A stretch of 64,000 nucleotides of DNA from an uncultured Acidobacteriota bacterium (GCA_963720545.1 OY970399.1:3008001-3072000), one strand, 5' to 3'. Numbered from the stretch's first letter, positions 1 to 64,000 are shown. Program-made: numbers and translations. Notes: generated from the sequence alone by a model not told the origin.

Positions 1-1
1 G

Positions 2-151
2 GTTGCGGAAGGCATCGAGACCGCGCAGGAAAAACAGGCGCTCATAGACCTTGGCGTGCGCTACGGGCAGGGCTTCTTCCTGGGAATGCCCGCGGTCAAT
101 CCTCAGCGCGCGGCGGACGCCGCCTCGCTCAAGCCGCGCACCGCGCGATAA
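2..151 (+). CDS. EAL-domain c-di-GMP phosphodiesterase, 3' end only (runs off the window)
   Basis: Frame 2 reads VAEGIETAQEKQALIDLGVRYGQGFFLGMP...*, the typical EAL C-terminal VAEGxET...QG(Y/F) signature. Stop TAA at 149-151, overlapping the convergent aminotransferase. Confidence 0.8.
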   Translation, partial: VAEGIETAQEKQALIDLGVRYGQGFFLGMPAVNPQRAADAASLKPRTAR

Positions 152-1335
152 GCGCCGATCGCTTCGCCGAGGATCGCAACCGCCTCGCGCAGGTCGTCGG
201 CGTTCAGCACGTAGGCGATGCGCACCTCGTCCTTGCCGAGCCCCGGAGTCGCGTAGAAGCCGGGGGCCGGCGCCACCATCACGGTCCTGCCGTTGCGCTC
301 GAAATCCGTCAGCAGCCAGCTTGCGAACGCGTCCGAATCGTCGATCGGCAGCCGCGCGATGAAGTAAAAGGCACCCTCGGGCTTGCGCAGGAAAACACCG
401 GGCAGGTCCTTGAGGCCGGCATAGAGGACGTCGCGCCGCGCCTGGTACTCGGCGACGATGCCGTCGAAGTAGTCCGGGCCGAGCTCGGTCGCGCCGACCG
501 CGATCAGCTGCGCCAGGCCCGGCGCCGACAACCGTCCCTGCGCCATGCGGTGTGCCGCCGAGTACACGTCGCGGTTGCGGGTGGCGAGGCAGCCGAGGCG
601 GATGCCGCAGGCGCTGTACCGCTTCGACAACGAGTCGGCGCACACGATGGTGTCGGCGAAGCCGGCGAGGCTGAGGGCGCTGGTGGTGTGGTTGCCGTCG
701 TAGGCAAGCTCGCGGTAGACCTCGTCCGATATGAAGAACAGGCCATGGTCCTTGCAAAACTGCGCCACCATCAGCATCTCGTCGCTCGTGTACACCGTGC
801 CGGTGGGGTTGTTGGGATTGCACAGCACCACCATGCGAGTACGCGGCGTCAGCGCCTGTTCCCACGCAGCGAGCGGCGGCAGGTGGAAGCCGTCCTCGCC
901 ACGGGCGCGCAGCGGCACGAGGCGTACGCCGGCGAGCGTCGCGAACGAGTTGTAGTTGGTGTAGTACGGCTCGACCACCAGCGCCTCGTCGCCCGGCCCG
1001 GCGCAGGCGAAGAACGCGAACGACACCGCCTCGCTGCCGCCGGTGGTGGCGATGATCTCGTCCTCGCCGAGCTCGATCCCGAGCCGCTCGTAGTAGTCGC
1101 GCAGCGACGCGACGAAGTCGGGCGTGCCGCCCGACGGCGTGTACGCGATCACCTTGTCGACTAGCGCCAGGCGCTCGCGCATCGCAGCCGGCGTCTCGAT
1201 GTCGGGCTGGCCAATGTTGAGATGGTAGACGTGGATACCGCGCTTTTTCGCTGCCTCGGCGAGCGGCATGAGGCGGCGGATGGGCGAGGCCGGCATGGCC
1301 TGGCCGCGGGCGCTGACGACCGGTCGCTGGGACAT
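103..1335 (-). CDS. Pyridoxal-phosphate-dependent aminotransferase class I/II (aspartate aminotransferase-like)
   Basis: Motifs LNIGQPD, NPNNPTG, DEVY and SLSKRYSACGIRLG (PLP lysine). Start moved to ATG 1335 (MSQRPVVSARG); the ORF-track extension overlaps the kdp leader. Confidence 0.9.
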   Translation of the reverse strand: MSQRPVVSARGQAMPASPIRRLMPLAEAAKKRGIHVYHLNIGQPDIETPAAMRERLALVDKVIAYTPSGGTPDFVASLRDYYERLGIELGEDEIIATTGGSEAVSFAFFACAGPGDEALVVEPYYTNYNSFATLAGVRLVPLRARGEDGFHLPPLAAWEQALTPRTRMVVLCNPNNPTGTVYTSDEMLMVAQFCKDHGLFFISDEVYRELAYDGNHTTSALSLAGFADTIVCADSLSKRYSACGIRLGCLATRNRDVYSAAHRMAQGRLSAPGLAQLIAVGATELGPDYFDGIVAEYQARRDVLYAGLKDLPGVFLRKPEGAFYFIARLPIDDSDAFASWLLTDFERNGRTVMVAPAPGFYATPGLGKDEVRIAYVLNADDLREAVAILGEAIGAYRAVRGLSEAASAAR

Positions 1336-1355
1336 GTGCCGAAAACGATACTGCA

Positions 1356-1390
1356 TCTTGACACCGTCTTGATGCAGGCCCGGATAGCTT
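1356..1390 (+). promoter_or_regulatory. Putative KdpE-binding direct repeat plus -10 element of the kdp operon
   Basis: TCTTGA at 1356-1361 and 1367-1372 (11-bp period, OmpR-family style). TAGCTT at 1385-1390, 6 nt before ATG 1397. Confidence 0.55.
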
Positions 1391-1396
1391 TTCGGC

Positions 1397-1543
1397 ATGG
1401 AGTCGCTCCTTGGCATCGGCGGTTGGGCCGGGCCTTTCCTGGGCTGGCTCGATCCCTGGGAGATCGTGGTCGGAATCATCGGGGTGGTGGTCGGGTTGCT
1501 GTTGCTCCGGCACATCGCCGAAAACTGGACCCGTAAGAACTGA
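1397..1543 (+). CDS. Small single-pass membrane peptide (48 aa) upstream of kdpF
   Basis: MESLLGIGGWAGPFLGWLDPWEIVVGIIGVVVGLLLLRHIAENWTRKN*; one hydrophobic helix followed by a charged tail. Its TGA overlaps the kdpF ATG (TGATG). Confidence 0.6.
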   Translation: MESLLGIGGWAGPFLGWLDPWEIVVGIIGVVVGLLLLRHIAENWTRKN

Positions 1544-1632
1544 TGTCTATCGAATACGCAGTCGGGCTGTTGCTGTGCGCGGCGCTGCTCGGTTACCTGG
1601 CGTTCGCGCTGATCCGGCCCGACAAGTTCTGA
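1543..1632 (+). CDS. kdpF: K+-transporting ATPase subunit F
   Basis: MSIEYAVGLLLCAALLGYLAFALIRPDKF* (29 aa) with the KdpF-like YL..AL..PxKF end. TGATG overlap with kdpA. Confidence 0.9.
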   Translation: MSIEYAVGLLLCAALLGYLAFALIRPDKF

Positions 1633-3362
1633 TGACAGCCAACGGCTGGGTACAGATCGTGGTGTTTTTCGGTGTGGTGCTGGCGCTCACCGTGCCGGCA
1701 GGCGCATTCCTGCACAAGGTCATGGAAGGCGAGGTGCACGCGCTGCGCCGTCCGCTCGGGTGGCTCGAGCGGCTCCTCTATCGCCTGGGCGGCGTGCGGC
1801 TGGCGGAGCAGGCATGGCCGCAATACTGCGCGTCGCTCCTCGCCTTCAGCACCCTCTCCTTGCTCGTTACCTATGCGTTCCTGCGCCTGCAGCACCTGCT
1901 GCCACTGAACCCGCAGCGGCTGGGACCGGTAGCGCCCGACCTTGCGTTCAACACCGCGGCGAGCTTCACCACCAACACCAACTGGCAAAACTACTCGGGC
2001 GAAGCTGCCATGAGCTACCTCAGCCAGATGGCGGCGCTGGCGTGGCACAACTTCATCTCCGCGGCGGCCGGACTCGCGGTGGCGATGGCGCTGGTGCGCG
2101 GCCTGACACGCCGCCGCGAGGGTGCCGCGCAAAGCGCGGGTGCCGCGACCATAGGCAACTTCTGGCAAGACCTCACCCGCGGGACGGTGTACGTGCTGCT
2201 GCCGATGAGCCTGGTCCTGGCGCTGGCTCTCGTCTCGCAAGGTGTCATCCAGAATTTCGCGCCCTACCGGGAGGTCACGACGCTCGAGGGCGGCAGGCAG
2301 ACACTCGCGATGGGGCCGGTCGCGTCGCAGGAGGCGATCAAGCAGCTCGGGACGAACGGCGGCGGTTTCTTCAACGCCAATGCCGCGCATCCGTTCGAGA
2401 ACCCCACGCCGATCAGCAACTTCCTCTCGATGCTTGCGATATTCCTGATCCCGGCCGGCCTCACGCACACCTTTGGCCGCATCACCCGCGACGCGCGCCA
2501 GGGCTGGGCGCTGTTCGCCGCGATGGCGCTGCTGTTCTTCGCCGGGGCCGCGGGCAGCTATTGGGCCGAGTCCGCCGGCAACCCGCAGCTGTGCGCGCTC
2601 GGCGTCGCGGGCCGCCCCGGCAACATGGAAGGCAAGGAGGTGCGCTTCGGCGTCGCCAACTCCGCGCTCTATGCGACCGTCACCACCGACGCGTCGTGCG
2701 GCGCCGTCAACGCGACGCACGACAGCTTCACGCCGCTCGGTGGGCTGGTGCCGCTGTTCAACATCCAGTTCGGCGAAGTGGTTTTTGGCGGCGTCGGCGC
2801 GGGCCTCTACGGCATGCTGATGATGGCGATCCTGTCGGTGTTCATCGCCGGGCTCATGGTGGGGAGGACGCCCGAGTACCTCGGCAAGAAGATCGAGTCG
2901 CGCGAGGTGAAGCTCGCGATGGTCTACGTGCTGATCTTTCCGCTCGTCATCCTGGTGCTGGCGGCGTGGTCCGCGGTCGCTCCCTACGGAACCGCGGCGC
3001 TCGGCAACGCCGGCCCCCACGGCCTCAGCGAAATCCTGTACGCGTTCACCAGCGCCGTCGGCAACAACGGCTCGGCATTCGGCGGGCTCGGCGGCAACAC
3101 TCCCTGGTACAACGTCACGCTCGGGGTCGCGATGCTGCTGGGCCGCTTCCTCATGATCGTGCCGGTCCTGGCGATCGCCGGCGCGCTCGCGGGCAAGAAG
3201 ACCTCGCCGCCCGGACCGGGAACGCTGCCGACGAACGGCCTGCTGTTCGCCTTCCTCCTGGTCAGCGTCATCCTCATCGTCTCGGCCCTGACGTTCTTTC
3301 CGGTGCTGAGCCTGGGGCCGATCGTCGAGCACTTCCTCATGCATTCCGGAAAGGCCTTCTAG
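1632..3362 (+). CDS. kdpA: K+-transporting ATPase subunit A
   Basis: Motifs [31 protein letters not shown] and NNGSAF. Start at ATG 1632 (MTANGWVQI). Confidence 0.97.
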
Positions 3363-3369
3363 TGCGCCC

Positions 3370-5418
3370 ATGAGCAACGCTTCGGTCCGAACCGTGTCCA
3401 CGTGGGATGGCGCGCTGGTGCGCGGCGCGCTCGCCGGCGCGGTGCGCAAGCTCGACCCGCGCCTCATGTGGAAGAACCCTGTCATGTTCGTGGTCGAAGT
3501 CGGCAGCGTGCTGACGAGCGGCATCTGGCTGCGCGACGTGCTCGCGAACGCACCCGAAGTGCCCGCCTGGTTCACCGGCAACCTGGCGCTGTGGCTGTGG
3601 TTCACGGTGCTGTTCGCGAACTTCGCCGAGGCGCTTGCCGAGGGCCGCGGCAAGGCGCAGGCCGCCGCCCTGCGCGGACTGCGCAAGGAAACGATCGCCC
3701 GGCGGATGCTCGACGGCAACGAGGAGCGCGTGCCCGCCTCGGACCTGCGCAAGGGCGACCTGGTGGTGGTGACGGCGGGCGACGTGATCCCGGGCGACGG
3801 CGAGGCGATCGAGGGCATCGCATCGGTGGACGAATCGGCCGTCACCGGTGAATCGGCGCCGGTGATCCGCGAGAGCGGCGGTGATCGTTCGGCGGTCACC
3901 GGCGGCACGCGCGTGCTGTCCGATCGCCTCATGATCCGCATCGGCACCAACCCCGGCGAGTCGTTCCTCGACCGCATGATCGGCCTCGTCGAAGGCGCTC
4001 GCCGCCAGAAGACGCCCAACGAGATCGCGCTCTCGGTGCTGCTCGCCGGCATGACGATCATTTTCCTGCTCGCCTGCGCCACGCTCGTGCCGTTCGGCAT
4101 CTATTCGGGCGGGCGCCTGCCCGTGGCCGTCATCGTGGCGCTGCTCGTGTGCCTCATTCCCACCACCATCGGCGGCCTGCTGTCGGCGATCGGCATCGCG
4201 GGCATGGACCGCCTCATCCGCCACAACGTCATTCCCACCAGCGGCCGCGCGGTCGAGGCGGCCGGCGACGTCGACACCATCCTGCTCGACAAGACCGGCA
4301 CCATCACCTTCGGCAATCGCATGGCGAGCGAGTTCGTGCCCGCGCCCGGCGTGGGCACAGCCGAACTCGCCGACGCCGCGCAGCTCGCGAGCCTCGCCGA
4401 CGAGACGCCCGAAGGCCGTTCGATAGTGGTGCTGGCGAAGGAGAAGCACGGGTTGCGCGGGCGCTCGCTGCAGGAGGTAGCCGCGCATTTCGTGCCGTTC
4501 TCGGCGGCCACCCGCATGAGCGGCTGCGACGTGGACGGGCGAATCATCCGCAAGGGCGCCGGCGACGCCATTGCGCGGCATGTGGCTTCGCTCGGCGGGC
4601 GCGTGCCTGCCGAAGTCGAGCAGGCGCTCACCGCCATCGCGCAGAGCGGCGGCACCCCGCTGGCGGTGTCCGACGGCGCGCGGGTGCTGGGCGTCGTGCA
4701 CCTGAAGGACATCGTCAAGGGCGGCCTCAAGGAACGCTTCAGCCGTTTCCGCGCCATGGGGCTGCGTACCGTGATGATCACCGGCGACAACCCGCTGACC
4801 GCGGCGTCGATCGCGGCCGAAGCCGGCGTCGACGACTTCCTCGCCGAGGCGACGCCCGAGATGAAGCTGGCGCTGATCCGCGCCGAGCAAGCGAAGGGCA
4901 AGCTGGTCGCCATGACCGGCGACGGCACCAACGACGCGCCGGCGCTGGCGCAGGCGGACGTCGCGATCGCGATGAACACCGGCACCCAGGCGGCGCGCGA
5001 GGCCGGCAACATGGTCGACCTCGACAGCAACCCCACCAAGCTGCTCGAGGTGGTCGAGGTCGGCAAGCAGCTGCTGATGACGCGCGGCTGCCTCACCACC
5101 TTCTCGATCGCCAACGACGTCGCCAAGTACTTCGCGATCCTGCCGGCGATGTTCATCGCCCTGTTTCCGCAAATAGCGCCGCTCAACGTCATGGGCCTGA
5201 CCTCGCCGCGCAGCGCCATCCTGGCGGCGGTGATCTTCAACGCGCTCATCATCGTGGCGCTCATCCCGCTGTCGCTGCGCGGCGTGCGCTACCGGCCGCT
5301 TGGCGCCGCGGCGCTGCTGCGGCGCTCGCTCCTCATCTACGGCATCGGCGGGCTGGTGGCGCCGTTCGTGGGCATCAAGGCGATCGACATCGTGCTGAAC
5401 GCGGCGGGCTTGAAGTGA
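3370..5418 (+). CDS. kdpB: K+-transporting P-type ATPase subunit B
   Basis: [18 protein letters not shown] phosphorylation site and [10 protein letters not shown]. Confidence 0.98.
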
Positions 5419-5432
5419 AGGTGTTTGCAGGA

Positions 5433-6020
5433 ATGTCCCTGCAGAGCGAACTCGCCGTCTCCGCCAGGATGTGCGCGGTCACCCTCGCGCTCACGGGCTT
5501 CGCCTATCCGCTGGTGGTGACCGGCGCCGCGCGCGTGCTGTTTCCGGAGTCGGCCCGCGGCAGCTTCGCGCATCGCAGCGACGGCGAGGTCGTGGGCTCG
5601 GCGCTGATCGCTCAACGGTTCGAGAAGCCGGAGTACTTCCAGCCGCGTCCCTCGGCCGCCGGCAACGGGTACGACGCCACGGCGTCGTCGGGTTCGAACC
5701 TCGGGCCCACCTCGAGCAAGCTGCTCGAGCGCACCCGCGCCGACGTGGCGCGCCTGCGCCGCGACAATCCGGCTGCCTCGCAAGCCGTGCCCGCTGACCT
5801 CGCGACGGCGTCGGGCAGCGGCCTCGACCCGCACATTTCTCCAGCCGCCGCACTGTTCCAGGTCGCGCGCGTGGCCGCCGCTCGCGGTGCCGAGCCGGCG
5901 CAGGTCGAGGCGCTGGTCCGAAGCCACGTCGAGCCGCGCACCTTCGGGCTGTTGGGCGACCCGCGGGTCAACGTGCTGCTCCTCAATCTCGACCTCGATC
6001 GGCAGCTGCCAAGGCGGTAA
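5433..6020 (+). CDS. kdpC: K+-transporting ATPase subunit C
   Basis: [34 protein letters not shown] and [11 protein letters not shown]. An alternative GTG start at 5415 overlaps the kdpB stop. Confidence 0.95.
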
Positions 6021-6037
6021 CGTCCGCCTTAGCAACG

Positions 6038-8731
6038 ATGACCACTGACCGGCCGGATCCGGACGCCCTGCTGCGCCGCATCGCAGCCGCCGATCGGCCG
6101 CACCGCGGTCGGCTCAAGGTGTTCTTCGGCGCGGCGCCCGGCGTCGGCAAGACCTTCGCCATGCTCGAAGCCGCGCGGCTGCGCCGGGCCGAGGGGATCG
6201 ATGTCGTCATCGGCTGGGTCGAGACCCACGGACGCGCCGAAACCGCGGCACTCGCCGAAGGCTTCGAGCGGCTGCCGGTGCAGACGGTCGCTTATCGCGA
6301 CATGGAACTGCGCGACTTCGACCTCGCGGCGGCGTTGCGCCGCAAGCCGGGGCTGCTGCTGCTCGACGAGCTCGCGCATACCAACGCGCCGGGGCTGCGC
6401 CACGCGAAGCGCTGGCAGGACGTCGAGGACCTGCGCGACAGCGGCATCGACGTCTACACGACGCTCAACGTCCAGCATGTGGAAAGCCTCAACGACGTCG
6501 TCAACCGTATCACCGGCATCGAGGTGCGTGAGACGGTGCCCGACCGCGTGCTCGACGCGGCCGAGCAGGTGGAATTCGTGGACCTGCCCGCGGACGAGCT
6601 GCTGCGGCGCCTCGAGGAGGGCAAGGTGTACCTGCCCGAGCGCGCCGCGCTCGCCGCGCGCAGCTTCTTCCGCCGCGGCAACCTGCTGGCGCTGCGCGAG
6701 CTGGCGCTGCGGCGCACCGCCGCTCATGTCGACGCGGACGTGCGCGGCTACCGCCGTGACCACGAGATCGAGGCCACCTGGCCGGTCGCGGAGCGCATCC
6801 TCGTGTGCGTGCGTCCCAACCCCGAGAGCGATGCGCTGGTGCGCGCCGGCTGGCGCATGGCCGCGGGGCTGCATGCCGAATGCATCGTGGCGCACGTCGA
6901 GACGGTGGCGCAGCGGCCGCTGAGCGCGCCCGAGCGTACCAGCCTCGCCGGCACGCTGAAGCTCGCCGAGGACCTGGGAGCCGAGACCGCGACCTTGCGC
7001 GGCGACAGCGTCAGCGAGGCGGTGATCGCGTTCGCGCGCGAGCGCAACGTCAGCCGCATCGTGGTGGGGAAGCCGGTGCACGCCCGCTGGCGCGACCGCC
7101 TCAAGGGTTCGCTGCTCGACGAGATCGTGCGCGGCAGCGGCGGCATCGAGGTGGTCGTGATTCCCGGCGGGCGGCGCTTCGACGAAGCGCCGCGGTCCGC
7201 GGCAGCGCCGCCAGCCGCCGCGGGCCGGCCGTTCTGGGCCGACCTGCTGCCGGCCATCGCGGTGGTCGCGGCCTGCACGCTCGTCGGCCGGCCGATGCTG
7301 GGACGGTTCGCCGCCACCGACATGGTGATGATCTACATCCTGGGCGTGGCGCTGCTCGCGACCCTTCGTGGCTGGCGCGCCTCGGCGCTGGCCGCGGTGC
7401 TGGGCGTTGCCGTGTTCGATTTCCTGTTCGTGCCGCCGTACCTCACATTCAGCGTGCACGACCGGAGCTATGCCGTGACCTTCTCCATCATGCTGGCGGT
7501 GAGCTTCCTCATCAGCGGGCTGGCGGCGCGGGTGCGGGCGCAGGCCGAAGCGGCGCAGGCGCGCGAGCGGCGCACCAACAGCCTCTACGCCCTGAGCCGC
7601 GACCTGGCGTCCGCCCTTTCGGTGCAGGACGTGGCGCACGCCGCCTCGCGCCACGTGTCGGAGCTGCTGCACGGCCCGGCACGCGTGCTGCTGCCGGCGA
7701 GCGGCGGCGCGCTCGAAGCGTCGCCCGGGGCGCTTGGCGATCCGGCCCGCGAGAGCGCCGTGGCGGCCTGGGTGTTCGAGCACGGGAGGCCCGCCGGTCT
7801 CGGCACCGACACGCTGCCGGCGGCCGCCTCGTTGTACGTGCCGCTTCCTGGGAGTGGCGCGGTGCTCGGCGTGCTCGCGGTGCGGCCCGCCGACGGGCTG
7901 CTGCCGTTCAGCCCCGACAACCTCTCGCTGGTGCAGACGCTCGCGCGGCAGACCGCCCTGGGCGTCGAGCGCGCGCGCCTCGCCGAGGAGGCGGAGTCGG
8001 CACAGATCGCGGTGCGCACCGAGCGGCTGCGCAACACCCTTCTCACCTCGGCATCGCACGACCTGCGCACGCCGCTGGCCGCGATCACCGGCGCCGCCAG
8101 CTCGCTGCTGCAGCCGGTACCGCTGCAGCCCGCGGTCGAGCGCGAGCTGAAGGAATCGATCTACGACGAAGCCGAGAGCCTCAACCGCCTGGTGACGAAC
8201 CTGCTCGACATGACGCGCCTCGAATCGGGCGCCCTGCCGCTGCAGCGCGAGTGGCATTCGGTCGAGGAGCTGGTGGGCGCCGCGCTCGCGCGGCTCGAAC
8301 GCGCGCTGCGTGGCCGGCGGGTGGCGGCGGCGGTGCCCGCCGACCTGCCGCTCATCTTCGTGGACGGCGTGCTCCTCGAGCAGGTGCTCGTGAACCTGCT
8401 CGACAATGCCTTGAAGCACACGCCGGCGGGCGCCGCAATCGGCGTCGCGGCGCGCGCCACCGGCGACGCGGTGGTGGTCGAGGTGAGCGACGACGGCCCC
8501 GGGCTGCCGCCGGGCGACGAGGAGCGCGTGTTCGAGAAGTTCTACCGCGGCGGTGCCCGCTCCGCGGGCTTCGGCCTGGGGCTGCCCATCTGCCGCGCCA
8601 TCGTCGAGGCGCACGGCGGGCACATCCGCGCCGAGGCTGGTCGCCCCGTCGGCGCGGCCTTCGTCTTCACCTTGCCGCGCACGGCGGCACCGGCGCCGCC
8701 GGGCGAAGAGGATGCCGCCGTTGGCGATTGA
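6038..8731 (+). CDS. kdpD: Sensor histidine kinase KdpD
   Basis: GAAPGVGKT, DELAHTN, TLNVQHVESLND, USP domain, four TM helices, GAF, SHDLRTPL H-box and GFGLGL G-box. Confidence 0.97.
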   Translation: MTTDRPDPDALLRRIAAADRPHRGRLKVFFGAAPGVGKTFAMLEAARLRRAEGIDVVIGWVETHGRAETAALAEGFERLPVQTVAYRDMELRDFDLAAALRRKPGLLLLDELAHTNAPGLRHAKRWQDVEDLRDSGIDVYTTLNVQHVESLNDVVNRITGIEVRETVPDRVLDAAEQVEFVDLPADELLRRLEEGKVYLPERAALAARSFFRRGNLLALRELALRRTAAHVDADVRGYRRDHEIEATWPVAERILVCVRPNPESDALVRAGWRMAAGLHAECIVAHVETVAQRPLSAPERTSLAGTLKLAEDLGAETATLRGDSVSEAVIAFARERNVSRIVVGKPVHARWRDRLKGSLLDEIVRGSGGIEVVVIPGGRRFDEAPRSAAAPPAAAGRPFWADLLPAIAVVAACTLVGRPMLGRFAATDMVMIYILGVALLATLRGWRASALAAVLGVAVFDFLFVPPYLTFSVHDRSYAVTFSIMLAVSFLISGLAARVRAQAEAAQARERRTNSLYALSRDLASALSVQDVAHAASRHVSELLHGPARVLLPASGGALEASPGALGDPARESAVAAWVFEHGRPAGLGTDTLPAAASLYVPLPGSGAVLGVLAVRPADGLLPFSPDNLSLVQTLARQTALGVERARLAEEAESAQIAVRTERLRNTLLTSASHDLRTPLAAITGAASSLLQPVPLQPAVERELKESIYDEAESLNRLVTNLLDMTRLESGALPLQREWHSVEELVGAALARLERALRGRRVAAAVPADLPLIFVDGVLLEQVLVNLLDNALKHTPAGAAIGVAARATGDAVVVEVSDDGPGLPPGDEERVFEKFYRGGARSAGFGLGLPICRAIVEAHGGHIRAEAGRPVGAAFVFTLPRTAAPAPPGEEDAAVGD

Positions 8732-9464
8732 CCCGGGCCAGGGCAACGCCGAGCGCGCCGCCGGCGAAGGCGCCGGCCGGGTGATTCTCGCCATCGAAGA
8801 CGAAGCCGCGCTGCTGCGCTTCCTGCGCGCAACCCTGCCCGCGCACGGCTATCGCCTCGTCGAGGCGCAAACCGGCGGCCAGGGGCTCATCGAGGCGTCC
8901 ACCCGCGCGCCCGACGTCATCCTCCTCGACCTCGGCCTGCCCGACATAGACGGCGTCGCGGTCGCGCGCAAGGTCCGCGAGTGGAGCGCGGTGCCCATCA
9001 TCGTGCTCTCGGCGCGCGGCCAGGAGCAGGACAAGATCGAGGCGCTCGACGCGGGCGCCGATGACTACCTCACCAAGCCGTTCGGCGTCGGCGAGCTGCT
9101 GGCGCGCATCCGGGTGGCGGTGCGCAAGCAGGCGCGCGCCGGCGACGGCGCGCCTGGCGCGGTGTTTCGCAGCGGCGGCCTCAGCGTCGACCTCGCGGCA
9201 CGGCGCGTGATGGTGGACGAGCGGGAAGTGCGGCTGACGCGCACCGAGTTCAACCTGCTCGCGACGCTCGTGAAGAACGCCGGCCGCGTGCTGACCCACC
9301 GCCAGCTGCTGCGCGACGTCTGGGGGCCGGGCGCCGTGGGCCAGCCGCACTACGTCCGCGTCTACATGGGCCAGCTGCGCCACAAGCTGGAGGCGGATCC
9401 GGCGCGGCCGCGTTACCTGCAGACCGAGGTCGGCGTCGGCTACCGGCTGAAGACCGACAACTAG
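8712..9464 (+). CDS. kdpE: OmpR-family response regulator KdpE
   Basis: REC domain (IEDE, LDLGLPD, GADDYLTKPF) plus winged helix (YLQTEVGVGYR), directly after kdpD. Exact start uncertain (8712, 8721 or 8781). Confidence 0.93.
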   Translation: MPPLAIDPGQGNAERAAGEGAGRVILAIEDEAALLRFLRATLPAHGYRLVEAQTGGQGLIEASTRAPDVILLDLGLPDIDGVAVARKVREWSAVPIIVLSARGQEQDKIEALDAGADDYLTKPFGVGELLARIRVAVRKQARAGDGAPGAVFRSGGLSVDLAARRVMVDEREVRLTRTEFNLLATLVKNAGRVLTHRQLLRDVWGPGAVGQPHYVRVYMGQLRHKLEADPARPRYLQTEVGVGYRLKTDN

Positions 9465-9512
9465 CCGCCCCGGCGTGCAGCAGGGGCGCCTGTCGTTGCA
9501 TACTCTCGTCCC

Positions 9513-10988
9513 ATGAAGAAGAAGAAGAAGACGACGACAAACCTGAAGCGGGCGGCCGCCGCTGCCTTGTGCGTCTCTTTGCTGCAGCCGTCCGTGGGAC
9601 GCGCTGCCGACGCCGCTGCCGATCCGCGCGTGCAGGTGGCACTCGACGCCGCCCGCACCTGGCTCGCCGCGGAGCGCGACTATGACGGCGTTCCCGGGCT
9701 CTCGGCCGCCGTCGTCTACGACCAGCAGACGCTCTGGAGCGGTGGCTTCGGCTTTGCCGACGTCGCCACAAAGCGCGCGGCGACCGCCGACACCATCTAC
9801 AGCATCTGCTCCATCTCGAAGCTGTTCACCAGCATCGCTGTGATGCAGCAGCGCGATGCCGGCAAGCTGCGGCTCGACGATCCAGTGGCGAAGCACCTGC
9901 CGTGGTTCGCGCTCAAGAAGACCCAAGGCGAGGGCGACGTCACCATCGAGGGCCTGCTGACCCACGCCTCCGGCCTGCCACGCGAGTCCGACTACCCGTA
10001 CTGGAAGACGCCGTCGCTCTTCCCGACGGCAGCGCAGATCGAGGCGCGGGTCAAGGAGCAAAGCGCCTTGTACGTGCCGGAGACCCGGTTCCAGTACTCG
10101 AACCTCGGCCTGACGCTCGCCGGCGACGTGGCAGCGGCCGCGGCCGGCATGCCGTACGCCGAGCTGGTGAAGAAGAACATCCTCGACCCGCTCGGGCTCG
10201 CGAGCACGACTTCGGAGATGCCCGCGGCCGAGAAGGGCCGCAGGCTCGCAACCGGCTACACCTCGCGCGACCGCAGCGGCCAGCGCCGCGAGGCGCCGTT
10301 CTTCACCGCCAACGGCATCGCGCCGGCGGCGGGCTACGCGTCCACGGTCAACGACCTGTCGCGCTTCGCGCAATGGCAGTTCCGCCTGCTCGCAAAAGGT
10401 GGGACCGAAGTGCTGAAGGCGACCACCTTGCGTGAAATGCATCGCGTCCACTGGGCCGAGCCCGACCTGCAGACGATCTGGGGGCTCGGCTTCGCCATCA
10501 TGCGCGACGGCGACAAGTTCCTGGTGGGCCATGGCGGCAGCTGCCCCGGGTTTCGCAGCGACCTGGTGCTGATGCCGCAGGAGAAGATCGCGGCCGTAGT
10601 CATGGCGAACGCGCAGGCAGTCGACACCAACGTGTACGCCGAGGGCCTCTACTCGCTCGTGGGCCCGGCGCTGCGCGCCGCCGCGAAGGAGCCGGGCAAG
10701 GGCAAGGCGGCCGACGAGTCGCTGCGCAAGTTCGTGGGCGCCTACGATTCCGGCGGCTGGGGCGGCGAGTTCGCCGTCATCTATTGGGAGGACGGGCTCG
10801 CGGTGATGGGCCTGCCGACACGCGATCCGGTCAAGGAACTCGACAAGTTGAAGAAAACCGGCGACAACACGTTCCGGCGCGTGCTGTCGGACGAATCGCT
10901 GGGCGAGGAATGGGTGTTCACGCTCGGCGCCGACGGCAAGGTCACCCAGCTCTCCATCCACAGCAACTCCTACCCACGCCTGCCGTGA
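9513..10988 (+). CDS. Secreted serine hydrolase, beta-lactamase class C / peptidase S12 family, with C-terminal extension
   Basis: Signal peptide, SISK (SxxK), LLTHASG, FQYSN (YxN) and GHGGS motifs. Confidence 0.88.
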   Translation: MKKKKKTTTNLKRAAAAALCVSLLQPSVGRAADAAADPRVQVALDAARTWLAAERDYDGVPGLSAAVVYDQQTLWSGGFGFADVATKRAATADTIYSICSISKLFTSIAVMQQRDAGKLRLDDPVAKHLPWFALKKTQGEGDVTIEGLLTHASGLPRESDYPYWKTPSLFPTAAQIEARVKEQSALYVPETRFQYSNLGLTLAGDVAAAAAGMPYAELVKKNILDPLGLASTTSEMPAAEKGRRLATGYTSRDRSGQRREAPFFTANGIAPAAGYASTVNDLSRFAQWQFRLLAKGGTEVLKATTLREMHRVHWAEPDLQTIWGLGFAIMRDGDKFLVGHGGSCPGFRSDLVLMPQEKIAAVVMANAQAVDTNVYAEGLYSLVGPALRAAAKEPGKGKAADESLRKFVGAYDSGGWGGEFAVIYWEDGLAVMGLPTRDPVKELDKLKKTGDNTFRRVLSDESLGEEWVFTLGADGKVTQLSIHSNSYPRLP

Positions 10989-11048
10989 ACCCCGCGGCGC
11001 CGGGGAATAACCGGCGCCCTCTCAGGTAAGTCCCATCAAGGAGCGTTC

Positions 11049-14000
11049 ATGACCAGATGGCGCCGCAAGTTCGTGCTGCCGGCTGCCGCCGTGGCCGGCC
11101 TGTGCCTCGCGGCCGCCACGGTGCGCTCGAGCGGCGGCGCCTTCGGGCAGATCGCCGGTGGCCGTGTCACAAAAATGATCTACACCGGCGACGTGGCTGT
11201 TGAGGATGAAGACGGGGAAGAGGGTGGCTTGACGTTCCGCATCGGCGATGCCCAGGGCGAAGGCGAGCCCGGCGAAGCGCCAGTGAAGATCGCGCGACCG
11301 CGCGCGGAGCAGCTCGACGCCGCGGCGGCGGCACGCATCCTTGCGCGGCTGCCCGCGCTGCCGGAGGTCCCGGGCGAGAAGCAGCCGTTAGCGTTGCGTG
11401 AGAAGTCGCTGCCGCCGCCGCGCACCGGCAAGACGGTGCACGTGCCGTTTCCGCCGCCGTCGTCGCCGCTGCCGTTTCCGTCCGCCGCGACCACAGGCCC
11501 GCTCGACGTCGTGCGCTTCGCGCCCGAGGGCGAGGTGAAGATCGCCGCCGACCTCAGCGTCACGTTCTCGCAGCCGATGGTGGCGGTGACGACGCAGGAC
11601 GAGTTGAACCAGCAGAACGTACCGGTGCGCATCACGCCGCAGCCGCGCGGCCGCTGGCGCTGGGTGGGAACGAAGACGCTGCTGTTCGATCCCGAAGTGC
11701 GCTTCCCGATGGCGACCCGCTACTCGGTGGAAGTGCCGGCAGGAACGACGAGCGCCGGCGGCGGAACGCTCGCTGTCGCGAAGCGCTGGACCTTCACCAC
11801 ACCGCCGCCCACCGTGATCGGGCGCCATCCGCAGGGCGTGACGACCGGCCGCGAGCCGCTGATCCTCGCGGTGTTCGACCAGCGGATCGAGGCGGCGGCA
11901 CTGCTGCCTTCGATCGCGCTTGCGCCCGCCGCCGGAGCGGCCATCGCGCCGCGCCTCGCGACCGCTGAAGAAATCGCGGCCGACAAGGAGTTCAAGGCGC
12001 TCTGGGACGCCGCCCCCGAAGACCGGCGCATCGCACTGCGTCCGGCGCAATCGCTGCCTTCCGCAAACGCGGTCGCGGTGACGATCGCCGCCGGCGCGCG
12101 GTCGGCGGAGGGTTCGCAGAAGACCACTGCTTCGCAGTCGTGGTCGTTCGCCACTTACGGCGCGATGACGGTCGTCAGCCACGAATGCGGCTATCGCAAC
12201 GAATGCCATCCGCTCGATCCGTGGAGCGTGCAGTTCTCGAACCGCATCGACGCAAAAAAGTTCGAACGCAAGGCGGTGAGCGTAGTGCCTGCGCTGCCCG
12301 GCATGAAGGTGGCCGTCTGGGGCACGACCCTGAACATCTCGGGTGAGGCGAAGGCCAACAGCCGCTACACCGTCACCGTCGCGGCGGTTCCCGACCTCTT
12401 TGGGCAGGTGCTCGAGAAGCCGGTCACGTTCACCATCGCAGTGGGCGCGGCGCGGCCCAATTTCTTCGTGCCCGGCAACAACTTCGTGGTCCTCGACCCG
12501 AACGGGCCGCAGCGCGTGGCGGCGTTCACCACCGGCTACAAGACGCTGCGCATCACCGCCTACGCGGTTTCACCCGCCGACTTCCCGGCATTCCAGAAGG
12601 CCGCCGCGGCGGCGATGCGCAACGAGCGCGGCGCTTCGTGGAACGTCGGCCGCGTGGCGCACCAGGCAACCGTCAACGTGCGCGGCGGGCTCGACGAACT
12701 CGCGGAGACGCCGATCGACCTGGCGCCGGCGCTGCGCGGCAAGCCGGGCCACCTGGCGGTCAAAGTGGAGCCCCTGCCGAGGCGCGCGGATCGGAACCGC
12801 GAGGCCACGTGGCTGTGGGTGCAGTCCACACGCATCGGCCTCGACGCTTACGTCGACGCACAGGAACTCGTGGCGTTCGCGTCCTCGCTCGCCGACGGCA
12901 AGCCGCTTGCGGGCGCCCGCCTTTCGCTCCTGCCCACCGGTGCGTCAACAGACACCGGCGCCGACGGACTCGGCCGGCTCGCGCTTGGCACGGCAGGAGC
13001 CGGCATGCTCGTGGCGCGCAGCGGCGACGACGTGGCGCTCCTGCCGCGCGACGCCTCCCTCTGGGGCGGGGGCGAGGGCTGGCAACGCAGCGCCGAGGGC
13101 ACCGCCGAGCATTTCTTCGTTTTCGACGACCGCGGCATGTACCGGCCTGGAGAGGAAGTGAAGCTGAAGGGGATCGTGCGCGGCTACGGTATGGGCCGCG
13201 GCGGGGACCTTGGCCTCGTGCCGAACGTGCGCAGCGTTTCCTGGATGCTGCGCGATTCGCAGGGCAACGAGGTCGCGAAGGGCGAGCGGCCGGTGGGAGC
13301 GCTCGGCGGCTTCGAGCTGTCGCTGCCGCTGCCCGCGACCATCAACCTCGGCACCGCCTCCGTCGAGTTCACGACGAGCAGCGGCGGTGTCCACACCCAC
13401 AGCTTCGCAGTCGAGGAGTTCCGGAGGCCGGAATTCGAAGTGAAGGTGGCGCCGAGCGGCGGCCCGTACCTCATCGGCAGCGCAGCGCACGCAACGGTGT
13501 CGGCCTCCTACTACGCCGGCGGCGCGCTCGGCGAGGCCGAGGTGCGCTGGGACGTGTCTTCGTCGCCCGCTTCATTCGCGCCGCCCAACTGGGACGGCTT
13601 CACCTTCGGCCGCTTCGTTCCGTGGTGGGGGAGCTTCGGCCGCCCCACGCGCATTCCCGGCAGGGGGTTGCAGAAGAGCCGCACCTTCGCCGCGCACACC
13701 GATGCGAGCGGCCGGCACATGCTGCGCATCGACCTCGATGCGGTGACCCCGCCGCAGGCGACGCTGGTCACCGCAAGCGCCTCGGTGATGGACGTGAACC
13801 GCCAGGCGTGGAGCGATTCGACCTCGCTCCTCGTGCACCCCGCGGCTGTCTACGTGGGCCTGCGCAGCGAGCGCTATTTCGTGCAGCAGGGACAGCCGCT
13901 CGACGTGGACGTCATCGTCCCGGACCTCGACGGCAAGGCCGTCACTGGCCGCACGGTCGCGGTGCGCGCCGAGCGGCTCGACTGGGAGCAGGTCGAAGGC

Positions 14001-17000
14001 GAGTGGCGGGAGGTCGCGTCGCCGGCCGGAAACTGTGAGGTGACGTCCGCTTCGCAACCGCAGCGCTGCACGTTCCGCCCGAAGGAAGGCGGCTCGTATC
14101 GAATCACGGCCGCCGTGCAGGACGAGCAGGGCCGCGCCAACGAGTCGGTGCTGCAGCTCTGGGTGGCGGGCGGCAAGAGCGTGCCGCGCCGCGACGTGTC
14201 CCATGAAGAGGTGCAGCTCATCCCGGCGAAGAAGGAGTTCCGCGCCGGCGAGACGGCGGAGATCCTGGTCATTGCGCCATTCGCGCCGGCCGAGGGCGTC
14301 GTCACACTGCGCCGCTCCGGCATCGTCAAGACAGAACGCATCTCGCTCAGTGGCTCGAGCCAGACGCTGAAAGTGGCGATCGACGAGGCGATGACGCCCA
14401 ACGTCTACGTGCAAGTGGACCTCGTCGGCGCGGCGCCGCGCACCGGCGACGGCGGCTCGGTCGCGGGGAAAAGGCCCGCGTACGCGAGCGGCAGTCTCAA
14501 GCTCGAGGTGCCGCCGCGGGCCCGGACGCTGGCGGTTTCAGCCAGGCCACGCGAGCAAGCGATCGCTCCTGGCGAATCGACCACGGTGGACCTGGAAGTG
14601 AAGGATGCGGCCGGCAAGCCGGCCGCGGGCAGCGAAGTGACGGTGATCGTGGTGGACGAAGCGGTGCTGGCGCTGAGCGGCTACCGGACGCCCGATCCGC
14701 TCGCTGCCTTCTACTCCGAGCGCGAGCCCGGGGTCGCCGACTATCACAGCCGCGCGCACGTGCAGCTTGGAAAACTGGAATTTCCGACAGGAGCCTTTGG
14801 CGGAATGGCCGATTCCGTGGGGGTTGCCGAGCGCCGGGCGAACGCACCCGTGCCGCAGGCGATGGCGATGATGAAATCGGAGGCCCGCGAAGATCGTACC
14901 GCGGGTCCCGCCCAGGCCATTCGCGTGCGCAGCGATTTCGCGGCGCTCGCGTACTTCGCGCCCGCGGTCGCAACCGATGCGTCGGGACGCGCTTCCGTAA
15001 CAGTAAAGCTGCCGGACAACCTCACGCGCTACCGGGTGATGGCGGTGGCCGCCAGCGGGCCGAAGGCATTCGGCTCGGGAGAATCGACGCTCACCGCCCG
15101 CCTGCCCCTCATGGTGCGCCCTTCGGCGCCGCGCTTCCTCAACTGGGGCGACCGGTTCGAGCTGCCGGTGGTCGTCCAGAACCACACCGACGAGGCGCTC
15201 GACGTCGAGGTCGCGGTGCGCGCGTCGAACCTCGCCGTCGTGGAAGGCGCTGGCCGCAGGCTGCGCGTGCCGGCGCACGACCGCGCCGAGGTGCGCTTTG
15301 CCATCGCCACGATTGGCGCCGGCAGCGCGCGCATCCAGGTGGCCGGCGTCTCCGGCGCTTATGCCGACTCGGCAGAGGTGAGCCTGCCTATCTGGAGCCC
15401 TCTGACCACCGAAGCGTTCGCGACGTACGGGCAAGTCGACGGCGAGGGCGCCGTCGGCGGCGACGCCGTACGCCAACCGATTGCAGCACCGCAGGGTGTG
15501 GTGCCGCAGTTCGGCGGCCTCGAGATCACGACCTCGTCAACCGCGCTGCAAGCACTCACAGATGCGGTGTTGTACCTCGTGTCGTACCGCTTCGACTGCG
15601 TCGAGCAGGTTGCGTCACGCCTCCTCGCGATTGCCGCGCTGCGCGACGTGCTCACCGCCTTCGAGGCGAAGGACCTGCCGAAGCCCGAAGCGCTTCTGGC
15701 TTCGGTGGCAGCCGACCTGAAGCGGCTCGAGGCGCTGCAAAACGACGACGGCGGCTTCGCCTTCTGGCGCCGCGGCGATCCGTCGTGGCCCTACCTCTCG
15801 ATCCACGCGGCGCGCGCGCTGCAGGCGGCGAAGGGCAAGGGCTTCGCGGTGCCCGCCCCGCTCCTCGAGCGCTCGCGCGGCTACCTGCGGCAGGTGGAAA
15901 AGAGAATTCCGAAGGACTATCCGCCGTCGGTGCGCAACGTCCTCATCGCGTACGCGCTCGACGTGCGGGCCCGCATGGGCGACCCCGACCCGGCGCGCGC
16001 CCGCACTCTCGTGCAGGAAGCAGGTGTCGACAAGCTCTCCTTCGAGTCGCTCGGCTGGTTGCTCGGCGCGCTCGGCAGCGACAAGAACTCGGCTGCCACC
16101 GTCGCCGCCATCCGCCGCCGCCTCGACAACGCCGCGACCGAAACCGCCTCGACCGCGCACTTCGCGGTTTCGTATTCGGACGGCGCGCACTTGCTGCTGC
16201 ACTCGGATCGTCGCGCCGACGCCGTCATCCTCGACGCTCTGATTGCGCAGGATTCAAGGAACAGCCTCATCCCCAAGCTGGTCGCGGGCCTGCTCAACCA
16301 TCGCAAGGCGGGCCGCTGGAGCAACACGCAGGAAAACGCGTTCGTGCTGCTGGCGCTCGACCGCTACTTCGGTGCCTACGAAAAGACCACGCCCGATTTC
16401 GTCGCGCGACTGTGGCTGGGCGAAGCGTTCGCCGGTGAGCAGCCGTTCCGCGGCCACAGCACCGAGAGCCGCCGCCTCGCCGTCCCGATGGCGGAGCTTG
16501 TAGCGGGGGACCGCCAGAAAGACCTGGTCATCGGCAAGGCCGGCGCCGGCCGGCTCTACTACCGCATCGGGCTGCGCTACGCGCCGCAGGGCCTGCGCCT
16601 CGACCCGGCCGACAACGGCTTCGTGGTGGCGCGCGAGTACCAGGGGATTGATGCACCGGACGACGTGCGCCGCAAAGCCGACGGCACCTGGCAGGTGCGC
16701 GCCGGGGCGCGGGTGCGGGTGCGCGTGACGATGGTTAACGAGGCGCGGCGTTATCACGTGGCGCTCGTCGATCCGCTGCCTGCCGGCTACGAGGCCCAGA
16801 ACCCGGCGCTCGCAACGACCGGGCCACTCCCAGCCCCCGATCAGGTCGGCGGCTCGGGCGACGTGAGGCCGCTCCTGCGCGGCTTCTGGTGGTGGCCCGG
16901 TCCCTGGTTCGAGCACCAGAACCTGCGCGACGACCGCGTCGAGGCCTTCACCCCGCTGCTCTGGGAAGGCGTCCACACGTATACCTACACGGCAAGAGCG

Positions 17001-17102
17001 ACTACTCCGGGCACGTTCATCGTGCCCCCGCCCACCGCCGAGGAGATGTACGAGCCCGAGACTTTCGGCCGCGGAAGCTCGTCAACGGTTGTGATCCGGT
17101 AA
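11049..17102 (+). CDS. Bacterial alpha-2-macroglobulin family thioester protein (2017 aa)
   Basis: SD AGGAG. N-terminal Ig-like repeats (VTFSQPM, AVFDQRI), DRGMYRPGE MG2 motif, EEFRRPEFEV, LPDNLTRYR, PRFLNWGD, thioester CVEQ, W-x-NTQEN, DPLPAGYE and AEEMYEPE. Confidence 0.93.
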   Translation: MTRWRRKFVLPAAAVAGLCLAAATVRSSGGAFGQIAGGRVTKMIYTGDVAVEDEDGEEGGLTFRIGDAQGEGEPGEAPVKIARPRAEQLDAAAAARILARLPALPEVPGEKQPLALREKSLPPPRTGKTVHVPFPPPSSPLPFPSAATTGPLDVVRFAPEGEVKIAADLSVTFSQPMVAVTTQDELNQQNVPVRITPQPRGRWRWVGTKTLLFDPEVRFPMATRYSVEVPAGTTSAGGGTLAVAKRWTFTTPPPTVIGRHPQGVTTGREPLILAVFDQRIEAAALLPSIALAPAAGAAIAPRLATAEEIAADKEFKALWDAAPEDRRIALRPAQSLPSANAVAVTIAAGARSAEGSQKTTASQSWSFATYGAMTVVSHECGYRNECHPLDPWSVQFSNRIDAKKFERKAVSVVPALPGMKVAVWGTTLNISGEAKANSRYTVTVAAVPDLFGQVLEKPVTFTIAVGAARPNFFVPGNNFVVLDPNGPQRVAAFTTGYKTLRITAYAVSPADFPAFQKAAAAAMRNERGASWNVGRVAHQATVNVRGGLDELAETPIDLAPALRGKPGHLAVKVEPLPRRADRNREATWLWVQSTRIGLDAYVDAQELVAFASSLADGKPLAGARLSLLPTGASTDTGADGLGRLALGTAGAGMLVARSGDDVALLPRDASLWGGGEGWQRSAEGTAEHFFVFDDRGMYRPGEEVKLKGIVRGYGMGRGGDLGLVPNVRSVSWMLRDSQGNEVAKGERPVGALGGFELSLPLPATINLGTASVEFTTSSGGVHTHSFAVEEFRRPEFEVKVAPSGGPYLIGSAAHATVSASYYAGGALGEAEVRWDVSSSPASFAPPNWDGFTFGRFVPWWGSFGRPTRIPGRGLQKSRTFAAHTDASGRHMLRIDLDAVTPPQATLVTASASVMDVNRQAWSDSTSLLVHPAAVYVGLRSERYFVQQGQPLDVDVIVPDLDGKAVTGRTVAVRAERLDWEQVEGEWREVASPAGNCEVTSASQPQRCTFRPKEGGSYRITAAVQDEQGRANESVLQLWVAGGKSVPRRDVSHEEVQLIPAKKEFRAGETAEILVIAPFAPAEGVVTLRRSGIVKTERISLSGSSQTLKVAIDEAMTPNVYVQVDLVGAAPRTGDGGSVAGKRPAYASGSLKLEVPPRARTLAVSARPREQAIAPGESTTVDLEVKDAAGKPAAGSEVTVIVVDEAVLALSGYRTPDPLAAFYSEREPGVADYHSRAHVQLGKLEFPTGAFGGMADSVGVAERRANAPVPQAMAMMKSEAREDRTAGPAQAIRVRSDFAALAYFAPAVATDASGRASVTVKLPDNLTRYRVMAVAASGPKAFGSGESTLTARLPLMVRPSAPRFLNWGDRFELPVVVQNHTDEALDVEVAVRASNLAVVEGAGRRLRVPAHDRAEVRFAIATIGAGSARIQVAGVSGAYADSAEVSLPIWSPLTTEAFATYGQVDGEGAVGGDAVRQPIAAPQGVVPQFGGLEITTSSTALQALTDAVLYLVSYRFDCVEQVASRLLAIAALRDVLTAFEAKDLPKPEALLASVAADLKRLEALQNDDGGFAFWRRGDPSWPYLSIHAARALQAAKGKGFAVPAPLLERSRGYLRQVEKRIPKDYPPSVRNVLIAYALDVRARMGDPDPARARTLVQEAGVDKLSFESLGWLLGALGSDKNSAATVAAIRRRLDNAATETASTAHFAVSYSDGAHLLLHSDRRADAVILDALIAQDSRNSLIPKLVAGLLNHRKAGRWSNTQENAFVLLALDRYFGAYEKTTPDFVARLWLGEAFAGEQPFRGHSTESRRLAVPMAELVAGDRQKDLVIGKAGAGRLYYRIGLRYAPQGLRLDPADNGFVVAREYQGIDAPDDVRRKADGTWQVRAGARVRVRVTMVNEARRYHVALVDPLPAGYEAQNPALATTGPLPAPDQVGGSGDVRPLLRGFWWWPGPWFEHQNLRDDRVEAFTPLLWEGVHTYTYTARATTPGTFIVPPPTAEEMYEPETFGRGSSSTVVIR

Positions 17103-17124
17103 CCGGGGGTATCCCCGTAAGCTG

Positions 17125-17152
17125 TTGACCCGTCCTAGCCTTGGGTTACACT
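17125..17152 (+). promoter_or_regulatory. Sigma70-type promoter for the downstream surface protein
   Basis: TTGACC (17125-30), N16, TACACT (17147-52) in an AT-rich intergenic region. SD GGAG at 17221. Confidence 0.55.
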
Positions 17153-17233
17153 TGACGGCGAAGTTTGGTCGCTACTAAAGAAGTTACATATGGTCTACAT
17201 CTCGCCTCTTTTTTTAGTCAGGAGACACCAGTC

Positions 17234-18775
17234 ATGAAGCAAGTCTTTGGCGCAGTCCTCGGTGGGATCCTCGTCCTGGGTCTTGCCAGCGGGGCCTTCG
17301 CTCAGGCTCAGTCTTCCGCGGCCTCTTGTGACGACACTGGCAAGCCGGTCAAGCGGGTGACTCGCCTGGGCAACCCCGGGACATCGATGCACCGTCCCCC
17401 TCTTCGCACCATGGCCGACTTCAAGAAGCTCCTCGACAACAAGCGCTATGTCGCCGATGTCGCGAGCGTCATGAACCAGGCCTGCATGGGCGCCAACACC
17501 ACCGCGGTGCTGGAGGCCGCCCGCAACGGCGAAGTTCGTGAAGTGTCGATTCCGGCGGGCACCAATCTCCGCTGGATGGGTTCGCGCAAGGGCCGCGGCA
17601 CCAAGGTGATCCGCCCGCTCGTCTGGGCCGGACGCGCGCCGTTCGAGGCGTTCGAGTTCAAGACCACGGTCGGCGACACCACCTACACGTTCCTGGTGCC
17701 GAAGGCCTGCGGCAACATCACTCTGGCCGACGCGCAGGCGCTGCCGACCGTCACCAGCACCGCGTCCATCTCCTGCAGCCGCGACAGCGCGGGCAACCCG
17801 CAGACCAAGGTCACCGGCGCGTCTGCCGCGAACCTGGCGAGCGTGTCGGTGAGCTGCGGTGGCAACAGCGCCGAGCTCAACGCCGGCAACAACTGGACGG
17901 CATCGTTCGCGGGCGAAGTCCGCGATGGCGCCTGCACGGTCAGCGGCAAGGACACCTACGGCCGCGCGGCGAACGTCACGGCGTCCTACACGCCCTGCCC
18001 GTCGCTGCCGCCGCCGCCTCCGCCGCCGAGCTGCGCCGCCACCCTCGAGCAGACGGCGGTCGGCAAGTGCTGGAACCTCGCGGTTTCGAGCAACAAGCCC
18101 GGCACCGTCACGCTCACCAAGGACGGCGTCGCGTTCGGTCCCAAGACCCTTGCCAAGGGCGCCACTGTGCCCGCCAAGGTTGACGGCGCCACGCCGGCAA
18201 CTGTCTCCGTCTGCGAGCCTGGCACCTACACGGTGAAGGTCGCGATGGACGGAGCCGATGCCACATGCGAAGCGTCTACCACCATCAGCCGCGCCGCCGC
18301 TCCCGCCGCCGCCATCGTGCCGTTCGTCGGCGCCTTCTTCGGCAAGGAGCGCCGCACCCTGGACGCCTTCCCCGGCGGCCGTTGCGCCCCGCTCGGCGGG
18401 CCCGAGGTCGGCCTCAGTATCCGTCCCGGCGGCGGCGACTTCGAGATCGCCCCGGCGATCGGCTACGCCATCAACACGCGCAGCAGTGACGACAGCAGCT
18501 CCGACAACGACCACAACGTCCTGTTCGTGGACGTCGAGCTGAACAAGCACTTCAAGCGCGCCTTCATCGGCACCGGCCTGACCCTCTGGGACATCACCAA
18601 CGGCGACGACTTCATGCCGGGCGCGCTGGCGCAGTTCGGCCTGCGCCTCAACTCCTCCGACTCCGCCACGCCTTTCTACTGGGTCAACCAGGGACGGGTG
18701 TTCTTCCATGACGGCGGCGTCTCCAACAACTACCAGGTCTGGACCGGCTTCCGCCTGCTGTTCGGCAACCGCTAG
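17234..18775 (+). CDS. Secreted Cys-rich protein with Pro linker and predicted C-terminal outer-membrane beta-barrel
   Basis: Signal peptide MKQVFGAVLGGILVLGLASGAFA, 12 Cys, PPPPPPP linker, and about 150 C-terminal residues of alternating amphipathic strands ending WTGFRLLF. Confidence 0.75.
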   Translation: MKQVFGAVLGGILVLGLASGAFAQAQSSAASCDDTGKPVKRVTRLGNPGTSMHRPPLRTMADFKKLLDNKRYVADVASVMNQACMGANTTAVLEAARNGEVREVSIPAGTNLRWMGSRKGRGTKVIRPLVWAGRAPFEAFEFKTTVGDTTYTFLVPKACGNITLADAQALPTVTSTASISCSRDSAGNPQTKVTGASAANLASVSVSCGGNSAELNAGNNWTASFAGEVRDGACTVSGKDTYGRAANVTASYTPCPSLPPPPPPPSCAATLEQTAVGKCWNLAVSSNKPGTVTLTKDGVAFGPKTLAKGATVPAKVDGATPATVSVCEPGTYTVKVAMDGADATCEASTTISRAAAPAAAIVPFVGAFFGKERRTLDAFPGGRCAPLGGPEVGLSIRPGGGDFEIAPAIGYAINTRSSDDSSSDNDHNVLFVDVELNKHFKRAFIGTGLTLWDITNGDDFMPGALAQFGLRLNSSDSATPFYWVNQGRVFFHDGGVSNNYQVWTGFRLLFGNR

Positions 18776-18804
18776 ACCGCTCGTCACGTAGCCGCACGTA
18801 CACC

Positions 18805-18837
18805 AAAGGCCTCGCGGGCAACCGCGGGGCCTTTTTT
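18805..18837 (+). terminator. Intrinsic (likely bidirectional) terminator
   Basis: AAAGGCCTCGCGG-GCAA-CCGCGGGGCCTTTTTT: GC stem with a GNRA loop and T tract between convergent genes. Confidence 0.9.
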
Positions 18838-20527
18838 ATGGGAAGGGCACCCGCGCGACCAGCGCCGCAAACGCCTCGTTGTCTCGCAGGCCGTCGAGCA
18901 TCGGGTCGACCTTGAGCCAGACAGCCCAATGATCGTGCTCGTCGACGGCGCGCGCGAGCGACCGCAGCGCGTCCGTCTCTTCGCCGAGCGCCGCTTCGAC
19001 CGTGGCGAGGCGGAACGGCGAGATGGCGAGCGCACGCAGCTCGGCGAGCAGCGCCTGCGCCTCCTGCGCGCGTCCGCCCAGCGCCAGGCTGCGCGCCTGG
19101 TTCGAGCGGATGAGGGCGCTGCCGCCCGAGAGGCGCGCCGCCTCGCGGTACGCGGCGGCCGCCTCGTCGAAGCGCCCCAGCGCATCGAGCGCCAGGCCCA
19201 GGCCCCAGTGGCCCACCGCGAACTCGGGTGCGAGCGCCAGCAGGCGCTGCTGCCCCTCGATGTCGGGCGAGTGCTGCTGCGTCAGGTACACATGGAAACC
19301 CATGCCGGCGCGCGCGGTCAGCGACAGGGGATCGATCACAAGCGCGCGCTGCAGCTCGTCGAGCGCCTCTGCAAAAAGGCCGATCATCGCGAGGTAGAGC
19401 GCGCGCCACTGGCGCGGCTCGGCGCGCTCCGGCGCCAGCTCGACCGCGCGCAGCAGGTCGTCGCCGGCGCCAGCGAAGTCCCAACCCGAGAAGAGGCGGG
19501 CGAACGCGCGCGACAGGCGCGGCTCGAACGCTTCCGCATCGAGCGCCGCGGCGCGAAAGGCGGCCTGGCGCGCCGTCGCAAGAGCCACACGTGGGTCGCC
19601 GAAGCCGAAGATCGCCTCCATGGTCGCGGCGTTCGCCAGGCCGGCGTGCGCCAGCGCGAGGTCGGGATCGAGCGCCAGCGCCGTGCGGTATTCCTGCTTG
19701 GCGAGCGTCAGTGACGGGCCCGTGAGCTTGTTCCAGAAGAAGGAGCCGCGCAGCGCCGCTTCGTAGGCATCGGCCCGCGACGGAACGCGGTCGAGGCCCG
19801 CGGGTGCGTGCAAGCCGAGGATTGCCGCGACCGAGTCGGCGGCACGGTTCTTGAGGTCGAACAGGTCGCTCGCCTGCGCCGCCGCCGTCTCGAGGCCCAC
19901 GACCGAGCCGTCGTCGCCGCGCACCACTTCGACTGTCACCGACATGTCTGCGCCGTCGCGGCGATAACGGCCTTCGACCACGCGGTCGACGCCGAGGTCG
20001 GCCGCGACCACGGTGGCGCTCACCACCTTGCCGGCATAGGCGAGCACGGCGCTCGACGGCCGCACGCTGAGCGCCTGGGAACGCGCCAGGCGGGCAATGA
20101 CGGCCTCGGCGAGCCCGAACCCGAGGGGATCCTCACCGCCCGCACCCGTGCCGAGGCGGAAGGGCAGCACCGCGACCGACAGGCGCTCTGCGCCGGCAGT
20201 GGCGGGGACGGGCAGCGCGGCCGTGAACCGGTAGCCGCGGCGCGGCACTGTCTCGATGTAGTCCGACTTCGCACCGCCCAGCTCCTTGCGCAGCTGCGAC
20301 ACCAGCACGCTCAGGTTCGCTTCCTCGACGAAGGTGTCGGGCCAGACCTCGGCCAGCAGCTCCTCCTTCGTCGCCAGCTGGCCGCGCCGCTTCACCAGCG
20401 CGCAGAGAAGGTCGGCCGCCTTCGGCGCGAGGCCGACGAGCTCCCGACCGCGCCACAGGACGCGGCGCTCGAGGTCGAGGCGGTAGGTCCCGGCCGGCCC
20501 GAACGCGATCTCGCCACTCGTCGTCAC
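18836..20527 (-). CDS. Winged-helix (OmpR/CadC-type) + TolB-like + TPR transcriptional regulator
   Basis: KEELLAEVWPDTFVEEANL...IETVPRRGYRF, SVAVLPF, TPR repeats and the C-terminal LKVDPMLDGLR motif. GTG start inferred. Confidence 0.88.
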   Translation of the reverse strand: MTTSGEIAFGPAGTYRLDLERRVLWRGRELVGLAPKAADLLCALVKRRGQLATKEELLAEVWPDTFVEEANLSVLVSQLRKELGGAKSDYIETVPRRGYRFTAALPVPATAGAERLSVAVLPFRLGTGAGGEDPLGFGLAEAVIARLARSQALSVRPSSAVLAYAGKVVSATVVAADLGVDRVVEGRYRRDGADMSVTVEVVRGDDGSVVGLETAAAQASDLFDLKNRAADSVAAILGLHAPAGLDRVPSRADAYEAALRGSFFWNKLTGPSLTLAKQEYRTALALDPDLALAHAGLANAATMEAIFGFGDPRVALATARQAAFRAAALDAEAFEPRLSRAFARLFSGWDFAGAGDDLLRAVELAPERAEPRQWRALYLAMIGLFAEALDELQRALVIDPLSLTARAGMGFHVYLTQQHSPDIEGQQRLLALAPEFAVGHWGLGLALDALGRFDEAAAAYREAARLSGGSALIRSNQARSLALGGRAQEAQALLAELRALAISPFRLATVEAALGEETDALRSLARAVDEHDHWAVWLKVDPMLDGLRDNEAFAALVARVPFP

Positions 20528-20637
20528 GCCGCTGATTCTGCGGTCTTTGGGAATCCTTTGGAAATCACCTGCCTCACGCCAAGGACGCAAACCGCCGCCG
20601 CGCCGTACCTTGGCGTCATGAACTTTGGAGGACGGCG

Positions 20638-21300
20638 ATGAGCGACAGGGAGATTCGCGGCATTACGGCGACGGTGGAGAAGAAGGCGCTCTTGTGGCTT
20701 GCGGCGCGCATGCCGGGGTGGATCGGCTCCGACCTGCTGACCTTCATCGGTTTTGCCGGCACGCTCGGCGCGGGGCTCTCGTACTGGCAGGCGAGCAACG
20801 CGCCGGGATTCCTGCATGTCGTGAACCTGTGCCTGTTCGTCAACTGGTACGGCGACAGCCTCGACGGCACGCTGGCGCGCTATCGCAAGGCGCAGCGGCC
20901 GCGGTACGGCTACTACGTGGACCACATCGCCGACACCTTCGGCGTCGCCGCGCTGCTCGGCGGCCTCGCCGCGTCCGGACTGATGAGTCTGGGGATCGCG
21001 GCCGGGCTGCTGGTCGCGTACTACCTGGTGTCGATCGAGATGTATCTCGCCACGCATTCGCTCGGCACCCTCACGATCGGCCAGGCCGGCATCGGCGGCA
21101 CCGAACTGCGCCTCATCCTCGTGGCGCTCAACCTGGCCGCGCTGTTCGTTCCGCGCTTCATGATCTTCGCGCGCGATGTGTTGCTCTTCGATCTCGCCGG
21201 CCTGCTGGCGATCCTCGGCCTGGTCGCCGGCACACTGGTCGCAGCAGTGCGCAACACTGCTGCGCTCTATCGTCTGGAGCCGCTGCCCGCGAAGCGCTAA
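20638..21300 (+). CDS. CDP-alcohol phosphatidyltransferase family protein
   Basis: GDSLDGTLARYRKAQRPRYGYYVDHIAD matches DxxDGxxAR...GxxxDxxxD. SD GGAGG upstream. Confidence 0.9.
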   Translation: MSDREIRGITATVEKKALLWLAARMPGWIGSDLLTFIGFAGTLGAGLSYWQASNAPGFLHVVNLCLFVNWYGDSLDGTLARYRKAQRPRYGYYVDHIADTFGVAALLGGLAASGLMSLGIAAGLLVAYYLVSIEMYLATHSLGTLTIGQAGIGGTELRLILVALNLAALFVPRFMIFARDVLLFDLAGLLAILGLVAGTLVAAVRNTAALYRLEPLPAKR

Positions 21301-21324
21301 CCTCCGCCGCGGAGGCACACCGCC

Positions 21325-22620
21325 ATGAAGCTTCGTGCTGCCGTTGCCGCCGTTCTCGCAGGACTCGTCGTCGCTGCGCCTCCGGCGCGCGCCGAGACGC
21401 TGGTCGTCAAGGCCGCGCACCTCATCGACGGGCGCGGCGGCAAGCCGTCCGGTCCGGTCATGGTGCTGGTCGAGGACGAACGCATCAAGGCGGTCGCGGC
21501 CGCAATCGAGGTGCCCGCGGGCGCGCGTGTCGTCGACCTCGGCGGGGCGACGCTCCTTCCGGGCCTCATCGACCTGCACACGCACCTCACCGACCACTTC
21601 GGCACGCATTGGGAGGAGGCGCTGCTGACGACGACACCACCGGATGCCGCGCTCTGGGGTGCTTACAACGCGAAGGTCACGCTGCTCGCCGGCTTCACCA
21701 CCTGCCGCGAGATGGGGCCGACCTGGCCGTATGTCGACGTGGCGCTGCGCAATGCGATCGACCAGGGGGCGGTTCCCGGCCCGCGGCTGATGGTCGCGGG
21801 GAACTACGTCTCGGCGACCGGCGGCGCCGGCGACGCGCGGCAATTCTCGATCTACGTGGACGTGCCCACCGTGCGCAACCTCGCCGACTCGGCCGACGAG
21901 ATCGTCAAGGCGATCCGCACCAACTTCAAGAACGGCGCCGACTTCGTCAAGATCCTCGCGACCGGCGCGGTGCTGTCGAAGGGGCTGCTGCCGACCGCGC
22001 AGCAGTACACCGACGAGGAGATGCGCGCGGCGGTGGTCGAGGCCAACCGCTGGGGCCGGCAGGTGGCGTCGCACGCGCACGGCGCCGCCGGTATCAAGGC
22101 GTCGATCCGCGCCGGCGTGCGCACCGTGGACCATGGGTCGTACCTCGACGACGAGGCGGTCGCGATGCTGCGCGCCGGCAACCGCAAGACCTTCTACGTG
22201 CCGACGCTCTACACGAGCGAAGCGATCCTCGGCGCCGCGGGGGAACACGTGCCGGCGTCCGAGCGCGAGCGCGAGCGCCAGATCCGCGACATCCAGTACG
22301 CCGGCTTCAAGCGCGCGCTGGCCGCGGGGCTGCCGATCGGCGTGTCCACCGACGCCGCGGTGATTCCGCACGGCGAGAACGCGCACGAGCTGGCGGTGCG
22401 GGTCGGTTTCGGCGAAACCACGATGGCGGCGATCGTCTCGGCAACCAGCCTCAACGCCGAGATCATGGGCTGGTCGGACCGTGTCGGCTCGGTCGAGGCG
22501 GGCAAGTTCGCCGACCTGGTTGCCGTTTCCGGCGACCCGCTGCAGGACATCACCGAGCTGCAGCGGATGAAGTTCGTGATGAAGGGCGGCGCGATCTACC
22601 GCAACGAGCTCGCGAACTAG
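21325..22620 (+). CDS. Secreted metal-dependent amidohydrolase (imidazolonepropionase/Xaa-Pro dipeptidase-like)
   Basis: Signal peptide, PGLIDLHTH, SHAHG, DHG, STDA and GKFADLVAV motifs. Confidence 0.88.
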   Translation: MKLRAAVAAVLAGLVVAAPPARAETLVVKAAHLIDGRGGKPSGPVMVLVEDERIKAVAAAIEVPAGARVVDLGGATLLPGLIDLHTHLTDHFGTHWEEALLTTTPPDAALWGAYNAKVTLLAGFTTCREMGPTWPYVDVALRNAIDQGAVPGPRLMVAGNYVSATGGAGDARQFSIYVDVPTVRNLADSADEIVKAIRTNFKNGADFVKILATGAVLSKGLLPTAQQYTDEEMRAAVVEANRWGRQVASHAHGAAGIKASIRAGVRTVDHGSYLDDEAVAMLRAGNRKTFYVPTLYTSEAILGAAGEHVPASERERERQIRDIQYAGFKRALAAGLPIGVSTDAAVIPHGENAHELAVRVGFGETTMAAIVSATSLNAEIMGWSDRVGSVEAGKFADLVAVSGDPLQDITELQRMKFVMKGGAIYRNELAN

Positions 22621-23492
22621 CGCTGCTTCGGCGGCAGCAGGCCCGTGCGCTCGGCGATCTTGCGGTCGACGAAGCGCTTCGGCAGGAGGCGCGGCAGCGT
22701 GAAGCCCATGAACGGACGGCGCAGGATCGTGTAGCGCACCCGGGGCTTCGCCGTCGTCAGCGCCTCGTGCACCAGACGCCCGACCGCTTCGGCCTCGATC
22801 CCGGCGCGGCCCGAGGCGAGCGCCGCTTCGCGGAAACGCTGCAGCGCCGGGGCGAACGGCGTGTCGTCGTAGGCGTCGCCGACCTGTTCCTCGGTCTTGT
22901 CCCAGATCGGCGTCGCGACCGCGCCCGGGCCGACGATGACGACGTCGATGCCGTAGAGGACGAGCTCGCGGCGCAGGCACTCGGAGAGTCCTTCGAGCGC
23001 GTGCTTGGAGGCGACGTAGGGGCCGATGAAAGGCGCGCCGATCTTGCCGGCCACCGAACTCATGTTGACGATGCGGCCCGGCGCGCCGCGCCGCGAGCGG
23101 TCGGCGCCGAGCAGCGGCGCGAACGCCTGGGTCACGGACAGCGCGCCGAACAGGTTGACCTCGAACTGGCGGCGCAGGTCGTTGAGCGGCAGGTGCAGCA
23201 GCGGGCCGCCGATGCCGATGCCGGCGTTGTTGACGAGGCCAAAGAGCGTCGTGCCGTCGAGGCTGGTCGCGACCCGCGCCGCCCCGGCATGCACCGCCGC
23301 TTCATCGGTCACGTCGAAGTCGAGCGGCACGAAGCGCTCGCCGAGCTCCGCGCGCACCCGCTCGCCGTCTGCCGGCTTGCGCACGCTGCCGAAGACACGC
23401 ATGCCGTTCTCGACCAGCACCTTGCACGTCGCGAAGCCGATTCCGGTGGAGGCGCCGGTGACGACCACGGCGCGCGCAGCGTTGTCGCTCAA
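22617..23492 (-). CDS. Short-chain dehydrogenase/reductase
   Basis: TGASTGIG, NNAG and YVASK. TTG start overlapping the upstream SDR stop (TTGA). Confidence 0.9.
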   Translation of the reverse strand: MSDNAARAVVVTGASTGIGFATCKVLVENGMRVFGSVRKPADGERVRAELGERFVPLDFDVTDEAAVHAGAARVATSLDGTTLFGLVNNAGIGIGGPLLHLPLNDLRRQFEVNLFGALSVTQAFAPLLGADRSRRGAPGRIVNMSSVAGKIGAPFIGPYVASKHALEGLSECLRRELVLYGIDVVIVGPGAVATPIWDKTEEQVGDAYDDTPFAPALQRFREAALASGRAGIEAEAVGRLVHEALTTAKPRVRYTILRRPFMGFTLPRLLPKRFVDRKIAERTGLLPPKQR

Positions 23493-24301
23493 GCCTGGTC
23501 CTCGAGGGCGTTGAAGCGCTTCGCCACCTTGCGCACCAGGAAGCGCGGCGCGAAGCGCTCGAAGAACGGCGGGATCTTGTTGGTGAAGCCGGCGATCGCC
23601 ACCGCCTTGCCGGCGCGGAACGCCCGGTGGCCGATGCGCGCAACCGCCGGCGCGTCCATCGCGCCGAGGCGTTCGAAGGCGACTCCGTTGGTGCCGGCTT
23701 CGGCCTGGAAGCCTGTCGTGGTCGGCCCCGGGCAGAAGCACGTGACCGTGACGCCGCTGCCGCTCACTTCCTCGGTGAGCGCCTCGCTGAACGAGAGCAC
23801 GTACGCCTTGGTCGCGTAGTAGACCGCCATGTTCGGCCCCGGCTGGAAGGATGCCGTCGAGGCCACGTTGACGATGCCGCCGCGGCGGCGCGCCAGCATC
23901 CCGGGAAGGAACAGGCGCGTCAAGTGCGTGAGCGCCGAGACGTTGACCGTCACCATGTCGAGCAGGCGCCGGGTGTCGAGGCTCGCGACCGGACCGATCG
24001 CGCCGAAGCCGGCGTTGTTGACGAGCACGTCCACCGCGATGCCCGCGGCTTCGAGCCGCTCGAACAACCAGCGTGGCGCCCCGGAGTCGATGAGGTCGGC
24101 GTTCTCGACGCGCGCCGCGATGCCGTGGGCAGCGCGCAGTTCCGCGGCCAAAGCCTCGAGCTTGCCGATGCTGCGGGCGACGAGCACCAGGTTGCAGCGC
24201 TCCGCGGCGAACAGGCGCGCCAGCTCCAGGCCGATGCCCGAGGAGGCGCCCGTGATGAGCACTGTTTCCACGCCGGCCGGGCTCGTCGTCTCGGTCGTCA
24301 T
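23489..24301 (-). CDS. Short-chain dehydrogenase/reductase (DltE-like)
   Basis: TGASSGIG, NNAGFG and YYATK. Confidence 0.92.
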   Translation of the reverse strand: MTTETTSPAGVETVLITGASSGIGLELARLFAAERCNLVLVARSIGKLEALAAELRAAHGIAARVENADLIDSGAPRWLFERLEAAGIAVDVLVNNAGFGAIGPVASLDTRRLLDMVTVNVSALTHLTRLFLPGMLARRRGGIVNVASTASFQPGPNMAVYYATKAYVLSFSEALTEEVSGSGVTVTCFCPGPTTTGFQAEAGTNGVAFERLGAMDAPAVARIGHRAFRAGKAVAIAGFTNKIPPFFERFAPRFLVRKVAKRFNALEDQA

Positions 24302-25050
24302 CAGCGCGCGAGCCGCTGCGCCTGGTAAGCGGCGCGCGCCTTGTCGTTGGGATCGCGTGGCTCGCGGATCGGCAGCGCCGCGACCGACTGGTACTCACGC
24401 AGCGCGTCCTCCTTGCGCCCCAGCGATTCGTACGTGCGGCCAAGCTCATAGTGGCCGAGGATGATGCCGGGCGAGAGCTGAACGCCTTTCTCGAGCATGG
24501 TGCGCGAATCCTCGAGGCTCCCGGGCGGGATGGTGCCGACCAGCAGCTTCGCGAATTGCCGCAGAACCCAGCTGAGCTCCGCGAGCTCGCGGTAGTAGAT
24601 CCCGAGCGCGACATAAGGCGGCGAGAAGTTCGGGTCGAGGTCGATGGCGCGGCGCGCGTCCTTTTCGAGGTCCTGCGCGAGGCGCACCTTCTCCTTGCCA
24701 CCCTTCAGCAGCGCCAGGTTGCCGGCGCTCGCGGCGGCCCAGAAATGGCCGACTGCGTTGTCGGGGTGCTGGCTCTGCGCCTGCTTCGCGTACTCGATCG
24801 CCTTGCGGTAGTGGGGCTCCGCCTGGTCCCTGGGTCCGGAGACGCCCAGGTCGTTGTGCACGTGGGCGAGACACGTGAGGCCCTCGACGCGCCCGGCGTC
24901 CTGCGCGTGCGCCTGTTCGCAGGCGGCGAGCGCGCCTTGCAGGTCGAGCGCGTCGTGGCGCTCGTTGAAGCGTTTGATGAGGTCGTCGAAGGACGGCTGC
25001 GACTGCGCGGCGGCGAGCGCCGCGGCCAGCACCAGGACAATCGGGGGCAT
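24301..25050 (-). CDS. Secreted TPR-repeat protein
   Basis: MPPIVLVLAAALAAAQ signal followed by TPR-like helices (AVGHFWAAASAG, RAIDLDPNFSPPYVALG, GHYELGRTY). TGATG coupling to the downstream SDR. Confidence 0.75.
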   Translation of the reverse strand: MPPIVLVLAAALAAAQSQPSFDDLIKRFNERHDALDLQGALAACEQAHAQDAGRVEGLTCLAHVHNDLGVSGPRDQAEPHYRKAIEYAKQAQSQHPDNAVGHFWAAASAGNLALLKGGKEKVRLAQDLEKDARRAIDLDPNFSPPYVALGIYYRELAELSWVLRQFAKLLVGTIPPGSLEDSRTMLEKGVQLSPGIILGHYELGRTYESLGRKEDALREYQSVAALPIREPRDPNDKARAAYQAQRLAR

Positions 25051-25089
25051 CTCTTCGCATTGTAAGCTGCGCCCCTCGCCACCATCATT

Positions 25090-26811
25090 ATGCGCAGGCT
25101 CCTGCTCGCGGCCATCCTCGTCCTCGCCGCCGCGCTGCGCCTCGCTGGAATCTCCTGGGGGCTTCGCCAGGAGCCGCATTCCGACGAGCGTGTGTTCGTC
25201 GAGAACGCCGCCGCGATGGTCGCGGCCGGCAACCTCGACCACCGCTACTACGAGTATCCGGGCCTGTTCTTCTACCTGCTCGGTCCAGTGCTCTGGGCCG
25301 CGGGCGCCGTGCCGGTTCCCGGGGTGCGCGGCTACCTCGCGGCGCGCGCGCTCGTCGACCTGTTCGGCGTGCTCGACGTGGCGTTGGTCTTTTTTCTCGT
25401 GCGCCGCATGGCCGGCCCGGCGGTGGGGCTCACGGCCGCGCTGCTGCTGGCCGTGTCGCCGCTCGACGTCTTCACTGCGCAGACGGCGCGGCCCGATATC
25501 GTGGTGCAGGCGTTCGTGACGCTGTCCCTGATCGCCACGCTGCTGGTGGGCACGCGTCTGCGCCACGACGCGTACGCGGGGCTCGCGATCGGCGCCGCAG
25601 CGTCGGTGAAGTTCAGCGGGCTCCTGGCGGTGTCTGGATATGCAGGCCGGCGCCTGGCCGCTGCCGGGCCGCGGCTCAGGGGCCTCGCTGTCGCCGGATT
25701 GTGTGCCACCGGGCTGCTCGCCGCCTCGATGAGCGCGTCGTTCTGTTCGGGGCATGGCGGCGCGGTTGGCGCTGGCCTCGCCGACCAATGGGGCTACCAC
25801 TTCGACAGCGGCTTCATCGGCCGGCGCTTCTTCGGCATCCTCGGCTTCTTCGGCGCGGCACTGTGGCGCGAGATGGGCCCGCTCGCCTGCGGCCTGGCGG
25901 TAGTCGCCGCGGTGGCGGGCCTGGCGCGCCGCCGGCCGCAGGTCCTGCCGCTCGTCTCGCTGCTGGTGGTGACGGTCGCCGTCCACTGCCTGGCGGGGGC
26001 GCGCTTCGTGCGGTTTCTCGTTCCGGTGATGGGTGCTTTCTGTGCGCTCGCGGCGCTCGGCGCCGACTGGGCGGCGCGGCGCTTACGGCTGCCGCTCGCC
26101 GCCGTCGCGGTCCTGCTTTGCGCGTGGCCTCTGGTGCGGACCGTGGGCGCCGTGCGCGTCGTGCTGGCGCCGCATCCGCTCGACCGCATCCTCGACGCGC
26201 TCGACCGCCAGGTGCCGGCCGGCGCCATCGTCTTTCTCGACGCGCCGGAGCTCGGCATCGATCGCGCCCGCTACCGTGTCGTCTCCGCCAGCGGCGATCC
26301 AGCGCTCGACCGGCACGGCATCGCGGCAAGCGCCTACGCCGTCGTCAGGCCGGGGAGTGCTGCCGTGCTGAACAATGCCGGCGCGGGCGCGCTGGCCGCG
26401 GCGGCCGATGACGTGCTCAACCTGCCGTTGACCGAGCTCTACGCCGTGCCGCCGTCGCTCGCGGCCAGGTACGTCGCCGTACCCGGAGAATCTTTGGCGG
26501 ACGGCGACCAGCGCCGCACGATCCTGCGGTTTCGCGAACCCCATGACGTCGCGCGCATCCGCCTGCTGGGTGTGCGCCGCATCGCCCCGGATGGTCGCAC
26601 CGGTGTCGCGTGGTCGCCCGACCCAAGCGGCGACGACTGGCGGGCGCTGCGCGCGCTGGCGGTGCCGGGCGCACCTGCGCTCGACGTCACCCGCGCCAGC
26701 GATGCGGCGTTCGTGTTCGCACCCGTGCCCGCGCGGCGCGTGCGCGTGCGCACGGCGCCCGGGCCGAAGCGCACGGCGCCGCCCATCGCCGCCGACGAAC
26801 TCGCGCGGTAA
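25090..26811 (+). CDS. GT-C fold membrane glycosyltransferase (ArnT/PMT-like), copy 1
   Basis: LR...WGL...HSDE...YYEYPGLFFYL, ARPD and ASVKFSG motifs, many TM helices and a soluble C-terminal domain. Confidence 0.8.
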   Translation: MRRLLLAAILVLAAALRLAGISWGLRQEPHSDERVFVENAAAMVAAGNLDHRYYEYPGLFFYLLGPVLWAAGAVPVPGVRGYLAARALVDLFGVLDVALVFFLVRRMAGPAVGLTAALLLAVSPLDVFTAQTARPDIVVQAFVTLSLIATLLVGTRLRHDAYAGLAIGAAASVKFSGLLAVSGYAGRRLAAAGPRLRGLAVAGLCATGLLAASMSASFCSGHGGAVGAGLADQWGYHFDSGFIGRRFFGILGFFGAALWREMGPLACGLAVVAAVAGLARRRPQVLPLVSLLVVTVAVHCLAGARFVRFLVPVMGAFCALAALGADWAARRLRLPLAAVAVLLCAWPLVRTVGAVRVVLAPHPLDRILDALDRQVPAGAIVFLDAPELGIDRARYRVVSASGDPALDRHGIAASAYAVVRPGSAAVLNNAGAGALAAAADDVLNLPLTELYAVPPSLAARYVAVPGESLADGDQRRTILRFREPHDVARIRLLGVRRIAPDGRTGVAWSPDPSGDDWRALRALAVPGAPALDVTRASDAAFVFAPVPARRVRVRTAPGPKRTAPPIAADELAR

Positions 26812-26823
26812 GCTCGCTCGCCA

Positions 26824-28548
26824 ATGTCGAGGCTGCAGTCGCCGGCGCTCCTCATCGCCATCCTGGCGCTCGCCGCGGCGTTGCGCTTCGCCGGCATTTC
26901 GTGGGGGTTGCGCCACGAGATTGGCTTCGACGAACGGGTTTTCGTCGACAGCACCGCGGCCATGGTGGCCTCCGGCACGCTCGATTACCGCTACTACGAG
27001 TATCCGGGCCTCTTCTTCTATCTGCTTGCGCCGGTGTTCCGGGTGCTGGGCGCCTACCCAACGGCCGGGGTGCCCGGCATCCTCGCAGCGCGCGCGTTGG
27101 TCGATGCCTTCGGCGTGCTCGACGTCGCGCTCGTCTACCTCCTTGGGCGGCGTCTCTCGGGCACCGTGGCCGGGCTGATGGCAGCCTTGTTCCTCGCGGT
27201 ATCGCCGATCGACACCTACACGGCCCAGACCGCGCGTCCCGACGTGGTGCTGCAAGCGTTCGTGACGATGGTGCTCATCGCCACGCTCACCGTCGGCGCG
27301 CGCCTGCGCGACGACGCACGCGCCGGTATGTGGATCGGCCTCGCAGCCGCGGTCAAGTTCAGCGGGGTACTGGTCTGCGTGCCCTTCGTCGTGCGCCGCC
27401 TGCTGACGCCGGGGCCGCGGCTGCGCGGGCTGGCGCTTGCAGGAGGATGCGCCGCCGCCTTGTTGTCCTTGTCGATGATGGTGTCGTTCTTTCGTCCCGC
27501 CGCGCTCGAACGCGGCATGGCGAACCAGTGGGGCTACCACTTCAGCAGCGGTTTCGGCACCCGCTTCCTCGAGGTCTCGGGGTACTTCACAAGGATGGTC
27601 CTGTGGCGGCAGATGGGCGGCGTCCTTTGCGTGTTCGCAGTCTGCGGCGCGCTCGCCGGATTGCGGTCGCGGCAGCTGCGTTCCGGAGTGTTGCCGCTCT
27701 TCGTGTTCATTGCCACGACCATCGCCGTGCACTCGCTGGCTCAGGCGCGCTTCGCGCGCTTCCTGGTGCCGGTCACGGGCGCTTTCTGCGTGCTCGCCGC
27801 GCTCGGCATCGAGCTCACCGCACCACGGCTGCGGCTGCCGGCAGCGGCGCTGGCGCTCGCGGCCGCGGCGGCTCCCTTCTGGATCTCGTTCGACGGCGCG
27901 CGCCGGGTGGCGCGGCCGCACGCCTGGGACGCGGTCGCCGACGCCCTGAACGCCGCCGCGCCGCCGGGTTCCGTGGTGTTTCTCGACGCCCCGGGCATGG
28001 GACTCGACCGCGAACGCTACCTGGTCGTGGACGCGAACGGCGATACCGCGATCGACGCCGCGGCGTTGCGGGAATGCGACTACGCGGTGCTCTCGCCACG
28101 CCTGCGAAATGGCTTGGAGCAGGCGCCGGTCCTGGCGGAGGCGGCCGACCCGGTGCTTGGGGTCGCTGCGGCGCGCCTCGTGAAAATCGCTCCGCCGCTG
28201 CGCGGTGAGCACAGGCCGATTGACGCGGCTTCGGGGCAGGTCACAGCGGACGGTCGTTTCTTCGAGCTGACGCTGGCCCGGCCGGCCACGGTTTCGCGCC
28301 TGCGGCTGCCCGGCCTGCACCGCCCGCTCGGCGGCAAGCCGCTGCTGCTGCAGGTCTCGCCCGACGCGCAGGGCGACGCGTTCACGCCGCTGCGCAGCAT
28401 CGCCATCGCTGGTGCTCGAAATGCGCGCGATCCCATCGTGGTGTTCGCGCCCGTCGTCGCACGGCGGATTCGTTTGCGCGTGCCGCTCGGTCCGCGCCGT
28501 GCCACGCCGCCTTTCATTGCCGAGCAAGCAGCAGCGCAAGTAAACTGA
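26824..28548 (+). CDS. GT-C fold membrane glycosyltransferase (ArnT/PMT-like), copy 2
   Basis: Colinear paralogue of the upstream gene (GFDERVF, YYEYPGLFFYL, AQTARPD, AVKFSG, QWGYHF, ARFARFLVP). Confidence 0.8.
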   Translation: MSRLQSPALLIAILALAAALRFAGISWGLRHEIGFDERVFVDSTAAMVASGTLDYRYYEYPGLFFYLLAPVFRVLGAYPTAGVPGILAARALVDAFGVLDVALVYLLGRRLSGTVAGLMAALFLAVSPIDTYTAQTARPDVVLQAFVTMVLIATLTVGARLRDDARAGMWIGLAAAVKFSGVLVCVPFVVRRLLTPGPRLRGLALAGGCAAALLSLSMMVSFFRPAALERGMANQWGYHFSSGFGTRFLEVSGYFTRMVLWRQMGGVLCVFAVCGALAGLRSRQLRSGVLPLFVFIATTIAVHSLAQARFARFLVPVTGAFCVLAALGIELTAPRLRLPAAALALAAAAAPFWISFDGARRVARPHAWDAVADALNAAAPPGSVVFLDAPGMGLDRERYLVVDANGDTAIDAAALRECDYAVLSPRLRNGLEQAPVLAEAADPVLGVAAARLVKIAPPLRGEHRPIDAASGQVTADGRFFELTLARPATVSRLRLPGLHRPLGGKPLLLQVSPDAQGDAFTPLRSIAIAGARNARDPIVVFAPVVARRIRLRVPLGPRRATPPFIAEQAAAQVN

Positions 28549-28554
28549 AAAACC

Positions 28555-31500
28555 ATGGCCACGCCGGCGCTCGACACTCCCATCCTCGATGTCCTCATCC
28601 GGGATTTCGGCGGCAACTATTTCTTCGCCCTCGACCTGTTCGCGGAGTACGAGCGCGACCGGCACGCCGTGGACGCGAGCTGGCGCGAGTATTTCGACAA
28701 CGCAACCGGCCGGCCGGCGGGCGGCAACGGCGCGTCGGCTGACACCGCTGAACTGCAGCCTGTAGCAGCCGCTCCAGCCGCTCCAGTGGCGGCGGCTGCG
28801 CCGGCCACCGAACCCGCGGCGACAGCGTCCAGCGACGCCCGCATCGCCGAGGTGGTGACAACGCCGCCGCCCAGCCTCGCGAAACCGGCAACCCGCGCGA
28901 TGGCGGTGCCGACCATCCTTCCCGGCGACATCGCCCAGCCGATCCGCGGCGGCGCACTGCGCGTCGTCGAGAACATGGAGGCGAGCCTTCAGGTCCCGAC
29001 CGCCACTTCGGTCCGCACCATCCCGGTGCGCACTCTCGAGGAGAACCGCCGCATCCTCAACAAGCACCGCGAGCTGGTGGGGCAGTCGAAGGTGAGCTTC
29101 ACGCATCTCATCGCCTGGGCCATCCTGCGAGCACTCGACGCCCATCCGCGCCTCAACGACGCCTACGGCGAGCTCGAGGGCAAGCCGCATCGCATCCAGC
29201 GCGAGTCGGTGCGGCTCGGCGTCGCGGTCGACGTGCAGCGCAAGGACGGCAGCCGCTCGCTGCTGGTGCCGAACGTCAAGGACGCGAACCGCCTCGATTT
29301 CCCGGGCTTCCTGAAGGCCTTCGACGACGTGGTGGCACGCTCGCGCAAGGGCACCATCTCGCCCGACGAGTTCATCGGCACGACCCTGTCGCTCACCAAT
29401 CCCGGCACCGTCGGCACCACCTCGTCGGCGCCGCGCCTGCTGCCGGGGCAGGGCCTCATCGTCGCCACCGGCGCGCTCGACTACACCGCCGAGTACCGGG
29501 CGATGGCGCCGCGCACCTTGTCGATCCTCGGCATCAGCAAGGTGATGACGATGACCTCGACCTACGACCATCGCATCATCCAGGGCGCCGAATCGGGAAT
29601 GTTCCTGGCGCGCGTCGAGGCGCTGCTGCGCGGCGACGACGGATTCTACGAGCGCGTCTTCGACGAGCTGTCGCTGCCGCACCGCCCGGTGCGCTGGGAG
29701 ATCGACGAAGCGCCGGCGCTCGGCGCCTCATCGGGCGGCACCGACGAGGCCACGTGGAAGCAGGCGAAGGTCCTGCAGTTGATCCACGCCTACCGCGTGC
29801 GCGGCCACCTGATCGCCGACCTCGACCCCCTCGACTCGACGCGCGCGCCGCACAAGGATCTCGATCCGCACAACTACGGCCTCACCATGTGGGACCTCGA
29901 CCGGGAGTTCATCACCAACGGACTCTCGGGCAAGGACCGCGCCACGCTGCGCGAGAGCCTCGACGTGCTGCGCGACACCTACTGCGGCACGATCGGCGTC
30001 GAGTACATGTACATCGCCGACACCGACCGCAAGGAGTGGCTGCAGCACCGCATGGAGGCGGCGCGCAACAGCAAGCACCTCGATGCCGCCGGACGGCGCC
30101 GCATTCTCGAGAAGCTGGTGGAGGCCGAGAGCTTCGAAAGGTTCCTGCACACCAAGTACATCGGCCACAAGCGCTTCTCGCTGGAAGGCGGCGAGGCGCT
30201 CATTCCGCTCCTCGACCGGGTGCTGAACGACGCGGCGCAGTCGGGCGCGGTGGAAGCGATCATCGGCATGCCACACCGCGGCCGGCTCAACGTGCTCGCG
30301 AACGTCGTCGGCAAGCCGCTGGCGCAGATCTTCAACGAGTTCGAAGGCCAGGTGGACCCGAACGCAACCCAGGGCTCGGGCGACGTCAAGTACCACCTGG
30401 GCGCCACCGGCACGCACCGCTCGCCGGGCGGCGAGCCGCTGGCGGTGAGCGTCGCTCCGAACCCGAGCCATCTCGAGTTCGTGAATCCGGTGGTCGAGGG
30501 CATGGTGCGCGCGCGCCAGGAGGCGCTCGGCGACAAGGAGCACGCGCGCGTCATCCCGATCCTGCTGCACGGCGACGCGGCGTTCGCCGGCGAGGGCATC
30601 GTCGCGGAAACGCTCAACCTCGCGGGGCTCGCCGGCTACAGCACCGGCGGCACCATCCACGTGGTGGTCAACAACCAGATCGGCTTCACCACCATGCCGG
30701 ACGACGCGCGCTCGTCCACCTACTGCAGCGACATCGCCAAGATGGTGCACGCGCCGGCCTTCCACGTGAACGGCGACGATCCCGAGGCGGTCGTCTACGT
30801 CGCCGGCCTCGCGTTCGAGTACCGCCAGCGCTTCCACCAGGACGTGGTCATCGACATGGTGTGCTATCGCCGCTGGGGCCACAACGAAGGCGACGAGCCG
30901 AGCTACACGCAGCCGCTGATGTACGCCAAGATCAAGAACCACACCTCGGTGGGCGTGCTCTACGGCGAGAACCTGGTGCGCCAGAACCTCATGACCCGCG
31001 AGGAGCTCGACGCGGTTTGGGCGGAGAAGAAGGCGCAGATGCAGCGCGAGGGCGACGGCAGCGCGTTCGCCGCCACCTCCCACAAGGACCAGACGCCGCC
31101 GGCCTCGGTCGACGCCGCCACCATGACCGAGAGACTGCGCGCCGTGCTGCACGTCCTCGGCACCGTGCCCGAGGGTTTCGAAATCCACCCCAAGCTGCTG
31201 CCGCACCTGAGGAAGCGCGCCGACCTGCTCGAGGGCAAGGGCGACGTGGACTGGGCGACCGCCGAGGCGCTGGCCTTCGGCACGCTCGTCATGGAAGGCA
31301 TCCCGGTGCGCCTCTCGGGCCAGGATTCCGGGCGCGGCACCTTCAGCCAGCGCCATGCCGTGCTGGTCAACATCCGCACCGGCCGCGAGTACGTGCCGCT
31401 CAACGCCGTGGCGCCGCCGGGCGTGCGCTTCGAGGTGGTGGACAGCATGCTGTCCGAAACCGCGGTCATGGGCTTCGACTTCGGCTACGCGGTCGCGAAC

Positions 31501-32283
31501 CACAACGCGCTGGTGCTGTGGGAAGCGCAGTTCGGCGACTTCGCCAACGTCGCGCAGGTGATCATCGACCAGTTCCTGGCCGCGTCCGAAACCAAGTGGG
31601 GCCAGCCGGTGGGGCTGACCCTGCTGCTGCCGCACGGCCACGAAGGCCAGGGGCCGGAGCACAGCAGCGCGCGCCTCGAGCGGTTCCTGACCCTCTGCGC
31701 CGAGAACAACATGCGCGTCTGCTATCCGTCGACGCCCGGCTCCTACTATCACCTCCTGCGCCGCCAGGCGCGCGACGTCACCGAGAAGCCGCTCATCGTG
31801 ATGACGCCGAAGAGCCTGCTGCGCCTGCCCGCCTGCACCTCGACGCTGTCGTCGCTCGCCGAGGGCGGCTTCGCCGAGGTCATCGACGACGGCCAGGTCG
31901 ACCCGGCGCGCGTGCGCCGCGTCGTGTTCCTGAGCGGCAAGCTCTACTACGACGTGGTCAAGGCGCGCGACGAGCAGCGCATCGGCGACGTGGCGCTGGT
32001 GCGCCTCGAGCAGCTCTATCCGTTCCCCGGGCCGGTCGTCGCCTCGCTGCTGCAGCGCTACGCCGCGGCGCGCGATGTCGTCTGGGCGCAGGAGGAGCCG
32101 CGCAACACCGGCGCGTGGCGCTTCGTGCGCGAGCGCTTCCTCGACGGCGAGGTCCCGGGCAACGACGGCACGCGGCTGCGCTACGTCGGCCGCGACGCCT
32201 CGGCGTCACCTGCGCCCGGCTCGTTGAAGCTGCACCAGGCCGAACAGGAGCAGATCGTCGCGGAGTGCCTCAGCCAGTCGTAG
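28555..32283 (+). CDS. kgd: Multifunctional 2-oxoglutarate decarboxylase/dehydrogenase (E2 catalytic domain fused to E1)
   Basis: N-terminal VDASWREYF, acyltransferase domain TYDHRIIQGAESG, then E1 motifs KRFSLEG, GMPHRGRLN, HGDAAF, WEAQFGDF and GQGPEHSSAR. Confidence 0.93.
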   Translation: MATPALDTPILDVLIRDFGGNYFFALDLFAEYERDRHAVDASWREYFDNATGRPAGGNGASADTAELQPVAAAPAAPVAAAAPATEPAATASSDARIAEVVTTPPPSLAKPATRAMAVPTILPGDIAQPIRGGALRVVENMEASLQVPTATSVRTIPVRTLEENRRILNKHRELVGQSKVSFTHLIAWAILRALDAHPRLNDAYGELEGKPHRIQRESVRLGVAVDVQRKDGSRSLLVPNVKDANRLDFPGFLKAFDDVVARSRKGTISPDEFIGTTLSLTNPGTVGTTSSAPRLLPGQGLIVATGALDYTAEYRAMAPRTLSILGISKVMTMTSTYDHRIIQGAESGMFLARVEALLRGDDGFYERVFDELSLPHRPVRWEIDEAPALGASSGGTDEATWKQAKVLQLIHAYRVRGHLIADLDPLDSTRAPHKDLDPHNYGLTMWDLDREFITNGLSGKDRATLRESLDVLRDTYCGTIGVEYMYIADTDRKEWLQHRMEAARNSKHLDAAGRRRILEKLVEAESFERFLHTKYIGHKRFSLEGGEALIPLLDRVLNDAAQSGAVEAIIGMPHRGRLNVLANVVGKPLAQIFNEFEGQVDPNATQGSGDVKYHLGATGTHRSPGGEPLAVSVAPNPSHLEFVNPVVEGMVRARQEALGDKEHARVIPILLHGDAAFAGEGIVAETLNLAGLAGYSTGGTIHVVVNNQIGFTTMPDDARSSTYCSDIAKMVHAPAFHVNGDDPEAVVYVAGLAFEYRQRFHQDVVIDMVCYRRWGHNEGDEPSYTQPLMYAKIKNHTSVGVLYGENLVRQNLMTREELDAVWAEKKAQMQREGDGSAFAATSHKDQTPPASVDAATMTERLRAVLHVLGTVPEGFEIHPKLLPHLRKRADLLEGKGDVDWATAEALAFGTLVMEGIPVRLSGQDSGRGTFSQRHAVLVNIRTGREYVPLNAVAPPGVRFEVVDSMLSETAVMGFDFGYAVANHNALVLWEAQFGDFANVAQVIIDQFLAASETKWGQPVGLTLLLPHGHEGQGPEHSSARLERFLTLCAENNMRVCYPSTPGSYYHLLRRQARDVTEKPLIVMTPKSLLRLPACTSTLSSLAEGGFAEVIDDGQVDPARVRRVVFLSGKLYYDVVKARDEQRIGDVALVRLEQLYPFPGPVVASLLQRYAAARDVVWAQEEPRNTGAWRFVRERFLDGEVPGNDGTRLRYVGRDASASPAPGSLKLHQAEQEQIVAECLSQS

Positions 32284-33448
32284 CCGGCTGCGGCAGCGCC
32301 TGCGGCGCCACCACCCGGTTGCGGCCGCGGCCCTTCGCTTCGTAGAGCGCGCGGTCCGCTAGGATCACCAGCGAGTCGTCGCCGGTTGCCTGCATCGCGT
32401 CCAGCATGGCGATCCCGATCGAAACCGTCAGGCGCAGCACCAGCCCCTTCGAGACGTAGACCTCGGCGGCGGCGGCGGCGCGCAGCCGCTCGGCGACGCC
32501 GATCGCCTCCTGGAGGCTCGTCTCCGGCAGCACCACCAGGAACTCCTCGCCGCCGAATCGGCCCATCGAGTCCTGCGCGCGCAGGCACTGGGCCACGGTG
32601 CCGACGAACTGGCGCAGGACGTCGTCGCCGGCATGATGGCCGTGGCGGTCGTTGATCCTCTTGAAGTGGTCGATGTCCACCATCAGCACGCCCATGCTGG
32701 CACCGGAGCGCCGCGAGCGCGCTTCCTCCTTGCGCAGCAGCTCCTCGATGGTGCGGCGGTTGTAGGTTTCGGTGAGCGAGTCGAGGGTGGCGAGCCGGTG
32801 CAGCTCGCCGTTGGCGCGCTCGTGCAGCATCAGCACGAAGCCGAAGCCCAGCAGCACCAGCACGTGATAGGTGAAGAACGAAAGGTCCTGCAGGTAGGTG
32901 ACGGTGGTGGTCACGGGCGACGCCTGGTTGAGCGCGACGCCGAAGCCGCCGCGCGCGACTTCGGTGACGCCGGCGGCCAGGAAGCCGGCGCCGGTGAAGA
33001 AGTGCGCGATCGACGGCCGGCGGCGATCGGCGTAGAGGAGTTCGCCAGCGCTCGCGAGGTCCCAGGCGCCCTTGATCGCGACCATCAGGAAGCGGCCGCG
33101 TGAATTGGCGTCGTGCAGCAGTGCCAGGGTCGTGATCACCGGCACCGCGAACACCGTGAGGCCGCCCAGCCGCGACGGATACGACTTGCCCTTGAAGCGG
33201 CGGATCGCCTCGTAGAAGGACACCGAAGAGAAAACCATGAGCCCGTGCGCCACGGCGAGCCCCGGGAGCATCCAGCCTGGGCCACGCAGGAACAGGATGA
33301 TCGCGGCCGCCACCATGGCCCACAGTCCGCGCGTCCACTCGCGCGTGCCGAGGCCTGGGTGGGTGCGCTGCACCACTGTCATCCCGACGGCGCAGAACAG
33401 CAGCGTCAGCGCGGTGAAGAAGAACGCGGTGCGCAGGTCGAGGCTCAC
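32270..33448 (-). CDS. Membrane-anchored diguanylate cyclase (GGDEF)
   Basis: About 6 TM helices, then DSLT, DIDHFKRIND and RAQD (I-site) followed by RFGGEEF. GTG start overlapping the M20 stop. Confidence 0.92.
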   Translation of the reverse strand: MSLDLRTAFFFTALTLLFCAVGMTVVQRTHPGLGTREWTRGLWAMVAAAIILFLRGPGWMLPGLAVAHGLMVFSSVSFYEAIRRFKGKSYPSRLGGLTVFAVPVITTLALLHDANSRGRFLMVAIKGAWDLASAGELLYADRRRPSIAHFFTGAGFLAAGVTEVARGGFGVALNQASPVTTTVTYLQDLSFFTYHVLVLLGFGFVLMLHERANGELHRLATLDSLTETYNRRTIEELLRKEEARSRRSGASMGVLMVDIDHFKRINDRHGHHAGDDVLRQFVGTVAQCLRAQDSMGRFGGEEFLVVLPETSLQEAIGVAERLRAAAAAEVYVSKGLVLRLTVSIGIAMLDAMQATGDDSLVILADRALYEAKGRGRNRVVAPQALPQPATTG

Positions 33449-34740
33449 CTCTCTCCCATGCCGTTGAGGTCGAGCAGCGTCAGCGCGATCACCTTGGTGG
33501 CCGCGACCAGGTCGTCGATGCCGCACCACTCGTCGGGCTGGTGGGCGAGGTCGAGGATTCCCGGCCCGTAGGCGACGCAGTGTTCCAGGCCGCCGATGCG
33601 CGCGACGTGCTTCTGGTCGTAGGTGCCCGGGCTCGCGATGTGGGTGGCGGAGCGGCCCAGGACGCTCATCACCGAACGCTCGAGCGCCTGCACCAGCGGC
33701 GAATCGGGAGGAGCCGCCGAGGGATGCACCACCATGCGGTCCTTCAGTTCGTACTCGAATTCCGGGAAGCGGCGGCGCATGTCTTCGAGCAGCGCAGCGA
33801 TCTCCGCGCGTGCGGCATCGAAGCCTTCCTCGACGAGGAAGCGCCGGTCGAAAATGGCATGGCAGCGGTCCACCACGCAGGGGCTCTGGACTTCGCTGTC
33901 CGCCTGTCCGCCCCAGAGAGCGTTGACGTTGATGGTCGCGTGCCGGGCGCCGTCGGGCACCACCGGCACCGCGGTGCGGCGCGCGAACAGCGCCGGCTTC
34001 AGCTCGTTGCGCACCACCTCGAGAAACGCGGCCATCGACTCGACGGCGCTGCGGCCGAGAAACGGCATCGAGCCGTGCGCGACGCGGCCGCGCGTCGTCA
34101 CCTCGAACCAGTAGACGCCGCGGTGGCCGAGGCAGATGCGGTCGACGTTGAGCGGCTCCGGGATGATGACGTAGTCGGTGCGGCCCTTGCGGATGCGGCC
34201 GATCTCGCACAGGTGGGCGACGCCGGCGAAGCCGCCGCTCTCCTCGTCCACGGTGCCGCTCAGCTCGACGCTCCCCGGCAGCTCGATGCCGGCGCGGCGC
34301 AGGGCCTCGGCGGCGAACAGGCCGGCGGCGATGCCGGCCTTCATGTCACCGGTGCCGCGGCCGTAGATCCTGCCGTCCTTGATGGTGCCGGCCCACGGGT
34401 CGACGGTCCAGCCCTCGCCGGCCGGGACCACGTCGAAATGGCCGTTGATGTGGACGAGCGGCCCGCGCCCGGTGCCGGCGCGCGCGCCCACCACGTTGAC
34501 GCGCGGGTGCTGCCGGGTGTGCTCCTTGTGGCCGTCCGCCTCGATGTATTCGACGCCGAAACCGCAGCGCGCGAGGTGCCGCCCGATCGCGAGCGCGCCG
34601 TCGCGGTAGTTCTCGCCCGGCGGGTTGACAGTGGGAATGCGCACCAACTCCACCGTCAGGGCGACGATCTCTTCGCGCAGGTCGTCCACGGCGCGCAGCG
34701 CGCGCTCGGCAAGGGCGTGCGGCAGGCTGGTCGTCGTCAT
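33445..34740 (-). CDS. M20 family acetylornithine deacetylase/succinyl-diaminopimelate desuccinylase-like hydrolase
   Basis: NGHFDVVP, GRGTGDMK, DEESGG, IIPEP and AHQPDE motifs. Confidence 0.92.
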   Translation of the reverse strand: MTTTSLPHALAERALRAVDDLREEIVALTVELVRIPTVNPPGENYRDGALAIGRHLARCGFGVEYIEADGHKEHTRQHPRVNVVGARAGTGRGPLVHINGHFDVVPAGEGWTVDPWAGTIKDGRIYGRGTGDMKAGIAAGLFAAEALRRAGIELPGSVELSGTVDEESGGFAGVAHLCEIGRIRKGRTDYVIIPEPLNVDRICLGHRGVYWFEVTTRGRVAHGSMPFLGRSAVESMAAFLEVVRNELKPALFARRTAVPVVPDGARHATINVNALWGGQADSEVQSPCVVDRCHAIFDRRFLVEEGFDAARAEIAALLEDMRRRFPEFEYELKDRMVVHPSAAPPDSPLVQALERSVMSVLGRSATHIASPGTYDQKHVARIGGLEHCVAYGPGILDLAHQPDEWCGIDDLVAATKVIALTLLDLNGMGER

Positions 34741-34764
34741 GATTCAGCCGCCATTCTATGGCGG

Positions 34765-36951
34765 TCAGACGAGCCGCTTCAGCGTCCTCGGGCGCGGCCA
34801 GGGGCTCGGCACCTCGCCGGGCACGGTGGCGGGCAGGCCACACAGGCCGCGTGCCGCCTGCATGCCGGACATCACCGCCGATTCGACGGCGCCGCCGAGG
34901 CCGGTGAACAACCAGTCCCCGGCGAGGGCCAGGTTGGTGAAGCCAGAGGTGTCGGCTTCGAGGCGGTAGCGGGCGGTGCCGGGAAGGTCGAGGACGTAGC
35001 GTTCCGAGGGCGTGTAGTTGGCCCGTACGTATTGCGCCGCGAAGCGGGCCTCGCCGGTCTGGTTCGCGATGTCGCAGAGGAGGTCGAAGCGCAGCGCGCG
35101 CGGATCGTCGGGCGCGACCGAGGCGGGGTAGAGGTGCGCCAGGTAGCTCTGGCACCACGCGTAGGCGTTCGCCTCGGCAAGCTGCGTCTGCCCGGCGCCG
35201 TACCCGGGATCGGGGCCTTGCGGCATCCCCGGCGGGTTCAGCATCGGGCCGCAGAAGTAGACGATTGCCTGCGGCTCTTCCCCGGCAGGCCAGTCCTCGC
35301 GCGGGATCACGCCCGACATGTCTGACCAGCTCTCGAACGGCTGGCCGTAGGCGGTGCCTGTGGTGTTGCCCATGGGCCAGCCGAGGCGCCCCACATCGGG
35401 CTTCCACCAAAGTTGCAGCGCCTGTGTCTGGATGGTCTGCAGGTTCGCGACCATCTCGCGCCAGTCGCTGCTCTTCGCGATCAGGTCCGAACAGATGCCA
35501 GGAAACGCGCCGATCGAGATGCCGAGCACCGCGGCGTCGAAGTCGACGCCGGCGTGCATCTCGAGCGTGCCCACCGGAGCCCAGTTCGTCCACGGATCCT
35601 CGAGGTTGGCGCCGCGCGCCTGTATCGCCGCGGCCTGCGCCGGATCGAGCTGTGCGAAGAGCGGCTCGGAAGGCCAGCTCGGCAGGCCGTTCACCACCTG
35701 CAGCGGGTCGTACTCGGCGCGGCCCGGCGCCAGGTCGGCCTGGCGGCCGATGCGGATCGTTTCGACGCGCGTGCCGTCCGCGGCCACAGCGAGGTCCAGG
35801 ACCTCGTGGAAGAAGCGGAAGGTGACGCCGTTGCGCTTGCACATTTCGTAGATCGGCCCGAAGCACGCATCGCCCATCCCCGACTGCATCTTCCAGAACA
35901 AGGCGCCCTTGTATTCGCCGACCACGCGCAGCAGGTGCAGCAGGCCCATGCCGGCGCTCATCCGCGGCCGGCTGCGGTCGCCGTTCTCGTAGGCGAAGAA
36001 ATAGTCGTAGAAGCCGCGCAGCGGCGCCGACTGCAGCGCCAGCTCGGTCGCGCCGTGGCGGCCGAGCCATTCGGTGAGGTCGTAGTCGTCGATCGCCATG
36101 AAGCCGTGCTGGTCGATGCCGTCGGCGATCATGCCGCGGGCCGCGGCGAAACCGAGGTCGGCGAGCACGAACAGCCGGCGCGCTTCGTTGTCCTCGGCGA
36201 CCGCGCGCTCGGCGGCGTGCGCCAGCCAGCGCGCGAGCGTGTCGAGCAGGATGAGGATCAGCGAGTGGTCGCTGGCGCGCAGCGCCGGCGCGCCGGTGCT
36301 GGCGGCGCTGCGCACTTCCGCGTGCACGCGCTCGAAGACGTCGGCCGGGGTCGGGGGCGCGGGGGGCGCGAGGCTTGCGCTGCCGCCGAAGATCGAGGCG
36401 AGATGCACGAAATGGTGGCGCTCGCCGACCGCGTCGGTGAGTGCCTGCAGCACGCTCGTGTGCGGGAATGCGAACACCGCCGCCTTGATCCAGCCGACCA
36501 GCATCTCGATGTATTCCCAGACACTCGGCAGGCGCGCGCCCTCTCCGGGCACGCCGTCGTTGGTGGCAGACGGTACCGGCCAGGTCGCGAACCTGCCGTC
36601 CACCTGCTCCTGCCAGGTGACGAACGGGTGCGGGCGGAACGCCTCGTCCCAGGTGCGCAGCGGCGCGCCTTCTGGGCGGCCGAGAGCACCGTAGCAGTCC
36701 TGCATGAGGCGGAACGCGTTGTAGTAGAAGCCCCCCCAGACGTGCAGGCCGTGCTCCTCGATGCGGTTCGCGACGGCGGCATTGCGCCCGCTCGCACCCT
36801 TGCCGCCGAGCCGCCAGCCGATCTGGTAGACGGTGACGTCGAGCGCCGCGCGCAGCTCTGCGGTCGAAGAGAGGTAATAGGCAGCGCTCATGGCGCCGGC
36901 GCCGCCGCCGAGGATCGCGACCTTCTTCTTCGCCGCCTGCGGTTCGTTCAT
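34765..36951 (-). CDS. FAD/NAD(P)-binding oxidoreductase (COG3349-like), paralogue 2
   Basis: Rossmann motif ILGGGAGA, GWRLGGKGASGR, EEHGLH and C-terminal LAGDW...VESAV. Confidence 0.8.
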   Translation of the reverse strand: MNEPQAAKKKVAILGGGAGAMSAAYYLSSTAELRAALDVTVYQIGWRLGGKGASGRNAAVANRIEEHGLHVWGGFYYNAFRLMQDCYGALGRPEGAPLRTWDEAFRPHPFVTWQEQVDGRFATWPVPSATNDGVPGEGARLPSVWEYIEMLVGWIKAAVFAFPHTSVLQALTDAVGERHHFVHLASIFGGSASLAPPAPPTPADVFERVHAEVRSAASTGAPALRASDHSLILILLDTLARWLAHAAERAVAEDNEARRLFVLADLGFAAARGMIADGIDQHGFMAIDDYDLTEWLGRHGATELALQSAPLRGFYDYFFAYENGDRSRPRMSAGMGLLHLLRVVGEYKGALFWKMQSGMGDACFGPIYEMCKRNGVTFRFFHEVLDLAVAADGTRVETIRIGRQADLAPGRAEYDPLQVVNGLPSWPSEPLFAQLDPAQAAAIQARGANLEDPWTNWAPVGTLEMHAGVDFDAAVLGISIGAFPGICSDLIAKSSDWREMVANLQTIQTQALQLWWKPDVGRLGWPMGNTTGTAYGQPFESWSDMSGVIPREDWPAGEEPQAIVYFCGPMLNPPGMPQGPDPGYGAGQTQLAEANAYAWCQSYLAHLYPASVAPDDPRALRFDLLCDIANQTGEARFAAQYVRANYTPSERYVLDLPGTARYRLEADTSGFTNLALAGDWLFTGLGGAVESAVMSGMQAARGLCGLPATVPGEVPSPWPRPRTLKRLV

Positions 36952-39173
36952 TTCAGCCCGCCGACGATCGGGATCGCGATGCCCGACAGCGCCGCCGCCG
37001 CGTCCATCCCCGCCATCACCGCCGACTCGACACAGCCGGCGTTGATCGAGGTGCGCACCCAGTCACCGGCCAGGTACACGTTGTCGAAACCCGATTCGCG
37101 GCCGTGCAGGCGGAACTTCGAGGTACCGGGCAGCGACAGCACGTAGCGCTCGGTGGGATCGATGTTGACGCGGAAGTATTGCGCCGCGAGCCGCTCGGCG
37201 CCACTGCCGCTGCCGTGCAGCAGCTCGAGGTTGAGGGCGTTCGGCGCGCCGGGCACGGTCGCCTGCGGCCAGATATGGCCGACGTTCTGCTGCAGCCACT
37301 GCGCCGCGATCTCCTGGTAGCGCGCGAGTTCCCGCGCCGGAAAGCCATGGTCGCTGAACGGCGGGATCACTTCGGCATCGGGGAACTCGGAGCAGAAGTA
37401 TGCGAGAAAACTTGGTCCTCCTTGTGCGGGCCACGATTCGCGCGGCAGCAGGAAGCTCATGTCCGCCCAGGTGTTGAGGAGTTCCGCGTAGGCCGAGACG
37501 ATGCGCGGCGGCACCGGCGCGCCGAGCGCCGCGGCATCCGGGTCGAGCCACAGCTGCATGCTCGCGGTCTGCACGGTGGCGACGTTCGCGCACATGTCGT
37601 GAAACGCCTGGCTCGCGTCGCGCAGCTCCTGCGCGACGTCCTTGAAGGCGCCGAGCGAGATGCCGAGCACCACGTCGTCGAAGTCGGTGCCGCGCGTGAG
37701 CGTCACCGGAACACCGACAGGTTCGGCCCACGCCGACTCGAGGTTGATGCCGCTCGCCTTCAGCTTCGCGCCGTCGTGCAGCTGCGCGTAGAGCGGCTCC
37801 GCCGGCCAGCAGGGCATGCCCTTCACGTCCACGAGCGGCGCGTAAACCCCGTCGGGGTCGAGGACCTCCGCCTGGAGCGTGAGCTCGATGCTCTCGACCG
37901 AAGGCACCTTGGCGCCAGGCGGCGGCGGCGCGACGTGCAACCGTTCCACCTTGTGGAAGAAGGCGAACTTCACGCCGCGACCGCGCAACGCGAGGAAGAG
38001 AGGCGCGAACACGATGTCGCCCATGCCGCCCTGCATCTCCCAGAAGAGCGCGCCCTTGAACGTCAGCACCAGCCGCATCACGCCGTTGGTGGCGGTGCCC
38101 GCTTCCACTTCCATCGCGTCCGAGCGGCCGCCGCGAAAGCCAAAGATGTAGTCGTAGATGCCGCGCACGAATGCCGAGCCCACGGTCGCCGGCGAGCCGC
38201 CGTGCCTGGCGAGCCAGGCGCGCCACTCGATGTCGTTGATCACCGTGAAGCCATGGAACAGCACGCCATCCGCGACCATGCCGCGCGCGGTGGCGAGCCC
38301 GAGGTCGCAGATGACGTAGAGGCGGCGCACCTCGTCGGGGAGGTCGAGCCGTCCCGCGCCCGCGCTGATGCGGGCGTGCGCCTCGCTGAGGAAGTTGACG
38401 AGCGAGGCGTGTTCGACGGCGAAATGCTCGGCCACGTCCTCCTCGAGCCAGCCGGCGAAGCGCAGCGTGGCGTGCAGGATGTCGTGGGTCGAATAGCCGC
38501 GCAGCGGCGAGGCCAGCGGCGCGCGCGCCGGCGGCGTGCCGCTGGTTCCCGGCGTGAGCGCCGCCCAGGCGTCGAGCGGTTCGGAAGCCGGCGCCTGCGC
38601 CAGCACGGTGTTCATCTGCGCCGCCAGCGGCACGGCGCTCGGCGGCCCGGGCGCTTCGATGTCGTGGTCGCCGATCTGGTGCACGATCCACTCGAGCACC
38701 AGCTTCACGTACTGCCACGGCGAAGGCACCTCGCCGCCGCGTCCCGGCCAGCCGCCGTCTTGCGGAAAGGTGAGGGGCCAGCTGCGCCAGCCGTTGTCGA
38801 TCCATTCCTGGAGCATCACCGCGCTGTGCTGCTTGAAGGCGCCGGCCTTGAACCAGGCGGGAGCCTCCCTGGCGGCGCCGCCTTCGGCGCGCTGCGCCGC
38901 CACCGCCGCGGCCGTCGCCGGCATCGCGGCGTAGCACTCGTCCATCACCTTGAAGGCGTTTTCGTAGAAGCCGCCCCAGACGTGCAGGCCGTGCTCCTGG
39001 ATGCGATCGCCGGAATCGGCGTTGCGGCCGCTGGCGCCCTTGCCGCCCAGCCGCCAGCCCATCTGGTACACCGTGATCTCGTAGTTGTCGGCCGCGCCGG
39101 GCAGGCCGCAGAGTGCCCAGGCGGCTGCCAGGCCGCCGGTGCCGCCGCCGAGCACCGCGATCTTCTTCTTCAT
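36948..39173 (-). CDS. FAD/NAD(P)-binding oxidoreductase (COG3349-like), paralogue 1
   Basis: MKKKIAVLGGGTGG, GWRLGGKGASGR, QEHGLH and LAGDW...NAGCVESAV. ATGA overlaps at both ends. Confidence 0.8.
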   Translation of the reverse strand: MKKKIAVLGGGTGGLAAAWALCGLPGAADNYEITVYQMGWRLGGKGASGRNADSGDRIQEHGLHVWGGFYENAFKVMDECYAAMPATAAAVAAQRAEGGAAREAPAWFKAGAFKQHSAVMLQEWIDNGWRSWPLTFPQDGGWPGRGGEVPSPWQYVKLVLEWIVHQIGDHDIEAPGPPSAVPLAAQMNTVLAQAPASEPLDAWAALTPGTSGTPPARAPLASPLRGYSTHDILHATLRFAGWLEEDVAEHFAVEHASLVNFLSEAHARISAGAGRLDLPDEVRRLYVICDLGLATARGMVADGVLFHGFTVINDIEWRAWLARHGGSPATVGSAFVRGIYDYIFGFRGGRSDAMEVEAGTATNGVMRLVLTFKGALFWEMQGGMGDIVFAPLFLALRGRGVKFAFFHKVERLHVAPPPPGAKVPSVESIELTLQAEVLDPDGVYAPLVDVKGMPCWPAEPLYAQLHDGAKLKASGINLESAWAEPVGVPVTLTRGTDFDDVVLGISLGAFKDVAQELRDASQAFHDMCANVATVQTASMQLWLDPDAAALGAPVPPRIVSAYAELLNTWADMSFLLPRESWPAQGGPSFLAYFCSEFPDAEVIPPFSDHGFPARELARYQEIAAQWLQQNVGHIWPQATVPGAPNALNLELLHGSGSGAERLAAQYFRVNIDPTERYVLSLPGTSKFRLHGRESGFDNVYLAGDWVRTSINAGCVESAVMAGMDAAAALSGIAIPIVGGLK

Positions 39174-39928
39174 GAGCGCGCTGCCCTCTCGCCGTGGCCT
39201 GCCCACGACGGCGGTCCCAGCGTCCACGGCACCTCGATGCGGTAGGCACCGTAAGGCGACTCGTCTACGCCGGGAAACTGGTGCTCCGCCACTGGTACGC
39301 CGGGGGCGAAGGAGTTCGCGATGCGGATGTCGAGCGACACCGGCTGAACGCGAGCTCGCTCCATGTGGAAGATGAGGTGCGAGTAGATGAACGAACCGAA
39401 GAGACCGGGGCCCATGAACGGCAGGTGGAAGACGGGGGTCGTGCGGCTCGTGTTGGGATAGTCGGCGAGCGAACCCCAGGGACCGCGGTCGCCGAAGCTC
39501 GCTGTCAGGAGCGGCGTGCCCGCGATGAGGCTCGCGATGTCGTACGCGGAGCTGCTGCTGCGCACGCGCGCCCGCCGCTTCGGGTAGCCATAGAACCAGC
39601 CGGCGACCACGAACAGCCAGCTGTCGAGAAAGAGTCGCGGCATGAAGACGAACGGCCCCGGCCAGGGCGCCTTGCCGGGAGCGCGCTCGACGAACGGCAC
39701 CGCCAGCAGGAACTCGAGGTAGGCGCGGTCGTCGAGGCGGAAGGGCCCGCTATGGACGTTCACGCCCCACTCGCGGCCGAGCATGAAGACGAGCGGGTGC
39801 TCGTCGGGACCGGTGACCTGCTGCTCGGCCAGCGCCATGCCCGGCAGCAGCATCGCGGCGGCCAGCGCCCGCGGCGCGGGCCACAATCCGAAAACGGCGG
39901 TGAAGGTTCCGGTCGCGTAGAGCGCCAC
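39170..39928 (-). CDS. Acetoacetate decarboxylase-like (ADC superfamily) protein
   Basis: YLE motif and GWFYGYPK (position of the Schiff-base lysine) in a 252-aa beta-rich protein. Confidence 0.65.
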   Translation of the reverse strand: MALYATGTFTAVFGLWPAPRALAAAMLLPGMALAEQQVTGPDEHPLVFMLGREWGVNVHSGPFRLDDRAYLEFLLAVPFVERAPGKAPWPGPFVFMPRLFLDSWLFVVAGWFYGYPKRRARVRSSSSAYDIASLIAGTPLLTASFGDRGPWGSLADYPNTSRTTPVFHLPFMGPGLFGSFIYSHLIFHMERARVQPVSLDIRIANSFAPGVPVAEHQFPGVDESPYGAYRIEVPWTLGPPSWAGHGERAARS

Positions 39929-39931
39929 GGC

Positions 39932-42034
39932 TCAGAACTTCACGCGCACCTGCGCCGTGACCTTGCGGCGGATGATGTCGCCGAAGATGTGCTGCTGCAC
40001 GGCACGGTCGAACAGGTTGGTGGCGTTCAGCGCCACTTCCGCCTTCTGCCGCGGGAAGCGCCAGCCGAGCGCGGCATTGACGAGCGCATAGCCGGGGGTC
40101 GCGCCCCAGAAGCGGCTGTCGAGGACATCGGCCCAGAACGCCGGGCTGGTGGCGGTGATGCCGGCGGAGCCGAAAAAACGCGGCCGCTGCCACGCGATCG
40201 AGAGCCCCGCCTGGTGACGCGGTGGCTTGTTGAGCGTGAGCGGGATGAGCGAGTCGTTGGTGATCCGCGGCGGTGCCTGCAGCGTGTACGAGGCGCGCAC
40301 CGTGACACCAGCGGCCACGTCCATGTCGAGCGAGGTTTCGAGGCCGCGGTCGCGGACCCTGCCGACGTTGACGAAGCCGAACGTCTCGGGAAGCGTGAAG
40401 GGCGGCACCGTGAACGGCGGCAGCGGCCAGCCGGGCGGCGGATTCTCCGGGCCGAAGAACGCGGTCGGCACGAACGCGATGTTCTCGCTGATCTCGTTCT
40501 GGTAGGCGGACACGGTCGCGATTGCACGCGCGCCAAGCTCCGCGGTCCAGCCCACCTCCACCGAGTGCACGTACTCCTCGCGCAGGTCCGGGTTGCCGAG
40601 CGCCCTGCTGATGAACAGGAACGGCGTCGTGCCCAGCGGGATGACGTTCGGCACCGGCGTGTCGAGGAAGTTCTCGAGCAGCGATGGCGAGCGGTAGGCG
40701 CGGTTGTAGGCGAGGCGCAGCTGCTGCTTCGCGGTCGGCTTGAAGAGCACGCTGGTGCGCGGCGAGAAGGTGGCGCCGAGCGTGTCGAAGTAGTCGAGCC
40801 GGCCGCCGAACGTGAGGCTCACCTTCGGCGCCAGCGTGAACAGGTCCTCGGCGAAGACGCCGGCATCGTTGCGCGCGTTCTCGTTCGGCGCGAGGTTGAT
40901 GTCGAAGCGGTTGGCGCGCAGGTTGCCGCCGGTCACCAGCACGTGGCGCGTGCCGAACAGGTGGCGCGCGGTGAGGTCGAGCACGTAGGTGTCGTTGATG
41001 AAGGTGAAGTCGAGGCCGTTGATGAGGTTGGGCGCGTCGCCGCGCAGCCCGTTCCAGTAGGCCTTCGCCTCGAGGCCGCCGTGGCTGTAGCTCGCCTCCG
41101 CATACGAGACGTGCGCGCCCTGTTTGATGCCGAACGGACCGATCGTCGTGTGCACGATGCCGCTGGTGCCGCCGATGCCGGCGCGAAACGACCACGCCGT
41201 GCCCGGTTCCGGGTCGTAGTCGACACGCAGGTCGCCTTTCGGCTGCCGCGTGCCGAGGTTCGCGAAGTCGTAGCCGGCCGGCAGCGGATCGCCGTTCGGC
41301 AGCGTCTTCCTGCGTTGCCATTGATCCTGGCGGTAGTAGCTGGCGCCCGCCTTGTAGCTGAGCTTCTCGAAGGCGCGCGCGTAACGCCCCGAGACGGAGC
41401 GCGTGCCGAGCTCGCCGCCGCCGAGGCTCACGAGTCCGCCCTCGATCTCACGCGGCGGCTTGGTGCGCAGGTTGATGACGCCGGAGAGGGCGTTGGCGCC
41501 CCACACCGCGGAGCCGGGTCCGCGCGCCACCTCGATGTCCTTGATCTCGTCGAAGTCGAGCGGGATGTAGTCCCACAGCACGACGCCGTAGAAGTCGAGG
41601 TAGATCGAGCGGCCGTCGAGCAGCACCAGCTGGCTGTTCTCGGTGACGCCGGTTGCGCCGCGGGCGCGGATGCTGACGTCGCGTGCCGAGGTCTGGATGA
41701 CGTTCACGCCGGGGACGCCGCGCAGCAGGTCGCCGTAGTTGTCGGCGGGTGTGGTCTCGATCTGCCGCGGGCCGAGGACGCTGATGGCGACCGGCGAATC
41801 GAACAGCAACTGCTCGGTGCGCGAGGCGGTGACCACCACCGTTTCGGAGAGCCTGGCGATACCGGTGGTCGCGTCGGTGGTGGCGACTGCGGCCGGTTCG
41901 GGTGAAGGCGAGGGCGCGGGTGTTGGCGAAGACTGCGCGGTTGCGGCGGGGGCCTGGGCTCGCAGCGGCGCGCTCGCAAGCAGGAGGAGAACGCCACAGC
42001 CCACGACCGCTCGCAGCGCCGGCGGCATTTTCAT
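39932..42034 (-). CDS. TonB-dependent outer-membrane receptor
   Basis: Signal peptide, TonB box ETVVVTA, plug motifs LLRGVPGV, LLDGR and IEVARGPGSAVWGANALSGVINL, NLFD, and C-terminal Phe. Confidence 0.92.
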   Translation of the reverse strand: MKMPPALRAVVGCGVLLLLASAPLRAQAPAATAQSSPTPAPSPSPEPAAVATTDATTGIARLSETVVVTASRTEQLLFDSPVAISVLGPRQIETTPADNYGDLLRGVPGVNVIQTSARDVSIRARGATGVTENSQLVLLDGRSIYLDFYGVVLWDYIPLDFDEIKDIEVARGPGSAVWGANALSGVINLRTKPPREIEGGLVSLGGGELGTRSVSGRYARAFEKLSYKAGASYYRQDQWQRRKTLPNGDPLPAGYDFANLGTRQPKGDLRVDYDPEPGTAWSFRAGIGGTSGIVHTTIGPFGIKQGAHVSYAEASYSHGGLEAKAYWNGLRGDAPNLINGLDFTFINDTYVLDLTARHLFGTRHVLVTGGNLRANRFDINLAPNENARNDAGVFAEDLFTLAPKVSLTFGGRLDYFDTLGATFSPRTSVLFKPTAKQQLRLAYNRAYRSPSLLENFLDTPVPNVIPLGTTPFLFISRALGNPDLREEYVHSVEVGWTAELGARAIATVSAYQNEISENIAFVPTAFFGPENPPPGWPLPPFTVPPFTLPETFGFVNVGRVRDRGLETSLDMDVAAGVTVRASYTLQAPPRITNDSLIPLTLNKPPRHQAGLSIAWQRPRFFGSAGITATSPAFWADVLDSRFWGATPGYALVNAALGWRFPRQKAEVALNATNLFDRAVQQHIFGDIIRRKVTAQVRVKF

Positions 42035-42089
42035 GATGAGAAGGTGGCTGGAGGCTACTGTGGCCTCCGTTGCAGCGTCAAGGTTCGGT

Positions 42090-45000
42090 TCAGGCCTGAG
42101 GCACGTGCAGGTCGGCCATGCGCGCGGGGTTCGTGATTTCCTGGCTGCGCATCCAGGCCGTCGCCGAGGCGACGAGGGCCTCGCCTTGGGGTCCGCCTTG
42201 CCACTGCCCCCGCCGGTAGCGCGCCGCGGCCGCGAAGCCCGCCATCCCGGCCGCTTCCAGGGCGGTCTCCGCGCGCCCCAGGGTGGCGGCAGCATCCTGG
42301 CGGCTCCCGCGGCGCGCCGCGATGGCCGCGCGCACCACCGAGGCAAGCGCCGAGGCGAAGGCGGCACCCTCGCCCTCGAGCGCCGCCGCCGCGCGTTCGG
42401 CCGCGCGCAGTCCGGAGACGCTGTCGGTGCCGCGCCGCTCCAGCGCGCCGCGCGCGGTGAGGTAGTTGATGAAGCTGCGGATCACCAGGCTGCGCAGCAG
42501 GAACGAGCCGCGCAGCTTGCCCTTCTCCTTCTCGAGACGCGGCGCCACCTCGGCGCCGCTGCCTTCGTAGAAGTCGATGTAGGAGCGCATCCACAGCGCG
42601 TTCACGTGCTGCAGCTGGTAACCCTCGACCGAGAAGCGCGACAGCGCTTCGTCCACGTCGCGGCGCGCCGCGAACGGGTCGTCGGCCATCAGCCGGGCGT
42701 GCGAGCTCATGAAGCTCTGCATGTTGGTCGCGGCATTGCGATCGCCGCGCTCGTCCGCCTCCTTCCAAAGCGCCGCCGAGCGGCTCTTCATCAATGCGAA
42801 CTCGCCGCGATGCACGAGCCCCCACAGGGAGAACGAGTTCGCGGTGTTCAGTTCCCAGGTGACGCCGGTGCAGTGCGAGCGGAACGAGTCGGCCGCCTGG
42901 TCGAGGAGCGCGCACGCCGGCACCCAGTTGCCGAGCACGAACTCGGTGACGCCGCGGCCCAGCAGGCACATCGCGCGCGCGTACAACCCGCCGGTGTCCT
43001 CGGCCAGCGTTGTCGCCGCCTGCAGCAGTTCCAGCGAGCGCGGGCGCGCGGCCGGGCCGGCATTGCCGGTCACCACCGCCTCCCAGGCGAGCGCGCGCAC
43101 CACGCGCGTCGGCTCGCCGGCGTCGAGCGCGTCGATGACGTTGCGCGACTGGAAGGCGGTGCCGGCCACCGTGTCGAACATGCTGAGCCCTGCGGAGGCC
43201 ACCCAGGTGACGTCGACGCGCCGCAGCAGCGCCGGCGGCACGTCGGCCGCGGCGCGCCTGCGATAGCCAATGCCGCGCAGCTTCAGGCGCGCGCGGTTCA
43301 TGAGCAGCTGCGCGATGGTGGCGGCGCGGGTCGTCGGCATCCGCCGGCCGACGTGGCGCAGCAGCTGGCGCAACACCGCCCGGCCCTCGTCGAGATGGCC
43401 GGTGATGCAGTACTGCCACGCCGCGCGCTGGCGCAGCTCGAAGGTGCGTTCGAAGTCGAGGTCGCCGCTCGCGCGCTCGTACTCGCGCGCCGCCTCGAGG
43501 CCGTGGCCGGCGTTCGCGAGCGCGTCGGCGAGGCGGCCGCGCAGCTCCGAAAGTTCGTCGCCCTGCGGCGCTCGCAGGCTGAGCGAGCGGCGGAACAGCC
43601 GCGCGGCACGCTCGAACGCGAGCGCCTCGGCGGCGCGCTGGCCGGCGGCTTCGTAGTGGAGCGCCGCTTCGGCGGTTTCGCCGGCGCCCTCGAAGTGCGT
43701 GCCGATGGCCTCGGCATCGGCGCGCTCCGAGACGAGCAGCGTGGTGGCGAGCCGCAGGTGGCAGGCGCGCCGCTCGCCGGCCTCGAGGCGGGTCGTTACC
43801 AGCTCGCGGATGCGGTCGTGGTACGCCTCCACCAGGTCGCGGTCGCCCGGCCCGGTGGTCTTTACCAGATGGCCGACGCGCAGCGCCGCCAGCGCACGGC
43901 GCGGATCGGCCGGCAGCCCGGACGCCTTCACCGCGTCGCCCTGGCTGAGCGGCGACGCCGACACCGCGATCGTCTCGAGCAGCCGCCGCGACTCGGTGCT
44001 GAGCCGTGCGACGCGCGAGGAGAGCACGTCGTCGAGGGTCAGTGCGTCCCCGGCCGCGGCGCCGCCTTCGCCGAGGTGCTGTGCGAGTTCGTGGACGAAG
44101 TAGGGGACGCCGCGCGACTCGCGCGCCACCCGTTCGGCGAGCTCGCGGTCGCGCAGGCCATGGTGGGCGAGCAGCAGCGCGGCGAGTTCGACGGCCTGCT
44201 CGTGGTCGAGCGAGTCCACCACGATGTCGCGGCTCTTCAGCCCTGGCGCCGCCTGCACCGCGACGAAGTCCTTGAGCAGCGGGCTGGTGGTCGCGTGCTC
44301 GCTGCGGTAGAGGGCGGCGAGCAGCAGGCGCGGCGCGTCCGGCGGCCGCAGGATCTCGGCGAGCAGCGCGGCGCTGTCGGCGTCGCCCCACTGCATGTCG
44401 TCGATCGCGATCACCAGCGGGTGGCGGTCGCCGATGCGGGCGAGCAACTCGCGGAGCGCCGTGAACGCGCGGCGCCGCAGCTCCTGGCGGTCGGGAACCT
44501 CGTCGCCGCGCAGCGGCGCCTCCTGCACCGCGTCGGCGCGCTTCAGCACCGGGAAGATCCGCGCCAGCGCGTGGATGTCGCGCGGCATCAGCTGCAGCGC
44601 ATCGCCGATGCGCATGCTCGCGAGGAACGAGCCGAGGCCGTCCATCACCGAGTCGAGCGCCTTGAACGGCACGGTCTCGCCCTCGTAGCAGCGGCCCTCG
44701 AGCACCACCGCGCCGAGCGGCTTCAGAGAATCGATGAAGCGGCGCACCAGGAAGCTCTTGCCGGCACCCGACTGGCCGCGCACGTGCACCGTGATCGCCG
44801 AGCCCCTGGCCATCGCCGCGTAGGCGGCCTGCAGCTGGGCGAGGTGCGCGCCGCGGCCGACGATCACCGCCGAGTGGGGTGGTGCGGCGGCCGCAGCCGG
44901 CGCAGCGGCGGCGGCTCCCACGGCCGCCAGCACCTGCTGCGACGTGGGCCGAGCTTCCGGCTGTACGCGCAGCAGGCTCGCGCACAAGTCGTCGAGGTCT

Positions 45001-45872
45001 TGCGGCACGGCGCTCGCGAACATGGATGGGCGCGGGCCATCCTTCTCGCGCTTGGCGCGGCGCACGCGCTCTGCCGGCCCCTCGAACGGCAGGCGGCCGG
45101 TGAGGCACTCGAACAGCAGCGTGCCGACCGCATACCAGTCGGCCGCCGCGGTCAGGCGTCTTCCGCCCTCGGCCTGTTCGGGCGCCATGTAGGCGGCGGT
45201 GCCGGCGATCATCCGGCTGCTCTCCTTCTGACGCGGCGCGAGGTCGGTGGCGAGCCCGAAGTCGAGCAGCACCACGTGACCCTCCGCCGTGATGAGCGTG
45301 TTCGACGGCTTGATGTCGCAGTGCAGCTTGCCGGCGTCGTGCAGTGCCGCCGCCGCCTCGACCAGCTGGCGCAGGCACGGCCGCAGCCGCGCGACCACTT
45401 CCTCCGCCAGTTCGCCGCGCGTCTGCGCAGCAAGCAACTCCGTGTCAGCAGGCGACAGCGAGAGCGATGCGGAAGAAACGGCCGCGGGGGAGAGCGGTTG
45501 CGGGCTCGAGTACGTGCGCTCCATGGTGATCGCCGAGATCCCGCCCTCCGGCGGTGTGGCACGCGCTGCGATCGCCTCCGGCCCGAGGCGCACGTACTGG
45601 GTGAAATCGTGGCCGGCGACGAGCTCCATGGTGAAGAACCATTCGTCGCCGTCGGAGAAGAGCTCGTAGAGCGCCGCCAGGTTCGGATGGGTGACGTCGG
45701 CGAGCGAGCGGAACTCGTTCTTGAAGCGCGCGAGCGCATCGGCCTCGACCAGGGGCAGGGTCTTGAGGGCAACGCGCTCGGAACGCTCCTTGTCGAGCGC
45801 CTCATAGACCACGCCCATGCCGCCTGCGCCGAGGCGCTTCACGATCTCGAAGCGGCCGTGTGCGACTGACAA
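42090..45872 (-). CDS. Ser/Thr protein kinase fused to STAND-type AAA ATPase and helical/TPR-like C-terminus
   Basis: GAGGMG, VALK, HCDIKPSN, DFG and GTAAYMAPE, then Walker A GQSGAGKS, Walker B LVIAIDDMQWGD, GVPYF (GxP motif) and HDRIRE. Confidence 0.9.
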   Translation of the reverse strand: MSVAHGRFEIVKRLGAGGMGVVYEALDKERSERVALKTLPLVEADALARFKNEFRSLADVTHPNLAALYELFSDGDEWFFTMELVAGHDFTQYVRLGPEAIAARATPPEGGISAITMERTYSSPQPLSPAAVSSASLSLSPADTELLAAQTRGELAEEVVARLRPCLRQLVEAAAALHDAGKLHCDIKPSNTLITAEGHVVLLDFGLATDLAPRQKESSRMIAGTAAYMAPEQAEGGRRLTAAADWYAVGTLLFECLTGRLPFEGPAERVRRAKREKDGPRPSMFASAVPQDLDDLCASLLRVQPEARPTSQQVLAAVGAAAAAPAAAAAPPHSAVIVGRGAHLAQLQAAYAAMARGSAITVHVRGQSGAGKSFLVRRFIDSLKPLGAVVLEGRCYEGETVPFKALDSVMDGLGSFLASMRIGDALQLMPRDIHALARIFPVLKRADAVQEAPLRGDEVPDRQELRRRAFTALRELLARIGDRHPLVIAIDDMQWGDADSAALLAEILRPPDAPRLLLAALYRSEHATTSPLLKDFVAVQAAPGLKSRDIVVDSLDHEQAVELAALLLAHHGLRDRELAERVARESRGVPYFVHELAQHLGEGGAAAGDALTLDDVLSSRVARLSTESRRLLETIAVSASPLSQGDAVKASGLPADPRRALAALRVGHLVKTTGPGDRDLVEAYHDRIRELVTTRLEAGERRACHLRLATTLLVSERADAEAIGTHFEGAGETAEAALHYEAAGQRAAEALAFERAARLFRRSLSLRAPQGDELSELRGRLADALANAGHGLEAAREYERASGDLDFERTFELRQRAAWQYCITGHLDEGRAVLRQLLRHVGRRMPTTRAATIAQLLMNRARLKLRGIGYRRRAAADVPPALLRRVDVTWVASAGLSMFDTVAGTAFQSRNVIDALDAGEPTRVVRALAWEAVVTGNAGPAARPRSLELLQAATTLAEDTGGLYARAMCLLGRGVTEFVLGNWVPACALLDQAADSFRSHCTGVTWELNTANSFSLWGLVHRGEFALMKSRSAALWKEADERGDRNAATNMQSFMSSHARLMADDPFAARRDVDEALSRFSVEGYQLQHVNALWMRSYIDFYEGSGAEVAPRLEKEKGKLRGSFLLRSLVIRSFINYLTARGALERRGTDSVSGLRAAERAAAALEGEGAAFASALASVVRAAIAARRGSRQDAAATLGRAETALEAAGMAGFAAAARYRRGQWQGGPQGEALVASATAWMRSQEITNPARMADLHVPQA

Positions 45873-45924
45873 GTGGAGGCGATTCTAGCCGCCGGGCACT
45901 CATGCTAGGGTCGCGGTCGCTGCG

Positions 45925-47322
45925 ATGAACACCCACCTTGTGCTGCTCGCGGCGTACGCGTTGCTGCAGATCGGGCTGGGCCTGTGGATTGGCCGCCGGG
46001 TGCGCAGCGCCGGCGACTTCTTCGTTGCCGGGCGCAGCCTGCCGCCGGTGCTGCTGTTCGCGACCCTGGTCGCCGCCAACATCGGCGCGGGCTCCACCGT
46101 GGGCGCCACCGGCCTCGGCTTTCGCGATGGGCTGGCGGCCTGGTGGTGGGTCGGCTCCGCCGCGCTTGGCTCCGCCGTTCTCGGCCTCTGGGTCGGCCCG
46201 CGCATCTGGCGGCTCGCAAAGCAGCACGACCTGCAGACAACAGGCGACTTCCTCGCCTGGCGGTACGGCGAGTCGGTGCGCGGCATCGTCGCGGTGCTGC
46301 TGTGGTTCGGCACAATCGCCATCCTCGCCGGCCAGCTGATCGCGATGGGGCTCATCATCCAGACGGTCGCCGGCGTGCCGAAGGCGACGGCGTGCATCAT
46401 CGGCGGCATCGTCGCGACCTTGTACTTCACGGCCGGCGGCCTGCTGTCGTCGGCCTGGGTCAACATGGTGCAGGTGTGCGTCAAGCTGGTCGGCTTCGGC
46501 ATCGCGCTCGCGGTGCTGTTCACCCGCATAGGCGGCCTGTCCGGCCTGCACGCGGCCACCCCCGCCGGCAGCTACTGGAACTTCTGGTCGGGCGGCGCCT
46601 CGGGCATCGTGTACATCGGCTTGCTGGCACCCGCATTCGTGGTATCGCCGGGACTCATCCAGAAGATCTACGGCGCGCGCGACGAGCGCACCGTGCGCAT
46701 CGGCGTGCTCGGCAACGCGGCCGTGCTGTTCGCCTTTGCAATCGTGCCGGTTTTCCTCGGCATGATCGCGCGCGCGCTGCATCCCGGACTGGCGGCGCCC
46801 GAACTGGCGCTGCCGACGCTGTTCACCCAGGACCTGAGCCCGCTGCTCGGCACCCTCGGCCTCGCCGCCGTGGTCTCAGCCGAGCTCAGCACCATCGACG
46901 CGGTGCTGCTGATGCTCGCGACCTCGCTTTCGAAGGACCTCTATGGCCGCTACATCAACCGGCAGGCGACGAGTGCCCAATTGCTTTTGGTGTCGCGCTT
47001 CGCAGCCGCCGGCGGCGGAGTTCTCGGCGTGGTGCTCGCGATCGTCGGCGAGTCGGTCATCGGCCAGCTGAGCCTGTTCTACGCGGTGCTCGCCGTCTGC
47101 CTGTTCGTGCCGGTGGTCGCTGGCCTCTACGCGCGCCGCTTCGCGACTCCCGAGGCTCTGGCGGCGATCGCCGCCGGCGTCGCGGCGCTGTTCGCCGCCC
47201 GCCTCGGCGGCGGCATCCCGGGGTGGCCGTTCTTCTCGCCATCGCTCCTTGGCATCTGTGCCAGTGCTGTCGCGGGCGTCGCGCTGCTGTTGCTGCGCAA
47301 GCCGACCGTCAGCGCGCGATAA
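45925..47322 (+). CDS. Sodium:solute symporter family transporter
   Basis: DFFVAGRSL, AANIGAGSTVG, YFTAGGL and SAELSTID motifs; about 13 TM helices. Confidence 0.9.
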   Translation: MNTHLVLLAAYALLQIGLGLWIGRRVRSAGDFFVAGRSLPPVLLFATLVAANIGAGSTVGATGLGFRDGLAAWWWVGSAALGSAVLGLWVGPRIWRLAKQHDLQTTGDFLAWRYGESVRGIVAVLLWFGTIAILAGQLIAMGLIIQTVAGVPKATACIIGGIVATLYFTAGGLLSSAWVNMVQVCVKLVGFGIALAVLFTRIGGLSGLHAATPAGSYWNFWSGGASGIVYIGLLAPAFVVSPGLIQKIYGARDERTVRIGVLGNAAVLFAFAIVPVFLGMIARALHPGLAAPELALPTLFTQDLSPLLGTLGLAAVVSAELSTIDAVLLMLATSLSKDLYGRYINRQATSAQLLLVSRFAAAGGGVLGVVLAIVGESVIGQLSLFYAVLAVCLFVPVVAGLYARRFATPEALAAIAAGVAALFAARLGGGIPGWPFFSPSLLGICASAVAGVALLLLRKPTVSAR

Positions 47323-47325
47323 TCG

Positions 47326-48180
47326 ATGCCGATACGCATGCCGGCCGACTCCCTGCCGCCGATTCTCACCGCGCACCTCTTCGCGAAGCTGGAGGCGCTG
47401 CTCATCGAACTGCTGCGCTCGCTGCGGCCCGACGAGTGGGAGCTGCAGACGGTGGCGCCGGCGTGGAAGGTGAAGGACGTTGCCGCGCACCTCCTCGACA
47501 CACAGCTGCGCAAGCTGTCGCTTGCTCGCGACGGGTACGTGCCCGAGTCGGCGTCGCGGGTTGCGTCGGCTGCCGACCTTGCGACCGTCATCAACCGCCT
47601 CAACCACGAGGGTGTCGCCACCTATCGCCGCTTCAGCCCGCAGGTGCTGACGTCGCTCATGGAAGCGGCATCGGCGCAGAGCGCCGCGTATCACAGCGGG
47701 CTCGACCCCTTCGCCGCGGCTGCGTTCGCGGTGAGCTGGGCCGGCGAGTCGCACTCGGCCAACTGGTTCGACACCGCCCGCGAGCTGACGGAGCGCTGGC
47801 ACCACCAGCAGCAGATCCGGCTCGCGGTGCGCAAGCCGGGGATCATGACGCCCGAGTTCTACCATCCGGTGCTCGACTGCTTCATGCGCGGCCTGCCGTT
47901 CGCGTACCGCGATCAGCTGGCTCCGGACGGCACCCTCGCGCAGTTCGACATCGCCGGCGACTGCGGTGGCAGCTGGTACCTGCTGCGCGAAGCATCGACC
48001 TGGCGACTGGTGCACTCACCGCCCGCGCCCCCCGTCTCCCACACCGAGATCCCGCAGGACATCGCCTGGCTGATCTTCACCAAGGGAATGGACCGCGAGG
48101 CCGCGCGCCGCCAGGTGAAGGTCACCGGCAACCCCAACGTCGGCCTCCACATCCTGCAAATGATCGCGATAGTGGGTTAA
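47326..48180 (+). CDS. Maleylpyruvate-isomerase N-terminal / DinB-superfamily protein
   Basis: WELQTVAPAWKVKDVAAHLLD and ERWHHQQQIR metal-binding His pattern. Confidence 0.75.
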   Translation: MPIRMPADSLPPILTAHLFAKLEALLIELLRSLRPDEWELQTVAPAWKVKDVAAHLLDTQLRKLSLARDGYVPESASRVASAADLATVINRLNHEGVATYRRFSPQVLTSLMEAASAQSAAYHSGLDPFAAAAFAVSWAGESHSANWFDTARELTERWHHQQQIRLAVRKPGIMTPEFYHPVLDCFMRGLPFAYRDQLAPDGTLAQFDIAGDCGGSWYLLREASTWRLVHSPPAPPVSHTEIPQDIAWLIFTKGMDREAARRQVKVTGNPNVGLHILQMIAIVG

Positions 48181-48184
48181 CGCC

Positions 48185-48224
48185 ATCTCGAGTCGCACTT
48201 GTCGTTGTTGTTGCGACTCGAGAT
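48185..48224. repeat. Perfect 13-bp inverted repeat in a convergent intergenic region
   Basis: ATCTCGAGTCGCA-N14-TGCGACTCGAGAT. Confidence 0.8.
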
Positions 48225-48363
48225 TGTCGTTGCGGGTGGTCGCTCCCCAGGAAGAGTTCGTTCCAGTCCTCTGTCCCCGTTAGCGGGCACGCATCCGTTC
48301 GTTCACGCCCTTCAGAACGCAGCCGCTGCTCAGACCCTCGGGAACACTCAGGACGTCGCGACG

Positions 48364-49926
48364 CTACGAGGGTTCCAGCACCTGGGTGTACAACACCTCG
48401 CCGGCGACGTTGTGCAGCGTTGCCGTCAGCGTGCGCGCCTTGCCGTCGAGGCGCAGCCCGCCGAAGAACTGCAACCCCTCCGATGGCGGGCGATTCGGCT
48501 TCATCCCCACCGGCACCGACACGAACTTCGCCTCCGGGCCGAACGTTGCATCGAGCGGGTTCGGGCCGAAGGTGCCCGCGTTCATCGGGCCGGCGACGAA
48601 CTCCCAGAACGGCGCGAACTCCTTGAACGTCGCGCGATCCGGATGGTAATGATGCGCCGCCGCGTAGTGCACGTCGCCCGTCACCCACACGACGTTGCGG
48701 ATGTTCTCGTCACGAATGAAACGCAGCAGGCTCGCGATCTCGAACTCACGGCCGAGCAGCGCCGAGTCGGCGTTCGCCACCCCCTCGTAGCGGTCCTTGC
48801 CGTCCGGCACGACGACGCCCAGCGGCACGCCGCACTGCACCACCTTCCAGGCCGCGGTCGTGGCCTTGAGGCGCGCCTTGAACCACGCCATCTGCGCGGG
48901 CCCGAACAGCCGCGTGCTGCCATCGGCCGTCGGCTGGCGGTTGTGGGAGTCGGGCGAGCGGTACGAGCGCAGGTCGAGCGAGAACACCTCGAGGAGCGGA
49001 CCGAACGCGTGGCTGCGGTGGATGCGGCGCAGGTCGGCCCGCGTGGTGCGGATGGGGAAGTGCTCGAGCAGCGCCTGACGAGCACGCGCGGAGAGCAGCG
49101 ACACCCGCTTCTCGGTGTAGCGCGGGTCGTCCAGCAACTGCACCGGGTTCCAGTTGTCGCGAACCTCGTGGTCGTCCCAGATCGCCACCTGCGGCACTTC
49201 CGCATTGCAGCGCAGCACATTCGCGTCCGTCAGGTTGTAGAGATGGTTGCCGCGAAACTGCTCGAGCGTCTCGGCCGGCGCCGACTTCGCTTCGCTGACG
49301 ACGTTTTGCCACAGTGAACCGTCGTCGAGCGTCACCGAAGCCTGCAGCGGCTGGTCGGCATAGACGGTATCGCCGCAATGCAGGAACAGGTCTGGCGACG
49401 CCTTGCGCATCGTCTCGTAGATGCGCATGCCGCCCCACTCCGGGTTGATGCCGAAGCCCTGTCCAGCAGTGTCGGCCGACCAGGTGACGAACAGGTCCGA
49501 GGGCTCGTTCGACGGCACGCGCAACTGCCCCGAAGACGGTTCCCCCAGCGTCCCGTCTTCGGCTTCGAAGCGCACGCGGTAGAAGATGGTCTGTCCCGCG
49601 GGCAGGTCGGTGAGGTCGGCTTTCGCCGTGAACCCCGACTCGATGCCGGCGAGCGAGCCCGCGACCTTGCGTGGCTCGGTGAACTTCTCGGTCGTCGCCC
49701 ACTCCACCTGCATGCGCGACGTGCGGTCGGCGCGGCTCCAGACCATGAAGCGCCCGTTCGCCGGATCGCCGCTCGCAACCCCGTGCGTGATCTCGGGCCG
49801 GGCGCTGCGCTTCGGCGCCAGCGCCGGCGCCTTGCCGAAGGCGCGCGCGGCGGAGGGGACGAGCGCCGCGGCGGCGCTGGCGCTGCCCAGACCGGCGAGA
49901 AAACGCCGGCGGCTTCCGCGGATCAC
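48364..49926 (-). CDS. phoD: Alkaline phosphatase D family protein, Tat-exported
   Basis: Tat signal SRRRFL, then HGVASGD, FLHCGDTVYAD, WDDHEV, DLRSYR and TGDVH. Confidence 0.9.
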   Translation of the reverse strand: MIRGSRRRFLAGLGSASAAAALVPSAARAFGKAPALAPKRSARPEITHGVASGDPANGRFMVWSRADRTSRMQVEWATTEKFTEPRKVAGSLAGIESGFTAKADLTDLPAGQTIFYRVRFEAEDGTLGEPSSGQLRVPSNEPSDLFVTWSADTAGQGFGINPEWGGMRIYETMRKASPDLFLHCGDTVYADQPLQASVTLDDGSLWQNVVSEAKSAPAETLEQFRGNHLYNLTDANVLRCNAEVPQVAIWDDHEVRDNWNPVQLLDDPRYTEKRVSLLSARARQALLEHFPIRTTRADLRRIHRSHAFGPLLEVFSLDLRSYRSPDSHNRQPTADGSTRLFGPAQMAWFKARLKATTAAWKVVQCGVPLGVVVPDGKDRYEGVANADSALLGREFEIASLLRFIRDENIRNVVWVTGDVHYAAAHHYHPDRATFKEFAPFWEFVAGPMNAGTFGPNPLDATFGPEAKFVSVPVGMKPNRPPSEGLQFFGGLRLDGKARTLTATLHNVAGEVLYTQVLEPS

Positions 49927-51017
49927 GGCTTGGCGAGGTCGCGCGCGGCCGGCACGCCCGCCGTGGTCGTCGCCTGGCGCGCCGCGCGCAGCACGGCGTC
50001 GGCCATCGCCTCGGCCGCGAGCGCGCCGATGCGGCTCAGCTGCACATCGGTCACTTCGCCGGCACGGACGCCGGTGGCAAGCGCGAAGATGGCGTCGCCA
50101 TCGAACGGCGTGTGCACCGGCGAGATGGTGCGTGCATAGCCGTCATGCGCCATCTGCGCCACCTTCGTGGCCTGCGCCTTGGTGAGCGCCGCGTTCGTCG
50201 CGACGACACCGATGGTTGTGTTCTCGCCCTTGCGCGAGCGGTCGGCGAAGACCCCGGAGCGGAGCAGCTGGCGCACGTCGGCGAACGACTTGCCATCGGG
50301 CGTGCGCACGCCGGCCACCACCTTGCCGGTCGCCGGATCGACGATGTCGCCCACCGCGTTCACCGCCACGATCGCCGCCACCACCAGGCCGTCCGGCTGC
50401 GCCAGCGCCGCACTGCCGATTCCCGACTTCGTCATGCTCGCGGGGCCGCCCATCTTGCCGACCGTGGCGCCGGCGCCCGCGCCGATGCTGCCCTCGGCCA
50501 CCGCCGCGTCGCTCGCCGCGGCCGCCGCCTTGTACCCGCACTCCGCATCCGGCCGCGGTTTGGCCGCGCCGCCGAAGCCGAGGTCGAAGAGGATCGCGGC
50601 CGGTACGATCGGCACCCGCGCGATGCCGACATCGAACCCGACGTTCTTCTCCTCGAGATAGCGCATGACGCCGGTGGCCGAATCGAGACCGAAGGCGCTG
50701 CCGCCCGCGAGCACGATCGCGTGCACTTTCTGCACCGTATTGGCCGGGTTCAGCAGGTCGGTCTCGCGCGTGCCCGGCGCGCCGCCGCGCACGTCCACTC
50801 CGGCAACCGCACCCGCTTCGGTGAGGATCACCGTGCAACCGGTGGGGCGCTCCGTGAGCGTGAAGTGTCCGACCTTGATGCCGCCCACCGCGGTGAGGCC
50901 CTTGGCGGTGTCCGGTGCAGCCGCAGCCGCTGGTGGGGCGGCAGGGGTCTGCGCGCGCGCAGCGCACGCGAGAACGGCGATCACGACAGCGGCGAGAGGC
51001 AGCAGGCGCTTGGTCAT
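49923..51017 (-). CDS. Peptidase S58/P1 family (DmpA-like)
   Basis: GVDVRGGAPGTRETDLL, GGSAFGL, GAGAGAT, NTTIGVVATNA and HTPFDGD, with a signal peptide. Confidence 0.9.
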   Translation of the reverse strand: MTKRLLPLAAVVIAVLACAARAQTPAAPPAAAAAPDTAKGLTAVGGIKVGHFTLTERPTGCTVILTEAGAVAGVDVRGGAPGTRETDLLNPANTVQKVHAIVLAGGSAFGLDSATGVMRYLEEKNVGFDVGIARVPIVPAAILFDLGFGGAAKPRPDAECGYKAAAAASDAAVAEGSIGAGAGATVGKMGGPASMTKSGIGSAALAQPDGLVVAAIVAVNAVGDIVDPATGKVVAGVRTPDGKSFADVRQLLRSGVFADRSRKGENTTIGVVATNAALTKAQATKVAQMAHDGYARTISPVHTPFDGDAIFALATGVRAGEVTDVQLSRIGALAAEAMADAVLRAARQATTTAGVPAARDLAKP

Positions 51018-51078
51018 GTGCGAATGCTAGCGCCTCATGCGCCGCGAAGGGCGCAGCGGGCGGGCTAAGATCAGGCCC

Positions 51079-51882
51079 ATGGCCAACAGCAGCGATATCT
51101 TCCGGTTCGACGGCAAGACGGTGGCGGTGGTGGGCGCGGCATCCGGCATCGGCGAGGCCGTCGCCACCTTGTTCGCCGAGCGCGGCGCGCACGTCTCGTG
51201 TCTCGACGTCGAGGCGGCGAAGGCGACGGCGCTTGCGGAAGCTCTCGCCAGGCGCGGGCTGCAAGCGGAAGCGGCGGCGATCGACATCCGCGATGGCGCC
51301 TCGGTGCAGCAGGCGTTCGATTCGCTGAGGGAGCGCCAGGGCAGCCTCGACGCGGTGATCTGCACGCCGAGCATCAATGTGCGCAAGACCATCCTCAACT
51401 ACACCGAGGAAGAGTTCGACCGCGTGGTCACCGTCAACCTGCGCGGCAACTTCAACGTGCTGCGCGCCGCGGGCCGCATCATGACGAAAGACGGCAAGGG
51501 CAGCATCGTCCTGTTTTCGTCGATCCGTTCGCTGGTGGTCGAGCCGGGACAAGCGGTGTATGCAGCCACCAAGGCCGGCATCGCGCAGTTGGTGCGCACA
51601 GCCGCCGCCGAATTCGGCCCCTCCGGCGTGCGCGTCAACGCCGTGGGTCCCGGCATCACCGAGACACCGCTCACCGCGCCAATCAAGGCCAACAAGGAGT
51701 GGTACGAGGCCTACGCCAACAAGGCCATCCTGAAGCGCTGGTCGCAGCCGATCGAGATGGCGTATCCGACCTTGTTTCTCGCATCGGATGCCGCCAGCTA
51801 CGTCACCGGCACCGTGCTGTTCGTCGACGGCGGCTGGACCGCGGCCGACGGTCGCTTCCAGCCGCCGGGAATGGGGATGTAG
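51079..51882 (+). CDS. Short-chain dehydrogenase/reductase
   Basis: GAASGIG, YAATK, RVNAVGPG and VDGG. Start moved to ATG 51079. Confidence 0.9.
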   Translation: MANSSDIFRFDGKTVAVVGAASGIGEAVATLFAERGAHVSCLDVEAAKATALAEALARRGLQAEAAAIDIRDGASVQQAFDSLRERQGSLDAVICTPSINVRKTILNYTEEEFDRVVTVNLRGNFNVLRAAGRIMTKDGKGSIVLFSSIRSLVVEPGQAVYAATKAGIAQLVRTAAAEFGPSGVRVNAVGPGITETPLTAPIKANKEWYEAYANKAILKRWSQPIEMAYPTLFLASDAASYVTGTVLFVDGGWTAADGRFQPPGMGM

Positions 51883-51884
51883 CG

Positions 51885-52268
51885 CTAGACCTCGGGCGCA
51901 GTGCCGATGGCGCGCACTTCGATCGGCATGTTGATGGGGCCGCCGGGCCCCGGAGCCGCCGACGCCCTGGCCGCGAGTTCGATGGCGCGGGCCTCGTCGC
52001 GCACGTCCACGATCCACCAGCCGGCCAGGAATTCCTTGGTCTCGGCGAACGGTCCGTCGAAGACCACCGGTGCGCCGCTCCTGGCGGTGACGATCTTGGC
52101 CTTGTCCGGCCATTCGAGCCCCTCGGCCACCACCCACTCGCCGTTCTTCTGCAGTTCCTTGTTGAACGTGTCCATGAACTCGATGTGCTTCTTCAGCACG
52201 TCGGGCGGCCAGGAGAGGAAGGTGTTCATGTCCTTTTGAGTGCCCTGCATCAGCAGCATGTACTTCAT
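51885..52268 (-). CDS. YciI/DGPF family protein
   Basis: MKYMLL start, DGPFAETKEFLAGWW and IEVR motifs. SD AAGGAG upstream. Confidence 0.9.
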   Translation of the reverse strand: MKYMLLMQGTQKDMNTFLSWPPDVLKKHIEFMDTFNKELQKNGEWVVAEGLEWPDKAKIVTARSGAPVVFDGPFAETKEFLAGWWIVDVRDEARAIELAARASAAPGPGGPINMPIEVRAIGTAPEV

Positions 52269-52293
52269 GTTGAATCGCTCCTTCTATGGACAC

Positions 52294-52320
52294 GTCGTTC
52301 GAGCGCCGGCGATTTCGACA
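52294..52320 (-). promoter_or_regulatory. Putative ECF42-type promoter of the DGPF gene
   Basis: Minus strand reads TGTCGA-N17-CGAC upstream of the SD. Confidence 0.6.
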
Positions 52321-52421
52321 GCCAGTCGCAACGAATCCGCAACAAAGCCGCGACAAGACGGCCATCACACCGCCAAATCCTGTGAAAAGGGCTGCAAACG
52401 GCCGCAGAGTATAATGACGAT

Positions 52422-54278
52422 GTGGCGACAACCGAGGCGCCTGTCGAGGGCGCTCGCGTAAAACAGCAGCTCGACCAGGCGGTCATCCGCTTTTGCGGCG
52501 ATTCCGGCGACGGCATGCAGATCACCGGCAGCCAGTTCACCAACACCGCCGCCCTGTTCGGCAACGACATCGCGACCTTCCCCGATTTCCCCGCGGAAAT
52601 CCGCGCCCCCGCGGGCACGCTGCCGGGCGTCTCGGGCTTCCAGGTGCAATTCGGGTCCACCGACATCTACACCGCGGGCGATGCGGTAGACGTCCTGATT
52701 GCCATGAACCCGGCCGCGCTCAAGACCAACATCGCCGACCTCAAGACGAACGGCATCCTCATCGTCAACACCGATCACTTCCAGGATGTGGACCTGAAGA
52801 AGGCGCAGATGAGCGTCAGCCCGCTCGACGATCATTCGCTCGACGCCTATCGGCTCTTCCCGGTGGAGCTCACCAAGCTCACGCACGCAGCGCTCAAGGA
52901 CCTCGGCCTCGACCACAAGAGCATGGACCGGTGCAAGAACTTCTTCGCGCTCGGCATGTGCTACTGGCTCTACAACCGCTCGATGGACGCCACGCATCGC
53001 TGGCTCGAGGACAAGTTCAAGAGCAAGCCGGTGCTGGTCGAGGCCAACAAGCTTGCGATGAAGGCGGGCTACGCCTACTGCGACGCGACCGAAGCGTTCC
53101 AGGAGAGCTACGAAGTTCCCGCTGCGAAGCTGGCGCCCGGCACCTACCGCAACATCAGCGGCAACACGGCGCTGGCGCTCGGCTTCGTCGCCGCGTCCAC
53201 CCGCTCGGGCCTGCCGCTCTTCCAGGGCAGCTATCCCATCACGCCGGCCTCCGACATCCTGCACGAACTCTCCACCTACAAGGCATTCGGCGTGGTGACG
53301 TTCCAGGCGGAGGACGAGATCGCCGCGGTGACCTCGGCGATCGGCGCCGCGTACGCCGGTTCGCTCGCCATCACCACCACCTCGGGCCCGGGCATGGCGC
53401 TGAAGTCGGAGGCCATCGGCCTCGCCATCACCACCGAGCTGCCGCTCGTCATCTGCGACATCCAGCGCGGCGGGCCGTCCACCGGCCTGCCGACCAAGAC
53501 CGAACAGGCCGACCTGCTGCAGGCGCTGTTCGGCCGCAATTCCGAAGCGCCGCTGCCGGTGCTCGCCGCCGCCACGCCGGGAGACTGCTTCTGGGTGGCG
53601 TACGAGGCGAGCCGCATCGCGCTCAAGTACATGGTGCCGGTGATCGTGCTCTCCGACGGCTACCTGGCGAACGGCGCCGAGCCGTGGAAGATCCCCGAAG
53701 TTTCGGAGCTGCCCGAAATCCCGGTTTCGTATCGCGAGGATCCCGAGGGGTTCCTGCCGTACCTGCGCGACCCGCAAACGCTGGCGCGCCCGTGGGCGGT
53801 GCCCGGCACGCCCGGCCTCGAGCACCGCATCGGCGGCCTCGAGAAGCAGGACGTCAGCGGCAACATCAACTACGAACCGCTCAACCACGAGAAGATGGTG
53901 CGGCTGCGCCAGGCCAAGGTGGATGCGGTGGTGCAGGACGTTCCCGACGCGGTGCCGGCCGGGGCCCCCGACGGCGACCTGCTGATCGTCGCGTGGGGCT
54001 CGACCTACGGCGCCATCACCGCCGCCCTGCGCGCGCAGCGCGGCACCGGCCGGCGCATCGGCCATGTCCACCTGCGCCACCTCAACCCGCTGCCGCAGAA
54101 CCTCGGCGAAGTGCTGAAGCGCTACCGCAAGGTGCTGGTTCCGGAGATGAACCTCGGCCAGCTGCGCTTCGTGCTGCGCGGCCGCTATCTCGTGGATGCC
54201 ATCGGCTACAACAAGGTGCAGGGCAAGCCGTTCCTGCAGTCGGAGATCGAACAGAAGATCGACGAGGTGCTCGCGTGA
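52422..54278 (+). CDS. korA: 2-oxoacid:ferredoxin oxidoreductase alpha subunit (gamma-alpha fusion)
   Basis: GDSGDGMQ, PAEIRAPAGT, YPITP, TSGPG and QRGGPSTGLPTK. TATAAT 6 nt before the GTG start. Confidence 0.93.
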   Translation: MATTEAPVEGARVKQQLDQAVIRFCGDSGDGMQITGSQFTNTAALFGNDIATFPDFPAEIRAPAGTLPGVSGFQVQFGSTDIYTAGDAVDVLIAMNPAALKTNIADLKTNGILIVNTDHFQDVDLKKAQMSVSPLDDHSLDAYRLFPVELTKLTHAALKDLGLDHKSMDRCKNFFALGMCYWLYNRSMDATHRWLEDKFKSKPVLVEANKLAMKAGYAYCDATEAFQESYEVPAAKLAPGTYRNISGNTALALGFVAASTRSGLPLFQGSYPITPASDILHELSTYKAFGVVTFQAEDEIAAVTSAIGAAYAGSLAITTTSGPGMALKSEAIGLAITTELPLVICDIQRGGPSTGLPTKTEQADLLQALFGRNSEAPLPVLAAATPGDCFWVAYEASRIALKYMVPVIVLSDGYLANGAEPWKIPEVSELPEIPVSYREDPEGFLPYLRDPQTLARPWAVPGTPGLEHRIGGLEKQDVSGNINYEPLNHEKMVRLRQAKVDAVVQDVPDAVPAGAPDGDLLIVAWGSTYGAITAALRAQRGTGRRIGHVHLRHLNPLPQNLGEVLKRYRKVLVPEMNLGQLRFVLRGRYLVDAIGYNKVQGKPFLQSEIEQKIDEVLA

Positions 54279-55318
54279 GCGTCGCCGAACCCCCGGTCCC
54301 GGAAGCGCCGCGCGCGCTGACCAAGAAGGATTTCCAGACCGACCAGGAAGTGCGCTGGTGCCCGGGCTGCGGCGACTACGCCATTCTCTCGGCGGTGCAG
54401 AGCGTCTTCCCCGAACTCGGCATTCCACGCGAGAAGTTCGTGGTCGTCTCGGGCATCGGCTGTTCCAGCCGATTTCCCTATTACATCAACACCTTCGGCT
54501 TCCACACGATCCACGGGCGCGCGCCCGCGATCGCGACCGGCATCAAGATCGCCCGGCCCGACCTGGACGTCTGGGTGGCAACCGGCGACGGCGACGCGCT
54601 TTCGATCGGCGGCAACCACACGATCCACATGCTGCGCCGCAACGTCGGGTTGAAGGTGTTGCTGTTCAACAACAAGATCTACGGCCTCACCAAGGGCCAG
54701 TACTCGCCGACTTCAGAGACCGGCAAGAAGGCGAAGTCGACGCCCTTCGGCTCCATCGACCGTCCGTTCCTGCCGCTGTCGCTGGCGCTCGGCGCCGAGG
54801 CCACTTTCGTCGCGCGTTCGGTGGACGTGTTCCAGCCGCACCTCAAGGGCGTGCTGAAGCGCGCCGCCGCGCACCAGGGTTCGGCGTTCATGGAGATCCT
54901 GCAGAACTGCAACATCTTCAACGACGGCGCCTGGGACGCGGTTGCCGAACGCACCGTGCGCGACGACCGCACCATCGCTCTCGAACACGGCAAGCCGCTC
55001 GTCTTCGGCAAGCAGCGCGACAAAGGCATCCGCATGAACGGCCTCGACCTCGAGGTGGTGACGCTCGGCGAGAACGGCGTCACCGCGAGCGACCTGATCG
55101 TCCATGACGAGGCGCATCCCAATCCCGCCTACGCATTCCTGCTGTCGCGGATGGACCAGCAGCCCGGCTTCCCGACGCCCATCGGCGTGCTGCGCTGCGT
55201 CGTGGAGCCGGCCTACGAGGCGGGCGTGAACGCGCAGATCCGCGAGGTCCAGGCAAAGCGCGGCAAGGGCGACCTGACGAAGCTGCTGCACATGGGCGAC
55301 GTCTGGGAGGTCCGTTAG
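54275..55318 (+). CDS. korB: 2-oxoacid:ferredoxin oxidoreductase beta subunit
   Basis: WCPGCGD, SGIGCSSR, HGRA, GDGD and YGLTKGQYSPT. GTGA overlap with korA. Confidence 0.93.
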   Translation: MSVAEPPVPEAPRALTKKDFQTDQEVRWCPGCGDYAILSAVQSVFPELGIPREKFVVVSGIGCSSRFPYYINTFGFHTIHGRAPAIATGIKIARPDLDVWVATGDGDALSIGGNHTIHMLRRNVGLKVLLFNNKIYGLTKGQYSPTSETGKKAKSTPFGSIDRPFLPLSLALGAEATFVARSVDVFQPHLKGVLKRAAAHQGSAFMEILQNCNIFNDGAWDAVAERTVRDDRTIALEHGKPLVFGKQRDKGIRMNGLDLEVVTLGENGVTASDLIVHDEAHPNPAYAFLLSRMDQQPGFPTPIGVLRCVVEPAYEAGVNAQIREVQAKRGKGDLTKLLHMGDVWEVR

Positions 55319-55333
55319 CGCCAGCCTCGATCT

Positions 55334-57139
55334 CTAGCGCAGCGCCTCGATCGTCCAGCTCGTGACGCGCAGGCAGTCGGGCTGCGCTTGCGGGCACGCG
55401 GGCCGGATGCCCAGCCGCACCCGGTTGCCGGCACCGCCGACGTCAGCTTGTGCCACGCGCAGGGTGGCGGCGCGGCCACGCACCCGAAGCCGCTGCCACG
55501 GCTCGCGATTGACGCGGTAGCGGCCGGCGAGGCCTCGCGCCTCCAGTTGCAACAGCAGCAGGAATCCCTGCTCGGGCGGCCGCAGCACTTCGATGCGGCT
55601 GACTGCGGAACTGCCGACCAGCAGCCCGTCCACGTCGCCGTCCCAGTCGATGAAACGCACGTAGGCACCGTCTTGTTCGGCGATTCCGACATCCCAGGTC
55701 TCGTCCCACATCGACAGGTCGCGCCAGCGCGGCTGCGGCAGGTTGAAAAGTCCCAGGGGAGTCATGCCGCCGCCCGACCACGCGGCACCGGTGCGTGCGA
55801 AACCCTTGCCATAGAGGCTCAGCACGTGCTTCCTCTTCCGCAGGTCGGCAGTCTCGACTTCGTTCTCCTCGACCACCCGCAAGCCCGCTCGCGAGCCGTA
55901 GTATTCGGCCTGGCGCAGCACCACGCGGTTGTCGCTCGGCACCACCACCAGCGTCTCGGCCGGGTCGTAGGTCGCGGCCGCGACACGGATCGCTTCGCCC
56001 ACAGGCGACGGACCAGCGTGCAGGCTGCGCAGCGTCGGCAGGATGAAGTCGGCCTGGCGCGAGATCCACAGGAACAAGGCGGCTGCAGAAAGAGCGTAGG
56101 CAAGACGCCGCCGGCCGCTGGCGCCGATCCGGGTGTGGAGCGCCTGCATGCGGCGGCCGGCATCGATCGCGGCGGCCACCACAAAAGCGAGCAGGAACGG
56201 CAGGTAGTAGATCGAGAAGCGCGGCCACTGGCCGAGTGCCAGCACGCGGATCAGGAGGATTGGCGCGAGCAGCCAGAAGAGGAAGCGCAGCGCCTTGCGT
56301 TCGCGCCACACAACGAAAGCGCCCCATGCAGCGGCCAGCCAGAGCCAGGCGAACGACGCGACGGCCCACGGAATTACCAGCACGGCGTGGACGCGATCGG
56401 CGAGTAGCGGGGCGTTGGTGACCAGCGCCTCGCGGTCGAGCCACAGCACCTGGCCCCAGCCCCACTCGAGATACTTGAGGAAGGAGCCGGTGTACCAGCA
56501 GAGCGGCAGCAGCCAGATCAGCGCGCCTGCGATGCTGGCGGCGACGGCACCGACAGCGAGGCGGCGGTCGCGACGCCACCATTCGAGGAGCGTGCGGCAG
56601 GCGAGCGGTAGCAGGTAGAGCGCCAGCAGCTGCTTCGCGCCGGGCACGAGCCCGGCGAGGAAGAAGGCGGGCAGCACCGCCGTCCGCCGCCCCAGCATCG
56701 CGAGGCCCAGGCCCAGCGTTGCAGCCAGCATGCAGGCGAATGCGAAGGAGTCTTCCAGCGGCCGCGTCTGCTGGAACCAGACCTGGGCCGAGCTGAGGCC
56801 GGCGACGCAAGCGATGAAAGACTCGCCGCGTGTCATGCCGAGGCGGAAGATCGCGAACAGCAGCACCGCCGAAAGGACCCCGCCGACGACATTCACGGTG
56901 GAGAGGGCGAGGATCGGGTCGGCCACGATGAGGTGCGCGAGCCGCGCGGCCCAGACGAACAGGATGTAACCCGGAGGATGCGGCCAATGCTGCTTGACGT
57001 CGATGCGCTCGAGGGCAAAAGCGTAGTTTGCCGAGTCGTACTCTTCGAGGATCGCCCCCCGCAGCGGCCAGCGCGTGGCGAAAACCAACGCCATGAGGGC
57101 GAGCGCGCACCAGACGTCGCGTCTGCGGAATGAAGACAT
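55334..57139 (-). CDS. GT-C fold membrane protein (DUF2723/PMT-like)
   Basis: EEYDSANYA...HPPGYILF first-loop motif, multiple TM helices and a soluble C-terminus. Start at ATG 57139. Confidence 0.7.
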   Translation of the reverse strand: MSSFRRRDVWCALALMALVFATRWPLRGAILEEYDSANYAFALERIDVKQHWPHPPGYILFVWAARLAHLIVADPILALSTVNVVGGVLSAVLLFAIFRLGMTRGESFIACVAGLSSAQVWFQQTRPLEDSFAFACMLAATLGLGLAMLGRRTAVLPAFFLAGLVPGAKQLLALYLLPLACRTLLEWWRRDRRLAVGAVAASIAGALIWLLPLCWYTGSFLKYLEWGWGQVLWLDREALVTNAPLLADRVHAVLVIPWAVASFAWLWLAAAWGAFVVWRERKALRFLFWLLAPILLIRVLALGQWPRFSIYYLPFLLAFVVAAAIDAGRRMQALHTRIGASGRRRLAYALSAAALFLWISRQADFILPTLRSLHAGPSPVGEAIRVAAATYDPAETLVVVPSDNRVVLRQAEYYGSRAGLRVVEENEVETADLRKRKHVLSLYGKGFARTGAAWSGGGMTPLGLFNLPQPRWRDLSMWDETWDVGIAEQDGAYVRFIDWDGDVDGLLVGSSAVSRIEVLRPPEQGFLLLLQLEARGLAGRYRVNREPWQRLRVRGRAATLRVAQADVGGAGNRVRLGIRPACPQAQPDCLRVTSWTIEALR

Positions 57140-57143
57140 CAAA

Positions 57144-57160
57144 TGAAACGTTTCTGAAAC
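57144..57160. promoter_or_regulatory. Putative operator in the divergent GT-C / AraC spacer
   Basis: Palindrome GAAACGTTTC (57145-54) and direct repeat TGAAAC at 57144 and 57155 in a 45-bp AT-rich gap. Confidence 0.45.
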
Positions 57161-57184
57161 TAAACTAGCATCCTGACTCCGGAC

Positions 57185-58027
57185 ATGAAACCGCGCCCTG
57201 GCGTGCCGCTCGCCTCGACACCCGCCGGTCTGCCGTCGTTCGGCGGCGCCGTGCTGCGCTGGCGGCGCGTTGGCGGGCTGAGCCTGGCGGAGATCCAGCA
57301 CGACGGCCCGCGCGAGCTGCGTGTTCATGTCGTTGAAGAGGCGCGCTTCGTGCTGGTGCTGCGTGGCCGTGGGGACGTCGAATGCGGCGGCCAGCGCCTG
57401 CGGTTCCAGGCCTCGAGCGTCGTCTTCGAACCGGCGGGCTGCGCCTCCGTCTGGCGCTTCGACCAGGGCACCGTGTGCCTCGCGGTGTCGGTGAGCGATG
57501 CGGTGCTCGCGCGCGCCCGCGAGGCGAGCGCCGCCTTCACCCGGCCCGCGGTGTTCGCCGACGGCCTGCTGCTGCACCTCGCACGCAGGCTCTACGGCGA
57601 GTTCCGCCTGCGCGACGAGGCGTCGCGGCTCGCGGTGGAGAGCCTGGTGCTTGGTGTGCTCGCCGAGGCGGCGCGCCGCCAGTCGCGGCCGCGCACCCAG
57701 CCGGTCGCCCCCGAATGGCTGGCGCTGGTGCTCGAAATCCTGAACGCACGCTTCACCAGCGACCTTGGGCTCGCGCGCGTCGCCGCAGAAGTCGGCATCC
57801 ACCCGGTGCACCTCGCGCGCACCTTCCGCCGCCACCAGCAATGCACGGTCGCCGACTACGTGCGGCGGCTGCGCATCGACTACGCGTGCCAGCAGCTGAG
57901 CCAGTCGCGCTTATCGCTCACCGATGTGGCGCTCGCATCAGGGTTCTGCGACCACAGCCACCTGTGCCGCCACTTCAAGCGCGAAACCGGCCTCACCCCC
58001 GCCCGGTACCGCAGCCTCCACCGCTGA
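57185..58027 (+). CDS. AraC family transcriptional regulator
   Basis: C-terminal VAAEVGIHPVHLARTF...VALASGFCDHSHLCRHFKRETGLTPARYR; cupin-like N-terminus. Confidence 0.92.
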   Translation: MKPRPGVPLASTPAGLPSFGGAVLRWRRVGGLSLAEIQHDGPRELRVHVVEEARFVLVLRGRGDVECGGQRLRFQASSVVFEPAGCASVWRFDQGTVCLAVSVSDAVLARAREASAAFTRPAVFADGLLLHLARRLYGEFRLRDEASRLAVESLVLGVLAEAARRQSRPRTQPVAPEWLALVLEILNARFTSDLGLARVAAEVGIHPVHLARTFRRHQQCTVADYVRRLRIDYACQQLSQSRLSLTDVALASGFCDHSHLCRHFKRETGLTPARYRSLHR

Positions 58028-58136
58028 CACGTCGCCGTTCCCCGAGTGGCGACTTTGTCGCGGTTAGCCGCTCTGCCCATACCACCGCGCTTCAAGCGTC
58101 CAAGAACCGTTGCCGGGCCTTGCCCACACTTGCGCC

Positions 58137-59588
58137 ATGTCCCGACTGTTCGCGCGCAAGCCCATCGATGAGCTGATCGCCCAGGCCGGGGACGACGGCC
58201 ATGCCGCGCTGCGGCGCTCGCTCGGGCCGCTGAACCTGGTGGCGCTTGGCGTCGGCGCCATCATCGGCGCCGGGATCTTCGTGATCACCGGGACGGTCGC
58301 GGCGCAGAACGCAGGGCCGGCGGTGGTGCTCTCGTTCGTCCTCGCCGGCATCGGCTGTGTGTTCGCCGGCCTGTGCTACGCCGAGTTCGCGTCGATGATC
58401 CCGATCGCCGGCTCCGCGTACACCTATGGCTATGCGACGCTCGGCGAATTGGTCGCATGGATCATCGGCTGGGACCTGGTCATCGAGTACGCGTTCGGCG
58501 CCGCCACCGTGGCGGCCGGCTGGAGCGGCAACGTGGTGAGCCTGTTGCGCGAGTTCGGCATCCACCTGCCGCGCGCCATCAGCGCGACACCCGCCGACGG
58601 CGGCGTCTTCGACCTGCCGGCGTGCCTCGCCATCTTCGCGGTCACCGCGCTGCTGGTCGTCGGCATCCGCGAGTCGGCGAGCTTCAACGCGCTCATCGTC
58701 CTGGTGAAGGTCGGCACCATCCTCACCTTCATCGCAGTGGCGGGCGCGTACCTGCTGCAAAACCCCGAGACCGCGCGCGCCAACTGGACGCCGTTCCTCC
58801 CGCCCAACACCGGCAAGTTCGGGGCCTTCGGCTGGTCGGGCGTGGCACGCGGCGCGGCCGTGATCTTTTTCGCGTTCATCGGCTTCGACGCCGTATCGAC
58901 CGCGGCGCAGGAGGCGAAGAACCCGCAGAAGGACATGCCCATCGGCATTCTCGGCTCGCTCGCCATCTGCACGGTGCTGTACGTCGCGATGGGCGCCTTG
59001 CTCACCGGCGTACTGCCTTACGCGCAGCTCGGCGTCGCGGCCCCGGTGGCCGCCGGCATCGACGCCACGGGCGTCTCCTGGGGCCGGCTGATAGTGAAGA
59101 TCGGCACGTTCGCCGGGCTCGCCACCACCATGCTGGTGATGCTGCTTGGCCAGTCGCGGGTGCTCTACACGATGTCGCGCGACGGCCTGCTGCCGCCGTG
59201 GGTGGGTGCCGTGCACCCGAGGTTCCGCACGCCGTGGATTTCGTCGCTCGTGGTGGGCGCGTTCGTCGGCGTGTTCGCGGGCCTCGTGCCCATCGCGATC
59301 CTCGGGCAACTGGTCAGCATCGGCACGCTGTTCGCGTTCGTCATCGTCTGCGCCGGTGTGCTGCTCCTGCGGCGCACGCGGCCCGACCTGCATCGGCCGT
59401 TCCGCGCGCCGCTGGTCCCGGCTGTTCCGCTCCTCGGCATGGGCATCTCGCTGCTGCTGATGGCAGCTTTGCCGCTCGACACCTGGATCAGGCTCGTGGT
59501 CTGGCTCGCCATCGGCCTGGCGATCTACTTCTTCTACGGCCGCCACCACAGCCGGCTGAACGCTGGCGCCGCCGCCATTCCGCGCTGA
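58137..59588 (+). CDS. APC-family amino acid permease
   Basis: GAIIGAGIF, YAEFASMIP, GSAYTY, FFAFIGFDAV and MSRDGLLP motifs. Confidence 0.93.
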   Translation: MSRLFARKPIDELIAQAGDDGHAALRRSLGPLNLVALGVGAIIGAGIFVITGTVAAQNAGPAVVLSFVLAGIGCVFAGLCYAEFASMIPIAGSAYTYGYATLGELVAWIIGWDLVIEYAFGAATVAAGWSGNVVSLLREFGIHLPRAISATPADGGVFDLPACLAIFAVTALLVVGIRESASFNALIVLVKVGTILTFIAVAGAYLLQNPETARANWTPFLPPNTGKFGAFGWSGVARGAAVIFFAFIGFDAVSTAAQEAKNPQKDMPIGILGSLAICTVLYVAMGALLTGVLPYAQLGVAAPVAAGIDATGVSWGRLIVKIGTFAGLATTMLVMLLGQSRVLYTMSRDGLLPPWVGAVHPRFRTPWISSLVVGAFVGVFAGLVPIAILGQLVSIGTLFAFVIVCAGVLLLRRTRPDLHRPFRAPLVPAVPLLGMGISLLLMAALPLDTWIRLVVWLAIGLAIYFFYGRHHSRLNAGAAAIPR

Positions 59589-59597
59589 GCCACCCGA

Positions 59598-59650
59598 CCT
59601 GTGGACACGCCACAGGAGAGTGTGCCACACTCCTGTGGCGTTACCACAGG
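59598..59650. promoter_or_regulatory. Twin palindromic operators overlapping the padR promoter
   Basis: CCTGTGG-N5-CCACAGG at 59598-59616 and 59632-59650. Candidate -35 TGGACA (59602-07) and extended -10 TGcCACACT (59623-31). Confidence 0.7.
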
Positions 59651-59666
59651 GAGAGGCAGGAGCTGG

Positions 59667-60008
59667 ATGAAGATCGATCTGCTGCAGGGAACGCTCGACC
59701 TGCTGGTACTGCGCACGCTCGCGACACTTGGCGCATTGCACGGCTACGGCATCGCGCGCCGCATCGAACAAGTGAGCGGCGACGCCGTCCTGCTGAATCA
59801 GGGAACGATCTACGCCTCGCTGGTGCGGCTGCACGCCCGCGGGTTCGTCACTGCTTCGTGGGGGATGTCGGCGAACAACCGGCGCGCGCGGTACTACACG
59901 ATCACGCGGGCCGGGCACGCTGAGCTTGCCAGGGAGACCGCGAACTGGGAGCGCATGTCCGCCGTCATCGGCCGCGTGTTGTCTGCCGCGCCGCGTCCCG
60001 CGTCATGA
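59667..60008 (+). CDS. PadR family transcriptional regulator (acidobacterial type)
   Basis: LLQGTLDLLVL, HGYGIARRIEQ, QGTIY and NNRRARYY motifs. SD AGGAG before ATG 59667. Confidence 0.92.
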   Translation: MKIDLLQGTLDLLVLRTLATLGALHGYGIARRIEQVSGDAVLLNQGTIYASLVRLHARGFVTASWGMSANNRRARYYTITRAGHAELARETANWERMSAVIGRVLSAAPRPAS

Positions 60009-62683
60009 TCTCGCGGCTGCGCAGCCTTTGTGACCGCGTGCTCGCGCTCTTCCGCGCCCGCCGGCTCGACGACGACCTCGACGCCGAGATCGCCGCGCAC
60101 CTGCAGATGGCCGAGGACGAAGCGATGGCGGGTGGCCTGAGCCCGGACGCCGCGCGTCGCGCCGCGCGTATCGCCCTCGGCGGCATCGAGCCGACCAAGG
60201 AGCGCCATCGCGAGGCCCGTGGCCTGCCGCACGTCGAGAGCGTGGTGCAGGACCTGCGCGACGCGGTGCGGAGCCTGCGGCGCACGCCGTCGTTCACCGC
60301 GCTCGCGGTGTCGATCCTTGCGCTCGGTATCGGTGGCAACACCGCCGTCTTCAACCTGGTGAGCGCGGTGCTGCTGCGCCCTCTGCCGTTTCCCGACCCC
60401 GAGCGCCTGCTGGTCCTCTGGGAAGACTTCGCCGCGACCGGCGCGCGCGGCGGCACCAGCCGCGTCGAGCCGTCACCCGCGAATTATTCAGCGTGGCGCT
60501 CGCGAAGTCGCAGCGTCGCATCGATGGCGGCGCTCGAGCCGCGGATCTACAACCTCACCGACGGCGGCGAGCCGGAGAAGCTCGTCGGCATGCGCGCCAC
60601 CGGCAACCTGTTCGAGATCCTCGGCATGCGCGCTATCGTCGGCCGCTCCTTCTCCGCCGCGGACGAGGACCAGGGTGCGCCGGTGGTGGTCGTGGCCGAG
60701 CGCCTCTGGCGGCAGCGATTCGCCGCCGACCCTGGCCTCGTCGGCCGCTCGCTGCGTCTCAACGGCCTGGCCCACACCGTCGTTGGCGTGGTGCCGGACG
60801 ACTTTCGTTTTCCCGACGGCGAAGCGACGCTGTGGGTACCGGCTGCCTTCACGCCTGCGGAACTGCGCTCGCACGGCGCGCACTGGTACGTCGTCGGCAG
60901 GCTGGCCGCGAGCGCCACTCTGGCACAGGCGCGCGCCGAGATGGCCGCGATCGCGCAGCGCATGGTGGAGGAAAATCCCGCCGCCAACGCCGGCGTCTCG
61001 GTGAGCGTCACGACGCTCCACGAGCAGCTCGCCGGCGACTCCCGGCCGGCGCTGCGGATGCTGCTTGGCGCGGTGGCGCTCGTCCTGCTCATCGCCTGCG
61101 CCAACGTGGCAAGCCTGCTGTTCGCGCGCGGCGCCAACCGACGCAAGGAGCTGGCAGTGCGGCGTGCGCTCGGCGCCGACCGTGCCCGCATCTTCCGCCA
61201 GCTGTTCACCGAGAGCATGCTGCTCGGCATCCTCGGCCTGGCACTCGGCGTCGGCCTCGCCGTGTTGTCGCACGCCTACCTGGCGCGCCTGGTGCCTGGC
61301 GGGCTGCCGCCAGCCGTGTCGCCAACGCTCGACCTGCGCGTGCTCGCCGCTACCGTGCTCACGGCATTCGCTGCGGTGCTCTCGTTTGGCGCCTGGCCCG
61401 CGTTCACCGCGGCGCGGCCCGATGTCAATGAGGCCCTCAAGTCTGGTGGCGGCCGCGGCGCCAGCGCGAGCACCGCGCGCGTGCGCCACGCGCTGGTGGT
61501 CGCCGAGGTCGCGCTCACCGTCGTCCTGTTGTCGGCGGCCGGGCTCCTCATGCGCAGCTACTCGGAAGTGACGGCCGTACGTCCCGGGTTCGAGCCGCGC
61601 AACCTGCTCATCGCCGAGACCAACCTGCCCGCCGCGAAATACGGGACACGCACTCAGCGGACGGCGTTTTACCAGCAGGTCCTCGAGCGCGTGAACCAGC
61701 TGCCGGGCGTCGCCGCCGCGGGCTATGTGAACTATCCGCCGCTGACCCTGAAGGAGGGCCGCGGCTACCTCACTCTCGAAGGGCGTGACGCCCCGCCTTT
61801 CGAAGCCCGTGCGCGCCAGGTCGTCAGCTGGCGAGTGGTGAGCGTGCGTTACCTGCAGGCGCTCGGCGTCCCGCTGCTGCGCGGGCGCCATCTCGACGAG
61901 CGCGACGGCTCGGGTGTGCCACCCTCGGTCCTCGTCAACGAGGCGATGGCGCAGCTGCACTGGGCGGACGGCGACCCGGTGGGGCAGCGCCTGAAGCTGG
62001 GGCGCGAGCAAAGCGGGAATCCCTGGGCCACGATCGTGGGTGTCGTCGGCGACGTCCATCAGATGGGTCTCGAGGTTGCAGCCGAGCCCGAGGTCTACTT
62101 CTCGCTCGACCAGGACAGCGGCTCGACGCCTTTCTTCTGGCCGCAGCACCTCGTGGTGCGTGTCGTCGCCGAACGCGACCCGCTGGCGCTGGCGCCGGCA
62201 CTGCGCGGCGCGGTCGCTGCCGTCGACCGCGAGCAGCCGCTGTCGAACGTGCGCTCCATGGAGCAGGTGATCGCCGCCGAGATGCGCAATCGCGGAACGC
62301 AGGCGACGCTGATCGGCGCCTTTGCGCTGCTGGCGCTGTTCCTGTCCGCCGCCGGCCTCTACGCGGTCTTGTCCTTCGACGTGGCGCAGCGCAGCGCCGA
62401 GATCGCCGTGCGGATGGCGCTCGGCGCCGGCCGCGGCGCGGTCCTCGCGCTGGTGGTGCGCCAGGCGCTGCGGCCCGCGGTGATCGGAGTGGCGCTCGGC
62501 CTTGGCGGCACGCTGGCAAGCGCCAGCCTGTTGCAAGCGCTCCTCTTCGGCGTCGGCGCCGCGGACCCGCTGACGCTCTGCGCCGTGCCCGTCGTGCTGG
62601 TCGCCGTGGCGCTGCTCGCGAGCCTTGCGCCCGCGAGCCGGGCCGTACGTGTCGATCCGGTCGCCGCGCTGCGCGGCGAGTGA
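60005..62683 (+). CDS. Duplicated orphan ABC permease (ADOP; two MacB/FtsX repeats)
   Basis: QDLRDAVRSL, LALGIGGNTAVF, LLIACANVA, ELAVRRALGA, EIAVRMALGA and RVDPVAALRGE. ATGA coupling to padR; no ATPase gene nearby. Confidence 0.92.
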   Translation: MISRLRSLCDRVLALFRARRLDDDLDAEIAAHLQMAEDEAMAGGLSPDAARRAARIALGGIEPTKERHREARGLPHVESVVQDLRDAVRSLRRTPSFTALAVSILALGIGGNTAVFNLVSAVLLRPLPFPDPERLLVLWEDFAATGARGGTSRVEPSPANYSAWRSRSRSVASMAALEPRIYNLTDGGEPEKLVGMRATGNLFEILGMRAIVGRSFSAADEDQGAPVVVVAERLWRQRFAADPGLVGRSLRLNGLAHTVVGVVPDDFRFPDGEATLWVPAAFTPAELRSHGAHWYVVGRLAASATLAQARAEMAAIAQRMVEENPAANAGVSVSVTTLHEQLAGDSRPALRMLLGAVALVLLIACANVASLLFARGANRRKELAVRRALGADRARIFRQLFTESMLLGILGLALGVGLAVLSHAYLARLVPGGLPPAVSPTLDLRVLAATVLTAFAAVLSFGAWPAFTAARPDVNEALKSGGGRGASASTARVRHALVVAEVALTVVLLSAAGLLMRSYSEVTAVRPGFEPRNLLIAETNLPAAKYGTRTQRTAFYQQVLERVNQLPGVAAAGYVNYPPLTLKEGRGYLTLEGRDAPPFEARARQVVSWRVVSVRYLQALGVPLLRGRHLDERDGSGVPPSVLVNEAMAQLHWADGDPVGQRLKLGREQSGNPWATIVGVVGDVHQMGLEVAAEPEVYFSLDQDSGSTPFFWPQHLVVRVVAERDPLALAPALRGAVAAVDREQPLSNVRSMEQVIAAEMRNRGTQATLIGAFALLALFLSAAGLYAVLSFDVAQRSAEIAVRMALGAGRGAVLALVVRQALRPAVIGVALGLGGTLASASLLQALLFGVGAADPLTLCAVPVVLVAVALLASLAPASRAVRVDPVAALRGE

Positions 62684-62690
62684 CGGCGCG

Positions 62691-63164
62691 CTAGAAGCGC
62701 AGCCCGAACGCCAGCGTGAAGTTGGTTTCGTCGGTGCGCACCACGCGGCCCTGCAGGTAGGGTATGAAGCGGCCGGAGCGGAAGCCGACCGCCCACATGA
62801 AGTTGGTGGCGAAGTCGGTGTGCGACGAATCGTCGTCCATCTTCGGGTCGGCGCGCACCACGCCGATGCCGGCGCCCAGCCAGATGACGAGCGACGAGCT
62901 GGTCGCGAAGTCGGTGTGCAGGTCGGCGTTGAGGGCGGTGTAGTTCACGTAGGTCGTGAACGTTTCCTCGGCGTTGGGATTGAACGTCAGGTGCTTCGCC
63001 AAGGGCGCTGCCACCTCGACGCCGACGAGCGGCCCTTCGCCGAGGGTGTGCCCGCCGCGCACACCGAACATCGTCCTGTCCTCGGCTCGCGCCGCGCCGG
63101 TCGTTCCCAGAAGGAAGAGGGCTGCGGCAACGCCCGCGCTTGCAAAACTCAAGCGTGCGTTCAT
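62691..63164 (-). CDS. Small outer-membrane beta-barrel protein (OmpA-like TM domain)
   Basis: Signal peptide, amphipathic strands (WLGAGIG), C-terminal FGLRF and SD GGAGG. Confidence 0.7.
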   Translation of the reverse strand: MNARLSFASAGVAAALFLLGTTGAARAEDRTMFGVRGGHTLGEGPLVGVEVAAPLAKHLTFNPNAEETFTTYVNYTALNADLHTDFATSSSLVIWLGAGIGVVRADPKMDDDSSHTDFATNFMWAVGFRSGRFIPYLQGRVVRTDETNFTLAFGLRF

Positions 63165-63255
63165 CGGACCTCCATCGAAGACCCGAGCTTGGGCTTTGAT
63201 GGCGGCGCGGCCGTGTGACCGTGCACACAGCCGCGGGCGAAAGATTCGGGACGCG

Positions 63256-64000
63256 TTATCGAGCTTGCGTAGTGGCGGCCGCGTTACGATGTGAATCGAG
63301 GAAGGCGCGCGCCGTCGCGACCTCGCTGCGATCGCTGCCGGCCGCGACCATGCTCGTCAGTTCGGTGTAGTACTTCGCGGCCAGCGCCACCTGGCCGCTG
63401 CGCTCGGCCGCGCGGCCTGCGCCGAACAGGCTGTTGAAGCGGCGCGGCGTGAGCTTGAGGGTCGCCTCGTACTCCGCGAGCGCCTCGCGGTTCTGGCCGC
63501 GCTCGGCCAGGAAATCGGCGAGCACCTCGCGCGCCGGCAGCAGCGAGCCGGGGCTGACGGGATGCTTGCCCAGCAGCTCGTCGGCGTCCGCCGCTTCGCG
63601 CAGCGCCTTCTCCGCGACCTCCGGCTGGCCGACGGCGTACGCAAGCCAGCCGTCGACGATGCGCATCTGCATCTGCGCCTGTTTCTGGAAGTAGGCCTGG
63701 CGCGGGTCGGTCATGCCCTCGGCCAGCTTGCCGAGGTCGGCCTGCGCCGCGCGCGCTGCGTCGAGCTTGCCGGCCCGCGCCGCGCCGAACGCCCGTGCGA
63801 ACGCGAGATGCGCGCCGCCGAACGGGTAGAGCTCCCAGGACGTGGACGGCACACGGGTCAGCGCCGCGGCCTCACTCCACTGCCGCCGCTCCAGCGCGTA
63901 ACGCGCGGGGATGGCGCCGGTCGCGTACGCCACCGCGAAGTCCACCGCGGGGAAGGTGGTGCGCACCGAGGCGGCGGTGTCGACTACCGACCTGGCGAGC
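63256..64000 (-). CDS. TPR-repeat protein, C-terminal part (start lies beyond the window)
   Basis: PARYALERRQW, PAREVLAD, ALAEYEATLKLTPRRFNSLFGAGRAA; the frame stays open to the window edge. Confidence 0.75.
   Translation of the reverse strand, partial: LARSVVDTAASVRTTFPAVDFAVAYATGAIPARYALERRQWSEAAALTRVPSTSWELYPFGGAHLAFARAFGAARAGKLDAARAAQADLGKLAEGMTDPRQAYFQKQAQMQMRIVDGWLAYAVGQPEVAEKALREAADADELLGKHPVSPGSLLPAREVLADFLAERGQNREALAEYEATLKLTPRRFNSLFGAGRAAERSGQVALAAKYYTELTSMVAAGSDRSEVATARAFLDSHRNAAATTQAR

Follow-up and report, generated by a model that had tools for sequence, protein, structure and literature searches.

A probable small-molecule signaling module that places an ADC-fold/flavoprotein enzyme unit beside a kinase-STAND protein in a soil acidobacterium

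What do a kinase, an outer-membrane receptor and three putative enzymes have in common that would keep their genes together at one locus of a soil acidobacterium? Within the window, the 64,000-nucleotide stretch of DNA from an uncultured Acidobacteriota bacterium analyzed here, five co-directional genes occupy positions 34765-45872 of the minus strand and encode, in order, a kinase-STAND protein, a TonB-dependent receptor (TBDR), a protein resembling acetoacetate decarboxylase (ADC) and two flavoproteins, A and B. We conclude that they probably constitute an undescribed small-molecule signaling module. All five open reading frames have coding-type GC3 values (0.84-0.92). Direct reading of the sequence confirmed the layout given in the original prediction: the kinase stop codon and the TBDR ATG are 55 nt apart, the TBDR and ADC genes meet at TGA-gcc-GTG with a 3-nt gap, and ATGA overlaps join the ADC gene to flavoprotein A and flavoprotein A to flavoprotein B. 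This spacing argues for co-transcription of the five genes. Contigs from other public runs span both the kinase/TBDR and the TBDR/ADC junctions, so the placement of the TBDR gene does not stem from a misassembly.

The motif TAGAAT, proposed originally as promoter-like, does lie 8 nt ahead of the kinase TTG start, in the 52-nt divergent intergenic region (45873-45924, assigned to neither strand) that separates the kinase gene from a sodium:solute symporter gene, but a scan from 33000 to 46300 with the sigma-70 consensus returned no promoter, and promoter-like is all that it can be called. An M20 deacylase gene that the original prediction had passed over (33445-34740, minus strand) follows the cluster after 24 nt. 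Neither this gene nor the symporter gene is conserved alongside the module at the other loci examined.

The first gene product (42090-45872, minus strand, 1260 aa, TTG start) is presumed to be both the sensor and the output protein. Its architecture comprises an N-terminal Ser/Thr kinase (Pkinase, E = 6.7e-43; 147.4 bits against a cut-off of 31.7), an AAA_16 domain of the STAND type (E = 3.7e-23; 83.3 bits against 32.6) and a long, putatively helical C-terminal region. Its translation contains the Hanks-type kinase motifs GAGGMG, VALK, HCD, DFG and APE, the HCD marking a non-RD kinase, together with a Walker A motif (GQSGAGKS) and a Walker B motif (VIAIDD). Pfam matched the kinase and AAA parts of what had been described as a kinase-AAA-helical repeat protein, whereas the putative C-terminal repeat is drawn from homologues, which align across residues 521-1260 and one of which, on metagenome contig L086, has TPR matches; the window protein itself has no TPR match at E <= 0.01. 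Mycobacterium tuberculosis PknK and proteins of the MalT/AfsR type are built along similar lines, an N-terminal effector (here the kinase) being followed by an AAA_16 NTPase that carries both Walker motifs and by a helical or TPR sensor region of considerable length (putative here); the present protein differs from them in having no DNA-binding domain and in being tied genomically, in a subset of lineages, to an enzyme pair. In L046, L079 and L073, orthologues with 40-49% identity are neighbors of the genes for the ADC-like protein and the flavoprotein. As a gene of this architecture is found once in its genome, its adjacency to the enzymes is not due to abundance.

The ADC-like protein (39170-39928, minus strand, 252 aa, GTG start) has no Pfam or NCBIfam match, PF06314 being absent at E <= 0.01, and its originally proposed place in the ADC superfamily is confirmed by its relatives and its predicted structure. 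PF06314 is matched by 49 of 66 family members at E <= 1 (best 2.4e-10), and the family profile matches Sbi00515 (4zbo, E = 0.0056) with the Schiff-base lysine aligned, GfaK falling onto GFPK and YlEF onto YREF. With the AF2 model (pLDDT 94.5), Foldseek recovered ADC-superfamily structures at probability 1.0; of 24 matches at E <= 0.001, those listed are all from this superfamily (MppR, Sbi00515, ADC and Swit_4259), among them MppR (4jm3, E = 9.8e-13), Sbi00515 and ADC (3bgt). Lys117, the Schiff-base residue, and Glu72 are conserved in at least 90% of the 66 family sequences, and a His44-Pro45 motif is specific to this family. A long ADC type, with which the short type of the window aligns at an hhalign probability of 91%, retains both the lysine and the glutamate. 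The fold is shared with Sbi00515 (an aldolase-dehydratase; 4zbo, 4zbt and 6eej), MppR (4jm3) and acetoacetate decarboxylase (3bgt and 3bh2) at TM scores of 0.55-0.62, as are the Schiff-base lysine and glutamate (by alignment to Sbi00515), but identity is 12-16% and the window protein lacks their Pfam ADC match. On sequence grounds, we regard it as a divergent branch of the ADC superfamily and not as a member of the ADC family proper. It also differs from the characterized members in its obligate association with a flavoprotein, as a separate partner or within one fused chain, which to our knowledge has been reported for none of them.

Flavoproteins A (36948-39173, minus strand, 741 aa) and B (34765-36951, minus strand, 728 aa) both carry NAD_binding_8 and Amino_oxidase domains and are 39% identical over approximately 745 columns (E = 4e-156), as expected of the twin paralogous FAD oxidoreductases first proposed. 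In both, the FAD motifs are preserved, as are some 70 invariant columns, and GxGxxG and a C-terminal LAGDW can be read in translation. Flavoprotein A belongs to the phytoene desaturase (PDS)/amine-oxidase superfamily, is COG3349-like and has a helical insert of about 200 aa; in a phylogenetic tree it clusters, with a support of 100, with one copy each from L079 and L046 and the single copy of Archangium (L024). Orthologues of flavoprotein B are present in L079 and L046 as well. The AF2 model of flavoprotein B (pLDDT 91.8) has rice PDS (5mog) as its top match (Foldseek E = 6.6e-18), VIA-align giving a Z score of 28.4 and an rmsd of 3.0 over 456/466 residues, against a Z of 23.3 for the next relative, which agrees with the desaturase-like nature claimed for these proteins; behind PDS rank amine and L-amino-acid oxidases (Z 21-23). 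Flavoprotein B shares with plant and cyanobacterial PDS (rice 5mog) an FAD Rossmann fold and a substrate domain, but its type is 13-16% identical to it, about 260 residues longer with a helical insert of about 200 residues, always paired with an ADC-fold protein, and found in organisms and contexts without carotenoid genes nearby. PDS draws a long hydrophobic substrate out of the membrane.

Two specific identities were considered for the flavoproteins and rejected. Models of phytoene/zeta-carotene desaturase (TIGR02731 and TIGR02732) scored 15.3-23.1 bits against cut-offs of 569-622, through the N-terminal dinucleotide-binding motif only, and for hydroxysqualene dehydroxylase HpnE (TIGR03467), whose cut-off is 283 bits, the scores were 39.2 and 49.5. 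Oleate hydratase and HpnE are the nearest named Atlas clusters.

The association of these enzymes extends well beyond this genome. Among the best 80 of 601 loci, all from other species, an ADC-like protein and a flavoprotein occur together in 72 (35 fused and 37 adjacent), raw counts that overstate independence because the sample is rich in near relatives (14 from Pseudoalteromonas, 11 from Oxalobacteraceae and one Burkholderiaceae MAG) and for which sensor and ADC classes were assigned by HMMs built on the same loci. The ADC part is N-terminal in 29 and C-terminal in 6 of these 35 fusions; within the short-ADC family, the proteins of about 1000 aa are flavoprotein fusions in eight of eight cases, with the order reversed in two further proteins. 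We regard the ADC-fold protein and the PDS-like flavoprotein as the core unit, obligately paired or fused. No other enzyme family recurs across lineages near the pair in the best 80 of 601 loci, nor do classical transcription factors or downstream catabolic enzymes; the further recurring neighbors are signaling parts (REC, Hpt, GGDEF and HD) and outer-membrane importers. The pair is present in more than 600 bacterial species, among them members of Leptospira, Pseudoalteromonas, Janthinobacterium and Microcoleus as well as myxobacteria, with a very patchy distribution (in the phylum sample, a short-ADC query matched one genome out of 400 others). Signal peptides are absent from the window enzymes and from the homologues inspected, and the enzymes are predicted to be cytoplasmic.

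A large signaling protein is encoded within 10 kb of the enzymes in 62 of the best 80 of 601 loci: a kinase- or cyclase-AAA_16 STAND protein in 27 and a 7TMR-DISM receptor in 36, with both in L022, at median distances of about 140 nt and 950 nt, respectively. No sensor was found in the flank of the other 18 loci, 9 of which have less than 4 kb of flank on one side. The 27 STAND loci of this sample span eight named phyla, and the link also occurs in metagenome contigs L086, L088, L089, L093, L095, L097 and L100. It survives rearrangement, as the gene order is flav-flav-STAND-ADC on a single strand in G762 and STAND-ADC with a convergent flavoprotein gene in G445 (both Acidobacteriota). The output domains of the adjacent sensors vary (Pkinase, guanylate cyclase, SpoIIE, GAF-HK, GGDEF and hybrid HK-Hpt) and act through second messengers or phosphorylation rather than DNA binding; a constant enzyme pair next to varied sensor outputs fits an input-side role of the pair. 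The protein phosphorylation that the original prediction named as output may hold where a kinase-STAND protein is present, but it is one of several outputs, and most Pseudomonadota have a 7TMR-DISM receptor in place of the kinase. The condition under which the original prediction would fall does not apply, since kinase and TBDR genes do co-occur elsewhere with the ADC and oxidoreductase genes (STAND in 27 and TBDR in 11 of the best 80 of 601 loci), whereas the same five-gene set was found at no other locus examined.

Seen from the sensor, the link is one-sided. In 19 other Acidobacteriota genomes, 20 regions surrounding full-length STAND homologues were inspected and 2 of them contained the enzymes, and the flavoprotein profile matched none of eight further STAND-bearing genomes, both positive controls being matched; the STAND family, mostly without enzymes, therefore does not need the pair. 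One might conclude that the kinase-STAND and TBDR genes and the ADC-flavoprotein genes are independent units, side by side by chance or shared horizontal transfer, the more so as the TBDR insertion is seen here only and 7 of the 20 acidobacterial STAND regions also contain TBDR-like genes, possibly by chance in TBDR-rich genomes. We consider this quite improbable, given that sensors lie near the enzymes in 62 of the best 80 of 601 loci and in many phyla despite rearrangements, that the genome has a single STAND gene of this type and 27 Plug matches in 4.09 Mb, and that the genes are joined by 55- and 3-nt gaps and ATGA overlaps.

The one-sided link, with partner families widespread without the enzyme unit, would also suit a unit that is itself the receptor and passes on its substrate-bound or flavin redox state by direct contact, with no diffusible product, to the kinase, cyclase, GGDEF protein or histidine kinase that the neighboring gene happens to encode. 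One constant small unit would then serve many partner architectures, as stand-alone sensor proteins do, and a flavin is well suited to report redox state or ligand binding. H-NOX and NosP genes lie beside those of histidine kinases or diguanylate cyclases, whose outputs vary; the present unit resembles those operons in being small and constant beside signaling enzymes of varied output whose families are far broader than the unit itself, but it is a predicted, catalytically equipped FAD two-enzyme complex and not a heme gas sensor. Both enzymes retain a full catalytic equipment that would be superfluous for a pure receptor, and 7TMR-DISM proteins are thought to sense via membrane or periplasmic parts, whereas the enzymes are cytoplasmic by prediction. 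It is thus unlikely that the unit serves as a receptor only.

The TBDR (39932-42034, minus strand, 700 aa counted from the ATG at 42034) has a signal peptide, a C-terminal Phe and both expected domains (Plug, E = 2e-18, 67.3 bits against a cut-off of 23.9; TonB_dep_Rec_b-barrel, E = 1.2e-42, 147.8 bits against 27). It reaches no substrate-specific NCBIfam equivalog, its best match being the TOL_0244 family (185.6 bits, under the cut-off of 645). A TBDR between kinase and ADC genes was not found in the closest relatives L046, L079 and G762, the sole exception to its lineage-only placement being a TBDR-like 32-residue contig end in L086; the TBDR and the twin flavoproteins appear to be features of this lineage. 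Importers recur in some lineages, with a TBDR in 11 and FadL in 4 of the best 80 of 601 loci, and in 10 Alteromonadales loci of this sample a TonB receptor gene directly follows the enzyme pair. These 15 loci and the window could be taken to indicate ordinary uptake and catabolism or detoxification of a scarce hydrophobic or nitrogen-containing nutrient, in which the flavoenzymes would oxidize (e.g., amine to carbonyl), the ADC-fold enzyme would decarboxylate or cleave, and the sensor would be regulatory or unrelated. Amine and L-amino-acid oxidases do come next after PDS as structural relatives, known ADC-superfamily enzymes such as MppR use oxidase-made keto acids, and M20 deacylase and symporter genes adjoin the cluster. 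However, those two genes are not conserved with the module, the recurring neighbors include neither catabolic enzymes nor classical transcription factors, their outputs are not DNA-binding, and enzyme fusion and the very patchy distribution better suit an accessory function than nutrition. We find such a role doubtful.

The presence of a STAND protein raises the further idea of an anti-phage or conflict system, in which an NLR-like sensor of infection unleashes a flavoenzyme that makes peroxide or a toxic metabolite. STAND NTPases and kinases are found in defense systems, the distribution is patchy, and three PADLOC models (mad6, PD-T4-6 and MkoA) recognize the kinase domain. Yet these matches are limited to the generic kinase domain, partners such as 7TMR-DISM, GGDEF and GAF-HK are typical of environmental signaling, and no mobile-element or defense-island context was seen within the window. 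PADLOC-DB 2.0 identified no known defense system in the cluster, the TBDR, ADC, both flavoprotein and M20 gene products matching none of its families. We regard a defense function as highly improbable; nothing points to the conflict response or NLR-like role once suggested. Literature searches likewise yielded no description of a system with this composition, in agreement with the original statement that no characterized pathway is known to have it.

That the module imports, modifies and senses a small molecule, as first proposed, is still an inference. In the reading that we prefer, and put forward tentatively, the two cytoplasmic enzymes act on a hydrophobic small molecule and thereby produce or consume the ligand that the neighboring sensor detects, the Schiff-base ADC-fold enzyme and the PDS-like FAD enzyme (duplicated here) acting as the small-molecule input device of a neighboring signaling protein. 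A hydrophobic substrate is favored by PDS as the outstanding structural relative, by the oleate hydratase and HpnE clusters and by adjacent FadL genes, and the conserved Lys117 and Glu72, FAD motifs and invariant columns suggest catalytic competence. The precursor would cross the outer membrane, here through the probably co-transcribed TBDR, and be oxidized or desaturated by the cytoplasmic, probably membrane-peripheral flavoenzymes. The resulting carbonyl may then be captured on Lys117 of the ADC-fold enzyme and decarboxylated, condensed or cyclized. The putatively helical C-terminal part of the STAND protein would sense either the product or the loss of the substrate, and the protein would then switch in a nucleotide-dependent manner and activate its N-terminal Ser/Thr kinase. 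The gene layout, the folds, the conservation of catalytic residues, the obligate union of the two enzymes and their repeated proximity to sensors and importers are established here, whereas the order of reactions, the hydrophobic substrate, the product as sensor ligand and the kinase targets are inferred. Against this reading stand the one-sided link, the loci lacking a nearby sensor, the restricted placement of the TBDR and the need for two unrelated sensor architectures to respond to one product.

A bolder and less probable proposal is that the enzyme unit synthesizes a lipid-derived messenger of a new class, with the adjacent STAND kinases and 7TMR-DISM proteins as cognate receptors. The messenger, for example a ketone or enone, would arise by oxidation at the flavin and then decarboxylation or condensation through a Schiff base, and TonB and FadL channels would import it or its precursor. 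As in the well-known quorum-sensing pairs CqsA-CqsS and LuxI-LuxR, the enzyme gene adjoins that of the presumed cognate sensor, and a hydrophobic ligand for a membrane or cytoplasmic receptor is plausible here too. The module differs from these pairs in that its enzymes have no sequence or fold kinship to known autoinducer synthases and its sensors are STAND kinases or 7TMR-DISM proteins. If this proposal is correct, the enzymes and their sensors together would represent an unrecognized signaling pathway, possibly acting from cell to cell, in more than 600 bacterial species.

The genes studied here fill positions 34765 to 45872 of the window with five minus-strand ORFs, whose GC3 is of coding type in a stretch with a G+C content of about 70%. 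The first encodes a kinase-STAND protein (42090 to 45872; 1260 aa; Pkinase, 6.7e-43; AAA_16, 3.7e-23), followed by a TonB-dependent receptor (TBDR) with plug and barrel (39932 to 42034; 700 aa), a protein of the acetoacetate decarboxylase (ADC) superfamily (39170 to 39928; 252 aa), and flavoproteins A (36948 to 39173; 741 aa) and B (34765 to 36951; 728 aa). The close packing originally noted was borne out by reading the sequence: 55 nt and 3 nt separate the first three genes, and ATGA overlaps join the ADC and the two flavoprotein genes. Contigs from other public sequencing runs (X1 records 4 and 6, X6 record 30, and X10 record 14) span the kinase/TBDR and TBDR/ADC junctions, with X1 possibly being the sample of origin. 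The proposed promoter-like TAGAAT is indeed located 8 nt 5' of the TTG start, but the consensus scan did not recognize it as a sigma-70-type promoter and returned 0 promoters for the cluster region. Two terminator-like sites were found, both within coding sequence and fewer than in shuffled sequences. In translation, the kinase-STAND protein has intact kinase motifs (VALK, HCD, DFG, and APE) and carries Walker A (GQSGAGKS) and Walker B (VIAIDD) motifs; its closest relatives are presumably STAND kinases such as PknK. This architecture is unique in the window's own genome, where the 38 other matches are to the kinase domain alone; Plug-domain matches in this genome number 27 over 4.09 Mb.

The 252-aa ADC-like protein has no match in Pfam or NCBIfam when searched directly. 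An exhaustive search returned 466 representative clusters (E ≤ 0.001), PF06314 was matched by 49 of 66 aligned members (E ≤ 1), and the family profile matched Sbi00515 (4zbo; E 0.0056), with GfaK placed on GFPK and YlEF on YREF. The Schiff-base lysine (K117) and its partner glutamate (E72) are conserved at ≥90% in the 66-member alignment. At probability 1.0, an AF2 model (pLDDT 94.5) matched true ADCs as well as MppR and Sbi00515, which are the closest relatives in fold and catalytic dyad. At most loci, the ADC partner is of a "long" type (310 to 340 aa), which keeps the Lys and Glu and aligns with the short type of the window at a probability of 91% (hhalign, E 1e-6). Within the short-type family, each of the eight proteins with a length of about 1000 aa is a flavoprotein-ADC fusion, and the reverse order occurs in two. 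With this query, none of 400 further genomes from the class gave a short-ADC match at E ≤ 1e-10, and among 400 further genomes from the phylum sample, one (G762) gave a match at E ≤ 1e-15. In a cyanoglobule paper (PMC12923008), Anabaena all0736 is given both as an "acetoacetate decarboxylase family protein" and as a homologue of NXD1, whose activity is described as unknown in a review (PMC8770946). We take these papers as a hint that proteins of the ADC family can have a role in carotenoid or lipid-droplet settings.

Flavoproteins A and B share 39% identity (E 4e-156), match only generic FAD-fold models in Pfam, and score far under the cutoffs of HpnE, phytoene desaturase (PDS), and ZDS models. 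Among solved structures, a PDB sequence search with the flavoprotein profile matched only N-terminal dinucleotide folds, with no structure close by sequence. PDS is the closest relative by fold only: the AF2 model of flavoprotein B (pLDDT 91.8) is nearest to rice phytoene desaturase (Foldseek E 6.6e-18; VIA-align Z 28.4, rmsd 3.0, 456 residues aligned), ahead of a putative Leptospira L-amino-acid oxidase (Z 23.3), and contains an inserted helical region, roughly 200 residues long, with no counterpart in PDS. In the Atlas, the named clusters that come nearest are those of oleate hydratases and HpnE-like proteins. An Fe-S cluster, implied by the COG3349 name in some sources, was rejected because only one Cys is nearly invariant across the family alignment, which leaves no cluster motif. 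In a FastTree tree, A and B each have separate orthologues in the related loci L079 and L046 (support 100), so the duplication is old. The family tends toward two to three copies in Acidobacteriota, and two acidobacterial loci hold a third copy split across two reading frames (L079, 4826 to 7827; L048, 5501 to 8985), a split that could stem from a frameshift or misassembly or could mark a pseudogene.

A neighborhood survey was seeded on the flavoprotein alignment. Each species was represented by one genome, 601 relatives were identified, and the best 80 loci were analyzed with flanks of up to 10 kb on each side. An ADC-like partner occurs in 72 of these 80, a top-scoring set with many close kin, in which ORFs were called and clustered and the class HMMs were derived from those clusters, i.e., from the same data. 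The two are fused in 35 loci (ADC at the N terminus in 29 and at the C terminus in 6) and are separate but adjacent in 37; the 8 loci that have no such partner include some at contig ends. Because the pairing is obligate and fusions occur both ways, these comparisons show the ADC-fold and flavoprotein parts to be a single working unit. No signal peptides were found in the inspected enzymes.

A signalling protein lies inside the flank in 62 of the 80 loci. In 27 it is an AAA_16 STAND protein, mostly with an N-terminal Ser/Thr kinase and sometimes with a cyclase, and in 36 a 7TMR-DISM receptor fused to GGDEF or a hybrid histidine kinase; locus L022 has both. By nearest sensor, the STAND partners are spread over Acidobacteriota, Bacteroidota, Chloroflexota, Cyanobacteriota, Myxococcota, Pseudomonadota, Spirochaetota, and Verrucomicrobiota, and the 7TMR-DISM partners come from Pseudomonadota, plus a single locus in Deinococcota. 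In the tree, STAND-linked and 7TMR-DISM-linked members form two distinct clades, and the STAND/enzyme pattern is repeated in metagenome contigs. Some STAND partners carry added C-terminal GAF-HK, SpoIIE, or guanylate cyclase domains. Individual examples are a guanylate cyclase replacing the kinase (L003, 12232 to 16404) and kinase-AAA_16-GAF proteins that continue with a cyclase, SpoIIE phosphatase, or histidine kinase (L076, 12040 to 17247; L026, 12128 to 17338; L008, 12208 to 17775). With outputs this varied, the enzyme unit might conceivably act by contact, as a co-sensor, by analogy with H-NOX operons; we regard this as unlikely.

Importers also recur. A TonB receptor lies 3' of the flavoprotein in 10 Alteromonadales loci and, in addition, 4.9 kb off in L006, and a FadL-type channel adjoins the pair in four others (L011, L020, L025, and L049). 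As neighbors of a lipid or terpenoid kind, only these FadL genes were seen, along with YceI-like genes a few kilobases off in Oxalobacteraceae loci. Uptake beside a pair of enzymes would also suit a small regulated catabolic or detoxifying route, which we consider doubtful: no further enzyme family common to distant lineages is recurrent among the 80 loci, and the remaining recurrent neighbors are additional signalling parts. Given that further enzymes are missing, that the partners differ in output domain, and that importers recur, the reading that fits best is that the unit would feed a signal, carried by a small and probably hydrophobic molecule, into the adjacent sensor. More specifically, we hold tentatively that the enzymes make or convert the ligand of that sensor.

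Synteny with related loci (L046, L079, and L073) and with G762 ties the kinase-STAND, ADC, and both flavoprotein genes of the window well together as a putative module. Metagenome contig L086 has the order flavoprotein, kinase/AAA_16/TPR, long ADC, flavoprotein, preceded by a 32-residue TBDR-like end. The TonB receptor is a lineage-specific addition and probably belongs to the module, judging by its spacing and by the TBDR and FadL associations that other loci show independently.

Seen from the STAND side, the association is much less regular. The sensor half of the kinase (residues 521 to 1260) has full-length homologues in 24 of 400 phylum-sample genomes, the one result here that draws on G423, which is flagged unpublished. 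From 19 of the 24 genomes, 20 regions were examined. Only G762 (flavoprotein-flavoprotein-STAND-ADC on one strand) and G445 (STAND-ADC with a convergent flavoprotein gene) have the ADC and flavoprotein beside the STAND gene in these regions. In the 8 other STAND-bearing genomes tested, the flavoprotein profile had no match; it matched both positive controls, G762 and G445. The enzyme pair is thus nearly always found with an adjoining sensor, and the sensor family is usually found without the enzymes. This reciprocal result weakens the sensor-input reading; that enzymes and sensors are simply unrelated neighbors nevertheless seems improbable to us, given how regularly a sensor accompanies the pair. 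Genes resembling TBDRs (CarboxypepD_reg and OMP_b-brl_4 domains, about 930 to 1110 aa) lie near kinase-STAND homologues, mostly convergently, in 7 of the 20 acidobacterial regions (L121, L123, L127, L128, L129, L130, and L133). We gave them no weight as evidence, since these genomes contain many genes of this kind and the pairs are mainly convergent; the proximity may be chance in TBDR-rich genomes.

Around the cluster, an M20 ArgE/DapE-type deacylase gene starts 24 nt downstream of the flavoprotein B gene, and a sodium:solute symporter (SSF) gene is divergent upstream. Together with DinB/MDMPI-like neighbors, these were ruled out as system parts because none is recurrent in related loci. Most of the 24-nt gap before the M20 gene is occupied by a perfect hairpin (34748 to 34764; 7-bp stem, 3-nt loop) containing a second TAGAAT. 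It may be an attenuator or RNA-stability element; a REP-like family was rejected, since the 17-mer has one exact and one 2-mismatch site genome-wide. Elsewhere in the window are a 1242-aa protein in which a 2-oxoacid acyltransferase (E2 catalytic) domain is fused to a complete 2-oxoglutarate dehydrogenase E1 (28555 to 32283, plus strand), an OdhA/Kgd-type architecture that is better known from Actinobacteria and occurs here in an acidobacterium; a gene for a 2037-aa bacterial alpha-2-macroglobulin and, after it, a 539-aa ORF that matches nothing in Pfam (10989 to 18775, plus strand); and two minus-strand ORFs of 858 aa (55334 to 57910) and 221 aa (62691 to 63356), also with no Pfam match and with coding-type GC3. 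About 300 kb from the cluster and outside the window, the same genome has two tandem squalene/phytoene-synthase family genes (G000:C1:3378248-3379850), and the organism can therefore make C30 or C40 isoprenoid backbones.

None of the cluster proteins passes a curated equivalog model. The original prediction knew of no characterized pathway with such a composition, and our literature search agrees, finding no description of the pair or module in a body of text beyond which subscription journals and supplements could hold one. A role in defense is very improbable, as PADLOC, run as a check for known defense systems, matched only the generic kinase domain. If the sensor-input reading is true, this would be a widespread enzyme-plus-receptor module. 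Natural fusions and tractable hosts (Janthinobacterium, Pseudoalteromonas, and Shewanella) make it open to direct testing. A flavoprotein family present in at least 601 species representatives would gain its first function, as would two ADC-superfamily branches so far unstudied. Ligand candidates would likewise follow for two large groups of orphan sensors, the Ser/Thr-kinase STAND proteins and the 7TMR-DISM receptors, the latter of which control c-di-GMP and phosphorelays in biofilm-forming bacteria.
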